Below, piece by piece: positions 1-64,000 of a DNA stretch of 64,000 nucleotides. The stretch comes from Nemertoderma westbladi. Taxonomy: Eukaryota > Animalia > Xenacoelomorpha. The number at the start of each line of letters is the position of its first letter. The first letter of the stretch is position 1. The notes below the pieces were generated by a model. The model saw only the letters and a program-made list of their open reading frames with translations, searched no databases and had not been told where the DNA came from. The stretch covers positions 15,282 to 79,281 of the forward strand of contig JAUCBJ010008395.1 of assembly GCA_032718475.1 (NCBI GenBank), in the 5' to 3' direction. The translations under genes and the position numbers were made by a program.

Positions 1-3000
1 CTGGGCGATTGAGTTGTTGCGTCTCAAAGATTATGCCTGGCTTCTTGAAGTTACGCCGCATGACGATGAGTTCTACCGAGCGTACTAAACCATCATCTGA
101 GATGTGGGTCTCGATGATACGACCTGTCTGCCACCGTTTACGTGGGAGGTCTGGATCTACAATAAGCACCATATCTCCGGCGCTGACGTTTTCTTACTGC
201 GCAAACCACTTAGTTCGAAGCTGTAGCGTGGGCAGATAATGTTTCTCGAAATGGTCAGCGAAACGACGGGATAGCAGCTGCATAAGTTGCCAAGTTCGAC
301 GGCAGTATTCGTCTCCGTCGGCAATCTCCGATCGTGGGAGCATGGCTACAGGTTTCTTCAGTAGGAAGTGCGCGGGTGTTAGCGCTTCCAGGGAATCGGG
401 ACTCGATGAGACTGGCATAAGCGGTCTCTCGTTGAGATAGGCAGCTATTTCCTCCATTAATGTCCGCAAAAGTTCGTCGGTGAGATACGCGCGGCATGGC
501 ACTATAAAGTGAAATGCCGTCTTGACACTTCTAATTAATCTCTCCCAACTTCCTCCCCACCAAGGGGCGTCGGCGGCGTTGAAGGTCCAGCTAGACGCTG
601 TTATCCTTAGCTGGTCGTCCACCTGTCTTTGGTTCCAGTCCTTCACGTAAGCCTGTATTTCGTTGTTGGCACCAATGAAGTTCGTTCCCTTATCCGATCT
701 CATGGTATTACTCGTCCCGAAGCGAGCGATCTGTCGTCGTAAACTTAAGACGAAGCTGTTGGTAGATAGATCGTTCACCATATCGAGATGGATGGCTCTA
801 CAAGTCATGCACACGAAGATGACACACCATCTCTTGACTATAGTCCTCGCACGATATACTTCAATAGGGCCAAATAAATCTACACCAGTATTAGTAAAAG
901 GTGGTTCATAGAAGCTTACTCGTTCCCTAGGTAATTCTGCCTCTCGCTGTGTTAAAGGCCTACTGAATGCTTTCCTACAGGGTATGCAGTTCCTAAGAAC
1001 TTGGTTCAGAGCTCTACGGGGTTTATCAAAATAATAGCGAGTTCGAATTTCGCTAAGAATTCGTTCTCTACCAGCATGATAAAGTTTACTGTGAACATCT
1101 ACAATCATCTTGATTTGTACTTCAAGATTTCTAATAAGTATGGGGAATTTGGTGTCAAAGGATAAGGGCGCGTTGGTGAGTCTTCCTCCAACACGTATTA
1201 ACCCATCTATCATTGTGCTCGAGAATCGATCCCTTAAGCGCATCTGCGGGTTTCTCAACAACAGGAAATACTTATCGGAATCCTCAAAGCATTGCAGGAG
1301 TCTCAGTATCTGCTTATTTGTTACTTCATGCTCCTGGTGACTAATTTTCTCCTTTAGAAAACGGTCAGATGTCTTATATTTGGGTAAATTTTTAATAACA
1401 TGAACTTGTGCAGATGTCAATGGAGCGTTATCACTAGTGGTCTTCGTCCTGGAGTAGTGATGATGAAAACATCGTCTTAAATATGTGACGGCTTTACAGA
1501 GCCGATTCCAGGAACTGTAATGATGCATTGCTCTCTGCAGCATGGGTGAGATTCCTTGCGAGACGTCTGGTATTCCAGATTTCCAATCTCTATCTCTAAT
1601 TTCCACAACAGACTTATTTGTGTTGAGGGATTGTGGATCCGAAGCATCATTCCCGGAAGTATGTAATACAGATAGATCGATAGTCGGTTTAAATAACTTC
1701 GATTTACTCGCCCGGGTTTTAGGTTTGACTGTCTCCGCTCCCTTGGCTTGTCTAATCTCTGCCGTAGTAAGGTGAGGAGGCCATTCATCCTCTTCCTTGC
1801 TCAGGAAGTCGGGTCCACCCAACCAATCTGGAGTATCTATCAGTTCCTGTGGAGTTGCTCCCCTGGAGGCGATATCGGCTGGATTAATCATACCAGGGCA
1901 ATGTCTCCATTGATCTATCTTTGTGCGACTAAGAATAATAGCTACTCGGTTAGTAACAAAAACGCTGAACTGACAGACTTCGTTGGTTAGATACTCCAAC
2001 ACGAGTAAAGCGTCGGTCCAATAAACCGTTTTCTCCAGTGGGTAGTCGATTTGTTCCGTTACGTTCCGGCCGATGGCTGTAGCGTATAAAGCCGCCTTTA
2101 ACTCCGCTCGAGGAACCTTTAACTTGTTGTTAATCAACGCCTTAGAGGTAACCAAGGCGACTTTGATTCCATCCGGGGTTTCGACTCGCAGATATGCTAC
2201 TATACCTATTCCCATGTCGCTGGCGTCTCCAAACACGTGGAGTTGATAGGAATACGTAGGAAGAACATGGCCAAAATATGCACGGGAAATTATAAAGTTC
2301 TCGATGGCAGGTAGAGAATCTTCCCATTTCATCCATTTCTTTAACAATTCTCCCTTAAGCGGATCATCCCATGAGTGGTTTTCAAGCCACATTTGTTGCA
2401 CTAAACTCCGAGCAATCAATATAACTGGGCTAATAAATCCCAATGGGTCGAAATAAGTGCTCAGGATGCTTAAACAAATCCGTTTGGTCCGAACTGGATT
2501 ATCTCGCTGTTTTAACTGAAAAAACAGGATGTCTCTTTCAGTGTCCCACTTCAAGCCTAGTGTCTTGGTTTCAGGAAGATCGTCCTTTATTAAGTCTAGG
2601 TCTTTCGTTCCTCGGTCTTCTACCGGTATGGCTTCCAGAAACTCACGGGAGTTGCTAGTGAATTTCGTCAGTCGAAATCCACCTCTTTTCAAACACTCCA
2701 CCGTTCCTTTCGCGACAGCTATGGCTTCTTCTACTGATGGAAGGGACCTTAAATTGTCGTCCATGTATATATTCCGTTTGATGTTGTCAATCACCTCTTT
2801 TGAGAAGGAGTCTCGGTTGTCATTCGCAGTGGTTCGCACCACGGAGCAGGCGTTGGAAGGGCTTGATATGATTCCAAAGGCCTGGATGGTCATCCAGTAT
2901 TCTACCGGTTTCTGATTGAGGTCTCCTTCAGGCCACCACAGAAATCTCAGGCTGTCTCTATCTCTATCCAGCGCCTTGACTTGTAAGAACATTCCTTCGA

Positions 3001-6000
3001 TATCGGAGGCGAACGCGATGGAATATTGTCTTAATCTTAAAAGTATTCCCAACAAAGATTGGAGTAAGTTGGGTCCTGGTAACAACTCGGAATTGAGGGA
3101 TTGGCCCATATATAGGGCGGAGCTATCGAATACGACTCGTACTTCGTGTGGTTTACCGGGTTTGGGAACGTAATGATGTGTTAAGTAATACGTTCTCTCA
3201 GTCACTGGTGTTCCTTCCGGTACTCGCTCCGCGTATCCCTTTGTTATAAATTTCTTCAGCTGAGTTTGGTACATTTCTTTCGCTGAAGCATTAGCTGTAA
3301 GGCGTCGATATAATTGAGCGATTCTTTTCTCTGCCAAGGGTCTGTTATTTATAAATCTAGGTTCTCGTTTTCGAAATGGTAGGCCGATTTCATACCTACC
3401 TTGGTCCTTTAAAAAACGTGTAGTTGTTTCCTGGATTTGCTTGGCTCTTTCTTCTTCTATCGATAGAGCCTTATCATATGAATTGGGCTCTACCAGTTCC
3501 TGAGTAAAGAATCGTACGGCTAGTTCGTCCCGAGTTCTAGCGTTGCAGCGCTCTATCTCATTGTTTAGTTCGTCATTGTAAGCGATGGGTTCCGATGGGC
3601 GAATCAGTTGACATAGGTTCACCTGATTTTTCCAAGTTTGGTTTTCTGTAAGTAGGTCGATGGTGTTCTCTTGATCGAAGAGTTGGTAGATGTCGTCATT
3701 ATCTGAAGAGTATGGTGTTTCCTCAGTTAGTTCATCCACCTCACTGCTCTCCTCGCTCCAATCACTCACCTGGTATACTCGTTCTTGTGGCCTTCTCTCT
3801 TCGAGAGTCCTGCGGGAAGGGCCAGTAAAGTACCAACCTACTCTAGTTCTTACCGCATAGGTTTGCAGTGGCTGCGGTTGAGCAGGCCGTTTCTCTAATG
3901 TTTCGAGCGCCTCGTGCGCGTTTTGGCCGATGAGTATTTGCACTCCAGGATAATCTGTCTGGAATCGAGGTATCTTAAGATGTTGGATGCTCTCATCTTC
4001 GTCCCAATTATAAAGGTCTGCTTGAGTAGTAGCGAAGTTCTTTATAGCCACAATTTTTACTGACCTTATACCTTGTGCTCCTAACTTATCCTGGGGGGTG
4101 GACAACACACCTACATAGTAATCTGCCGTTAGGGTAGATTTCCAAACCTGCATAATTCCTGACATATTCAATTTAGTCCGGAATTTGGGTTGTCCAGCAA
4201 AGATATCTTCGGCTAATTCTTGATCGATGAATGTTCCTGTGCTGCCGGAGTCAAGGAGTGCGTTCACTATGTAACTGTGGTTAGGACCGTGAACTCTTAC
4301 CTGCACTACAGGAAATTCTCTGATTCCTACGTTGGAAGTTGGAGCTTTCCAAGATGGTTGTTTGGCAAAAGTAGTTGGGGGAAACTCATTGTTGGTGTCC
4401 TTTTCATAAGTAAGTGCTCGATACACTGCGGTATTGATTAGATAACAGGATTCGTTGGCGTCGGAGAATTCGTCAGTATAGAATCCTTCCATCTCAGACT
4501 CCTGATCAGTGTCATTTACATCACTGAATTGGACATGTAGTTCGGGCTCACTTACCTGACTCTGTTTGTCTCGTTCGAACTCACTGTGTAACAAGATGTG
4601 ATGTTTCGCGCCACACTTTGCACACTTTATGTCGGAGTAACAGGTTCGCCATTGGTGTCCTGGTCTGAGGCAATTATAGCATAACCGCTTGTCCCACACA
4701 ACTGCACGTCTGTCTACAAGGGATTTCTTTAGAAATTCAGCACACGCACTCAAACGGTGGGTCCCGTCGCACAGCGCACAGTTAGGTTTTATGTTACTCA
4801 CTTTACCTTGGGTAACTTGATGCACTCTCGTTTTTTCTTCGGGTTTTCTTCGGTGCATTCTGTTAGGAGACTGAGGGGGGGTCTTGGCGACCTGTTCTCT
4901 CCTATCGTTGTTTCGAGCCTTGTATTTACTTACATCTTTTGATGTTTTGTCAACGTAGTAAGATCTCTCAGTGTCTTTCCCGCTATCCTCTTCTTGAGAA
5001 GCTTGGCTTTCGCCGTCGTCAGTGTAACACACCGGTGTTACTCTTCTCCTAGAAGCGGGTTTCTTACTTACCTTATTTTCCGATGTTTTCTCTCTGGACT
5101 GCTTGATGAGTTGTAGTTTTACCTCACCATCTAAGAAGGACATGAGATCAGCCATGGTAGGACTTCGTCGTTGTTGTTCATTCATGTACAACACTTTCTT
5201 GTCCCAACGTGTACATACTCCACCCTTGGGTAAAGTAGAGACTACTGCTCCAATAACCATGGAACTCTGATATTCATGAGACTTACCTAACCAGTCCAAT
5301 TGTCTACAGATTTCCTGAATTTCATCGGAAAACTCTATAATCCCGCTACTAAGGAAGTGTCGGGGGGCTACTAATTTTGCATACAAATACTTAGCTATGT
5401 TATCCTTGTTACCATACCTGATGTTTAATGTATCCCAAACTTGTCTCAATCCATCTGGATGTCCAATAAACTTTAACGCCATTAACCTGGGAGGTCCTTC
5501 CAAGCACTTGATGAGGAACCTAAGTTTCTCTCCGTTAGATTAGATAGTACAGAGTTTTGTATGCTATCTTTGTAATATTTGTTGAAAGGTAACCATTTCA
5601 TCTCATCTCCATTGAATTTGACGATCTCTCCCACTTTGACCGCTTGGCGGGCTTCTGTTCTAGCCATCTGACGCGTAAAGCTTTCTTGGGCCATCGTGTT
5701 ATTTAATATCGAATTATCGGTATATAAATTTCTCGGATCATTGTCAGGTCTATAAGGGATATCATTGATAACAGGTCTATAATCACCCTTAATAGGGTTT
5801 GCTATAGGAGTTTCTACTTCACTAGCAGTATAGATGCGGGTAGGCTCCACACCTTGCGCATGTACTACTTCAGACCTAACAGGTTGACACAATTTTACAG
5901 GGGGTATTGGTATTCCCTTTTGGATATTGACTAATTTGTCGCGTTCTAGCGCGATACTTTGCTGCACTTCTTGCAATTCGGCCCTACCTTCCCTTACTGT

Positions 6001-7995
6001 TCCCTTAAGTTGGTAGACAGTCTCCTGCATCTGTCCGAGCAGGAGATTCATCCCCCACCGTCCCTCCTCTACCCACTCGACCGCCGAAGCGGGAGTCGCC
6101 AACATTGTAGCGGGCTGACGTGGGGCGACGGGAGACAAATCTTTGATTTCTCTCTCAGCTTCCAGGACAGGGATATTCTCATGGACTGTTCTACCGGGCA
6201 CAGGCAGTGTAGTACTGTGTAAAGGGAATTTAGAGTTAAGCTCTGGAAGTACAGGGGTCTCTAACACAGGAGTGACTTTGGGAACGACAGGCCTAATTAT
6301 TTCAGGCTCATCAACTATAGTAGGGAGTCTTTTGACCTTAATAATTTGGTCTGTAGGTTCTATACTACTCAAGTCTGTGCTAGCTAATTGTCTTCTAACA
6401 GCTGGGGGCAAATCAGGCAATTTGTGACGGTAAGATGTTTTTCTACGCCTGCTTAGACGAGATCTATTTCCTCCGCCTTCAGGATCGGTGGTTTCGCTTT
6501 CCTCCGATGACGTATATCCTTGGCGTTTGGGAGTAGATTTTCTCATCATCTGCATGTGACTAGCAGTTAACTGTTTATTTATGTTGTCTTGCGTCTCTTG
6601 CAGATTTTCCAACTCCAGTTGGGTAGTCTCCTCAGAGGCTCTCCGTTCTGCTTCTGCCACTGCCTTTGCTGCTGCCACAGTCGCCTTTCTTTCTGCTTCA
6701 GCTTCTGCCGCCGCTGCCTTTCTTTCTGCTTCTGCTTCTGCTTCTGCCGCCGCTGTTACTGCAGCTGCCTTTCTTTCTGCTTCCACTTCGGCCATTGCCG
6801 CTGTTACTGCAGCTGCCTTTCGGTCCTCTATCCTTTTTTTCTTTACTAGTTCTTCTTGGACTCTAGTGAGGCGGAGTTTTTCATCAAACTCAGCTTGGTT
6901 AGCAGCTAACATTTCAGCATCGATTGAGTCTAACACACGCTGGGTTCCTTCACTATTAGGGGAAAGTCCAGACAGCCGTCTCCTCAACTCTTCGTCTCCT
7001 AGGAATCGCTGATAGTCGGACAGATATATGTCGATGGCGTCTCTCTTTCGTGGTCTCTCTGCGGTCTCTTCGCCTTCCACTTGAAAAAGGGTGGCATCGG
7101 TTGGTTCTTCATAGGTTAGTCTCTCAGACAGCTGGGATTTCCACTGGTCCGTTTCTTGTACTTTGAGACCTACCCGCTGGAACCAAGTTTTGACAGCAAC
7201 CTGCAGCGACGTGTCCTGTCTTCTTTTGGAAGTTTCCTCAAAAGCTGATAGGATTAGTCGAATGCGTAGGGTTCTTTCGCGTACTTGATATAGCAGTTCT
7301 TCCTGCTCTTGAGGTCCTTGGGGTTGTCGAAACAGTTGTTCTTCTAATCGCTCTAAGGAGCCGAAGAATCCCTGCACATATCCTGCTGCCGACCTCTTCC
7401 AAACAGCTGGATCCATAGTATCTTTAGCCACTCCCATTCTGTGTATATCTTCCCAAGTAGCCTCGGACAGATCTAACGGGAGTCCGGGTCCGGGAAAGTT
7501 CCATTGTGACTCGACAATAGACATCAATTCTTCCCTGGCGTATCCCGCATAATTATCTTGGGTCGCTCGCTTATTTCTCGCCCAGTCGGCTTGATGTTCC
7601 TCCACCGCAATCAATATAGTAGTTAGCACTGCGGCAGGAAGGGTGAGAAGGGGGTCCGAGTAGGCTTTAGCCGTCATCTGTAATCCGCGTTCGGGGGTCA
7701 GCTCGACAGTATCCGAACTACTGGAGCTATCGGATCGCTGGGAACAAGTTTCTTGACTAGGCTGTTGCTGCTGTGGGACAGCTGCTTCCTGGTTCCGTTT
7801 GACTTGGGCCCGAGTGCCGATGATAGACCTACGGTGTTGGATTAGCTTAGGGTCCGATACCACTACTGGAGGGATGACTTTTCTTTCAGTAGGAGGTGAG
7901 CTGAACTCCTTTCTTAATCGCTCCACACTCCTATCTGTGTCACAGATGGTTGTATCGATTAGACTGTCTGACAGGTTTTGCTGAGTGTCAGACAT
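1..7995 (-). pseudogene. BEL/Pao gag-pol of element A, broken by a frameshift near 5535-5544 and a nonsense codon at 194-196
   Basis: ORFs 5482-7995 and 194-5503 join (VLSNGEKLRFLIKCLEGPP) if one copy of the duplicated TTAGA is removed. After TAA at 194-196 the frame continues as ENVSAGDMVLIVDPDLPRKRWQTGRI...DGLVRSVEL, the typical BEL C-terminal domain. Confidence 0.92.
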
Positions 7996-9319
7996 GTTTA
8001 GCTATACAGTTGAATGCTTACTGCTATAGTTACAGTTAAAGCAAGTCTAGTAATTCAGTATGACCGTTGGCCTAGTACCGGTAATTTATCGCAGTATATT
8101 AGAATACCGGTATACACTTATAGTATATATAAGTATTGTAAACTAGGTTTGTCACAGAGTACCGGTATATAATTTTAGCACAAATATATAAATATATAAT
8201 AGGCCTATCGTGAATACCGGTATACAGCTTACACTGATAGTATATATAAGTATAATTATGGACTAGAATTAATTACAGAGTACCGGTATGATTTCAGCTC
8301 AAATTTATAGAAATAAATATAATAAGCCTATGGTAAATACCGGTATGTCAATTATTTTAGAATAATTGAATTTCTGAATATTTTAGGGTTACTTGGTTAC
8401 TTTAACTTACTTTGTTACCGTTATTTAAGCAGTAGTCCAACTGATATTGAGACCTAGTTGTTGTATGGCAGGCCTACTATTTATAAATCGTTTAAGTTGA
8501 TTTATAATAGATATATACCCGTTTAAAATGGGTTTTGTCAATATTTGAAATAAATGTTATTATTTCTGGGGTCACTACACAGAAGCTATGCGCTCTCAGT
8601 GGAGTGCTACTTATGGGACACTAAAACTGATAATTCTAATTTACCTAAGTTACTTAATACTACAAATTACTTACGATACGGGTGAGATTAATTCTCTAAT
8701 TAAACACAACAAAAATATTACGTACGAAATTTTAGGGTAATTTTACAGGAAGTCTACAAACCAGCCTAACAAAGGGTTAGAATTCTGGTTATTACAACGG
8801 ACAGGGTACTACGGTATTTGAAATAATAAGTAGTAGTAAATATATTGCACTGTCCAGATAGGAAAATACCACCGCCTGACGACCTATAACTGTATCGCTA
8901 TAGGTACTACGTTATGTATCACGGAGTGTTCCTACCTAGAAGTTAATTACCGCGGACTACCAGATCCAGCGTGCCTATTAACCACTTTACAACACAAATA
9001 TACTGCCTACACACTAATTACTTTCGGAAAGCACTGTACACTAAACCCTAAATTAGGTACAAGCACTGGTACAACAAATAATCAGTAGTTAAATATACTT
9101 GAACAGTTAAAAGAACCACGGCATCTGCTGGAGTGACCAGAGCACAAAGTCACCAGTCTTGTCCTACGCCAAGCAGCCCGTGTAGTACCGGGGTTAATTT
9201 AACTATAACGGTATGTGTAACAAACACAATTACTGTAGGAATAAACTTGGGGACATGAATGTTGCGAATAATCGCATAAACTCTGAATAATAAATATTAC
9301 GCTACCCGTACAGAATACT

Positions 9320-9800
9320 CAAACAAAATACAAACCAAACGCTGGCAGACTACTACCAGGCCTAAATAAACTACTGTATGTGCAGATTCCAAAACGGTTA
9401 GTTAGTATGCGTTCTAACACGGTAGTACGACTTATTCTTTAAGAGGGGATTGACCTTACAGCTATGGCTACCCCAACTTACTAACTGGCACTTTATCAGA
9501 CAAACTCTACACAAGCAGCAATCTCTTCAGACCTAATAATAGCTAGACAACAATCCAGCCTACAAAATATCTGAGTAATAACTATTACGGTACCTGAACA
9601 GACCACACAAACAAACACAGGCCAAAACGCTGGCAGAATACTGTCAAGCCTAAATAAACTACAGTATGTGCAGATTCCAAAATTGTTAGTTAGTATGCGT
9701 TCTAACATGGTAGTACGACTTATTCTTTAAGAGGGGATTGACCTTACAGCTATGGCTGCCCCAACTTACTAACTGGCACTCTATCGGACAAACTCTACAC
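9320..9800. repeat. Direct duplication (~180 bp, ~290-bp spacing) in the leader of element A
   Basis: CCTAAATAAACTAC...GGGGATTGACCTTACAGCTATGGCT...CTAACTGGCACT occurs at about 9360-9495 and 9648-9785. Confidence 0.8.
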
Positions 9801-10034
9801 ACGCCGCAATCTCTCCAAACTCAACAACAATCCGACAACAGTCCGGCCTACAGTTATCTGAACAATCTGAGCAGACTTACACGTCTTCAGCTCAATATTA
9901 ACTTACTAGGAAATAAAACTGACAGAAATAGACCTAAGTAAAATCTCAATAAAAACCAGGCGTCCCCGATTTAATATCGAGACCTACCGTTATACAATAA
10001 TCAAAATCGAATAATACTAATGTACTTATACTGG

Positions 10035-10160
10035 AAGTACCGGTTAGGACAGTTGGGCCTACGGACCTACAGAAGTACCGGTTCTGACAGTTGGACCTAC
10101 GGACCTACAGCAGTACCGGTTCTGGCAGTTGGGCCTACTGACCTACAGAAGTACCGGTTC
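10035..10160. repeat. ~37-bp tandem repeat (3-4 copies) in the leader of element A
   Basis: GTACCGGTTCTGACAGTTGGACCTACGGACCTACAG-like unit repeated. Confidence 0.75.
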
Positions 10161-10214
10161 AGGTTTACCGGTTGACCGGTACTTTCAACTTTATTGCTTA
10201 CTGCAATAAAGTCA

Positions 10215-10225
10215 ATAACTGTTAT
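10215..10225 (-). promoter_or_regulatory. Non-tRNA primer-binding site of element A (ATAACAGTTAT), complementary to LTR-internal 11012-11002
   Basis: It abuts the terminal CA of the LTR, has no TGG, and is a perfect 11-nt complement of a site inside the LTR. Confidence 0.65.
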
Positions 10226-11510
10226 TGTACGCGCTTTTGAAGACCTTTAGCAGTTTAACCTGCCAAAATTTATATGTCTTTTGGTTTATAAATAGACTTT
10301 AGAAGATGACAAATATTTAATACCAATAAACACAACATTAGCAGAAGCCAGCCTAGTGCGCGTCCATTCACCCGCTGGATATACCCGGGAGACTGGATTC
10401 TGAGGGCTTAGATTATTATTGCAGTGTAAGCTTACTGTATTGTATTATTCGATTGATCGTTAATAAATTTCTGACTAATATTATTTACTTTCGGGAAAAT
10501 ATTAACAGTTCCTTTAGGACGTGGCGCTCTATCTAGGTAAACAGAGATATGACTTATACTAATCACAACGGCAAGTCGGTAAGGCTTATGATTCACGTAT
10601 GAGGCGCATTCTTTAGGAAATGCTTAGTTATCAGTCACAATCATGCACACTACCGGTAACACACAATACTGCTCACTAATTTGCCGACCGTCAATGAATT
10701 TTATCATATATAAAGAAAACAGCAACGGATTCATGTAGTGCTTATCAAATAGCATTAAATTCACTACAAACCACAATAATATAAGTCGCAATCGCTATAT
10801 ATAACCCGTCTCTCTAACCTGTAGTGTATCAAGAAAATTGGGAAATTTGGGTTCTTTATATATGTTCTCCAAATAATATTCAACCAAACAATAGTAAATA
10901 GCAGTATAATAATGTATATTGAACCGATAATGTAAAACTGAATTGCGATCAGTTGTTATGATAAGATAAGTTGATTGTTATGCACTGATTGTTATGTTAT
11001 GATAACAGTTATACGCTCTATAATTTAAGCCTACTAATGTTTCTTCTAAAGTATGAAAACGAATTGACTCTAGAGCCGGTGTTCCTGGCCTAGATAGAAA
11101 CAACACAACAGTATCACAAAAACAGTAAGACTGAACACTCCTAGTATCATCGGCCGAATATCTACACGTCGACAGAAAAAATCGCTCTGATTGGCTCAAA
11201 CCAAACAAAGAACCGTGCGTCCAATGGCTGTTTCCATGCCAGCAACCAGCTGCTAGATGTCGCAATCTGAATCATCAAGGCCAAGCCGTGTAAAGGTATT
11301 TGGTGCATTGAGGGTTTTTTGCCTTACCATGTCCGCCAAAACACGTATATAGAAGAATGACTTTTATGTCCGTTAAAACACCTATAACGGTACCTTGCGG
11401 GCGAGGGGAATATATATATAGTTAGAGAGCCTTTTAGAGTATTCCAGCGCCTGGGGGGAAACTGGATTGGGAAGCAAAAGGGCCAGTTATATCCCACAGA
11501 AGCTTTTACA
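10226..11510 (-). repeat. 5' LTR of element A
   Basis: On the minus strand it reads TGTAAAAGC...CGCGTACA. It is a near-identical inverted match to 14224-15482. Confidence 0.9.
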
Positions 11511-12696
11511 ATATTGCTCTTCTACCTTATATTAAATAATACATATAGTAGCGTGATGTCCCTCTAACAGTAGCGTAAAACGCAAATAAATCTGTTAAAC
11601 CTTTTGACCATCTGTAATTCTAGTCGATTAAGATATCGTGGCACACACCGATATACTTGAAAGACAAATTATAGAATCAGTGGTTAATGTCCCCAGACAG
11701 GTTCTGGAATAAATCGGTGCCCATCTTAAATATTAATTTAATATTTAGTAAAATCTGTAAAATTCAGATCCGTTAACAATTCTAGTCGATTAAGATATCG
11801 TAGCACTTACCGATACTCTTAAAAGGACAAAATTCCTAGAATCAAGGATCCAAGTCCCCAGACACGTTCTGGAATAAAATTGTGTCTATTTAATATTAAA
11901 TAATAAAATTCACGGGAATAAATTTAAATTCATATTTTTAAATGAATTTCATAAATTGTCATTTTGTACAATTTATAACATTCCCAAAATTCCATTAATT
12001 AATAGATCATGGGAGCGGAGATTCATCCTATTGAGTGTATTAGAGTGCGAGAATCTCCAACATATAGTCAATAGCCAATAAAATTAATAAAATCATGTAT
12101 AAAGAGGATATTGACAATTAAAGAATTATTATTAAATAGCATTCCAGATCTGTATGCATGAGAATTACCCTAATTCTACAGCTAGCATTCCATAATGTCA
12201 CCATAGCAACACCCACGCTAGAATTAGAAGCAAGTTAAGAGAACAATAGAAAGCTTGTCCCATTGCATAGCATAGAGAATACATAACACACTGTTAGTAT
12301 CCAAGGATACACAGTAATAACGTGACATTCTGGAATGCACTGACTAACGGACAAATGGCCTGTATGTGTACAATTGGTGACAGTTGTGTGGAATTTGTGC
12401 GTTTGTAGGTGAATGTTACTGCTAAGGTGTGTTTACAGTAGCTAGTCGCAATTGTGAAAGTAGCCCAACTCTCCTATAGAAAGAACCTAAAGTGGATTCA
12501 AGCCTTTGTGACGGACAGTGGAGTGACTTGTGCCGGTTATCGTTGTCGTGCTGTTGCTACATGTTGGCGTAAACACCGCGACGACGGTACATCGGCGCTG
12601 AGAATCCCACTGTCTGGGGGCAAAGAGAGGTAGGCAGCGACGTCCGCTCGCCTAAACATAAACTCATTTCGATATTAACAAACTCAGATAGCAGAT

Positions 12697-14145
12697 ATGA
12701 CGGAGTTGATAGAAGATGATCTTGGTATCAGGGAGCGATATACTCTACCTTTACAAGCATTTGTGGATAGCTTGATACGCGGTGAAACCGATCCAACCAT
12801 TACGGAGGACGATGGTCGTTATATCGAACCGCCGATGTCCCAAGAGCAACTTACGCGTGAATTGGACTATCGAAAATTCACCGCTCGCTATACGCATCGT
12901 AATGGTACGTATATGGACTTCCTAACTACCGGCCATCCTATCGATTTACATGATACGGACGATGTAGACACCGAAAGGGAAATGGTTCTATTTAAATATC
13001 ATACCCAGCGGAGTCGTAACGATAAACCGAGAATAGATCACGAAAATTATATTCGTAACAGACTGGGAAGACGAACCAATATGCCTAGAATCTGAGGAGA
13101 TTCAGCCTATCGCGCCCGGAACAGCGACAACGATTACATCCTAGAATGGTATCAAGGTCCACAGTGTCTCACTGCGTACGATTATCGCCATGCCAACTAT
13201 GTTTCTCGGCAACGTTGTCGGTTATGCGCATCGAGAGACCATGTTACGCCCATGGACACAAACGTCCGCTGTTCCTATTTCCACGAACGACCGGCGATGG
13301 AAATTTATTGCGCGTATTGCAGACTCAATAACTTGCATATTTTTGCGGTTTGCCCTCAATTTATGACTCAATGTCACCGTTGTCGGCTAAAGGGACACGC
13401 CAGTTTCGATTGCCCTTTTAATCACGATTTAGAAAGCGTAGATGAAATGATCACACTACGTTACATCAGAGCTTGGGAAGCGAACGCTGATTTACATTGT
13501 GATTCGCGCCATCGCTATTATCCCGGACGCGCTTACGAAGGAGTTTATGCGTTCCATCCTTATCTATTCGCTTCGGTTGAACAGAAATCACGCATATCGA
13601 GTTACGAACTACTGAAGCGCGTCGGAGAATGTATCTCAACCAAGTTCGTACGCAAATTTCTCAGGAGTGTTAATCCTAGCGACCTTCATTCCTATAACTT
13701 AATCAATTATATCCGTCAGGATCCGGACTATGGAGACTTGTTTGTTAACTCACACCCCGAGTTACAGGAAGTATATCGACGGCCTTACGAATACCGAGCC
13801 CGCGAACGCGAGTTGGAAAGAACCATTAAACCCCGGAGGTTTCTAACTGCCTATGGTCCACCCACGGCCCTCGTTCAGACCACTCGTAAAGGACCCGTAA
13901 GAGCGGCTGTCTGGAAACGAGCTCTCAAAGCCGTTAGACCCCTCTCCCCTGACGTTGATGTCAATCAACCCGGTACTTCGACTGGCGGATACACCGACCA
14001 TAATCCTACACCCTCTGATGCAATCATATTGCACCCTTCACCCAGGAGTTATAGCCCTCCTTGTAAAGTGGCTCGCCCCAAGGAGAAAAGGACTCTGGCT
14101 AGCTTTAAGAAACTGCATAAACGCCGTCCGCGCAAGAAAGACTAA
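12697..14145 (+). CDS. Extra ORF with three zinc knuckles and a basic C-terminus (482 codons, one internal TGA at 13093-13095)
   Basis: The 132-aa and 297-aa ORFs are in the same frame and 13096-13251 is open. Motifs are CRLCASRDH-x9-C, CAYCRLNNLHIFAVC and CHRCRLKGHASFDC (CX2CX4HX4C); the protein ends KKLHKRRPRKKD. Confidence 0.7.
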
Positions 14146-14223
14146 CTGTTTAGAGTATTTACGTATATTAGAAACTGTGATTTTGTATATTTTATAGACT
14201 CAAATCCCATTTTCTGGGAGCGG

Positions 14224-15482
14224 TGTAAAAGCTTCTGTGGGATATAACTGGCCCTTTTGCTTCGCAATCCAGTTTCCCCCCTAGGCGCTGGAATACTCTA
14301 AAAGGCTCTATAACTATATATATATTCCCCTCGCCCGCAAGGTACCGTTATAGGTGTTTTAACGGACATAAAAGTCATTCTGCTATATACGTGTTTTGGC
14401 GGACATGGTAAGGCAAAAAACCTGCAATGCACCAAATACCTTTCACAGCTTAGCCGTGATGATTCATATTACGACATCTAACAGCTGGTTGCTGACATGG
14501 AAACAGCCATTGGCCACATGGTTCTTTGTTTAGCTTAAGCCAATCAGAGCGATTTTTTCTGTCGACGTGTAGATATTCGGTCAATCATACTAGGAGTGTT
14601 CAGTCTTACTGTTTTTTGTGATACTGTTGTGTTGTTGCTATCTAGGCCAGGAACACCGGCTCTAGAGTCAACTCGTTCATACTTTAGAAGAAACATTAGT
14701 AGGCTTAAATTATAGAGCGTATAACTGTTATCAGTGCAGTCCGACTCAATCGGCACATACATTGTCATATCATATCTTAACCTACCGTCTTAATGCTTTT
14801 TACTGTTGTCATATTTTGTATTAGTTGGTTGAATATTATTTGGAGAACATTTATAAAGAACCCAAATTTCCCAATTTTCTTGATACACTACAGGTTAGAG
14901 AGACGGGTTATATATAGCGATTGCGACTTATATTATTGTGTATGTAGTGAATTTAATGCTATTTGATAAGCACTACATTGGTCCGTTGCTGTTCTCTCTA
15001 TATATGATAAAATTCATTGACGGTCGGCAAATTAGTGAGCAGTATTGTGTGTTACCGGTAGTGTGCATGATTGTGACTGATAACTAAGCATTTCCTAAAG
15101 AATGCGCCTCATACGTGAATCATAAGCCTTACCGACTTACCGTTGTGATTAGTATAAGTCATATCTCTGTTTACTTAGATAGAGCGCCACGTCCTAAAGG
15201 AACTGTTAATATTTCCAGAAAGTGAATAATATTAGTCAGAAATTATTTATTAACGATCAATCGAATAATACAGTAAGCTTACACTGCAATAATAATCTAA
15301 GCCCTCAGAATCCAGCCCCCCGGGTATATCCAGCGGGTGAATGGACGCGCACTAGGCTGGCTTCTGCTAATGTTGTGTTTATTGGTATTAAATATTTGTC
15401 AACTTCTAAAGTATATTTATAAACCAAAAGACATATAAATTTTGGCAGGTTAAACTGCTAAAGGTCTTCAAAAGCGCGTACA
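14224..15482 (+). repeat. 3' LTR of copy A'
   Basis: TGTAAAAG...CGCGTACA, preceded by the PPT; CCAAT box near 14540. Confidence 0.88.
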
Positions 15483-16012
15483 CATGTATTTTAAAGACCT
15501 CAGGGGGAACACCATCTACTCCACTGGCACGATTGGTCTTAATGCTCTTTGCAGCAGCCTTCACTTCTGCAAAGGAGATATCACCAATGGGAATATCTGG
15601 GAGTTCAGACTCAGACACTTTTACTTCTATAAAGTTATCAGGCAATACCCTGTCATTATTGAGGAGCTGTTCAAAGTGGGCCTTCCAACCATTGAGGCGA
15701 TCGGCTGGTGATTCAGCCTTAACCTTGGTGGTTGGTTGGCTTTTCGACCAGCAAGCAAGTTGATCGATCTCCATGCCTGGGATGATTGCCTGCTGTCGTC
15801 AGCATCATTGATGGCATCAACCTGTTGGTTTATTAGCTCCTGTAAATTAACAGAGTACTGCCTGTTCAGGGACCTAGATGCAGCCTTAACTACATTCTTG
15901 GCCGCTGTAGTCTGTTTGAGTCGGGACTCTTTCTGCGCCTTGTAGAGGTCATTTCGGCACTTCTGAATTTTGTTGTCAGTCCAGGGGGCCCGTTTCCTGT
16001 TTCGAGGGTATA
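15483..16012 (-). mobile_element. RTE-like LINE fragment (linker / N-terminal RT region)
   Basis: Translation WKAHFEQLLN...EVKAAAKSIKTNRASGVDGVPPEVFK is typical of the non-LTR pre-RT region. It continues at 27178 after element B. Confidence 0.8.
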
Positions 16013-16970
16013 TGTTAAACTGGGATGGTAATAATGGGCCTCGCCCTGATTACTTTGTTTATTATCTGATAATAATTGACTGCCAATCTCTGTAGATAGT
16101 AGCTCCCACATTTCCTACTTTCTATTGGTACAGTACAAGGTGCTAATAGTTATGATCAGCTGTTCTGGCCCTACCATTGAATGCCTTGTAACGATAGTTA
16201 AGGAATTATTGCGGTCAGGTGGTACCTCAGCTTTCATGTAATAGTGTTGCTTTCATGTAGTCAGGTTGTACCTCTACATTGATAATACCGTACTAAACAT
16301 ATTTGAACTTATTTATATTTAGATATATTTCATATTTATATTCAGTCAGTGGCTACCTAGTACTCGCTGTGCTGTACGAGGCGACCCAGTCTTGCCTGGT
16401 GCTTTTCCTCAACCGAGCAGTTTACCGTCCGCGTGAGTTATCCGGTCGCGGTCACGGTCGGTGCGTCTGGATGGTTGGTGGCCCCCCTTGGCCCCAACGG
16501 CAACCACCGATAGCTCAACAAACTCTATTTCATTCGGCCTTGCCTATTCGCCTGACATAACGGCATAGGGAGCCATACTTTCCTTTAACGTGTTATCTTT
16601 CACGATACAGATAACCCACCTATTGGGTTTCTGGGATCATTATATTATGATATAAAGTACACCCTCAATCGTACTGATTGTCGGGCCTGTTTGTGTTGGT
16701 TATTATTGTGAACGGTGCTACACAGCGGAGGCCAGTTAAACAAACAAAGTGAGTTTCAAACCACATTAATAGGTTTACCCTGCTTGGTGTCTTGTAGCTC
16801 TACCGTAAAGCCATAAGCTGCCCCCTTATGACCCTTTTGTGTAAGATAGTTTAAAATAAGTGTGCGAATGTCCCCTATCCACCCCGGAATTCGACCTGTC
16901 AGTCACGTCGTACCGAGAAAGTCGGGTGTCAGGTTCTTTATTAACTGTCTAACAGTCACCGACTTTGACA
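16013..16970 (+). repeat. 5' LTR of element B
   Basis: TGTTAAAC...TTTGACA, direct repeat of 26215-27172. Confidence 0.97.
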
Positions 16971-16982
16971 TTAAAGGAAAGT
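16971..16982 (+). promoter_or_regulatory. Non-tRNA primer-binding site of element B (TTAAAGGAAAGT), complementary to LTR-internal 16577-16588
   Basis: It abuts the terminal CA of the LTR and is the perfect 12-nt reverse complement of ACTTTCCTTTAA inside the LTR. There is no TGG-type PBS. Confidence 0.7.
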
Positions 16983-17595
16983 TAGATTTTTCAATTAATA
17001 CCAGTTACCTGTAATTGATATTAATTGGAGAAAGTGCGATCCTCATTCGCCACCTTTCTGTGTGGTCTGATTTTACTTACAGTACCTTTAAAGTGAGATA
17101 TATATTAAAAAAAAATATATAAGGGTTAATTTTTTACTGTTGCTGGTAATATCTAAGTTTATATATATACTGTACTGTTGTATATATGGTGTGTTTACAT
17201 AGAGTAGATATACCGGTAGTATACATAATTAAATTGACTTGGGATTCCAATGATATTTGACTGTGGAATGTCTGCATACTGGCAACCTTAATAAAATTAC
17301 ACACCTTTGATTAAATTGATAATTGGTTTAATTTCGTAAATTTAAATATATTGAAATTGGCCTAAAACGAATAGTTTTGTTTCCGCAGCGATTTGTTGCA
17401 GATATTGTTTACTATTTCGACTTACTACTAACCGCTAACCGCTGTATAGTTTCTCATTTAAATTTAGGCTATAATGTAAAAGGTTGACCTGAAAAAATTG
17501 GTTATTAAAAAGATAAAGGCTAATTTATTTTATTTTACAGGCCTACATAATCAATTATTAATTTATATAAATAACAATTCCCACAAGTATTAAAT

Positions 17596-20500
17596 ATGAG
17601 TGATTATAGTAAAACTAGTCAAAGGTCAACCCAAAGTCAGCAAGTCCTAAGTCCACAGCGAACCAAACCAAAGGTTATACAGGATAAAGTACAAGGTGGC
17701 CTTGGGGCACCTCCCACAAGGAACGCAGCTCATGTTGGGGCTGCGGCCGTAGCCAATCAAAACTTACCTGAGATTTTGGTTAGCCTAGCTGCACTTGGTC
17801 TCGACGCTGCCTCTCTGGAAACAGAGGGTTGGCGCAGGGCACTTGGTGGGGTCATTGGCTACCGCAACCGCCGAGTCAATGAAATTATTGCCTTGCAAAG
17901 GGCATGGACTGATGAGACTCCTATTGATCTCCTACGGGGTTATGGCATCGAGATGGAGGAGATATTATCAAAAAGACGGCATCTCAGTGAAACCTTGCTT
18001 CGGTATGCTAAACTTACAAACCGTGAGCCCATATGCTTATATGTACAAAAGGCAGATGCCGAATTTACTGTCATAATCAATAAATTTTTTAATGCTATGC
18101 CGGGAGGTCTATACCCACTTAAAGCAGCCAAGTCTTTGGGAGAGGTGGTGCCACCAGTAGTGGATGAAATCACTGGTAAAGTTGCTGATATGACAATTTG
18201 CTCACCAACCAATATATCAGTTGTACCTTATGTTACACCAGTAAGTCGTTCTGTTGATGTAGCTACTGAATTAGCAGCTGATAACACACTCTGTCCAAAC
18301 GACAGTGTTTCCCAAATACCCGTAGGTTCTCACTGCAGCAACTCCAGTTCTACCGTTCGAGCCTATCTGGAGGCTGAGCAGAAAAGGGATGAAGCACACA
18401 GGGAGAGAGTTAGGCGCCATGCTGTAATGGAGCAGGAGGAAGCTCTCCTCAAAGCCGAGGCTGTTAGGCAACGCGCTATTAAAGAGCAAGAAGAACAAAT
18501 CTCTCGCGTTGATACTGCTATAATCAAAGCACAGGCCAAGCGGCGTGCCCAAGAAAAAATGGATGAAGCTGAAATGGAGATTGAGCAGCGTAAATCTCGT
18601 AGAATCATTGAGTATGGTTCAGGTGGAAGTGCGGGATCAGGTCTTTCACGGGGAACATTTCCGCTCCGAACCCCAGATCGACATCCACATGTAACATCTA
18701 CACTCACTTCAACACAAATCCCAGCGACTATGCCAGTGACATATAATAATTTGTCGCCACCTTTAGTGTCGGCTGTTAAGGCAGCCAATCCATCCATAAC
18801 ACCATTAAATCCAAAGGCAGTGCCTTTCCTGCCATTAAAACCATTACCAACTGGTCAATATCGGGTTCGAGAACCAAACCCAAACCATAGGCGAAGTATG
18901 CCTTCCTCTGCTGCCATACCCATTCATCAAGATCCTGAAGCAGAGCGACAACCATTTGCCTCAGGTACTCGACCACCAATTGCGAGTAATCTTCCACAGG
19001 TAACCAAGAAATTTCCAGCTCAGGACATTCGGTATCTACCAGGAACTGCTTTAGGGTCAAATCCACATCGAGAATTCATGAACACTGACAATGGTCCTCC
19101 CATCCCACGATCACAAAATCCAGTGTGGTATCCACATAATGCAAGAATGTCTGGGCCACCATATGGCTCGCAGCGACATCAATATCCAGAGGTATCCCGA
19201 TATAATGATGTTGATCCAATGGGATATCCAGAAATAGGGACTCAAAATCAAAATACCCAAAATATTGGACAATCACAATCTGGGCTTAACACTAGTCTAG
19301 AACAAGCCAGTATGCGAATTTTGTCGCATACAGAAATCAATCGATTTCTACCATACACTAAATTTGTCACCTTCAAAGGTGACCCAGAACAATGGCCAGC
19401 CTTCTTACAGTACTTTACCACAACTGTTCTTAGTAAAGGCTTGTCCTCTCAGGAAAATCTTAGCTTTTTGCTATCTGCAACTGCTGGGCCGCCCCACCTT
19501 GCAGTCACCCAACATATTGGAATCCCTGGGGGTTTTGAGAAGGCCTGGGCAAAACTTAAAAAACGCTATGGCAATCCGCGATGGCTTGCCAAAGAGTTAT
19601 ATCGCCAAGTTATTGAGTATCCTGCTCTTAAAGGCCAGCAGGATATTACTCCATTTTTTGATACATTGGAGCGTATTGTAGCGCAATTAACAGCAATTGA
19701 TCAAATAAATGAATTGGATAACGCCCCAATTATAAGTACTATGGTCCAGAAACTAACTGGAGCATGTCAAGGTCGGTGGTTTAAGAATGTGAAACGTCTT
19801 GTATACCCCGAATCTGATCGTATTATGCCTCGTTCTGAGAATCTAAATGATTTTATGAAGTTTCTTGAATGGGAAGTTGATTTGGCTGAGTGCAGTGGTG
19901 CCCCAACAGCTGCTGCTATAGATAAGGCAGCACGGAATCAACCTAGAACCGAATTACGGCCTTCTTATCGATGGCATCCAAAAAAGGCAGTTGAAGCAGC
20001 CTTTGCAGCCTCAGCAGCTGTAACTCCAGAAATTTATAATAAGTCAGCCGATGAGGAATCAGAAGAAACAACCTGTGCAGTAACAGACCGCAAATTGCCT
20101 TTACCAAGTAAATCAAAATCCTCTAAACCAAAACTGTCATGTGAAAAACCCAAGTCAGTACCACCCGAATGCATCCGATGTAAAAATGGTAATCACCATA
20201 TCTACCGCTGCGAAACATTTCACAAAGATGATGTTAAACAGCGCCGAGACTTTATATCAAAGTCTCGACTTTGTTATAATTGTCTTCGTTCAGGTCACAC
20301 CACCACAGAGTGCCCTTCAGCACGAAATTGCAGAGCATGTGATAATCGCCATCATACCTTGATATGTCGAGACCCTAATGCTTCAACTGCTGTAGCTGTA
20401 CTTACTGCAGAGTTGATTACTGGATCAGATTCATCCTTTGTTGAAGATAGTCCAGGAGAGGTAGAAGCAGAGGCTGAGGCCTATATAGTTGAAATGGTAG

Positions 20501-23500
20501 ACTCTCCATCCATTGCTAAATCTTTCTTTATAGGAAAACGCAGTGTTAAAGAATATCCTATTCTTCCAGTTCGTGTCATGGGTCATGGCATTGAGCATCA
20601 CTGCTTTGCTTTGCTAGATACTGGCAGTACTGCAACATTTTTAGATGAGTCTGTCTTTGACAAGATCTTCCCAGAATCAACTAGTCTTAGATTGACATTG
20701 CAAGGTATTTCAGGGGAAGAAGTCATGGGTACAAGAAAGGCATTTGGCTCCATTAGTTCTCTGGAGGGAAGCTGTACTGCTCGCCTCCCTCGTGTGCGAA
20801 TGGTTCGCCTGAAGTTTGGTCAAGCTTGTGGTCAAGCATATGATTGGGCTTCAGACCCTTTTCCTGCAGAAGTTGGCTTGAAAGCACCAACTCTGCCTGA
20901 TCCATCAGTTGTAATGATCATTGGTGGTAATTGCTCAGAAATGCGTATTATATTAGAACAGCGCCCATCTAATCCTACTGCATATGGATGTCTAGCTACC
21001 CGAAGTCTACTGGGTTGGTACTTTACAGGCCCCTCTCGACGAACTTGTATAGAACGCCAATGGCCAGTTGATGACATTGAATCAACAATGGCTGCTGATC
21101 GTGGTGATGCCTCTGCTGCACTATGGGCACAGGAGGTTCCCCCCGGTGAGACCTCTGAGCTGCTTCTTCTTCAAGAAGAAGTATACCAAGAAGATGATGA
21201 TACTGATGTACTATCTGAAACTTCCTTTACCAACCTCATGGAAGAGTCTCTAAACATAATAAATACTGGTCTAGATCTTCTCTGTGATGAAGATAAATAT
21301 GTACTTCAAGCTTTGGATCATAGAGTTTCTGCCTGGATTGATGGTCTGAAATTGCAGCCCCATGATTTAGAGAAAGCTAGCTCTGTAGAAGAGCTCCGTG
21401 CCGCTGAAATACAAAGGACTACACGACGTCTTCTCCCAGATGGCCATTATGAAATAGGCCTTCTCTGGCGAAAGCCTGAACCACGCCTCATTAATAATCG
21501 TCCACTTGCCTTAAGACGTCTAAATTCCCTTAAGAAACGTCTAATTGACAACCCTGAAGTAAATGTAATGTACCGCGCTGAAATGGACAAACTCTTAGCC
21601 AACGGATGGGCTATGCGTATTCCAGATCACTTAATAGCACCAACTCCTCGAACTTATTACTTGCCTCATCATTTCGTTATAAATCCTAATAAGCCAGGTA
21701 AAGTTCGTGTTGTAAATGATTGTGCTGCTGTATATCGTGGAATTTCTTTAAACAGTGAGATAATGAAAGGACCAAACTACCTTAGAAATATTGTAGGAAT
21801 TCTTCTTCGATTTCGAATCTCAGCTATTGCTTACATTGCAGACATTGAAGCTATGTTCATGCAGGTCAGAGTTACTCCGGTAGACAGAGATTCCCTGAGG
21901 TATTTATGGTGGGAATCTGAAGACATGTCAGGGGATCCCATAGAATATCAAATGTGTTCTCAAGCATTTGGTATAATATCTTCTCCATCAAATGCTGGTA
22001 GCAGTGTTGTTGGTTGCGTTGCAGATAACCAAGACCTCACCGACTCACTGGGAGAGCCGTTTTACTCACCTGATGCTGCAAGTACATTACTTCGCGACAT
22101 TTATATGGATGATATAATGAGTGCACAGCCAACAGTTGAACAGGCTATTATTGTTGCCCACCAGGTTCGTGACACTCTTGCACTAGGTGGTTTCAATCTT
22201 TTGAAGTTTGCAAGTAATAGTTCTAAGTTCTTAAAGTCTTTCAGTCCTGAGCTTCGCCAGGATGCTACTGTAGAACTTGGTATTGACCCACTTCCTGTAA
22301 CGAAAGCTCTAGGCATTCTTTGGGATCCTACAAAAGACAACCTGTTCTTTAAGGTTAAGTCCTTTACCGATGGACCTCGGACAAAGAAGTCTTGCCTCTC
22401 TATACTAGCAACGACATTTGATCCTCTAGGATTGATTGCACCAGTCATTATGGCTGGGAAAATTCTTTTAAAGGATATCTGGGCTCATGGCTTAGATTGG
22501 GATGATCCTCTTCCTGGTCACCTCTTAGCACAATGGTATAAATGGGAAACAGCCTTACACTATTTAGACACTATGCTCCTGCCACGTCAGTATTTGCCTG
22601 ATCTTCAGCCTACCTCATCTGTGGCATTCCATATCTTCAGTGATGCAAGCAGTTTAGGCATGGGAGCGGTTGCATATCTTTGTTGGGATGATGAACAGAA
22701 TATTGGTACTGCATTGTTAGGCAGCAAAACTCATATCATGCCTACGAAAGGACTAACCATACCCAGAGCAGAATTGCAAGCTGCAGTATATGCCGTTGAA
22801 TTAGCTAGAACTCTACATAAAGAACTCATATGGCCTGAGGCCAAAATTACATTCTGGACAGATGCTTCTTTAGTTCTGCAGTACTTACATAACGAGACTA
22901 CTCAGTTTGTAGTTTATGTTGCAAACCGAGTTCAAGCTATTCTCTCATTCACCACTGTGGCTCAGTGGAGACATGTACCAGGTGATCAAAACCATGCCGA
23001 TTCCGCATCGCGTGGTTTAATTTGTGACAAATTCTTAGACTGTAAACTTTGGTTCGATGGGCCAGAATTCTTACAACAAGGACCAGAGTACTGGCCTCCT
23101 CCCCTATCTGACACTACACTCGGGAAGGGAGCGGAACTCAAGGTGAAGCCTCTGATATTGGCTGTTCCAGACTTCGATTCTGCATTACAAATTAAGGTTT
23201 CAAGCCTTAGTAATCTGCTGCGGATTGTAGTACCTTCAACTGGTAATGAAACCTTTCCTGATACTACAAAAAATGTTAGTCCCCTATTACTTGATCTTAT
23301 ACAGCATTATCGATCCTTTAATAGAGCTGCAAGGGCTATTACATGGATTAAACGTTTTATTCATTGGTATTTTGGTGGAAAACCAAAGTTAACACCCAAT
23401 AAATTACCAAATATGGTTCCTCTGAAAGAACCAAATGCTGAAGACAATTCCATCCTTGAAGATACAAACAAGTGTAAAAAGCACAGAGTTTCAGAAGTGC

Positions 23501-24999
23501 TACTCACTTTACGTTCCTCGACTGTAAATTCAGCTATACCATCTTTGAAATCAAACTCAACCAAGACAAAAATCGTTATACCTTTAAATACTCATCAGGC
23601 ACTCTTATGCCTCACACCGCTTGAGATAGATAGCTCTCAACGGCAATTACTACGCTTTATTCAGGTATACACTGTGCCTGAAAACTACCGACAGCTACAA
23701 ACATTACAACGGTCTTATATTCCCGATAGATTCCATGCTGTAATGCACAATGGCCTAATGCGTGTTGGAAGCCGAATTGCCGGTGCATATTCTAGTTACG
23801 AGCAACAATTTCCTATCATTCTGTCCAATGCCACAGTTATGAGAGGCCTTATTTACGATTCACATCTTCGAAATCATCATGCAGGTCAAGAATATATTCT
23901 TGCAGATCTGCGTCAACATTACTACTTAATCCGGCCATGGAGATCTCTCCGGTACATTTTAGATCAATGCCTACCCTGTAAACGGCTATTTGCACGTCCT
24001 TGTGCGCAGCTTCAGGCCCCACTGCCACCCGAACGTCTTCAAATAGGTAAGCCAGCCTTCACATCCACTGGTGTGGATATGTTTGGCCCCTTTAGTGTAC
24101 GCAGGGGCTACCGTATATATAAACGTTGGGCGATAATATTTACATGCTTTACAACTAGAGCAGTTTACCTTGATGTTGTCGATCATCCTGACATGCAAAG
24201 CTTTATGCTCTGCCTTCGGCGTTTTGTAGCATCGACAGGGGGTGCAACCAAATACCGTTCAGACTGTGGCTCTAACTTTATTGCTGCTGCCAGAGAACTG
24301 CAGCAGTTCATTGAGGACTGGAATGAACCTGTACTTAAACAGAAGTTGGTTGAATTCCAGTTGGTCTATCAACCATGGCACTTTAACCCACCCTATGCTC
24401 CATGGTATGGTGGTGCCTATGAGCGGTTAATTCATTCAATCAAAGCCGCTTTGACAAAGATAATGCCATCACCACGAGATTTTTCGGATGAGATGTTCCG
24501 TACGCTCCTTTTAGAGATTGCAGATTCTATTAACCACCGGCCATTAATCCGAATATCCAATGATCCGGATGCCATAGAGGCAATAACCCCTGCTCATTTC
24601 ATAAATCCCCGTCCATCGTCATTACAGGTATATGAACGCCATGACGATGGTGACACTCAAGCATACTACCTCCAAGCTTTATATAAGGCAGTCGCCTTAC
24701 ATGTAGATGTCTTTTGGGGTATTTGGAAGGATCACTACCTTCCCACAATTCAAACAAGAACAAAATGGTTTTCAAAAGCTCCAAACCTAGCTTTAAATGA
24801 TCTCGTTATTGTTGATGAGCCCAATGTCCCTCGTCATAAATGGCTGCTTGCACTAGTACGGGAAATTCACAAAGGTGATGATGGTTTGGTTCGCTCAGTA
24901 ACTTTACGGCTTTCAAATGGTTCAACATTACAACGTCCAATTCAACGTCTGGTATTGCTTGAGATGGCTGCAGGCCACCAAGGTAATTACGGACAATAA
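17596..24999 (+). CDS. BEL/Pao gag-pol polyprotein (2467 aa, intact)
   Basis: Gag knuckles CIRCKNGNHHIYRC, CYNCLRSGHTTTEC, CRACDNRHHTLIC; protease LLDTGS; RT YMDD; RNase H FSDAS; integrase GVDMFGP, SDCGSNF, PWYGGAYE. Confidence 0.97.
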   Translation: MSDYSKTSQRSTQSQQVLSPQRTKPKVIQDKVQGGLGAPPTRNAAHVGAAAVANQNLPEILVSLAALGLDAASLETEGWRRALGGVIGYRNRRVNEIIALQRAWTDETPIDLLRGYGIEMEEILSKRRHLSETLLRYAKLTNREPICLYVQKADAEFTVIINKFFNAMPGGLYPLKAAKSLGEVVPPVVDEITGKVADMTICSPTNISVVPYVTPVSRSVDVATELAADNTLCPNDSVSQIPVGSHCSNSSSTVRAYLEAEQKRDEAHRERVRRHAVMEQEEALLKAEAVRQRAIKEQEEQISRVDTAIIKAQAKRRAQEKMDEAEMEIEQRKSRRIIEYGSGGSAGSGLSRGTFPLRTPDRHPHVTSTLTSTQIPATMPVTYNNLSPPLVSAVKAANPSITPLNPKAVPFLPLKPLPTGQYRVREPNPNHRRSMPSSAAIPIHQDPEAERQPFASGTRPPIASNLPQVTKKFPAQDIRYLPGTALGSNPHREFMNTDNGPPIPRSQNPVWYPHNARMSGPPYGSQRHQYPEVSRYNDVDPMGYPEIGTQNQNTQNIGQSQSGLNTSLEQASMRILSHTEINRFLPYTKFVTFKGDPEQWPAFLQYFTTTVLSKGLSSQENLSFLLSATAGPPHLAVTQHIGIPGGFEKAWAKLKKRYGNPRWLAKELYRQVIEYPALKGQQDITPFFDTLERIVAQLTAIDQINELDNAPIISTMVQKLTGACQGRWFKNVKRLVYPESDRIMPRSENLNDFMKFLEWEVDLAECSGAPTAAAIDKAARNQPRTELRPSYRWHPKKAVEAAFAASAAVTPEIYNKSADEESEETTCAVTDRKLPLPSKSKSSKPKLSCEKPKSVPPECIRCKNGNHHIYRCETFHKDDVKQRRDFISKSRLCYNCLRSGHTTTECPSARNCRACDNRHHTLICRDPNASTAVAVLTAELITGSDSSFVEDSPGEVEAEAEAYIVEMVDSPSIAKSFFIGKRSVKEYPILPVRVMGHGIEHHCFALLDTGSTATFLDESVFDKIFPESTSLRLTLQGISGEEVMGTRKAFGSISSLEGSCTARLPRVRMVRLKFGQACGQAYDWASDPFPAEVGLKAPTLPDPSVVMIIGGNCSEMRIILEQRPSNPTAYGCLATRSLLGWYFTGPSRRTCIERQWPVDDIESTMAADRGDASAALWAQEVPPGETSELLLLQEEVYQEDDDTDVLSETSFTNLMEESLNIINTGLDLLCDEDKYVLQALDHRVSAWIDGLKLQPHDLEKASSVEELRAAEIQRTTRRLLPDGHYEIGLLWRKPEPRLINNRPLALRRLNSLKKRLIDNPEVNVMYRAEMDKLLANGWAMRIPDHLIAPTPRTYYLPHHFVINPNKPGKVRVVNDCAAVYRGISLNSEIMKGPNYLRNIVGILLRFRISAIAYIADIEAMFMQVRVTPVDRDSLRYLWWESEDMSGDPIEYQMCSQAFGIISSPSNAGSSVVGCVADNQDLTDSLGEPFYSPDAASTLLRDIYMDDIMSAQPTVEQAIIVAHQVRDTLALGGFNLLKFASNSSKFLKSFSPELRQDATVELGIDPLPVTKALGILWDPTKDNLFFKVKSFTDGPRTKKSCLSILATTFDPLGLIAPVIMAGKILLKDIWAHGLDWDDPLPGHLLAQWYKWETALHYLDTMLLPRQYLPDLQPTSSVAFHIFSDASSLGMGAVAYLCWDDEQNIGTALLGSKTHIMPTKGLTIPRAELQAAVYAVELARTLHKELIWPEAKITFWTDASLVLQYLHNETTQFVVYVANRVQAILSFTTVAQWRHVPGDQNHADSASRGLICDKFLDCKLWFDGPEFLQQGPEYWPPPLSDTTLGKGAELKVKPLILAVPDFDSALQIKVSSLSNLLRIVVPSTGNETFPDTTKNVSPLLLDLIQHYRSFNRAARAITWIKRFIHWYFGGKPKLTPNKLPNMVPLKEPNAEDNSILEDTNKCKKHRVSEVLLTLRSSTVNSAIPSLKSNSTKTKIVIPLNTHQALLCLTPLEIDSSQRQLLRFIQVYTVPENYRQLQTLQRSYIPDRFHAVMHNGLMRVGSRIAGAYSSYEQQFPIILSNATVMRGLIYDSHLRNHHAGQEYILADLRQHYYLIRPWRSLRYILDQCLPCKRLFARPCAQLQAPLPPERLQIGKPAFTSTGVDMFGPFSVRRGYRIYKRWAIIFTCFTTRAVYLDVVDHPDMQSFMLCLRRFVASTGGATKYRSDCGSNFIAAARELQQFIEDWNEPVLKQKLVEFQLVYQPWHFNPPYAPWYGGAYERLIHSIKAALTKIMPSPRDFSDEMFRTLLLEIADSINHRPLIRISNDPDAIEAITPAHFINPRPSSLQVYERHDDGDTQAYYLQALYKAVALHVDVFWGIWKDHYLPTIQTRTKWFSKAPNLALNDLVIVDEPNVPRHKWLLALVREIHKGDDGLVRSVTLRLSNGSTLQRPIQRLVLLEMAAGHQGNYGQ

Positions 25000-26214
25000 G
25001 CAAAATCTGACAAAGGCTTCTGCTGTGAAAACAATGCCAGTGGGCCTTAAACTGTCTTCTACATAGCTTTACATTACAAGTATGTATGATTTATGTTAAT
25101 TATGTGTTAGTGGGGGTATGTGTGTGTTTGTACTACGTATATATGGGTATGCAAATAATTACCTAGACTTAAAAATTACCCCTTAGTGAATTTTGGGAGC
25201 GGAATCGAAATTATTACTCGACTGATGACAGACCGAGTTTTACTTCTGCCATTTCTCTGTTTGTAAAGAAACACGGGGCATGCATTAAAGAAAAAAAAAA
25301 AAAAAATGTCACATTGCAATGTATAAGGGCTTGAATATGTTCTTATATTTGCTTTGGAACTTGCCATCTGTAATTAAAACTTAGTATTAGTAAAAGACAC
25401 CAAGCAATTTTGAACCTCATAGGTAATCCAGCTCACTTTGTCATAACGGCATAAGCTTATTAGTACTGAACACAATATGGCTGATGCTTCAGGCTTCGAT
25501 TAATCTGAGAGATCCGATTCAGTGTTGGCGATGTTGGGGAGAAATGATGCGAGGCTACCCTCTGATATACAATAGCTTCAAGTCTCACATTCTCGTGCGT
25601 CTCATTTAGATATGTTTTGGATCACTATCTAACACGAGTTTCCATCTGTATCTGCGCCATTGTGGTCTGATTTCTCCAAGAAATCTGGATATGAAAACCG
25701 AAGAAACATTCTGAGGATCTCACTGCTGATGATGTTGTGGATCCACCACTGCTTACATCACCTCCACTTCTCAACCCCTGGGATCCGTTGCTTGGACGAT
25801 TCTGGATCTACTACTTTGCATGCAGGATGGTAGTCAGTGTGTTTGCCCGATCGATATTCGTACCAATACACAGGTTGCTCAGGAAGCATTGCCTTCAAAA
25901 CCGAATCAGTACTCCAATTATTCATATATATATATATTAAATACACCGTACTGTGTTCTGATTGTGCAATTTGTAAAATTTATGCTAATCTTATTCAACA
26001 CTTGAAATAGAATAGGGCTTTTTCCGCTGTGTAGCTCCTTTTGCCCTTTCTAGGAGATATAATTTTTTGAGATATAAATTTTGTGCTTTGTAGATATTTT
26101 TAGTTTTGAGTTATTTCGCTATACCACTGAAGTCCACTTACTCCACTGAAGTCCAGTGCGAGTCCATCTTCCCTGACTATGGGATGCTACCTCGCGTCGT
26201 ATCCCAGGGAGCGG

Positions 26215-27172
26215 TGTTAAACTGGGATGGTAATAATGGGCCTCGCCCTGATTACTTTGTTTATTATCTGATAATAATTGACTGCCAATCTCTGTAGATA
26301 GTAGCTCCCACATTTCCTACTTTCTATTGGTACAGTACAAGGTGCTAATAGTTATGATCAGCTGTTCTGGCCCTACCATTGAATGCCTTGTAACGATAGT
26401 TAAGGAATTATTGCGGTCAGGTGGTACCTCAGCTTTCATGTAATAGTGTTGCTTTCATGTAGTCAGGTTGTACCTCTACATTGATAATACCGTACTAAAC
26501 ATATTTGAACTTATTTATATTTAGATATATTTCATATTTATATTCAGTCAGTGGCTACCTAGTACTCGCTGTGCTGTACGAGGCGACCCAGTCTTGCCTG
26601 GTGCTTTTCCTCAACCGAGCAGTTTACCGTCCGCGTGAGTTATCCGGTCGCGGTCACGGTCGGTGCGTCTGGATGGTTGGTGGCCCCCCTTGGCCCCAAC
26701 GGCAACCACCGATAGCTCAACAAACTCTATTTCATTCGGCCTTGCCTATTCGCCTGACATAACGGCATAGGGAGCCATACTTTCCTTTAACGTGTTATCT
26801 TTCACGATACAGATAACCCACCTATTGGGTTTCTGGGATCATTATATTATGATATAAAGTACACCCTCAATCGTACTGATTGTCGGGCCTGTTTGTGTTG
26901 GTTATTATTGTGAACGGTGCTACACAGCGGAGGCCAGTTAAACAAACAAAGTGAGTTTCAAACCACATTAATAGGTTTACCCTGCTTGGTGTCTTGTAGC
27001 TCTACCGTAAAGCCATAAGCTGCCCCCTTATGACCCTTTTGTGTAAGATAGTTTAAAATAAGTGTGCGAATGTCCCCTATCCACCCCGTAATTCGACCTG
27101 TCAGTCACGTCGTACCGAGAAAGTCGGGTGTCAGGTTCTTTATTAACTGTCTAACAGTCACCGACTTTGACA
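26215..27172 (+). repeat. 3' LTR of element B
   Basis: Direct repeat of the 5' LTR, preceded by GGGAGCGG. Confidence 0.97.
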
Positions 27173-27177
27173 GTATA

Positions 27178-28320
27178 CAGGAACTGTTTCTACAGCTGCT
27201 AACTTAACTGCCTCTGTGAAGGCAGTATAGCCCTCACAGTGATCTGCCGCCTCAGAGGGAAGAACCTCATACCTGTTGCTCAGCTGTAGTGTGAAGCTGG
27301 ACTCACACCTGGCTGTTGCAACAGAGAGGACAAGTCATGCCGCGGCAAGGCAGATTTCGTTGTTCTGCTAGCACGCCTGAATTTTGTTGTCAGTCCAGGG
27401 GGCCCGTTTCCTGTTTCGAGGGTATACAGGAACTGTTTCTGCAGCTGCTAACTTAACTGCCTCTGTGAAGGCAGTATAGCCCTCACTGTGATCTACCGCC
27501 TCAGAGGGAAGAACCTCATACCTGTTGCTCAGCTGTAGTGTGAAGCTGGATCTCACACTTGGCTATTGCAACAGAGAGGACCAGTCATGCCGCGGCAAGG
27601 CAGATTTCGTTGTTCTGCTAGCACGCAGACTAAGTCTTACCTTGGCCACAATAAGGCGGTGATCACTGGAGAAGGGTCGTAGTGTAAATGCATTACAGTC
27701 TTGTATAGAGCTCCTGTATTTGCTACGAAACAGGATATGGTCTATCTGAGACTTGTGACCACTGGGTCCACTATGAGTCCATAGCTTTCCAGTTCGCTTC
27801 TTGAACTGGGTTCCAGCCGAAAACAATCCATTTCCAGAGATAAAATCCTAAAGATGGACGGAATTTCGGTTAACACTATTGCTATAGACCCAGGGCGATG
27901 TAGGGGATTGGGTCTGAGGCGGTCGCAACGTCTATGAAGAGCTGAATTACTTTCAGTTTCGAAGTTTTCAGTCCCGTGGTTGTACTTGTTGGTTTCTGAA
28001 CCAGACTTGTTGGGTTCTGTGTCAGTGATGGCGGGATTGTCTGTAGGAAGCGGCGATTCCGACACAACCTGCGCCCAGGGGAAACTTCACACTATAGTCA
28101 CGATTTCTTCCTACCCCGACTAGAGTTCCAATGTGAGTCCCGCGCTTTGATTTTGGGTCCTGAATCCTCGTTTCTGCTCCTATCTTAAGGTGGGAAGGTC
28201 GTGTGCTGATTGGTTGTATCGGCCCGATCAGCTGTATCTTGCAAGACTTGCGCATATTTAGAATGGTGAGCAGGTAGTCGCGAACGGAGGAGACGCCCAA
28301 AAACGATTTCACTTGGAGAA
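27178..28320 (-). mobile_element. RTE-like LINE, 5' part with APE endonuclease remnant and an internal ~250-bp tandem duplication
   Basis: WTHSGPSGHKSQIDHILF...SSDHRLIVAKVRL matches APE motifs. 27377-27626 duplicates 15963-16012 plus 27178-27376. Confidence 0.85.
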
Positions 28321-28830
28321 ATGTTATTAGCTCTCGGTGAATTTCCGATTTCCATCAAACGTTCATTAAATTCCTCGGAGTTTATGTCCGGTTGTTTACA
28401 TTTGATATGCAGAGCCTTTAATCGTTTAACTGATGCCTCTGCGTGGCCATTGCTGGTGGGGTAATGGGGTGTACGTTGACCCCAGTTTACTTCCCAATGG
28501 TTGTAAAATGTTCTGGAATAGTGAGAGTCGAATTAGGGCCCTCCATCCGTTCGCAGTCTGTTAGGGACGCCGAGGTGTATGAAATACAATAAAATATAAT
28601 CTAGTCCGTACCCTAATGAAATTGCAAGTGTTATTATTATATTATATTATTATTTGAGTACCAAAGATAAATTACATTAATTATTCCTCCCCAGGACCAA
28701 AACGAAATATACAGTATTTGGTAGGACCATGGGTTATTATCTTGTTGAGATTTTTACTCCAGAGATTTTTACATAATCAATCAGGATAACTATATTACAA
28801 CTTATCCTATAAAGAAATAAACTCCTCATA

Positions 28831-31800
28831 ATGTATACTGGAGTCTTTGTTATCGCAATCGCTCTGATAAACAATTCGGTTGGCGAAATCTACATTAACA
28901 ACTTCTGTACGAATCCCTCCGCTACTGCGTTCTCTACAACCTCCCCCTCTACCGCTTTATGTAACATTAATTGCGAACAAAGGGACCAGTGTACGGCTTT
29001 CAGTTACAACGAAGGGGTCTGTAAGCTTTACTACGATAGCTGTCTTGAAAGAATGGACAGCTGGTATGTTGATACATTAGAAAGAAGATGGATTAGTACA
29101 AAAAAAGGTGAGATGCGTTCATTATTTATCAGAAATTATAAAGTAAAAAATATTCTAGATCCAGTCGCATTGCCAGTTCACACAAATAAATTACAATTCT
29201 GTATATTGTATATCACGTTTGTTTCCATTCCAGTTGAATGGGTTGTAAAGTTTCGTCCTCCTTGCCGCAAACGTTTCCTAGGCGAAGTGAATCTAACGAC
29301 TCAAACAGACATCAGCTCTTACAATGAATGTATGGAGGAATGCGGTGACAATCATCTATGCAGAGCGGTTGTTTGGGCCTGGAATGCAGTGAATTTCTGT
29401 GGATTCGAAACTGGCGGAGATTCAGACACCAAACTTAGTACTATCGTCGACACCTACGGTGACGATGTCGCCTACTTTGATAAGATCGATGACATTCCAT
29501 TTCTCTGTAAGTTTGAATAAATGTGCCTACAGTTCAATGACAGCAGATCTTTCTTTACTGTATAACAGGTAATATTCATCTACTGTATTCTAATGACCTC
29601 AATACCGGTACTTCTCTATATTTTAGGCCCAGATGAGGATCCATGCGATAATCTTTGTCCAGAAGGATACAAATGTGGAGAAATAAGGATAATATACAGG
29701 GGAGAACCGCTTTGTAATTCCTGTGCCAGCAGCTACGTACCACTCAATGACAATGCGAATGAAATTATATGCGGAGGTGAGGAGCTATAATATACTGTAT
29801 AATATAATATACTATGTAATATACTGTATAATATAATATACTATATAATATACTGTATCTATCTATTCGTGCTGGCAAAAATAGTGGAGTAAATCATATT
29901 TTTATTTTTATTCTTTATTTTATTGATACATTATGGCCTACTGTAGCTAGGGTCTAGTTGCGAATAAGTACAGAATCTCTCATTATATTTGAGCTCCTGA
30001 GCTCCATATTACAATTTTTATCATGTAGGCCTACAACTACAGTAGGGGATAGTCTCTGAAAGCTGCAGTAGTGGAGGCGTTTTTATAACCAAAATAATAA
30101 ACTAAACTATATTTCATATGCGACCAATTTGTGATGTAGTTTATTATTTTATTTGAGACCAACTTGCGCCACTATCTGACATACACAATATCGTGGACCC
30201 TACAAAATGAAAACAGTCTTGCGAACTATCTTTCGATAGCTATGCTATCCGGGTAGTGGAGGGTAGGAGTGGACGCTACTCCTATTCCAAGTTTTGCTCC
30301 CAGTGATTCAACTTGTCCTCATTTTAGCGACACCATTGGATAAAAGAGGCTCGAACTGAGGCTCGAGAGCTGGGCTCGAACCTACAACCAATAGATTGTA
30401 AGCTCGGCGTCCAACCAACTGAGCTACGGTACACCGCCTTTGCGGACCCTATAAATTACCTCTTAAATTCCACTAATTCCAGGAAACATTCCATACAGTA
30501 GGCCTACAATCGCGATAGATTTATGAATCTTCGATTTCTCTTCGATTCGATTCCGACCCAAGAATACCACCGAATATTCTCCAACTTTCGGTAGTCGAAC
30601 ACGTACAGTACGTCTCCCTGTATGTCCGCGCCAACGTCTTCCTGTACGTACATTCTTGTTAACGTTAAAAGTATACGGCGCCCTCGCCATCATCATAGAC
30701 AATGCAGTTCACGGAACACCTTGCTTCTGGAACAAAATCATAACAGTATCATAACAAATATACAGTAGCTACAGTTTTTCTTTATCTATTTCCATTTTCT
30801 TTACACATCTACTCGATACATGTTAGCTTTATTTAGTATAAGCGACGATACAGTAAAATAAATTAAAGTGGTCGGTCGATTTACGTGTGTAACTCGAAAC
30901 ACCTGATACACCCCGAAGGCTCCTCTCACTTGGCTGTTACCTATAAGGCTGGGAGGGCGCCACGCTAACTCTCAATTCAACCCTATCTTTACTCCCACTA
31001 AAGAAGCCAGGTTCCTATTGTAACGAGGGTTTGCCTAAACACTAGTTTGTTGCTTAAGGACACTATCAGTTTGGAATTTATACAGCCTTTTGTCTTATTT
31101 TTGAACCTTATAGGCCTACAGTAGCTAAACGCTATTGTGAAAGAGGTTCAGGCGCTGTATCCACTCGGACACTGCGACAGTGATAAATATTCGTAGTATG
31201 GCAATGATACAGGTTTGTATTCTATAGACATTAATAGCTGTGTCCCCAAATACAGTATTACTTCCCATTATGGCATATCCTCATTTAAATTATTCAAATA
31301 TTGTTTTTTCAGCGGATTCAAATTCTCCACAAACAAAGCTGGTTGCTTATTGGCCATTGAGTTTCAGATACAAAGGTAATGAAAAATTAGGACAACTCGA
31401 TGGTAGTATCCATGGCAACCTGGAATATAACAAAGGGCCGGGAGACGTCGATGGTCAGTCAGCGGATTTCGGTAGTGGGTATGTTTCCATCACCCATGGC
31501 AACGAGTTGCAAACAGAAACTTTCACTATGATTGCTTTTATAAAGCAGACGACCAGTTCAGTTGGACCAATATTGGAATTTGGGAGTAGAGTGAGTAGTG
31601 GAACACATTTCTGGCTTTGGCCCGGTACAACAACACTTTACTACTGTTGCCAAGCAGGTAATTTCATCTTGGTCGACTCAATCTCTATAGACCAGTGGTA
31701 TATGGTAGCTGTGGCATGGAGTGCAACTGCCAATAAGAGGTATCTGTACAGCCGCAGTATAGATAACATGGAACACAAGATAGTCGAGCAGGGGAATCTA

Positions 31801-31986
31801 ATCGTAGATACAACGAGACCGGATAAAGACTCGCTGAATCTTCTAATTGGGAAACGGGAAACAACGACGGAAAATTTTCCAGGTTTGATAGCTCATGTCC
31901 GATACTATCGAAGTTTTTTGACAGTCCGACAGTTGGACCAAGTCCTCGATGAAGTATTGCAACTTGAGAAACAAGAAGAAGATTAA
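28831..31986 (+). CDS. Secreted protein with two PAN/apple-like modules, a Cys-rich module and a LamG/concanavalin-A-like domain; exons 28831-29107, 29234-29506, 29627-29776, 31313-31986 (457 aa)
   Basis: Signal peptide MYTGVFVIAIALINNSVG. PAN patterns CNINCEQRDQCTAFSYNEGVCKLY and CMEECGDNHLCRAVVW. LamG-like motifs LVAYWPL, FTMIAFIK, QWYMVAVAW, FPGLIAHVRYY. All three GT-AG introns are phase 1 and frame-consistent. Confidence 0.85.
30215..30435 (-). mobile_element. tRNA-derived SINE (family 1) in intron 3
   Basis: Minus-strand head GGTGTACCGTAGCTCAGTTGG...GGTTCGAGCCC carries Pol III A and B boxes; it is homologous to 33761-34048. Confidence 0.7.
30860..31178 (-). mobile_element. Degenerate tRNA-headed SINE related to family 1
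   Basis: A-box-like TGTCCGAGTGG at the head; it shares the CCCGAAGGCTCCTCT tail motif with the copy at 33795. Confidence 0.5.
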
Positions 31987-32371
31987 CTATTGAACTGATT
32001 GTGTCTGTAATGTCTCTGATGGTGTCAAAACTTTTAATTCACTGTCTTTAGTGTAATTTATAAATATAAATAGCAATTTCTAAATTTTTTAAATAACTAG
32101 TTTATAAATATTTCTAAAACAAATAATAACCAACAATAATGTAAATTTTCTGTACAATTTGAAATTCAAAAATTGATAAATTCAAAATTTAGTATTACCA
32201 ACATTTTCTTGGATACAGAATATGTCGATGATATATTCCATTTCCATAGCAACCATGTCTCCCCTGTTTACTACATATGATTTCAGAGTGCGTGCGTTGG
32301 TTATTATTCTTTCTATATTCACATATATTAAAATTAATTTTTAACCACTAACATGTACTGATCGATACCTT

Positions 32372-33450
32372 TACATATATTTATACACTACTATATATAC
32401 TATTTACACTATATTTATATTTTATACACTATATATTTACACTATATTCTATATATTTACTATATTTATATTTTATACACTATATTTACACTATATTTAT
32501 ACACTATATTTACACTATTTTTTACTATATTTATACTATATTTCTACACTATATTTATATTTTATACACTATATATTTACACTATATTCTATATATTTAC
32601 TATATTTATATTTTATACACTATATTTACAATATATACTATATATTTACACTATATTTATATTTTAAACACTGTATTTACACTATATATATTTTATACAC
32701 TATATTTATATTTTATACACTATATAGTATATATTTATACAATATTTATACGCTATATTTACACTATATTTACTATATTTATACACTATATTTACTATAT
32801 TTATACACTATATTTATATTTTATACACTATATTTACATTATATTTATATTTTATACACTATATTTACACTATAATTACACTATATTTACTATATTTATA
32901 CACTATATTTACTATATTTATACACTACTATATATACTATATATTTACACTATATTTACTATATTTATACACTATATTTATATTTTATACACTATATTTA
33001 CATTATATTTATATTTTATACACTATATTTACACTATAATTACACTATATTTACTATATTTATACACTATATTTACTATATTTATACACTATATTTACTA
33101 TATTTATACACTACTATATATACTATATATTTACTATATTTATACACTATATTTATATTTTATACACTATATTTACATTATATTTATATTTTATACACTA
33201 TATTTACACTATATTTACACTATTTTTTACTATATTTATACTATATTTCTACACTATATTTACACTATATTTACTATATTTATATACTAATTTACTATAT
33301 GTATACACTATATTTACACTATATTTATACACTACTATATATTTACACTATATTTATACACTACTATATATTTACACTATATTTAAATTTATACACTATA
33401 TTTACACTATATTTACTATATTTATACACTATATTTACGCTATATTTATA
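32372..33450. repeat. AT-rich simple tandem repeat, (TATATTTACAC)n and variants
   Basis: Direct inspection. Confidence 0.95.
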
Positions 33451-33760
33451 TATTGGTGTTTCTATATTTGTTACTGTATAAGGTGGATAAGGCGTAATGG
33501 GCCTTCCCGTGTCGGTCGCCTGCATTCATTCCTGCATTCGTTATTACCGGTGCGACACTATATTCCGAATTCCAGGATATGGTGTATTGAGTTTTGCTCT
33601 CGAATTTTAACATCCCAACTCGTGCCAAATCCAATACACTCGAGGACATGCGATGGAATATTGGTAAATTATAATTAGTGCTTTAAAAAGTGTTAACTTC
33701 CGACTTTATTTTCTTATTTACTGGGGAAATTTATCTCTTTAACAGTAATATATATATCGT

Positions 33761-34048
33761 AAAAAAGCCAACACTCGGCAGAAGCGGGATGCGACCCGAA
33801 GGCTCCTCTTTCGATAGCTGCTACCCGAAGGGTAGGGGTGGACGCTAAAGGGTTCAAAATGGGATGTGATTTCAGGGTTCCAATTAGGGTTAGAACGAGG
33901 GTTCCATCCCAGTCTCAGTTTTCTTCCCAGTAATTCAACTGGTACTAATTTTATGGACCCTGTGCATGAGAGGCTGAATGGACCCTGGCGGTGTTCGAAC
34001 CTACAACCAATAGATTGGCCGGCGCTCAACCAATTGAGCTACCCCGCC
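33761..34048 (-). mobile_element. tRNA-derived SINE (family 1)
   Basis: Head GGCGGGGTAGCTCAATTGGTTGAGCGCC...GGTTCGAACACC; the tail ends in a T run. Confidence 0.75.
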
Positions 34049-34277
34049 GATATATTGTATTTTGTAAAATAAGATTCTAAATAGAGCTTTAATACTATTA
34101 TTACTTATTAGCTATTAAGTACTGTGTTTTTAAAACGCTGATAAAAAAAACCATAGGCAAAATCGAAAATTCCGGCTTCATGTAGACATCGACGGTGAGT
34201 GGAACTACCGGTAGGTGTGTTTCAAATTTCAAGCAATGTGATAAAGATGTCTAGAAAAAGTTGGGGGGGGGGGGGAC

Positions 34278-34340
34278 ACAAAGTGTCATTTTCTGATGAC
34301 ATGTACCCCCCATACATGTCATCAGAAAATGACACTTTGT
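34278..34340. repeat. Perfect 28-bp inverted repeat with a 7-nt loop
   Basis: ACAAAGTGTCATTTTCTGATGACATGTA - CCCCCCA - TACATGTCATCAGAAAATGACACTTTGT. Confidence 0.95.
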
Positions 34341-34364
34341 TACGGGTCATGGTGTAATTGTGTC

Positions 34365-34850
34365 ATCCCTTGTTGAGTTTGTGCTGATCATTCTGATCAC
34401 TGATTTTGATGTGTCTCTGTCCCGGATTTAATGCCATTGACATTCCCTGTACCATATGTAGATATCCGAGTCTGATATTTTTCCTGGAGAGTTTTTATAG
34501 TTTTTGGATCGTCTCCAAGATCCAACTTATTGCCGACAAGTACGATCTGGACAATAATGCCCTGGATACCTCGGGGTACCACTTCGAAAGAAATTGTCCA
34601 AAATAATGACTTGGGTTGATGAAAGAAAAGAAAACGTCGGTGTTTGGGAATGAAAGATGCCGGCCATGACCCATAATCCCAAGTTGATTGGTCTACCCTC
34701 AACCATCCTGTTTGCCGTGTAGTTGTCAAAAAACTTTAGGAATATATTCCCCTGGAAAACAATTCGTTGAGTAACTAATTAGAAGGGAGGTTTTACCGAC
34801 ACCTCCGTCGCCAACTACAACACATTTAATATTTTAACTGTTTTTACCAT
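34365..34850 (-). pseudogene. Rac-family small GTPase pseudogene, intronless and probably processed
   Basis: Reads [34 protein letters not shown] / DNYTANRMVEGRPINLGLW...KWYPEV...IVLVGNKLDL, with frameshifts and loss of the DTAGQ motif. Confidence 0.88.
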
Positions 34851-35393
34851 TAGTGGCGACAATGATGAAGGCTTTAGACCAAATAATGATTTACGTACTT
34901 GAAACATATTTATATTTTATATAAATAGTAGAATACATGAAGGCTGTTTCTATTTGAGTTACAATAATATCTCATCACATATTATCAATTCATATCATCC
35001 CTTAATTGTCAATTATCTGCCAATGATTAATAGTCTCTCCCTTGATATGGTAACTTTGGGGGTGCATAATTTCGTTACATTTTTCATTAATTCAACAAAT
35101 TACCTTACGCGCAAACTAGAAACACTATTTAGTCGTTGTGTCAAAAACTGTTTAATTAAACATTGTGTTAAATATAATTACATGTTCGAGAATAATTAAT
35201 TATTTTCCTGGAGACCTTTTATCTTTCACCTAGCCCCTTATTCCCCTTTATTCCTTTTAATCTGTTTCCAACAGTACCCTAACACAAATAGTAATAAGTT
35301 ATGAGAAAACTCTTTCACAATAAAAATATTTTTCACTGATTTCTCACAGAATGAATTGGGAATTGGCTTCCTTACCCTCACTGGCGGTCTTCA

Positions 35394-36582
35394 ACCCCCT
35401 GGTCGGAACCACCGATGGGGGTCTGGTGCAAGGAGGCCGATATTCAGACCCCCTAGTCGGAACCATCGATGGGGATCTGGTGCAAGGAGGCCGATATTCA
35501 GACCCCCTAGTCGGAACCACCGATGGGGGTCTGGTGCAAGGAGGCCGATATTCAGACCCCCTAGTCGGAACCACCGATGGGGATCTGGTGCAAGGAGGCC
35601 GATATTCAGACCCCCTAGTCGGAACCACCGATGGGGGTCTGGTGCAAGGAGGGCGATATTCAGACCCCCTCGTCGGAACCACCGATGGGGCTCTGGTGCA
35701 AGGAGGCCGATATTCAGACCCCCTAGTCGGAACCACCGATGGGGGTCTGGTGCAAGAAGGCCGATATTCAGACCCCCTAGTCGGAACCACCGATGGGGGT
35801 CTGGTGCAAGGAGGCCGATATTCAGACCCCCTAGTCGGAACCACCGATGGGGGTCTGGTGCAAGGAGGCCGATATTCAGACCCCCTAGTCGGAACCACCG
35901 ATGGGGGTCTGGTGCAAGGAGGCCGATATTCAGACCCCCTAGTCGGAACCACCGATGGGGGTCTGGTGCAAGGAGGCCGATATTCAGACCCCCTAGTCGG
36001 AACCACCGATGGGGGTCTGGTGCAAGGAGGCCGATATTCAGACCCCCTAGTCGGAACCACCGATGGGGGTCTGGTGCAAGGAGGCCGATATTCAGACCCC
36101 CTAGTCGGAACCACCGATGGGGGTCTGGTGCAAGGAGGCCGATATTCAGACCCCCTAGTCGGAACCACCGATGGGGGTCTGGTGCAAGGAGGCCGATATT
36201 CAGACCCCCTAGTCGGAACCACCGATGGGGGTCTGGTGCAAGGAGGCCGATATTCAGACCCCCTAGTCGGAACCACCGATGGGGGTCTGGTGCAAGGAGG
36301 CCGATATTCAGACCCCCTAGTCGGAACCACCGATGGGGGTCTGGTGCAAGGAGGCCGATATTCAGACCCCCTAGTCGGAACCACCGATGGGGGTCTGGTG
36401 CAAGGAGGCCGATATTCAGACCCCCTAGTCGGAACCACCGATGGGGGTCTGGTGCAAGGAGGCCGATATTCAGACCCCCTAGTCGGAACCACCGATGGGG
36501 GTCTGGTGCAAGGAGGCCGATATTCAGACCCCCTAGTCGGAACCACCGATGGGGGTCTGGTGCAAGGAGGCCGATATTCAGA
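35394..36582. repeat. 54-bp GC-rich minisatellite, ~22 copies
   Basis: Unit ACCCCCTAGTCGGAACCACCGATGGGGGTCTGGTGCAAGGAGGCCGATATTCAG. Confidence 0.97.
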
Positions 36583-37212
36583 TCCGCAAACTCGCAGGTC
36601 TGCGGGTTTCGACCTCGCCGACTGGTGGATGGGATAAAATGTTGCAATATTGAAAGTTGTAATATAATACTATATTATAATAAACTGGCAATTACCATTG
36701 AGATGAAAACACGATTAGAAAAAAATTTAACATTTTTTTCAAAATAGATAAAAATCATTTTTTTTCAAAAAAAAAAAATTAATACACAATCCACTAAAAC
36801 TTCGAACCCAACCACACACTGAGTTTCGTAGCTACAGTGGCTGTATCTTTATCGTCAGACTTATATTAGGGTGGACTAACTAATTTGCTTCGACTTCGGT
36901 TTTGGTGTCACAAGTCCAGTTAGGGGACTGAATTATTGAACATGTTTAAAAATTTGTGTCCAAAACTCATATAAAGAACTTATAACTCGTTATTAAAACT
37001 CAGGATAGCCAGCTTACTGGACAAAAGCTTGGGAAGTACAAAACCTTAGATATTATTTAATCCAATCCCATGGAAATAAAATATGGGGTTATGTATAACA
37101 TATTCTAATAGCCATGAAGATGATGGGTCATTGTACAAAATAATATGAATGTCCTTGAAGTTGTTGAGATCAGTAATTTATTGAAGATAGGATTACGGTA
37201 GTACGAAGTACG

Positions 37213-40200
37213 TTATTGTAGTTTAAAGTTGGAATGTATAAGAATAGAGATAAGGAGCTGTCTCAATGTCTCCGGCTGGGCGTGTTCGTCTAGCCACCGC
37301 AGTTCCGTGGCGAACATTTCCTTGAGACTCGCCACGGACACTGATCTATTGAACGATGTAAACAATCGGTCCATTATCTTAGAAAACACCTGTAAAGCAA
37401 ATACATTAAGATCATTAATTATTGAAGACTTTATTTCAACATGATAATAAAATGTAACGATTATTAAAAATTATTTCATTGAAAAATAGTTAGCCAAACT
37501 TTTATAACAACAGTTTAGTAGTTAATACATTGACACCATTAATTAAAACGATTGCTAGACATTGACCTTGGTAATGCAGGTACAGTAGTTACAGAACTGA
37601 AAACTATGCGACATATTTTTATAAACTAACCTGAAATTTAATTAACGGAGACAAACAAACAAACGGCTTTAGTTCGGAGGATGTATCCTTGTTAGGGAGT
37701 TCAGACTGCTGATTGGTTATTTTTGCTAACTCGTTAGCCATTATTCGCAGCGCGGTGGTTTGTTTGGTGAGTGAATCCAATGTATTCGCGTCCTCGGCTT
37801 GTTTGCGTTCTAAGTACGTCATGTATTCGATGGTTCGGAAGACCACAGATGAGTTGCTAATCTATAGTGAACGATTACATAAAAATACAACATCTATAAC
37901 ACTTTACAGTAAGCTAATCTTAGTGCTGATCTTAGCGCTAATCTTAGCGCTAATCTTAGCGCTAATCTTAGTGCTGATCTTAGTGCTGATCTTAGCGCTG
38001 ATCTTAGCGCTGATCTTAGTGCTGATCTTAGCGCCAATCTTAGCGCTAATCTTAGTGCTGATCTTAGCGCTAATCTTAGCGCTAATCTTAGCGCTAATCT
38101 TAGTGCTGATCTTAGTGCTGATCTTAGCGCTAATCTTAGCGCTAATCTTAGTGCTAATCTTAGTGCTGATCTTAGTGCTGATCTTAGCGCTAATCTTAGC
38201 GCTAATCTTAGTGCTGATCTTAGCGCTAATCTTAGTGCTGATCTTAGTGCTGATCTTAGCGCCAATCTTAGCGCTGATCTTAGCGCTGATCTTAGCGCTG
38301 ATCTTAGCGCTAATCTTAGTGCTGATCTTAGCGCTAATCTTAGTGCTGATCTTAGCGCTAATCTTAGTGCTGATCTTAGTGCTGATCTTAGTGCTGATCT
38401 TAGCGCTGATCTTAGCGCTGATCTTAGCGCTAATCTTAGTGCTGATCTTAGTGCTGATCTTAGTGCTGATCTTAGCGCTGATCTTAGCGCTGATCTTAGC
38501 GCTGATCTTAGAGCTAATCTTAGTGCTGATCTTAGTGCTGATCTTAGCGCTGATCTTAGCGCTGATCTTAGTGCTGATCTTAGCGCCAATCTTAGCGCTG
38601 ATCTTAGTGCTGATCTTAGCGCTAATCTTAGCGCTAATCTTAGTGCTGATCTTAGCGCTAATCTTAGTGCTGATCTTAGTGCTGATCTTAGTGCTGATCT
38701 TAGCGCCAATCTTAGCGCTGATCTTAGTGCTGATCTTAGCGCTGATCTTAGCGCTGATCTTAGTGCTGATCTTTGTGCTGATCTTAGTGCTGATCTTAGT
38801 GCTGATCTTAGTGCTGATCTTAGCGCTATTCGTAGTGCTAATCTTAGTGCTGATCTTAGTGCTGATCTTAGCGCTAATCTTAGTGCTGATCTTAGCGCTA
38901 ATCTTAGTGTTGATCTTGGTGCTGATCTTAGTGCTGATCTTAGTGCTGATCTTAGTGCTGATCTTAGCGCTATTCGTAGTGCTGATCTTAGTGCTGATCT
39001 TAGCGCTAATCTTAGTGCTGATCTTAGCGCTAATCTAAGTGCTGATCTTAGTGCTGATCTTCGCGCTAATCTTAGTGCTGATCTTAGCGCTAATCTTAGT
39101 GCTGATCTTAGTGCTGATTTTAGTGCTGATCTTAGTGCTGATCTTAGCGCTAATCTTAGTGCTGATCTTAGCGCTAATCTAAGTGCTGATCTTAGTGCTG
39201 ATCTTAGCGCCGTACCTTACATGACGACTACGATCGGGTGCGATTCTCTAACTTATTCTTTAAGTGATCCTTTATTTTTAAAATGAAAAGCTACTCCTAG
39301 TCAATCATTTTATTCAGTAATTGTTAGTTTTATTTGAGACTAAACAATAAAACAATATCACTAATGAGCCGATATGATATATTCTAGTTTTACAGAATCT
39401 AATTGGTCTGTTTTTTTTTAATCTTAAGGAAATCCTTAATGCGAACCAAACCTTCCTGGTAGAATATCCGGGTTGGCAGTTGGGTAACAGTCCTGCGAGT
39501 TCCTCGTAACCCCGTCGGATGGCGTTACGACGTCTCTGCTCGGCCTCTATGTGACGAGTTTTCCTGAGCAACTCGCGGGAGCTGCTCTCTGATTGGCTGG
39601 GCACTTCTTCGTCGCTTAGCGACATTAGACCTTCCCAATAGGTCGTCGCGGTAGAAGAGCTGGCAGTGGAAGCCGAACTATTACTACGACTCCTAATAAG
39701 TTAATTAAATGATGTCAATTAGACAAGTCTTAGACTTAGACAAGTCTTACACTTAGGCAAGTCTTAGACTTAGACAAGTCTTAGACATAGACAAGTATTA
39801 GACTTAAACAAGTCTTAGACTTAGACAAGGCTTCGACTTAGCTTAGACAAGACTTAGACTAGACAAGTCCTACAATTAGACAAGTCTTAGACAAGTCATA
39901 GACTTAAACACGTCATAGATATAGACATGCCTTAGACTTAGACAAGTCTAACACTTAGACAAGTCTTAGACTTAAACAACTCTTACTTAGACTCAAACAA
40001 GTCTTTGACATAGACAAGTCTTAGACTTAAACAAGTCTTAGACATACACAAGTCTTAGACTTAGACAAGGCTTCGACTTAGCTTAGACAAGATATAGACA
40101 TAGATATAGACATAGATATAGACATAGACATGCCTTAGACTAAGACATGCCTTAGACTTAGACAAGTCTAACACTTAGACAAGTCTTAAACTTAGACAAG

Positions 40201-42704
40201 TCTTAGACTTAGACAAGTCATAGACTTAAACACGTCATAGACATAGACATGCCTTAGACTTAGACATGCCTTAGACTTAGACAAGTCTAACACTTAGACA
40301 AGTCTTAGACTTAAACAACTCTTACTTAGACTCAAACAAGTCTTAGACATAGACAAGACAAGTCTTAGACATACACAAGTCTTAGACTTAGACAAGATAT
40401 AGACATAGACATAGACATGCCTTAGACTAAGACATGCCTTAGACTTAGACAAGTCTAAACACTTAGACAAGTCTTAAACTTAGACAAGTCTTAGAATTAG
40501 ACAAGTCATAGACTTAAACACGTCATAGACATAGACATGCCTTAGACTTAGACATGCCTTAGACTTAGACAAGTCTAACACTTAGACAAGTCTTAGACTT
40601 AAACAACTCTTACTTAGACTCAAACAAGTCTTAGACATAGACAAGTCTTAGACTTAAACAAGTCTTAGACATACACAAGTCTTAGACTTATACAAGATAT
40701 AGACATAGATATAGACATAGACATGCCTTAGACTAAGACATGCCTTAGACTTAGACAAGTCTAGCACTTAGACAAGTCTTAAACTTAGACAAGTCTTAGA
40801 CTTAGACAAGTCATAGACTTAAACACGCCATAGACATAGACATGCCTTAGATTTAGACATGCCTTAGACTTAGACAAGTCTAACACTTAGACAAGTCTTC
40901 GACTTAAGCAAGTCCTAGACTTAAACAAGCCTTAGACATATACAAGTCTTAGACTAGACAAGTCTTAGACATAGACATGCCTTAGACTAAGACATGCCTT
41001 AGACATAGACATACCTTAGACTAAGGCATGCCGTTGACTTAGACAAGTCTAACACTTAGGCTTAAAAAAGTCTTAGACTTAGACAAGTCTTAGACATAGC
41101 TTAGACAGGTGTTAGACTAGACAAGTCTTAGACTTAGACAAACGTTTGACTTGACAAGTCTTAGCTTAGACTTAGATATGTCATAGATTTAGACGTAGCT
41201 TAGACACGTCATAGACTTCGACAAGTCTCAGAAATAACTTTTTTAACTTTAGTATTTTCTATTTAGTACCAGTTTCTATGCTAATTGTCATTTGTTAAGT
41301 ACAATTTTTCTTTGATAATGATTAGTTAATAACGTCAAAACGTTAGTAACATTCAAAAACTGGATTCAAAATATTATACTATTCACGATGGCCTCATAAG
41401 TTTCAGATAAGCGTAAAAAAAATTCAGACCTAATCATAGACCAATGCTTCTTTAGCAATTCGCAAAAATAACAATTACATATTTCAAAGTTAATTGCGTT
41501 TTAGAGCAGAATAATAGAGAATGGGTTAGTTCACACAGTTAGTAACAAGAATATAATCTACTAAATAATACCTATATTTACCTACCGAACTCGTACATCC
41601 ATAGAGAGTGAATCGGAAGTGGACCCCGAAGAGGCAGACGATCGTTGAACTGATGTTGCTGACGAGGGAAGAGTGAGTAAGGATTCGAGATTGGGTGTGG
41701 AAGAGGTAGAGTGTATAAGGAGAGACTGAACTAAAGGCACCGTGGATCTCCGTGAGTCTGAGTCCGTGGTAAAAGGGGAACGGGAAACCGAAGGAGTGGA
41801 AGTTGGTGAAGTATATGACTGTAATAATTAGAGAAAAACATATAAAGAACGTCTAGACAACGGGTTGCCGGATAGCTGGTAAGAGCTAAGAGGGAATCCT
41901 GACACCTGGGTTCCATATAAGTTATTATAATTGTTATATTATATGTTATATATTATTTTTATATTAGTTATTATATATATTAGTTCTTCCTAATGATATA
42001 CTCCATCGTTCATGGGAAATCATACGTTACCGGTAACAGGTATAAATGTCTGACGGTACAAAAGTATGCAAAACAATCAGAACACAAAATAATAATAACC
42101 TTTATTTTAAATAATAATATCAAATAATAATAACTAAACCAACCTCTCGCCCAACGTTTGGATAACACGATGCAGCGGACCCACCGGTACCGGTATAAAG
42201 TTTATGTTGACCGCTGGTTTGTTGAGACTCGGATATTATTGCACAATTTGTCGAATTTAATACTAATGGGGATGGCGATTCGTGTACGCCTGGTCCTCCT
42301 GAGTAAGTTGTTTCATGAAGGGGGGCTGGTTTCGGCATAAGAGGTGGTTGAGTCTGCCTAATTGGCCTACCGGTGGTACCGCGGTGGTTGATTGGAGTAA
42401 TTGTGTTGCTAATGTTAGACGGCGCGAAGGTAATTGATGGAGCTGGCGATGTCTGTTGGAATATATAAACAGGTTGTACAGAACCTGAGTTGGTTGAGTG
42501 GGGGATACGGGATATACCGACACTTGTTTGATGTGATGCGATACTCGGGTTTATCTGCCGTGTAGCGCTCGTACTGGCGTCGGTTTGAATCGCTTCCTTG
42601 TAATACGATGAAGTGGATGTAGGGTTATTCGTGGCTGACAAGGAGATGGGAAATAAGACAAGTGGTACCGTTACAGTAATTCGCTCCGACTCATGTCTTT
42701 CCAT
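37213..42704 (-). CDS. MLX: Mlx-like bHLH-ZIP transcription factor; exons 42704-42144, 41818-41586, 39692-39452, 37861-37631, 37389-37213 (480 aa; extra 5' exons possible)
   Basis: bHLH HIEAEQRRRNAIRRGYEELAGLLP...ISNSSVVFRTIEYMTYL, a zipper, and a C-terminal DCD-like segment KFQVFSKIMDRLFTSFNRSVSVAS...WLDEHAQPETLRQLL, as in human MLX. Intron phases 0, 2, 0, 0 are consistent. Confidence 0.85.
37912..39210. repeat. 12-bp tandem repeat, (GCTRATCTTAGY)n, in an Mlx intron
   Basis: Direct inspection; it explains the spurious poly-ILAL ORF. Confidence 0.97.
39718..41230. repeat. Degenerate ~17-bp tandem repeat, (ACTTAGACAAGTCTTAG)n, with higher-order blocks, in an Mlx intron
   Basis: Direct inspection. 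Confidence 0.93.
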
Positions 42705-42980
42705 AATTATCAGTACTGGTAATTAGTTTGTCGGAAAATTACTGCATTATAATTAAGACTGGAGTTATGAGTTATCAACCATGGAAAGCGTGCATGCATA
42801 GGCTACCAACGCCTAAATCATTGCATTGATCTGTAAAGACTGAAAGAGGCAGGACTGTAACAGGATAGTAACAGAATAGAGTAGATTAAGCGCCTGCTCA
42901 ACTAACTATTACAGTACTGCAGTACTGCAGTAATACACAGCAGTCTGGCAGAATTATTTCTGTAATTGCTGTATTGCTTA

Positions 42981-44429
42981 GGCCCTGGTCACACAGGAGC
43001 TTTCAACTTTCAACATTCAAATAGGGTACCCGGTAACTAAAAGTCCCGGTTCAGTTGGCAGTTATAAAAATCTGCATTCTGGTACCGGTACCAGTATTGT
43101 TTTATAGATTATAAAGTGTTTTTTTTAAATAAAAAAAACTACCGGTAAACACAATAAATAAAAAAAAATTAAAAAAATAACTAAATCAATGACGTAATAT
43201 TAGCATAATTATGAGTTACCATCATATGCCATAGTTACATAGGCGGCGAAATAAACGCCGATATTGGGTTCACCCGATCAATCAAAAAATGGTTCCGGTT
43301 GTCGTACGGCGTTATCGGAAAACTTTCTGACTTTATCAAGATTTGCGGGCAGATGTTAATTAATGGTTAAATAATGGAATTATTTTAATTATATATACGA
43401 TGTCAATTTCATCATTTTTGATGAATTACTCTCATCTATAGAACCGCATATATAGTGATAGAAAGTGGAGGAAGTCTATACCGGGCTATGCAAGAGCAAG
43501 ACTACATACAGTAGTAACATATTTTTTATGAATCGAACGTAACCTCAATTATGTTACATTGCAGCATTGGATCCTATAACTATGTTACATTCGATCTACA
43601 AATTACTAAGCTCGAATGTAACATACATTTATTTCAGTTGTGTTTTGATTTCAGGAGTTAACCAATGAAATGCCTCGTTTATTTACAGGAAGAAACAGTT
43701 TGGTGAGTACAAAAGAAAGACCCAAGACCCAATTAAGTAACCTGCATAATCTTGTAACATGTGTTTACCTTTCGTTTATTGTTTTGGTTCCCCCAACACG
43801 CCTCTGTACTGTAACCTGCTCCTATAAATGGCAATGTTACATTCGGGCTTAGTAATTTTTAGATCGAACGTAGGCCTAACATAGTTATAGGATCCAATTA
43901 AACATAATTGCGGTTACGTTCGATACGTCTAATAACTATGTTATATTCGATCCTGATTACGTTCGGTCATGTATCCCACATATGTTTGTATGTGTTGAAT
44001 GTTGAAATTAATCTGTAAACAATGTAATTGTTTATATATTGATGTTAATTATTATTGGGCAAAATATACTTATGAATGAATGAATTCTAACGTTAAAGGT
44101 AAAGTACCGGTGCCGGTATGTAGCATAAATGTACGTGAGTACACAAAGTTGCCTAAAGCAGTAGGTAGTCAGGTAGTAGTAGCATCTTCTTACATTTTAT
44201 ATCATTTTCGATTTTTTTTTCAATTTTTTTTCTTTTGATTTATCTTTTTTTTTTCGATTTTTGCCCTGATTTTTTACCCTGCTTTTTGAAACAGACCCGG
44301 ACCCGGAACCGGACCCGGCAAAATGTTCGACCCGGTCGTTTACTACCTACAATGTGTTTTTGTTCTATCTTTTTCTTTTAATTGAAAGTTTAATGTTGAA
44401 ATCTAATCAGCTAATGTGTGACCCGGGCC
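42981..44429. mobile_element. Possible PIF/Harbinger-like non-autonomous element
   Basis: Ends GGCCCTGGTCACACA...TGTGTGACCCGGGCC resemble those of the MITE at 58293; left flank TTA, right flank TTT. Confidence 0.45.
43531..43924. mobile_element. MITE-like element with ~90-bp imperfect inverted arms
   Basis: ATCGAACGTAACC...GGATCCTATAACTATGTTA...CGAATGTAACAT is mirrored at 43833-43924. Confidence 0.55.
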
Positions 44430-45324
44430 TTTCCTTTATAGACACACTATGCAAATATAAATTATAGTAATTATGCTCCTAAACTTAATTACTGAATAAA
44501 GTATGAAAAGCAAGCGGGAGTGAAAACTCTGTGAATATGGCTGTATGGCATACCTGCATACTGTACTGTAGGCCTAATTACCGGCAGACAGCTCCTGTAA
44601 TATCTGAATGTGGGTAGACTGGCCGTCAGGACGTGGGGAGAAGGAAAAATAATGTAGGCCTATTAAAATAATAATGTTGCCTGCCTTAAAATAGAATTCT
44701 CATACAAATGATGGATCGGACCTTAACTTTAGAGAAAGATGGTTAGTGTACAGTGTATGAGTGCAGGGCAGGCCTACATTTTGTACATAACTAACTACTG
44801 TATTATATGCTATACTAACAATAGATCACAGAACAGACACGCCCCCCAGCAATAAAGGCACGCCCATCTGCAGTCACCAGCTGTCCTTTGATGACGTAAT
44901 ACTTCTACTATGTCAATCACCTATGCAGGACTGCATTATTTAAAATTGGCAGTGATTTTTTATGTCCTTTTATTTGACATTTTTTGTCCTCCTTTTTTTA
45001 CGAATTGTGCATAATGACATTTGTTGTCCCTTTAATGACTTTTTATGTATGTATTTCTTCAAACTGTCAGACTGCTGATTTCTGGACTGTCAGACAGTTG
45101 ATTTCAACATGCCTATGCCAAAACATTCAAAATTGTTGATTTCTGGTCTGTCGGACAGTTGGTTTCACTATGCATGTGTCAAAACATTCCATGATTCCAT
45201 GATTTATAGACTATGAAATAGATTTCAATATGCGCCTGTGGTAAAAGACTCTAAATTTAATAGTTTGTGGTTGTTGTCGATAATCGATTACCACATGACG
45301 TAGCAAAACACTCATTTTATAGCC

Positions 45325-46000
45325 AAAAACAATTACCAATTGATGGAAAGGAGCAGGTTAAGGCCGGATTTTCTAACCAAAACAATAAACAGTCACTTTA
45401 CCAAATGAAGGAAAGGAGCAGGTTACAGAGGCGGGCCTTTCTAACCAAAACAATAAACGATCATTTAACTAATTGAGGGAGAGGAGCGGGTTACAGAGGC
45501 GGGATTTTCTAACCAAAATAATAAACAGTCACTTTACCAAATCAGGGAAAGGAGCAGGTTACAGAGACGGGATTTTCTAACCAAAACAATAAACGATAAC
45601 ATTACCAATTGAGAGAAAGGAGCAGGTTACAGAGGCGGGATTTTCTAACCAAAACAATAAACAGAGTCACTTTACCAAATCAGGGAAAGGAGCAGGTTAC
45701 AGAGACGGGATTTTCTAACCAAAACAATAAACGATAACATTACCAATTGAGAGAAAGGAGCAGGTTACAGAGGCGGGATTTCCTAACCAAAACAATAAAC
45801 GATCACTTAACTAATTGAGGCAAAGGGGCAGGTTACAGAGGCGGGATTTTCTAACCAAAACAATAAACAGTCACTTTACAAAATGAAAGAAAGGAGCAGG
45901 TTACAGAGGCGGGCCTTTCTAACCAAAACAATAAACGGTCACTTTACCAAATCAGGGAAAGGGGCAGGATACAGAGGCGGGATTTTCTAACCAAAACAAC
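45325..46000. repeat. ~64-bp minisatellite, ~10 copies
   Basis: Unit containing GGAGCAGGTTACAGAGGCGGGATTTTCTAACCAAAACAATAAAC. Confidence 0.9.
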
Positions 46001-46454
46001 CGGTCAGCCGGTAGGCCTACCAGTACCGTATTTAAATGGTAGGCTACACAGTAGGCCTACAGCAGTTCCAGTGCCGGTACCGGTACTAAAATACCTAAAA
46101 TACCTGCTTTATACCTACATCTGTACATGCAATACTGCAAAATAGTGCTCTATATACTAATACCGGTACTGATAGCCTGAGAGAACAGCAGTAGAGAAAC
46201 CGGTAGCATGGAATCTAACGGTAAATTTCTGGAGGACATAAAAAGTAAAAAAAAACTAATACCGGTAATGATAGCCTGAGAGAACAGCAGTAGAGAAACC
46301 GGTAGCATGGAACCTAACGGTGGATTTCTGGCGGACATAAAAAGTAAAAAAAAAAGGACAAAAAAGGGATTTAAACGGACAATAAAAATTATTGCGTTTA
46401 AAATTATGTTGTTATACTGTATTTCACTTTTATACATTGAAAGCGCGCTATTCT

Positions 46455-46660
46455 CAGTGGCACCTTGGATAAGTCCCAGCTTGGTGTGGCACGAATTGTA
46501 TAAAGGGACCAGCCAGGGCGCATCTCTGCCTTGCATCCTTATAAATTGTAGCTAAATGAGTAATAGAACTTCCTCTGAGGATTATAATTCTGGGGGGGGG
46601 GGGGGGGGGGGGGTGGGCACGGGAAATAAGTCGTCAGACTTTGTGCGTAATCCCTGACCT
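46455..46660 (+). mobile_element. Partial SINE family 2 copy interrupted by a poly-G tract
   Basis: Reverse complement of the copies at 48957 and 56953 (AAAGGGACCAGCCAGGGCGCATCTCTGCCTTGCATCC...AAATAAGTCGTCAGACTTTG). Confidence 0.7.
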
Positions 46661-46979
46661 AACAAAATAATTAGTGTCGAAACTATAACTGCCCTTGAGT
46701 GATGTGACTTCAATACAACCATTACACCATTGCCGGAGTAAATTATCAACCCAGGTAACCATCAACACATTGGGTGATTGATCTAAATGTATTTTTTGAG
46801 GCCCGTTTCCCCGAAAAGTGCAGCACTGCTAATCCGAACAATTGTGGTGTTATCAACTGATATAACGAATCATTTTATGGAAAGAAGGGTTTTGGAGGTC
46901 GACATATAGAATGAAATGTTACCAGTTGAATTATTTCCCATAATGGAGTAATATAATCATCCCATGGAGTCATATAATA

Positions 46980-48060
46980 CAGGGTGTCCCACAAAATTTG
47001 ATACTTCTTGTACTGTATCTTGATTTGTCCAGTTCCATATTAATGATTTTCAGTAATTATGGTGTCAGTGGATAGCTGGAAAGTGCTATTTTTTGTAAAC
47101 TGGTGATAAAACATAAAATAGAGTAACCAACATGAATTGTTTTAATATACTAATTACATACATAAATAGGCTACTGTAATAAATGTAACAAGGTAATAAA
47201 TGTTCTAATAGACATCATTATGTCCTCCTCCAACAGTCTGAACTTTGAGTAACCTGGCAGACATTTAATTAAAGCTGTGAGCCACAAAAGGAGAGGGAAT
47301 AGTGGTGAAGGCCTCTTGAATCGCATCTTTGAGCTGCTCAATGCTGGTTAATGTGTGAGCGTACACGATATTCTTTAAAGAAATCACACGAAGTTAGGTC
47401 AGGAGACCTAGCCGGCCGCGGCCGTGTATTGGGCCATCACGACCTATCCAACGCCCAGGAAAAGTGCTATTAGGCAAGGCACGGACTATAAGACCCCAGT
47501 GAGGCGGAGGGAACCCCGTCCTGTTGGAATACGTAATTAACCTTATCAACCTTATCATCAGGCTGGTGGACAAAGAACTGAAGTAGCATTTCCAAGTAGT
47601 TGGTATACTGGTCACATTGTTAGTGAAGAAGAAAGGGCCAATAACTCTGGTTCTCGAGATGCGGCCCAGACAGTCACTTTGGGAGAGTCACGGACTTTTT
47701 GGGTAATTTTATGCGGGTTCTCTTTCCCCAAAATTCGGCAGTTCCATTGGTTAACATGCGCGGATAGATGAAATGTGGTTTCATCACTGAAAAACACATG
47801 TTCTGGTTATTTGTTGTTGAGGAACAATGCTATGGACTCGGCACAGCTTACTCGCTTACTAAAGTCACTTGTACATCAACCACGTAATATCTGTAACTTG
47901 TATGGCTTAAATTGCAGTTTTTTAATGACTCGTTGTGCGGTGCTTTTACTATTCCCAAGGCCTAGTCCTGCCCGCCTTAGAGAAGTTGTCTATAAAATGA
48001 GACTCGATTTCATTTATCCTACTTTCGCCAAGCGAGACCCGAACAGAACCATGTTTTATT
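46980..48060 (-). mobile_element. Tc1/mariner-superfamily transposon relic
   Basis: End TA-CAGGGTGTCCC; fragments FSDETTFHLSAHVNQWNCRI...SPKVTVWAA and FPGRWIGRDGP, followed by a degraded SPDL motif. Confidence 0.75.
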
Positions 48061-50443
48061 AATAGAGTTTTCTCTGAGGTAAAATTTATGATAAGCCGTT
48101 TGATGTCAGTATTAGTAGGACGGCGTTCCCCAGGGAATTGTTGTGCGCAAATTGTAAGACTGTTTGCCTCTGCGGACCAGTTTTGTCATGCCCCAGTGCG
48201 ATGAGATGTTGTACGTTCCACTGCCGCTGACGCTCGCTAGGAAGGGGAGAAATTGCGCCTTTCATTACATTTTTACATTACATTTTTTTTAATTAAGAGT
48301 GGATCGCGAAGGCCGATTCCCCCATGCCGAGTGGGCAATAGGACTAGAGATTCATCTGCCTCATTGAGAAAGGACACTCCAAAAAGGGCAGGGACAAGGT
48401 GATACAACAAAGCCTTGCGAATCGGTGCAAAGTCACTCAGATACTCTATTACTCTCATCACGTAGTCCCATTATGCTTGGAGACATCTAGTTGCTACTGT
48501 GTGAGATGTCTGAGGGTACTCCCTTGCAACTTTTTAAAGAGTCTCAATGCAAGAAACCCAAGTTTCCACCTTATCTTTAAGGAATTTGCACCTTCCTGAA
48601 ACACTTCCAATGAAACACCCCAGAAAACGCTGTCCTGAAACAACCTGAACTTCTGTACCAAACAGCTGTTGGCCCTAGCCTGGAAGGTCTTCTAGCCCTG
48701 GTTTTATGATCAAGAAGCACTTAAGAAGGCTCAGGGTGGTATCCATAAGCAGGGCCCTGCTGCTGGACCTCTCTCACCACTTGTAGACATCTGAGAGGAG
48801 ACCTGATGCAGAAGGAATCCTCAACAAACCAACATTGATGAAGATCCTTGGTAATTGTGGTTAAGGCTTTATTAGAAGCAGTTTCCTCCATAGATTCGTC
48901 TTTAACAAGCTTAATCTCTGGACTTAAAGCTTTGCCGTGTTCATTCTCCCTAAGTAAAAGTAAAGTAAATTTTCTTCGGCCGCTAGGCAAGGGATTACGC
49001 ACAAAGTTTGACGACTCATTTACAGTGCGGTCCCCCAGAACTTTACTCCCCAGAGGAAACTCCAGTACTCATTTAGCTACCACTGCCTCACCACGCCATG
49101 GCTGGTCCCTTTAAAGCATTCGTGCCGAAACGAAAACTGCCCTGGCCCATTTGAGGATCGAACCCACGACCTACGGGAGATGTGAATTCAATACAACCAC
49201 TACACCAAGGTGGAACCTGGGTGATCTCTCTGATCCTTTGACCCCATCTATGTCCCGTAGAGACCGAACCAATGGAAGGGTACCTATGGAATACATCAGC
49301 ATTGCTAGGGATCACATTGAGTTGTACCCTCCCGTCTCCAGAGGAGTTCAACAGAGCTTCCAAGATAAAGTGCAGACCATTATAAAGGTTATACTGGAAG
49401 TGCGAGCAGCGAGGCCAAAGGACACGGCAGTTCCAGTGCACCAGCAGTTCCGGAGCATGCACTCTGTAGCAGGATCATTGAAAATGTACACCATGGCATG
49501 GACAGTTCCTTCTACTCCCGCTTTTACCCCTGAGCAGAGCTGATCTAACCCACATCCTAATTCAACATCTGACCCTGTAGCTATAGAGATATAAAGACTC
49601 TCCTATACCAATTGGCCGGACACCCGGACATTTATCAAGGCCCATCAGCCTGCATTTCCACCCAAGGAACAATAGTGTTAGCGAGTCTATGGGTGAGCCC
49701 TGCAACAGCTTCTCGTAGTATGGCACTATGGGAATTATTTCTGGTTAGGAGAGTGTGCCACAGCTCAGAATCACATCCGACAGTGGGTCCTGCACTACCA
49801 TGAAGTGAACGTGATACTTTAAGAACCAATTGTGATGTAATGTCAACATCTTCGAATGGTGGTAGGGTCTCGCATTCAACAAAGGCTGTATGGATAGGTT
49901 CCTGTTGAGGTGGATGTTTATTTTCGAGAACAGCTCGAACAGTAATGCCTGGTGATAGTCCATTAGCATGAGCACTGGGATCCAATACCCCTCCAGTATC
50001 ACTAGTAAGTCTGATAAGTCTGCGTGCTGATCGGTTCTGGCTACCAAGAACCTTCCGGTTGAATGTTGGTGCTGGAACACCATTGCTTTGGTGCACTTGT
50101 GTAGGAAACCTGGCATTACATCGTTCTGCTTCACGAATTACATCGTACTGCTGTCCAAACTCTTGATGTTGCCACATTCCTATCAGGTGGAGGATTGCAC
50201 GTCGTTTATCTGTAGATATGATGCAGAGAATGCGTTCAGAGGGTGCGCCCCCTGCCGTAAGGAGTTGGATCTCTTGTGCAACCACATCTACAACTTTACG
50301 CCCCATATTACCCCCAGGAACTTTATATCTACGTCCCAAAAAACAAGTGTGTAGGTGATGAAATGATTCCCATATTGGAGAATTATGGGAGAGTTGGTCC
50401 AAACCTTACCAAAAGCTTCACCTAGATTTTTATCCGCAAAGCC
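48060..50443 (-). mobile_element. CRE-like non-LTR retrotransposon relic (RT region), probably continuing at ~56906-57400
   Basis: Fragments LDQLCSGVKAGVEGTVHAM, LHGSAGP, EGTTQCDP, GPAYGYHPEP and LPTRHGGIGLRDP match motifs I recall from CRE-clade RTs; many stops. Confidence 0.65.
48957..49210 (-). mobile_element. tRNA-derived SINE family 2
   Basis: Head TGGTGTAGTGG...GGTTCGATCC; homologous copies at 56953, 62015 and 46455. Confidence 0.8.
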
Positions 50444-53400
50444 TGTAAATAATCGCCAGGTTGTCGACCGGAATTTCTAACTTTCTGTACCCGTTTTTTG
50501 GGATCGAGACGTAATCTGCTGTCTTTACAGCACTCTGTCCAACCTCCCTCTAGCGGGAAGGTTGGCAGGCAATCTTAGGATCGAAACGTAGCTAACTGGC
50601 CACTCAGCAGTCTCCTTGGCTACCCAATCAGGACGCTTCCTGAGACGGTATTTAAGGAGCTGCTGGCCACTTTTCCTCACTTCCAAGTCGACAACCTTTT
50701 CCTTGTGCAAACCCCTGCTTCAAAGTTTAGTGATTTAATTGTCTCCTCTTCTATTTCCTTATTATTCAACGAACTATTATAAATAAACTCAGTTATCGCG
50801 TTCACTCAAAATCAACTTTTTCAACCTTCACCTTACCCTTCTACCTCTACTTTGGGAGCCGTCACATAGTTGCACTCCCTTCGGCAACTGGGATTCTAAA
50901 ATCGAAGACTCTCTGCATCTCTCAACGCCCAGTTCGCCACACTTCGAACCGGATACCTCTCTCAACCACACTAACTATGGAGAACTTCGCCGAGGCTACT
51001 CTACGGGGTCGCAAGAAGTCCACAAAGAAGGCCATCACTTATCAGATCCGCGAGATAACCGCTCTGGATCCTGACACCCCCGAGCTCCAAGGACACCTGG
51101 CGCTACACACCGGTCGACTACAGCAGCGAAAGGCGACCCTGCTGGAAGTCTTCGAGCTTCTTCTATTGAAGTCTGAGGATGAAGAAGCCGCCGAACTACT
51201 GTCAGACGAAATGGAGGCTGAACGGGATCGAATCTTAGAGGCCGAACTCCATCTGGAACAGCTCCAGAAACTCTTCCCGGCCAATCAACCGGCACCTCCT
51301 TCTGACTGCGACTCTACTGCGTCGTCTGCTGCTGCTGGCGTTGAGGCCATCCTGTCTGCCTCAACGCTCCCTAAACTGTCGCTGCCCACCTTCTCGGGCG
51401 ATCCCCTGGATTGGCGGCAGTTCTACGACCAGTTCGTTGCTCTGGTCGACTTCGACAAGTCGACTGTCTCCCCTGCGGCCAAGTTCGTTCACCTGAAGAA
51501 CTGCCTACGGGGTCCTGCTCTCGCCGCCGTGCAGGGCATCAAGTGTGGCAACGGTGCCTACGCCGTGGCCACCAAAGAACTCCTCTCTCGGTTTGGCCAA
51601 CCAAACGTTTTGATTGCTCTGTACAGCCAGAGGATCGTCAACGCCCCAGCAGTCACCAGTGATAACCCGGATCAACTCCGAACTCTGGTCGACACCTTCT
51701 CTGCCTCCATCAGAGAGATGGAGTCTCTATTCGAGGACGTGGAGACGACAGGGCTCAATGGGGAGCGCGCCACATGTGCTTTCTCTACAAAGTTAGCTGG
51801 ACTCCTCCTGGCTCCACAGCTGATGTCCAAGCTCCCTAAGACGATTGTGTTGGAATGGAATCGTCGGAACACCGAACCTGCCGGTCGTCACAACCTCGAG
51901 GCGTTGCTCAACTTCCTCAAGACTGAGCTGGAGGGCCTCGAGGCCTATAGACGCTCTGGAGAGCCGTCCAAGCGTCCCGACTCTCGACCTCCATCTACCA
52001 ACACTCGACCAAACCAGAAACCCTCGGTCACCTTCTCTGCTAAAACTCCGATGCCTCCTCGGATCAAAGACCTCCCTAGCGGTGAGCGGCTCGCAGCAGT
52101 GAGGGCGCAACGTCTCTGCAGCAACTGCCTGGCTGGTGGCCATATTGTGTCCACCTGCCCGCAACCTCCCAGCTGCAGGGTGTGTCCTTTAAAACACCAC
52201 GGGTTGCTCCATATGGAACTCACTTCCCCCCCTGGGGGACCTTATAGGGTCGGCTCGTCCTCTACCTCTGGTGGGCGTCGTCCGGCTCCCTCTTATAATC
52301 CTCAACTGGATCCCTCGGTTCCAGAGTTTAGACCTCCTGCCAGGACTACGGTGGCCTGTCGAAGGCCAGACGTGGCACACCTGCAGACTGCCGTGGTGAC
52401 CGCTAGCGACCCCCGCCAAACTGCCTCTAGAAAGATCAGACTCCTCCTAGACACCGGGTCGGAGGAGTCCTACATAACCTCCGAACTCGCCGGCTACCTC
52501 GAGCTGCCGGTTCGAGACAGAGCCTCATTTGCCTCTGAGGCTTTCGGCGGCATTGTATCACCGACTCAGGATCGTTGTCAGGTGGACCTCCTCCTTAGCA
52601 AGGGAACCTCGTCCCTTGGCGTCCGAGCCTGGGTGGTGGACACTATCTGCTCCCCCCTGGGTCCACAAAACCTTAGATCCACCGACTGGATCACCATCGA
52701 CCTGGCGGACCCTGACCCTTCAGCGGTTCGCCCCACAGACTTCCTCCTCGGCGCCGACCTCCTCCCTCGCGTCCTCCTTCCTGGGATGATCACCGAGAGC
52801 GGGGTCATGGCCCAGAATACGATCTTTGGGTGGACCCTCCTTGGCAGTCGTACATCTGCCACACCCAGTCTCTCCCGAGCCTTCCGTGTGTGTACCAGGA
52901 GCCTGGACATCCTCTGGGACCTGGAGACCATCGGGATAGAACATAAATCAGACGATGAGGGATCGGACTCCTTCATCAAACCGCGTCTCGTTCGTGGACG
53001 GTTCGAGATCGACCTCCCATGGATCGACGACCGCAGACCATCCTCCAACTACGGCGGAGTCCCTTCACGCCGGCTGAGACCCCATCATCTCGAGGGACTC
53101 AAACAACTCGAGTCACTGGGGTACATTGAGAGACTCGTCTCTCCTCCCCCCAACGCGTACTTCCTTCCTCACCATGCCGTGGTCCAGCATGGAAAGACTC
53201 GGGTCGTCTTCAATGGGGCAAAGAAATCTCCTAATGGCCTCTCGATCAACGACTGTCTGAAGACGGGGCCAAATCTCCTACCATTACTCTTCAACGTGGC
53301 TATACGTTTCAGAGTCTACCCTTGTGTGGCCGTCGGGGACATAGTGAAGGCCTTCCACCAAATCTCGATTGCTGACCACGACCGCGACTATCTCTGCATT

Positions 53401-56400
53401 CGGTGGCAAGACGAGGATGGAGAGGTGTTGAGCCACTTCGTGCGCCTCCCCTTCGGCCTGAACTGCTCCCCGAGCGCTCTACAATCCACTCTGCGTGTTC
53501 TGTTCGGCCTACCCGAGGGCTCTGCCCTTCCTCTACCAGTCCCGGACACTGACCACTCTGTCGTTCAACCCCAGGTCAGTGACCTCTCGTTCGCTGAACC
53601 TCAGGTCAGTGAACCCTCGGTCGTCGAACTCATGGTCGATGACCCCTCGATTGCCAAACCCCAGGTCGTTGACCCCTCGGCCATCGACCCCCACACTCTC
53701 TCACGACTCATTGAGAGCCTCTACGTCGATGACGTGGTGTTAGGGGGAGAGACTCCATCAGACGTGAATACACTCAGAGAAACTCTCACTGAGCTGTTGT
53801 CTCGCGCCTCGATGAACCTTCACAAGTGGAGTTCAACGAACCCCACTTGTGACGAGGAGAGTCTCCCAACTCGAGTACTGGGGATCCCTTGGGACCCCAT
53901 CTCAGACGAGATCTCGGTCAACCTCGAGAACGTGAACCCCCCTAAAGTCTTTACCAAACGAACTCTGCTCGCGTGTACAGCTTCGATCTTCGACCCTCTT
54001 GGTCTCCTCTCGCCCTGGACCCTCTCTCTACGCCTGCAACTGCAGGACCTCTGGTGCGCCGGCTCTGGATGGGAACAGCGGCTGGACCCAGAAGCAGCCC
54101 GCCGCTGCCTGGAGCTCATCTCTCAGGTGCCAGCGATCCCTCCAACGCTGCCTCGAGACTGCTCCAACCCTGATCGCATCGAGATCTATGCCGATGCCTC
54201 GCTCAAGGCCTATGCCGCCTGCCTCTACACGTTTCGTGGGGGCACACGAACTCTACTCTGCGCCAAAGCGCGCGCTGCCCCCCTAAAGCCGAAGCCATCC
54301 TTACCTCGGCTTGAATTGATGGCGGCCCTCCTGGGGGCACGTCTTTATGGCTCCATTATCAAGGCCCACAAGGACTTCCCTGATGTAGAAGCTATCTTCC
54401 ACTCCGACTCCACCATAACTCTCGCCTGGCTGAGTAAACCTCCCAACACCTGGAAGACCTTCGTAAGAAACCGGGTGCGCGACATCCAGGTCCTCTCGCC
54501 CTTCCATCTCTGGCACCACATACCCGGGTGCCAGAACCCTGCCGATATTGGCACTCGAGGTTATGACCTTGGAGCTCTCGCCTCTTCGAGCTGGTGGCTC
54601 GGCCCCTCTGGTAACCTTCACACCGCCGACACCTCGGCGATTGACCCCCAGGTCACTGACCTCCAACATGTGACAATGGAGCGCCGATCTCTATTGACTA
54701 AACTCATCACGGGGAGCGAGCAAGTGGTTGACCTTAAACGGTTTTCTAACCTGACCCGAGCAGTTCGGGTCATGGCCTGGGTCTCTCGATTCATCAGTAA
54801 CTGCAGGGTTCGTCGGCGAACCCGCAGCTCTGCCGCCACTGGGCCTCTCAGCAAAGTGGAACGAGACCGCGCCCTTGTTCAGCTGTTCTACCTGGAACAG
54901 CGAGCAACTATGTCTAATGACATCGACCTAATCCAGGATGGCGACACCCGGGAATCCTCTCTATGGCCCTTGCGGCCATTTATCGACACAGCAACCAACC
55001 TGGTCAGTGGATGCCCTCGAACCCAAGAACAATCCCTGCCTCTGCTGCCCAAGGGTTCCCCCCTCGCTCGCCTACTCGCCTGGGACGTCCACATCGTCAC
55101 AAAACATGGTGGAGTCCCCACAATGATGTCTGAACTCAGTAAGACCGTGTGGATCGCAGGTCTGCGTTCGATCTGTAAGAAGATCACGTATGACTGCGTC
55201 CCCTGCCGCCGCTTCAACTCCCGCCACTTCTGCACCCCAGAGGGGGCGCTTCCTGACTTCCGGGTAAGGCCGGGGGTCATACCCTTCCAGTCCACCGGCT
55301 TGGATTACGCTGGTGGTCTCAATAACAATGAAGGGGAGAAGCGCTACATCCTTCTCCTCACCTGCGCGTCTACCCGCGCACTACACCTCGAGTTGACCTC
55401 CCGGATGGACGCCGAGGACACCCACAACGCCCTGCGTCGTTTCGCGGCCAGACGGGGTGTTCCTGAGGTGTTGTACTCAGACAACGCCACTACCTTCAAA
55501 CTACTCAGTAAAGTTCTGGCCGGAACCGAGTGGCGCTTCATTCCGGTCCACGCCCCCTGACATGGTGGCTTCTGGGAGAGGATGGTTGGGGTAGTGAAGC
55601 AGGCGCTCAGGAAGAGTCTGGGGCGCGCTGCACTCACAGACGATGAACTGCGAACTGTGCTGGCCGAGGTTGAAGCGACAGCCAATCTTCGGCCCCTCGT
55701 ACAATCCCCTGACAGCAGCACCGAACCGTTAACTCCCGCTCACTTTCTGTTCGGTGGCACTCCACCACCTCTTGCGCCATTGGCCCTCCTCCCTCCTAAG
55801 GACTACCCCCAATCTCTCTCTTCCTCATCCCGTCGCTCTGCTAAGGAGTTGAGGAGCAGCTGGCGCCGATCTGTGGCAGCTACCGAGGCGATCTGGAAGC
55901 ACTGGACCTCCGAGTACCTGCCCACACTTCGATCCTGGCGTAGGAAGCTGCGTCCTGCACCAAAGGTTGAGAGTGGGGCTATAGTCATCGTCGATACCCC
56001 TCTCAAGCCGCGATCGAGCTGGCCCCTTGGGAACGTCGTTCGGGTCCACCCTGGAGGACGCACAGCGGATGTCCGGGTCAATGGCCACGTGTCCTCGCGC
56101 CCCCTTGCTGGACTTGTCCCCCTTGAGGTAGACTGACTCGCGCTCTCTGCGTCTATGTACTGTTTGTTTGGACTTAAATTGTAGTTCTTTCATTGTTGTT
56201 GAGATTTCAACGCTTATATTACTCTGTCTTACTTTATTCTGAATTTATATTAGTGTATTGCATTATATTACTTTATCTTACCTATATTGACCTATATTGT
56301 CTGTATGCACTACTTTAACATTGGTTTTCTTACTATTTGTTATTTTTGTATTTTCGGCGATTATCTATCGTCCCATTTTGAGCGATCAAACTAGGAGGGG

Positions 56401-56900
56401 AGTGTAAATAATCGCCAGGTTGTCGACCGGAATTTCTAACTTTCTGTACCCGTTTTTTGGGATCGAGACGTAATCTGCTGTCTTTACAGCACTCTGTCCA
56501 ACCTCCCTCTAGCGGGAAGGTTGGCAGGCAATCTTAGGATCGAAACGTAGCTAACTGGCCACTCAGCAGTCTCCTTGGCTACCCAATCAGGACGCTTCCT
56601 GAGACGGTATTTAAGGAGCTGCTGGCCACTTTTCCTCACTTCCAAGTCGACAACCTTTTCCTTGTGCAAACCCCTGCTTCAAAGTTTAGTGATTTAATTG
56701 TCTCCTCTTCTATTTCCTTATTATTCAACGAACTATTATAAATAAACTCAGTTATCGCGTTCACTCAAAATCAACTTTTTCAACCTTCACCTTACCCTTC
56801 TACCTCTACTTTGGGAGCCGTCACATAGTTGCACTCCCTTCGGCAACTGGGATTCTAAAATCGAAGACTCTCTGCATCTCTCAACGCCCAGTTCGCCACA
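50444..56900 (+). mobile_element. BEL/Pao LTR retrotransposon C
   Basis: It has 498-bp LTRs (50444-50941 and 56403-56900), TSD AAGCC, PPT AGGAGGGGAG, and a truncated tRNA-Tyr-like PBS CTTCGAACCGGAT at 50942-50954. Confidence 0.96.
50977..56136 (+). pseudogene. BEL/Pao gag-pol of element C with one nonsense codon (TGA 55558-55560) in integrase
   Basis: LLDTGS, YVDD, YADAS, GLDYAG, SDNATTF. HAP*HGGFWERMVG corresponds to the conserved APWxGGFWER, and the downstream ORF 55582-56136 is in the same frame. Confidence 0.92.
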
Positions 56901-56952
56901 AAGCCAGTTTCAGGTGGTACAGCTTTTGTATCATTTTTTATCGATTTGTGGT

Positions 56953-57220
56953 AAAAAAAAAAGTAAAAGTAAATTTTCTTCGGCCGCAAGGCCAGGGATT
57001 ACGCGCAAAGTCTGACGACTTATTTCCAGTGCGGTCCCCCCAGAACTTTACTCCCCAGAGGAAACTCCAGTTCTCATTTAGCTACCACTTAAGGATGCAA
57101 GGCAGAGATGCGCCCTGGCTGGTCCCTTTAAAGCATTCGTGCCGAAACGAAAACTGCCCCGGCCCATGTGAGGATCGAACCCACGACCTACAAGAGATGT
57201 GAATTCAATGCAACCAGGTG
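56953..57220 (-). mobile_element. tRNA-derived SINE family 2
   Basis: Homologous to 48957-49210. Confidence 0.8.
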
Positions 57221-57459
57221 GAATCTTAATGTAATGTGGTGGTTCATTGTGGTGGTTCAGGTTGTAACATGGTAGCTGTGTGCATTACTGGATACTAGGG
57301 TAGTGTCTCCCAAATCGATGGCAGAGCTATCTGGGATTCCAGAAGCACACAATGTCACATCTCCATCACTGATTGTGGGGCGAGTCAAAACTGCGAGCCA
57401 TCAGCGAACTGTTAAAATTATACTATTGCCGTTTTCTATGGCTATTTACTATGGTTTGC

Positions 57460-59031
57460 TGTTCGCGCTTTTAGACCTTTAATAGTTTAACCTGCTAATT
57501 TATGTGTCTTATGATGTCTGACAGCCCGTACAAAATATGACCACAGCAGAAGCCAGTCTAGCGCGGCGTATGACCCACCGGATGTGGGAGACTGGATTCT
57601 ATGACAGAGAGAGGTGTAGGCTACTTTGTATTATTCGATTGATCCTTACTATATAATCTCCAAAAATTATGTTTATTTTCAGGGAAATACCAACAGTTCC
57701 TTTAGGTGCTGCGCTTTAAATACCATGCCAAATTGCCAAGTTATGACTTATACTAATTACAACGGATGGGCATGAGATAACGCAATTGTTTACATTCTTT
57801 AGGAATGTATTATTAATCGTACACACTCACGCAACTAACAATAGTACTGAAACACACCAATTTGCCGACTGTCACCAATTTTACTCATAAATAAGGAGAA
57901 ATTTAGCTCACGTACGTTGGGGACAATGAAACAACATGAACTCATACAAACCACTGTTATTTGAGCCAGGCAATTGTGACTAGTATTCCCCTCCGCTTAC
58001 CTCAATAATCAAGAAAGCCAAGAGAGTTACCGGTTATTCGTAAGTATTCTTCAAATATTAGCATTAATTAAATAGGTTACAAACCACAATATATTATAAC
58101 AGCATAAAAACAGTATAAGGGATGCGGTGTGGCAGTGTCAGCAGTCAGACGTCAGAAAGTCAGGATGTGTTGCAATACGAGAGTGTCAAGTAAGTAAGTG
58201 CCAAGTTAATAGATTTGCGTTCTATGATCTCTCTGGCCGCTGATGTTTCTGGGCAAAGTCAGAAATTCAGGATGAATGATTTCGTCACATTAGGCCCCCG
58301 TCACACGGAGCAACTTGTTTCTGAAACTTGTTGCTGGACCCCCTCACACACAGAAACTTGTTGCTGCAACTTGTTTCCGAAACTTGTTTCTGTGTGTGAG
58401 GACTCCAGCAACAAGTTTCTGCAACTTGTTTCCGCAACTTATTTCTGTGTGTGAGGGAGTCCAGCAACAAGTTGCTGGAAGTTATATACCCAGCAACTTT
58501 TTGAAAAACTTTTATTACATTCCATTTTGATACTAGCTAATATTAGATAATTTGAGTGATGTGATATTATATACAAAAATGACTGGACATGTTAGCTATT
58601 TATTTGGAAATAATTGTTATTTTCTTCAGCAACAAGTTTCTGTGTGTGAGGGGGTCCAGCAACAAGTTGCAGAAACAAGTTTCGGAAATAAGTTGCTGAA
58701 ACAAGTTGCAGCAACAAGTTTCTGTGTGTGAAGGGGTCCAGCAACAAGTTGCAGAAACAAGTTGCTCCGTGTGAGGGGGGCCTTACGGTATACATATGTA
58801 AACAAAGAATTCGCAAAGTGAAAATCGCGCTGATTGGCCGAAAATATTGTAGCATGGGCTCTACGGATAAAGAAACAGCTGGCAAATTTCGTCATGTTAG
58901 TTCTGGATTAAGACAGACGCGTAGTTGCATAAGTTTATAGTTTCTATAGTGCTATAAAATAATGCTGGCACCTTTAGAGTAGTTCGCGAATTGCACAAAA
59001 ACGCCACATTTTTGCCGCAAAAGCTTTAACA
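57460..59031 (-). mobile_element. Old solo LTR related to the family-A LTR, interrupted by a MITE
   Basis: Collinear blocks shared with 10226-11510 include TGTwCGCGCTTTT, GCAGAAGCCAG, GGAGACTGGATTCT, AACAGTTCCTTTAGG, TATGACTTATACTAAT, AATTTGCCGAC, AAAATCGC.CTGATTGG and terminal AAGCTTT.ACA. Flanks TTTGC / CTTGT may be a decayed TSD. Confidence 0.75.
58293..58782. mobile_element. PIF/Harbinger-type MITE with long, internally repetitive TIRs
   Basis: GGCCCCCGTCACACGGAGCAACTTG...CAAGTTGCTCCGTGTGAGGGGGGCC with TSD TTA on both sides. Confidence 0.88.
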
Positions 59032-59933
59032 CTTGTAGCTTTTGCTGCACGAAGGCCCCACTCGTGTACTATGAGAGAGAACTGAGGACTGCACCAAACA
59101 AAATTAAATAAAAAAGTTTGTTTAAATCTTGGTTTGCAGTAACTATTACGCTTGGCAATATTTGTGATTAATATATCGGTAGAAAGTGATGTAATATATG
59201 TGTGGGGAGCGGTCGGCGTTTAAAAACTGTTTAATTCGAAATTATAAGACGAATGTATGTAAAAATACTGTTCAACTCAACAACGTTCAGTTCAGCTGTA
59301 AGCAACCACAAGAATTAATACCGAATCATCGACGTAGGAGTAATACGGGTAAATTCCTATTGAAGTTGATCTGAAGTAATATATTATTACTCAATGGGGG
59401 TGTAGCACATGGTAATTGAATCTCATTGTACTTCGACTGTTTAGTCATACGCCCCATCCTACAACCCTTGATATGAAGCAACGTGGCCCCTTCTTTAATT
59501 AAACCGTTATACATGGATACTATAGTTGTTACATGAAATGCTTAGGATATACATATGCAATTAATCCAGTTGGTGTATATCCAATATTCTATGTATCAAG
59601 TTGGTTGTTACCGGTACCCTACCCACTCAGCACTGTACTGGTTAAATATCCTTATACAGTAATATAAACAGATGCCGTCCGATGCCTATTTTATGGGTGC
59701 ATTGCAGTTTAGTTAATGTTTAATGCGGCATGTTTTTTGTACTGCCTCTCCCCTTTCGAAACATTACAATAAAATACAAAAAACAAATGCCGCGAACTGA
59801 AATACCGATAGCCATGTGGCGAACCGATCGCTACATAATCCACTGTATACAGTGAGTTGCATCACATTCGTTTCAACTCTAGCTAGTGATAACTCGGTTT
59901 ACTTTTTCCCTAAAATTCTGGTAGCAATTCGAG

Positions 59934-62900
59934 ATGATTCTCGCTATCCTTTTGATTGCCCTGACAACCACTCTAGGTGGTTGCCAGGAGCTATGCTCCT
60001 GCGACCCTCTCATTGTGTTGTACTCCGATGACGGCCTGACGGGAGACAAAGCGGAGGTCCATGGGGAAACGTCCTTGGCCGGGATAAGAGATTTGCATAT
60101 GAACGACAGAGTCTCGTCCGTAAAAGTCGTTTGCGGAACGTAAGTAACTAGTTTTTATTATCAAATCGGCGTGAAAACCACTGTGGAATAAAGTTAACTC
60201 AATATGGGCTTTGGGGTTCTATATATCTCGACGTGAAATAAAGTAACAGTATTCTTTCAGTATGATTGTTCACCCGACCGCATTCTACGGTCACACTGCG
60301 GTAGGCCTAACAGTAAGTCATTCATTACAGATGCAGACAGCCCAAGATACTCAGGTTGTTACCGGTACCGTACCACGTACATAAATTGATTTTTAATTAA
60401 TAAAACTTAGAAAATTGATTCGATATAAATAAAGTACATGTATTTCACTTTCAGGTTCCCGTTTCATATTTCACTCACTCGCTAACGCTCGTTCGTTGAA
60501 ATATTCCCTCTCTAGTCGGCTTGAAATACAGTGCTACTTCATTTAAATGTGTGAATACTGTACGTTGCTAGTGTGCTATGCCTCAAACTAGCTTAGCTTG
60601 GCCAACATACATGCATTATGAGACTTGAATCTCTGTAAATTTCTAGTGGTCCCAGAAGACTTCAACTTGACTTTAGCTTATAATAAAAATATATTAAATA
60701 AATTATATAAAAATTATTTAGATTTTCTGGAATATTCTTCAAAATACGTCGTTCCTTACCGTTATTTATAGTATTTAATTAATATAAGTTTTTCATTTAT
60801 TTTAGTTTTTCTTATCGGTGGCCTAATTTTAATTAATTATTCCATTATGAAAGAATCTTTTAGGCTCGTTAAGCTAAGCCAAGGAATGCCTGTTCACCAC
60901 CATGGGTGATCCATCAGTAAACCCATCCACTCTATTTCCTAAAGGAATCCCTGTTCACTACCATGGGTGATCTTCCACAGTAAACCCTTCCACTCTGTTT
61001 CCAAAAGGAAAGTCTGTGCACTACCATGTGTCATCTTCCACAGTAAACCCTTCCACTCTGTTTCCAAAAGGAAAGTCTGTGCACTACCATGTGTCATCTT
61101 CCACAGTAAACCCTTCCACTCTGTTTCCTAAAGGAACGCCTGTTCACCACCATGGGTCATCTTCCACAGGAAACCCTTCCACTCTGTTTCCAAAAGGAAA
61201 GTCTGTGCACTACCATGTGTCATCTTCCACAGTAAACCCTTCCACTCTGTTTCCTAAAGGAATGCCTGTTTACCACCATGGGTGATCTTCCATAGTAAAC
61301 CCTTCCACCCTGTTACCTAGGAATGCCTGTTCACCACCATGGGAGATCTTCCACACTAAACACATCCACTCTGTTTCCTAAAGGAATGCCTGTTCACCAC
61401 CATGAGTGATCTTCCATAATAAATCATTCCACTCTGTTTCCTAATGGAATGCCTGTTCACCAACATGGGTGATCTTCCACAATAAACCCTTCCACTCTGT
61501 TTCCCAAGTTGCCTTAGTTCCCATTTATCGACCAGTTAAGGATGAAAGCCAGGGATGGGCTAGGCTGCAGCATTTAAAGCACTGTGCCCAAATAGCGCTG
61601 CCCCACCTAGGGATCGAACCAGGGGCTTCCTGATTGGAAGCCCAGGAGTGTCACCACTAGACCAAGTTGCTGCTTTTGAGTATTCCATTATGTATGGATA
61701 ATAAACACGCATTATTATAATAAATATGATATCATTAATAATTTATGTTCCACAGTTGGATTCTTTACGAACATGATTTTGACGGAAGAATTAACATAGT
61801 GGAACCCGGAACGTACAACAAGAAGGATATCGCCGCAGTAAATGATAGGTTGTCTTCTCTACGAGTTCTTCCCGCCGAGGGAATCGCTTTGTTTGAGCAT
61901 CCCCGTTACAAAGGTTGGTGTTTATTACGGAGTCGTAGAGTAGATTGTGCCGAATTGCGCCCTGTATTACCAAAATTGAGCCTTGAAACAATAAATTACC
62001 TCCTATATTACCCCAAAAAAGTTTCTGCGGCTGCTAGGCCAGGGATTAGGCACAAAGTCTGACGACTTATTTCCAATGCGATCCCCCCAGAACTATACTC
62101 CCCAGAGGGAACTCCAGTACTCATTTAGCTACCATTTAAGGATGCAAGGCAGAGATGCGCCTTGGTTAGCCCCTTTAAAGTATTTGTATCGAAATGAAAA
62201 CCTCCCTGGCCCCCCATGCGGGGATTGATCCCGCGACTTACCAGAGATGTGAATTCAATTCAACCACTACTGTACACCAAGGCCGGACCTCATCGTCATT
62301 TGTATTAGCATATCGATCGATGAATCGCTTAGTACCCAGTTGCATATTTTATACCTCTTGTTCCGCAGGTCGAGTTTTCATCAAGGAAATTGACGGAGCC
62401 CGGAGTGTAGGAGATATGAACGACAGAACTTCATCCATGATTATCACAGGATCGTATCCCTGGGAAGTATTCAGGTAAAGATACAGTTACTACCGGATAT
62501 ATTAGGATGGTAGCACGAACTTAGTTCCAATCGCGCATATTTTATAACGAGAACTTAGTTCCAATCGAAGTGAACTTAGTTCTAATCCCAGAATAACTAA
62601 AAGAATTTAGTACCAATGCATGCGAATTTAGTTCCAATGCATGCGGATTTAGTTCCAATGCATGCGAATTTAGTTCCAATGTTTAGATCGTGGGGCGATC
62701 CACGTAGTAGGCGAAGCCTTTGCGTAATGGCACTATTTGGGGGTGGGTCAGTGTCAATAATAATTGTGAATAGTTGTAAAACCATTCTGTCAATTTATTA
62801 TAAAAACGAATGGAACCAGAGCACAAAATAGGTTAGAAACTGGATAATCGGAATCGTGTTTGTTTGTAACTAGTAAGTAGTGTTGGAATTTGTTGGTGAA

Positions 62901-63110
62901 GAATGATAGAGATATTCGACTCGCCTTGCACCGAACTTCAAAATCAACCACTGCCGAAATTTGAATTGGAACTAAGTAACATAGTAACATTTTTGTGGGT
63001 CTATAACATAATTGCTAGATGGCATAGAATGAAATGGCTGAAATCGCATTTTTGAAAGGTCACACAAAATCATTTTGCAACACCTGAGGCTCTCAATCAA
63101 ATCTCTATAA

Positions 63111-63145
<35 letters not shown>

Positions 63146-63520
63146 GGGGGTGCTTAATTTAAAAAATATATTACTCACTAGCTTCACTAGATTCGCCATT
63201 CCAGCCCTAACTGTAACCCTCCCACTGTCCCGTTTCCGATTCCGGCCGAATCAAAAATTTCAATTCCGGTAACAACCCCAACAGGTATAATTATCATTAT
63301 TCTACACGACTTGGTACAGTACTATTTATGTGGTTCCTCTACACCCCGATTATTGTAATACAGAGACGGGGACTACTCAGGTGAATCAGCTGTTATGCAA
63401 CCAGGTTTTTATCAGGATCACGTGAACCTTGAACCGGTTGGTTGGGATGTGATATCTTCCATCAAACCCAACTGCAATGAAGTCGAAACTGGGGAAGGTT
63501 GGTCCTTATTGGTTCTTTGA
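59934..63520 (+). CDS. Secreted beta-gamma-crystallin-domain protein (four Greek keys); exons 59934-60139, 61756-61913, 62369-62474, 63364-63520 (may splice onward at ~63497)
   Basis: Signal peptide MILAILLIALTTTLGG. Motifs LYSDDGLTG / NDRVSS, WILYEHDFDG / NDRLSS, LFEHPRYKG / NDRTSS, WEVFRDGDYSG / DVISS. Intron phases 2, 1, 2 are consistent. Confidence 0.87.
60880..61505. repeat. ~61-bp minisatellite, ~10 copies
   Basis: Unit TCTTCCACAGTAAACCCTTCCACTCTGTTTCCTAAAGGAATGCCTGTTCACCACCATGGGTGA. Confidence 0.9.
61506..61673 (-). mobile_element. tRNA-headed SINE (family 3)
   Basis: TGGTCTAGTGG A box and GGTTCGATCCC B box; poor acceptor stem. Confidence 0.6.
62015..62283 (-). mobile_element. tRNA-derived SINE family 2
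   Basis: Homologous to 48957-49210. Confidence 0.78.
62515..62680. repeat. Short ~21-bp repeat (GAATTTAGTTCCAATGCATGC)
   Basis: Direct inspection. Confidence 0.7.
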
Positions 63521-64000
63521 AAACATCTGCAATATACAATGTACATGTAAGAGTATTTGTTTATTATAAAAGAGTCCAATGTTAATTAATTAATTGTATT
63601 AATAATAATAATAATAATAATAAATATTAATATTATTATTTGCATAAAACATTAGCGACCAATCTAGTGTCCAAAAGTTCATTATAATGAAAGCATATTT
63701 TATATATAAAAAAAAACAAAATATAATTTGAACTGTAGTATTTAGGCCTAAATGATTTAAGATATAATATTGTTTTAAGCAACAGAATTTACAGTTTGAT
63801 CTAGTGGTGATATTCCCCCTCAAAACTTGTTTCACATGATCAAAAATAACACAAACAGCCCACCTCACAAACGAAGATAAATTCCAGTCATTGTACATTT
63901 AATTTAATTCCCAATCTCACACAGCACCACTCCTACCCTCTTAGGGAACTGAAATGAAAGATGCAACCCCAACCCTAGTAGTTAGTAGTGGAACGGTTAT

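Follow-up and report, generated by a model that had tools for sequence, protein, structure and literature searches.

Evidence for likely self-priming by LTR RNA in a Bel/Pao retrotransposon of Nemertoderma westbladi

Element A, a Bel/Pao LTR retrotransposon in the genome of Nemertoderma westbladi, probably primes its reverse transcription with 11 nt of its own LTR RNA and not with a host tRNA; judging from sequence, we give this reading a probability of about 0.78. The combination of a complementary match at the priming position, the equal length of the matches and the loss of the tRNA site points to this reading.

Self-priming has been described for Tf1/sushi elements and predicted for Tcn1 and for TAR/Houba, according to the accessible parts of the sources (PMC6317226, PMC4600332, 10.1101/2022.12.06.519325). 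Tf1 and Tf2 of Schizosaccharomyces pombe, Tj1 of S. japonicus, the Tf1/sushi group and Tcn1 are Ty3/gypsy elements without a tRNA site, and in the Tf1 type an 11-nt LTR stretch complements a site adjoining the 5′ LTR (accessible parts of PMC7175516, PMC4600332 and PMC6317226). The Tf1 primer consists of the first 11 nt of the RNA and is held in a three-stem pretzel (10.1101/2022.12.06.519325, accessible part). By comparison, the ICTV profile describes Bel/Pao elements as primed by host tRNA, through an 18-nt site that matches the 3′ end of the host's tRNA-Arg or tRNA-Gly by complementarity, and calls their replication poorly understood (PMC8742986).

Results

Three Bel/Pao elements in the window

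The window, by which we mean the whole 64,000-nt stretch of animal DNA that was analysed, contains three Bel/Pao LTR retrotransposons (A, B and C), each with Pfam matches to Peptidase_A17 and DUF1759. No tRNA genes were found in the window. Its main features are the following.

194..5539, minus strand: A ORF2, with DUF1759, Peptidase_A17, Integrase_H2C2 and a YMDD RT motif
5482..8001, minus strand: A ORF1, 839 aa from stop to stop, by position the N-terminal gag part
8002..10214, minus strand: long leader of element A (2.2 kb), with internal duplications
10215..10225, minus strand: primer-binding position of element A, 11 nt flush with the LTR, without TGG
10226..11510, minus strand: 5′ LTR of element A, 1285 nt, TG...CA ends
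10871..10999, minus strand: segment differing strongly between A and A′, directly after the candidate primer (far end approximate)
11002..11012, minus strand: candidate self-primer at positions 499-509 of the A LTR, complementary to 10225-10215 without mismatch
11190..11194, minus strand: CCAAT box of the A LTR, 182 nt upstream of the candidate primer
11511..14223, plus strand: 3′ internal part of A′ (2.7 kb), ending in the purine tract GGGAGCGG at 14216-14223
14224..15482, plus strand: 3′ LTR of A′, 91% identical to the A LTR
14721..14731, plus strand: copy of the 11-mer in the A′ LTR
16013..16970, plus strand: 5′ LTR of element B, 958 nt (3′ LTR at 26215-27172)
16577..16588, plus strand: candidate self-primer, B LTR positions 565-576
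16971..16982, plus strand: primer-binding position of element B, 12 nt, without TGG
17575..24999, plus strand: gag-pol of element B, 2474 aa in a single open frame
50444..56900, plus strand: element C, Bel/Pao but distant (26% RT-RNase H identity with A), which served as the negative control
57460..59031, minus strand: A-family LTR, old and diverged (64% identity in the 3′ half), interrupted by an inverted-repeat insertion

The gag-pol of A has the Bel/Pao content of DUF1759, Peptidase_A17 and an integrase after RT, and all listed homologues carry PF05380; its ORF2 stops short of the last integrase-side domain, and ORF1 has no Pfam match. The two frames overlap by 58 nt (5482-5539, minus strand) in different frames, where B has a single frame; the overlap is either a programmed shift or a mutation. 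Only the 5′ LTR of A lies inside the window and its 3′ LTR is beyond it. Of the Bel/Pao LTR features, B (16013-27172) shows TG...CA ends, purine tract and target-site duplication (GTATA), with a single base difference between its LTRs that marks it as young; for A, they were read from the 5′ LTR in the window and from the purine tract of A′. The internal regions of A′ and B both terminate in GGGAGCGG. A is classed as Bel/Pao by its protein, and it departs from the family description in its primer trait.

Element A was probably inserted, in reverse, into the related element A′; a contig of run X1 runs on past 11511 with a different sequence. The A′ LTR is a 3′ LTR, as the purine tract before it indicates, and so there is no A′ primer site for comparison. 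The 3′ internal part of A′ holds an extra sense frame at 12679-14145 (plus strand), of 138 aa and 349 aa in frame with one TGA between them; it is Cys/His-rich and has no Pfam match, and Atlas leads below 0.9 point to CCHC zinc-knuckle proteins. Elsewhere in the window, the insertion in the old LTR (58292-58783) is non-coding and MITE-like, with 99-nt inverted ends and inner repeats. Element C has identical LTRs and an integrase interrupted by a stop at 55558-55560. Tandem arrays at 32350-33700, 35290-36720, 37780-39290 and 39630-41240 (units of about 9-11, 54, 12 and 17 nt) lie close to frames that match PAN (28813-29520) and laminin G (31228-31986).

The primer-binding position of element A matches its own LTR

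Read on the minus strand, the 5′ LTR of A extends from TGTAAAAG (11510) to GCGCGTACA (10226) and is followed without a gap by ATAACAGTTAT at 10225-10215. A single copy of its complement ATAACTGTTAT lies in this LTR, at 11012-11002 (LTR positions 499-509 out of 1285), and A′ likewise has a single copy, at 14721-14731. Complementarity between site and LTR covers exactly 11 nt and ends there. The original prediction had placed the 11-mer directly after the 5′ LTR, its perfect complement within the LTR and a retained copy in A′, and all of its coordinates were confirmed. It had also cautioned that the 11-mer is AT-rich and quasi-palindromic; the 11-mer and its own complement indeed differ by no more than the central base, so that from element A by itself a complement and a near-direct copy are indistinguishable. 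The 11-mer shares several bases with the opening of the Tf1 primer, which we take to be coincidence.

We compared the match with shuffled sequence, the check that had been proposed for it. Dinucleotide shuffles reached 11 nt at offset 0 in 12 of 5000 cases and at offsets 0-5 in 23 of 5000; shuffles of 6-nt blocks did so in 66 of 5000 (offset 0) and 125 of 5000 (offsets 0-5). When every internal position of A was scored, 6 of 9985 gave 11 nt, the site itself being among the six. Because of these counts, and the more so because a single base separates the 11-mer from perfect palindromy, the match in A alone is suggestive only. Among the differences listed between the run X1 contigs and the window, none falls in 10215-10225 and at least four fall in the next 25 nt, an observation to which we give no weight. 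When aligned to the window, these contigs leave a gap at 10856-11150, where the candidate primer lies.

Divergence between the A and A′ LTRs had been described as adjoining the 11-mer; it is sharp and begins 2 nt past it, with identities of 32/51, 18/50 and 39/50 in the bins spanning 501-650 and at least 44/50 in every other bin. Slippage of short repeats in A seems to explain part of this difference. The old LTR had been described as a solo LTR that keeps the CCAAT box; the box is present (58837), and the label ‘solo’ is not borne out, as a target-site duplication is absent. This LTR lacks the 11-mer at the aligned place, and it is of no use as a covariation test, since its downstream flank gives just a 7-nt complement.

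Element B shares the geometry of A

The 12-nt site of B complements its own LTR at offset 0 and is not palindromic (direct match, 5 nt). Here, dinucleotide shuffles reach the match in 1 of 5000 cases at offset 0 and in 4 of 5000 at offsets 0-5, and 6-nt block shuffles in 6 of 5000 and 10 of 5000, respectively. As had been proposed, the geometry is that of A with other letters: 12 nt flush with the LTR, at a site that differs from A’s. The candidate primers lie 776 nt (A) and 382 nt (B) from the LTR end, and the predicted primer-site duplexes have free energies of -10.1 and -12.9 kcal/mol. In element C, the negative control, the longest self-complement is 6 nt; the site directly after its LTR (50942-50955, plus strand) has neither TGG nor a self-complement, and presumably resembles what is left of a tRNA-type site, one frequent among Bel/Pao elements, once the first bases are gone.

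An RT phylogeny, also proposed at the outset, places A and B on one branch, both without a TGG site (support 100/100 in a 30-row tree); they also group in a 232-row tree (support 1.0). They are 47% identical over RT-RNase H, which by bit score exceeds any fetched homologue. Their LTRs have no alignable sequence in common (best E 0.15). The position of A+B among the other relatives in the 30-row tree is a fork. The signature is not confined to A and B.

Relatives carry self-matches across predicted splice junctions

Scans for related loci returned 17, with 30-43% identity, one from metagenomes and 16 from prokaryote genome bins; the prokaryote genome scan gave 0 loci with a two-sequence alignment and 16 with a 35-sequence alignment. 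Viral contigs, scanned twice, held no related loci. None of the 17 belongs to the A+B branch. From their gene type we infer that all 17 are animal retrotransposon contigs; L002-L017 are Bel/Pao polyproteins on sixteen contigs in prokaryote genome bins, likely contamination from host animals. We scored 12 of the 17, excluding L002, L013, L015 and L017 (short contigs without an LTR pair) and L012 (incomplete LTR). Offsets of up to 9 nt were allowed, and the matches begin 0-8 nt from the apparent LTR end; for L001, L004, L006, L007, L008 and L014, the LTR ends were placed manually on inspection.

A self-match of 11-12 nt across a GT-AG junction, predicted from GT/AG signals, is found in 10 of the 12 relatives (L001, L004, L006, L007, L008, L009, L010, L011, L014 and L016; the match in L014, which has a weaker donor, was read by eye). 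L005 has a junction self-match with one mismatch (10/11 by eye; script score 8), and L003 has a contiguous self-match in its own LTR. No scorable relative (0/12) has TGG among the 6 nt that follow its LTR. An all-against-all comparison of 13 elements, including A, B and C, gave self-matches of at least 11 nt in 11, the misses being C and L005, whereas 0 of 156 non-self pairings reached 11 nt and 6 reached 10 nt. Between L010 and L011, two differences at the exon end are compensated at the two matching site positions.

The spliced-type relatives carry a TATA box 100-240 nt before the donor in 5 of 9 and an AATAAA 9-37 nt past the acceptor in 7 of 9. A and B, too, stand apart from these relatives: their LTRs lack AATAAA, and their primers lie far from the LTR end (776 nt in A, 382 nt in B). 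We rejected a primer assembled by splicing in either A or B, as junctions with strong signals give no match; the only junction match in A is of 10 nt and uses a weak donor inside the 11-mer itself. A single clade for the contiguous forms A, B and L003, a group named after a tree had been seen, was likewise rejected (p-AU 0.0018), and the contiguous state is therefore not one lineage. In L001 (about 266-290 and 601-640), two adjacent stretches of 12-13 nt near the presumed RNA start were seen by eye to complement two leader stretches downstream of the primer site.

Transcription start and RNA folding

The original prediction took a CCAAT box about 180 bp upstream as fitting an RNA start near the 11-mer in A. 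The box is there, at 11194-11190 and 182 nt upstream, and it is kept upstream in three LTRs (in the old LTR at a distance of ~130 nt after subtracting the insertion); the start at the 11-mer is putative. The B LTR has its only CCAAT at LTR position 71, not near the primer, and neither A nor B has a TATA-like box ~30 nt upstream of the primer.

We calculated how the predicted primer-site pairing depends on the RNA start. In A, an RNA that begins at the 11-mer or 10 nt ahead of it gives a pairing of 0.91; the value is then 0.62, 0.54, 0.002 and 0.26 for starts 20, 33, 50 and 77 nt upstream, and 0.01 or less for starts 100 or 250 nt upstream. In B, it is 0.89-0.93 at the primer start, 0.13-0.16 at 100 nt and 0.07-0.71 at 250 nt. 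Folding is a weak guide in RNAs of 0.5-1 kb, since the duplex forms with a probability above 0.89 in just 2 of the 7 spliced RNAs predicted for the relatives. Flanking stems of the Tf1 ‘pretzel’ kind are not above chance (186 and 21 of 300 shuffles in A; 140 and 232 of 300 in B). The best flanking stem in A pairs LTR ~1079 (10432-10417) with the leader (10209-10196), coordinates being approximate, at -17.3 kcal/mol (21/300 shuffles).

Discussion

By analogy with Tf1, the LTR-derived 11 nt of element A would pair with the primer-binding site, the element’s RNase H would cut the RNA just 3′ of the paired 11 nt, and RT would extend the new 3′ end into U5. The site would be re-copied from the primer in each cycle, and primer and site could thereby stay matched while drifting. 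In A and B the primer is contiguous in the DNA and splicing would not be needed. We tentatively favour, at close to an even chance, a self-primer that lies within the transcript, like the apparent splice-junction primers of the relatives, over a 5′-terminal one.

The 5′-terminal variant, which is also self-priming and of the strict Tf1 type, is the more doubtful of the two: the RNA would start at the 11-mer and its first 11 nt would be the primer. In its favour are the high predicted pairing at the primer start (0.91 in A, 0.89-0.93 in B), which is far lower for most upstream starts, the A/A′ divergence right after the 11-mer and the CCAAT box kept upstream in three LTRs. Transcription starts as a rule at a pyrimidine-purine step, and the T/A step at which both the A and B primers begin fits. 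Against it, a TATA-like box is absent ~30 nt upstream, CCAAT is 182 nt off in A with none nearby in B, and the pretzel stems are absent; in the relatives, moreover, a 5′-terminal primer would require a first exon of 3-7 nt.

Two further explanations dispense with self-priming. The pairing could be a structural or regulatory RNA switch (for packaging, dimer formation or translation), with priming by a tRNA fragment, a protein or other means. Complementarity by itself is no proof of priming, and in several relatives the match lies 2-8 nt off the apparent LTR end; however, A, B and most of the relatives have it at the priming position, its length is always 11-12 nt, it takes the place of a tRNA site instead of adding to one, and a dozen different sites would require a dozen different host primers. 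We consider this unlikely. Chance is very improbable, even though the 11-mer is an AT-rich near-palindrome in an ATAAC-repeat-rich LTR region, readable as a direct copy with one change and absent from the old LTR, and A could simply have had its tRNA site lost or mutated: 66-125 of 5000 block shuffles and 5 further positions among 9985 do as well as the match in A. Yet such an accident would have to recur in the non-palindromic 12-mer of B (direct match 5 nt) and in all 12 scorable relatives, one with a mismatch, while 11-nt non-self pairings number 0 of 156.

The central idea of the original prediction, a primer site that matches the element’s own LTR and not a tRNA, is supported. Self-priming in Bel/Pao elements would likely be a variant of a mechanism already known, occurring in a family whose description has it using tRNA primers. 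As in Tf1, the LTR-complementary site of A is flush with the 5′ LTR and is 11 nt long (PMC7175516, accessible part); in contrast to Tf1, the primer of A lies 776 nt from the site and its flanking stems are not above chance. Unlike the Tf1/sushi elements, A is Bel/Pao: it lacks the Ty3/gypsy chromovirus polyprotein and has no chromodomain match. The TAR lineage (Houba, Osr-1) resembles A in having sequence-predicted self-priming within an otherwise tRNA-using superfamily, as given in the accessible part of PMC6317226, whereas it is plant Ty1/copia, of another superfamily and another host kingdom. With the Belpaoviridae (genus Semotivirus) A has in common domain content, LTRs, a purine tract and a metazoan host (PMC8742986); A, B and the 12 relatives depart from that description in having an 11-12-nt self-complementary site instead of an 18-nt tRNA site.

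Two Bel/Pao surveys (PMC3118150, PMC6238403) do not mention primer, PBS or tRNA, and a third (PMC554778) does not mention PBS or tRNA. Bel/Pao LTRs are not modelled in the accessible part of PMC3601003, and the accessible parts of PMC8220671 and PMC6934838 hold nothing on Bel/Pao priming. Our literature search, confined largely to main texts outside the subscription journals, turned up no paper in which Bel/Pao elements self-prime; an earlier mention may exist in other journals, in supplements or in Repbase, Dfam or GyDB.

Beyond element A, we entertain, at somewhat less than an even chance, the broader reading that a wide Bel/Pao lineage of marine animals gave up priming by tRNA and relies on 11 nt from within its own RNA. 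If so, most members would obtain the primer when the host splices out an LTR intron, their replication would thereby be linked to splicing, and the intron-free state would have arisen or been kept at least twice, since A+B and, separately, L003 are contiguous. This would be a self-priming route unlike Tf1’s 5′-terminal primer, and the primer might be supplied in trans by a short RNA ending at the poly(A) signal of the 5′ LTR.

A precise test is at hand, with named primers of 11-12 nt, a prediction of where the cut falls and paired forms that either have or lack the LTR intron. Annotation that requires a tRNA site would misjudge such Bel/Pao elements as defective. If true, Bel/Pao would become the third LTR superfamily with self-priming, after the Tf1/sushi-type gypsy elements, where it is described, and TAR copia, where it is predicted.

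Follow-up and report, generated by a model that had tools for sequence, protein, structure and literature searches.

The window, by which we mean the whole stretch of 64,000 nucleotides analyzed here, is animal DNA with three BEL/Pao elements, A, B, and C, recognized by the Pfam families PF05380 and PF03564 plus PF18701 or PF17921. Element B (16013-27172, plus strand; 11.2 kb) is an intact, recently inserted BEL/Pao retrotransposon. Comparison of its two plus-strand LTRs (5' LTR, 16013..16970; 3' LTR, 26215..27172), each 958 bp long and of the form TG...CA, revealed a single difference, at 16887, and comparison of the flanks identified a 5-bp target site duplication, GTATA, at 16008..16012 and 27173..27177. 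The host site is a high-copy tandem repeat that continues beyond the far side of the insertion and has a contig depth far above that of the element. Frame, domain, and motif analysis assigned gag-pol to one open frame of 2474 codons (17596..24999, plus strand; open from 17575, first ATG at 17596), which contains DUF1759, three Cys/His knuckles, protease, reverse transcriptase (RT; YMDD), the acidic motifs of RNase H, integrase, and DUF5641. The matches to PF03564, PF05380, and PF18701 and the order protease-RT-RNase H-integrase are those of BEL/Pao proteins, and the ends (TG...CA LTRs, target duplication, polypurine tract) agree with them; by inspection, the purine-rich tract (26203..26214, plus strand) abuts the 3' LTR with zero spacer. 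In the 1.2 kb between the stop codon and the 3' LTR (25000-26214), no frame of at least 150 codons and no env-like gene was seen.

In runs X1 and X2, contig depth summed across the LTR of B was about twice that over its leader (211 vs 107; about 295-340 vs 150-160). Among the variants listed from the run contigs (3 variant rows and 102 loose ends lie outside this list), none placed a variant letter in either copy of the 12-mer described below. Run X5 held next to none of the words of B, its coverage being that of the flanking repeat only. A 1494-nt contig of run X4 comprises the first 684 nt of the B LTR (16013-16696) followed by 783 other letters, after which it loops back; it is possibly a small non-autonomous derivative of B that retains the 12-mer.

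The coding region of element A lies at 194..8001 on the minus strand and element C, a distant BEL/Pao element, at 50444..56900 on the plus strand. Elsewhere in the window, frames with PAN and laminin-G-like domains (28813-29520 and 31228-31986) are probably pieces of a host gene, tandem arrays with units of about 9-11, 54, 12, 17, 68, and 63 nt occupy 32350-33700, 35286-36719, 37781-39400, 39630-41020, 45293-46135, and 60852-61542, and a dispersed repeat of ~250 nt occurs at 46488, 48956, 56959, and 62018.

Pairing of the element B leader with its own LTR

The initial annotation proposed that no TGG-type tRNA primer-binding site follows the 5' LTR of B and that the 12 nt found there are complementary to a segment inside the LTR, with the pairing ending exactly at the terminal CA. 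Sequence comparison bore out all of this. The putative primer-binding site (16971..16982, plus strand) starts directly 3' of the terminal CA, at offset 0, lacks TGG, and is the exact reverse complement of the predicted 12-nt self-primer at 16577..16588 on the plus strand, a second copy of which lies in the 3' LTR at 26779-26790; neither end of the match can be extended. Sub-matches of its own aside, it is the only match of at least 10 nt starting within 16013-17455. Dinucleotide shuffles of the B LTR reached 12 nt at offset 0 in 1 of 20,000 cases and, with offsets 0-5 allowed, in 16 of 20,000; at ordinary positions of the window, a 12-nt match in the preceding 958 nt was found 26 times in 42,600.

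Self-primers have been defined by pairing of at least 10 bp at 0-5 bp from the LTR (PMC6317226, in the part covered), and B shows 12 nt at offset 0. The ICTV description of the Belpaoviridae gives tRNA priming from an 18-nt site complementary to tRNA-Arg or -Gly (PMC8742986). B has no such site, there being no TGG after its LTR, and departs from this description; its BEL/Pao membership rests on its proteins. Its length also exceeds the quoted 4.2-10 kb, whereas the TG...CA LTRs within 0.2-1.2 kb, the single gag-pol, the order protease-RT-RNase H-integrase, and the purine tract are shared with the family (PMC8742986). ARAGORN found no tRNA in the window or in the 86 loci of relatives introduced below, and an Rfam search of the span 15900-17700 returned no convincing match.

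When the region 16570-17050 was folded, the duplex of primer and site was present in both the minimum-energy and the centroid structures (z -2.63). Its mean predicted pairing probability is 0.93 when the RNA is taken to begin at 16575 and 0.24 when 150 nt of upstream sequence are added; over the upstream additions it falls to 0.24-0.38. A strong hairpin (16987..17032, plus strand; z -4.85) is predicted just 3' of the site and is not conserved, z being below -2 in B alone among the families. For a U5 hairpin next to the primer-binding site, z is 0.14 in B and -2 or lower in 3 of 15 families. A six-pair extension of the duplex, between 16590-16595 and the LTR end, appeared in one duplex fold and was not retained, no counterpart being found by eye in the relatives. 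Rejected, too, was the 12-mer as a branch point (intron from 16434 to an acceptor near 16609), which does not suit the relatives, where the 3' part of the primer is exonic. A motif scan identified a splice-donor-like site in the predicted R/U5 (16749..16757, plus strand); joined to acceptor-like sites ending at 17388 or 17540, it would yield an mRNA that loses the primer-binding site.

Related families and the neighboring elements

A scan of metagenome contigs yielded 427 relatives of B, and the best 80 of these 427 (35-43% identity) were kept; they form 52 clusters, to which six further loci from genome contigs were added, for a total of 86 loci. The end of the 5' LTR was fixed by comparison with the 3' LTR copy in 13 clusters (that of L021 was set by eye and is TA), and L082, a complete element from genome contigs with identical 320-bp LTRs, makes the 14th family. 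The family counts leave out 39 clusters and 5 loci without a defined LTR end; five such clusters were scanned blind, of which three gave 11-15 nt and two nothing at 10. Scans of viral contigs found no relative, and a search for longer homologs found none. L081-L086 are BEL/Pao-related sequences in six bacterial genome bins and are most likely contamination from host animals.

None of the 14 related families whose LTR end is defined has a tRNA-type site, and all 15 families, B included, show a self-match of 10-15 nt at offsets 0-5. Seven of 210 pairs in the cross-family control reached at least 10 nt, six of them among three families that share one identical 11-mer, and none of 45 orientation controls reached 10 nt; the donor list used for spliced matches was tuned after the data had been seen, and when every GT was accepted as a donor, 10 nt was reached by 10 of 156 cross pairs. 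The paired stretches comprise 13 distinct sequences over the families, B counted, and BLAST similarity between family LTRs was limited to one pair, over 24 nt. The initial annotation had called for just such a comparison of the nucleotides after each 5' LTR with an LTR-internal complement, and the outcome is in its favor: all 14 relatives pair, and the letters differ. L076, alone among the 14, has TGG within its first 8 nt, yet pairs over 10 nt with its own junction. No compensatory change was seen within a family, and the copy L008 carries a site mutation without a change in its partner. Only 8 of the 15 families have a predicted duplex probability above 0.5. The base following the primer is C in 15 of 18 cases, and 15 of 18 end in AC; in B, the last two bases of the primer are AA and the first base of the site is T.

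In 12 of the 14 relatives, the pairing forms only across a GT-AG junction inside the LTR, which the initial annotation had missed. The introns measure 67-366 nt, with the donor GTAAGT in eight, GTGAGT in two, and GTAAGG and GTTCGT in one each; L066 and L082 pair contiguously, like B. For B itself, an intron junction as the source of the primer was ruled out, the best spliced match being 7 nt vs 12 contiguous. B and A group with the related families (SH-aLRT 94; FastTree support 90), and the contiguous families stand apart from one another in the tree, a pattern consistent with repeated loss of the intron; B represents a branch that either lost the intron or is intron-free. In L078, the 5' LTR copy (1-214) lacks exactly the predicted 117-nt intron that the 3' copy (6935-7265) keeps, which shows that splicing takes place there; this is the only such form for the 12 junctions. 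The contig may be an RNA or an intron-lost genomic copy, the latter because it runs 1.6 kb beyond the 3' LTR.

Element A is sister to B, with 47% identity in RT/RNase H and a tree support of 100, and its LTR and leader DNA give no significant alignment to those of B. It had been put forward as a second instance of the same arrangement, a claim that did not hold: because the window does not reach the 3' LTR of A, its 5' LTR has no defined end, and the 10-nt matches of A are no more frequent than expected by chance. Among 88 CA positions scanned upstream of gag, three separate sites reach 10 nt (9214/9216, 8567, and 8211), and a recount with the donor list of the relatives gave 3 CA positions at 10 nt vs 0-3 in 12 shuffles. 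The candidate at 9214 (site 9213-9204 pairing with 9994-9985, minus strand) has a plausible layout, and a TG-start at 9996 shows 7 of 8 terminal matches; that start would put the partner at the very beginning of the LTR, which makes the candidate ambiguous. If the LTR did end at 9214, A would be a second case within the branch of B, perhaps with an intron running from 9987 to 9594. A may well share the layout of B, and provides no independent evidence for it. On the minus strand at 9300-9900, a ~290-nt tandem duplication upstream in A carries several donor- and acceptor-like sites, and at 5482-5539 the gag-like and pol frames of A overlap in different frames, where its sister B has a single frame. 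Adjoining the upstream region of A, an element at 10226-15482 has TGT...ACA ends and inverted repeats of ~1.3 kb that are 91% alike; no target duplication is evident, and a frame of 349 codons includes a faint zinc knuckle. This element may have removed part of the A LTR.

Element C served as a negative control. LTR comparison and trees show it to be a distant BEL/Pao element with identical 498-bp LTRs, outside the clade of B, A, and their relatives in RT/RNase H trees, and the best self-match between its leader and its own LTR is 6 nt. The start of the leader, directly after the terminal CA (50942-50954), is what we take to be a tRNA-like 13-mer without the usual TGG head, and the primer of C may be a 3'-trimmed tRNA. 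With its identical LTRs and a target duplication, C is very young; its long frame opens within the 5' LTR, and a stop lies at 55558-55560 inside the integrase region.

Predicted RNA start, proposed mechanism, and alternatives

An initiator-like CCATACT overlapping the start of the primer had been annotated and is indeed present (16573..16579, plus strand), with a rival in the initiator-like TCAGTC at 16342, which stands behind AT-rich words at 16324-16337 in an upstream promoter candidate found by motif scan (16324..16350, plus strand). The motif scan and the family alignment place a CA at 16574-16575, with the predicted RNA start at 16575-16577. A CA with its A at -2 from the first paired base is found in 9 of 15 families, including B, against a background of 5.2%, and in 9 of 203 cases in the cross-family control; with related families collapsed, the count is 6 of 11 (p below 1e-5). 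Within two bases of the pairing start, CA occurs in 14 of 15 families, and a CA stands 3-11 nt before each of the 12 donors, compared with 144 of the 248 GTRAGT sites that the loci contain (p 0.0015). Read as an initiator, the CA means that the pairing ends where the RNA begins, and on sequence grounds we infer that transcription of B starts at 16575-16577; the CA could alternatively be a recognition or cut signal. A start that makes a short primer is also suggested by strand transfer: the primer-binding site would be renewed by copying of the primer, and a long tail left unpaired would stand in the way of the second transfer.

No clear TATA box lies 25-30 nt before 16575 in B, and in L021 and L037 TATA boxes lie 140-170 nt upstream of the donor. 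If the RNA starts at the CA, the first exon of the intron-bearing relatives would measure only 3-10 nt, which would be unusual. The intron-less LTR copy of L078 carries 83 nt of upstream LTR and, if it is a transcript, would point to a start well upstream.

That B primes itself from its 5' LTR in some form appears likely, and with moderate confidence we favor a Tf1-like form of it, in which the first 12-14 nt of its own RNA prime the minus strand and are freed by its own RNase H, an activity recognized in B by its acidic motifs only, next to the RT motifs. The front of the RNA would fold over ~380 nt of R/U5 onto 16971-16982 and be cut after 16588, presumably by the RNase H of the element. A cut at this point leaves a 3' end opposite 16971, so that copying would begin with the last A of the LTR, and the primer-binding site would be restored when the plus strand is copied from the primer. 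B would carry its primer in one piece, and 12 of 14 relatives would assemble theirs by removal of the LTR intron. Self-priming with a start near 16575-16577, as originally proposed, thus draws support from the 14 families, the element C control, and the position of the CA, and no longer from element A. A wider reading, which we advance tentatively, is that an entire branch of BEL/Pao elements from various animals uses as primer the capped first 10-15 nt of its RNA, which in most families the host spliceosome would build from a first exon of 3-10 nt, and that B became intron-free by way of a reverse-transcribed spliced 3' LTR.

A less probable form of self-priming has the RNA start upstream, at ~16345 in B, with the 12-mer cut at its 3' side and a long unpaired tail left at its 5' side. 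TCAGTC at 16342 behind its AT-rich words, a strong donor at 16433, and a diverged LTR in runs X1 and X2, which aligns to a short block from 16316 after a 116-nt gap, fit such a start, as does the upstream 83 nt of the intron-less L078 copy, although this may be an intron-lost genomic copy; and the relatives would not need a first exon as short as 3-10 nt. This reading leaves unexplained, however, why the CA holds a fixed place two bases ahead of the pairing; the predicted pairing drops to 0.24-0.38 with upstream sequence included, and a long primer, once copied into the plus strand, would give an unpaired 3' tail ahead of the second strand transfer.

We regard it as unlikely that the pairing is a structural or regulatory contact (for packaging, or a translation or splicing switch) and that a host RNA primes at or near the site. 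The ICTV does give an 18-nt tRNA-complementary site for the family (PMC8742986), and a strong hairpin lies directly behind the site of B, but 13 site sequences that each match their own LTR only are poorly explained by a fixed set of host RNAs, TGG falls in the first 8 nt in a single relative of the 14, which still self-pairs, and an exact match over a splice junction in 12 families is what would be expected had the site been copied from the primer. It is more doubtful still that the primer is the 3' end of the RNA, cleaved and polyadenylated at the 3' LTR copy of the 12-mer (26779-26790) and pairing from there with the site. The 12-mer does occur in both LTRs, but the LTR of B has neither AATAAA nor ATTAAA, hence none just before 16588, 9 of the 12 intron-bearing relatives have such a word downstream of their primer site, and an RNA ending there would have no R overlap for strand transfer. 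Chance complementarity in AT-rich sequence, for which one could cite that the feature was picked from many possible ones and that A matches at chance level, is very improbable given 1 of 20,000 shuffles and 15 of 15 families vs 7 of 210 controls, so that the initial judgment against chance holds by way of the LTR shuffles and the families, element A not being usable.

Relation to known systems and implications

Like B, Tf1 and Tf2 of Schizosaccharomyces pombe, Tj1 of S. japonicus, the Tf1/sushi elements, and Tcn1 (Ty3/gypsy) have no tRNA site. In Tf1, the first 11 bases pair with the primer-binding site, and the RNase H cleavage falls between bases 11 and 12 (PMC7175516, in the part covered). 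Tf1/sushi-type elements and B have in common a site of 11-12 nt right after the 5' LTR that pairs with an LTR-internal segment and a cleavage predicted where the duplex ends on its 3' side (PMC7175516 and PMC4600332, each in part). By its domains, B is a BEL/Pao element with no chromodomain listed, one that works like the Tf1/sushi group of Ty3/gypsy and is no member of it, so its self-priming would be convergent or an old shared state. In contrast to this group, primer and site are ~380 nt apart in B, there is no significant U5 hairpin, and the primer of most B relatives spans an intron. Tf1 reportedly requires a U5 hairpin, to go by the title of Lin and Levin's 1998 paper.

By the same LTR-primer-binding site criterion, self-priming has been predicted in Tcn1 and in the TAR lineage of plant Ty1/copia elements (Houba, Osr-1; PMC6317226, in part). 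B belongs to another superfamily and other hosts than the TAR lineage, and, since self-priming is already predicted outside gypsy, BEL/Pao would be the third superfamily. The nearest named relatives of B are from sea urchin, oyster, and fish, hosts in which Sinbad-type elements have been reported (PMC8220671, in part). B might be placed in the Sailor lineage (Sinbad, Sparrow, Surcouf) or Suzu clade; the trees here consist of unnamed relatives. In their main texts, three BEL/Pao surveys (PMC3118150, PMC6238403, and PMC8556966) contain no mention of primer-binding site, primer, or tRNA, and PMC554778 none of primer-binding site, priming, or tRNA; the portions covered of PMC3601003, PMC8220671, PMC3286476, PMC11042837, PMC5443660, and PMC2864245 describe no case of BEL/Pao self-priming. 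Nor was a report of it found in the literature searched, whose scope excludes Repbase reports and most subscription journals.

The feature of B is well supported as real by comparison between families. The standard description of the Belpaoviridae is one of host-tRNA priming (PMC8742986), from which B departs; Tf1 has been proven to self-prime, and some lineages of gypsy and copia are predicted to do so. If B primes itself as proposed, all three big LTR superfamilies would do so, which bears on whether tRNA priming is ancestral; annotation tools that need a tRNA site would miss or mislabel such elements; and self-primed elements might be beyond the reach of tRNA-fragment silencing at the primer-binding site. 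Intact, young, and with a one-piece primer, B is a convenient test case with predictions at the level of single bases (start at 16575-16577, cut after 16588). Its relatives add a stranger prediction, in which the primer is spliced and its first exon is tiny, and, if this reading is true, splicing would be a license for reverse transcription.
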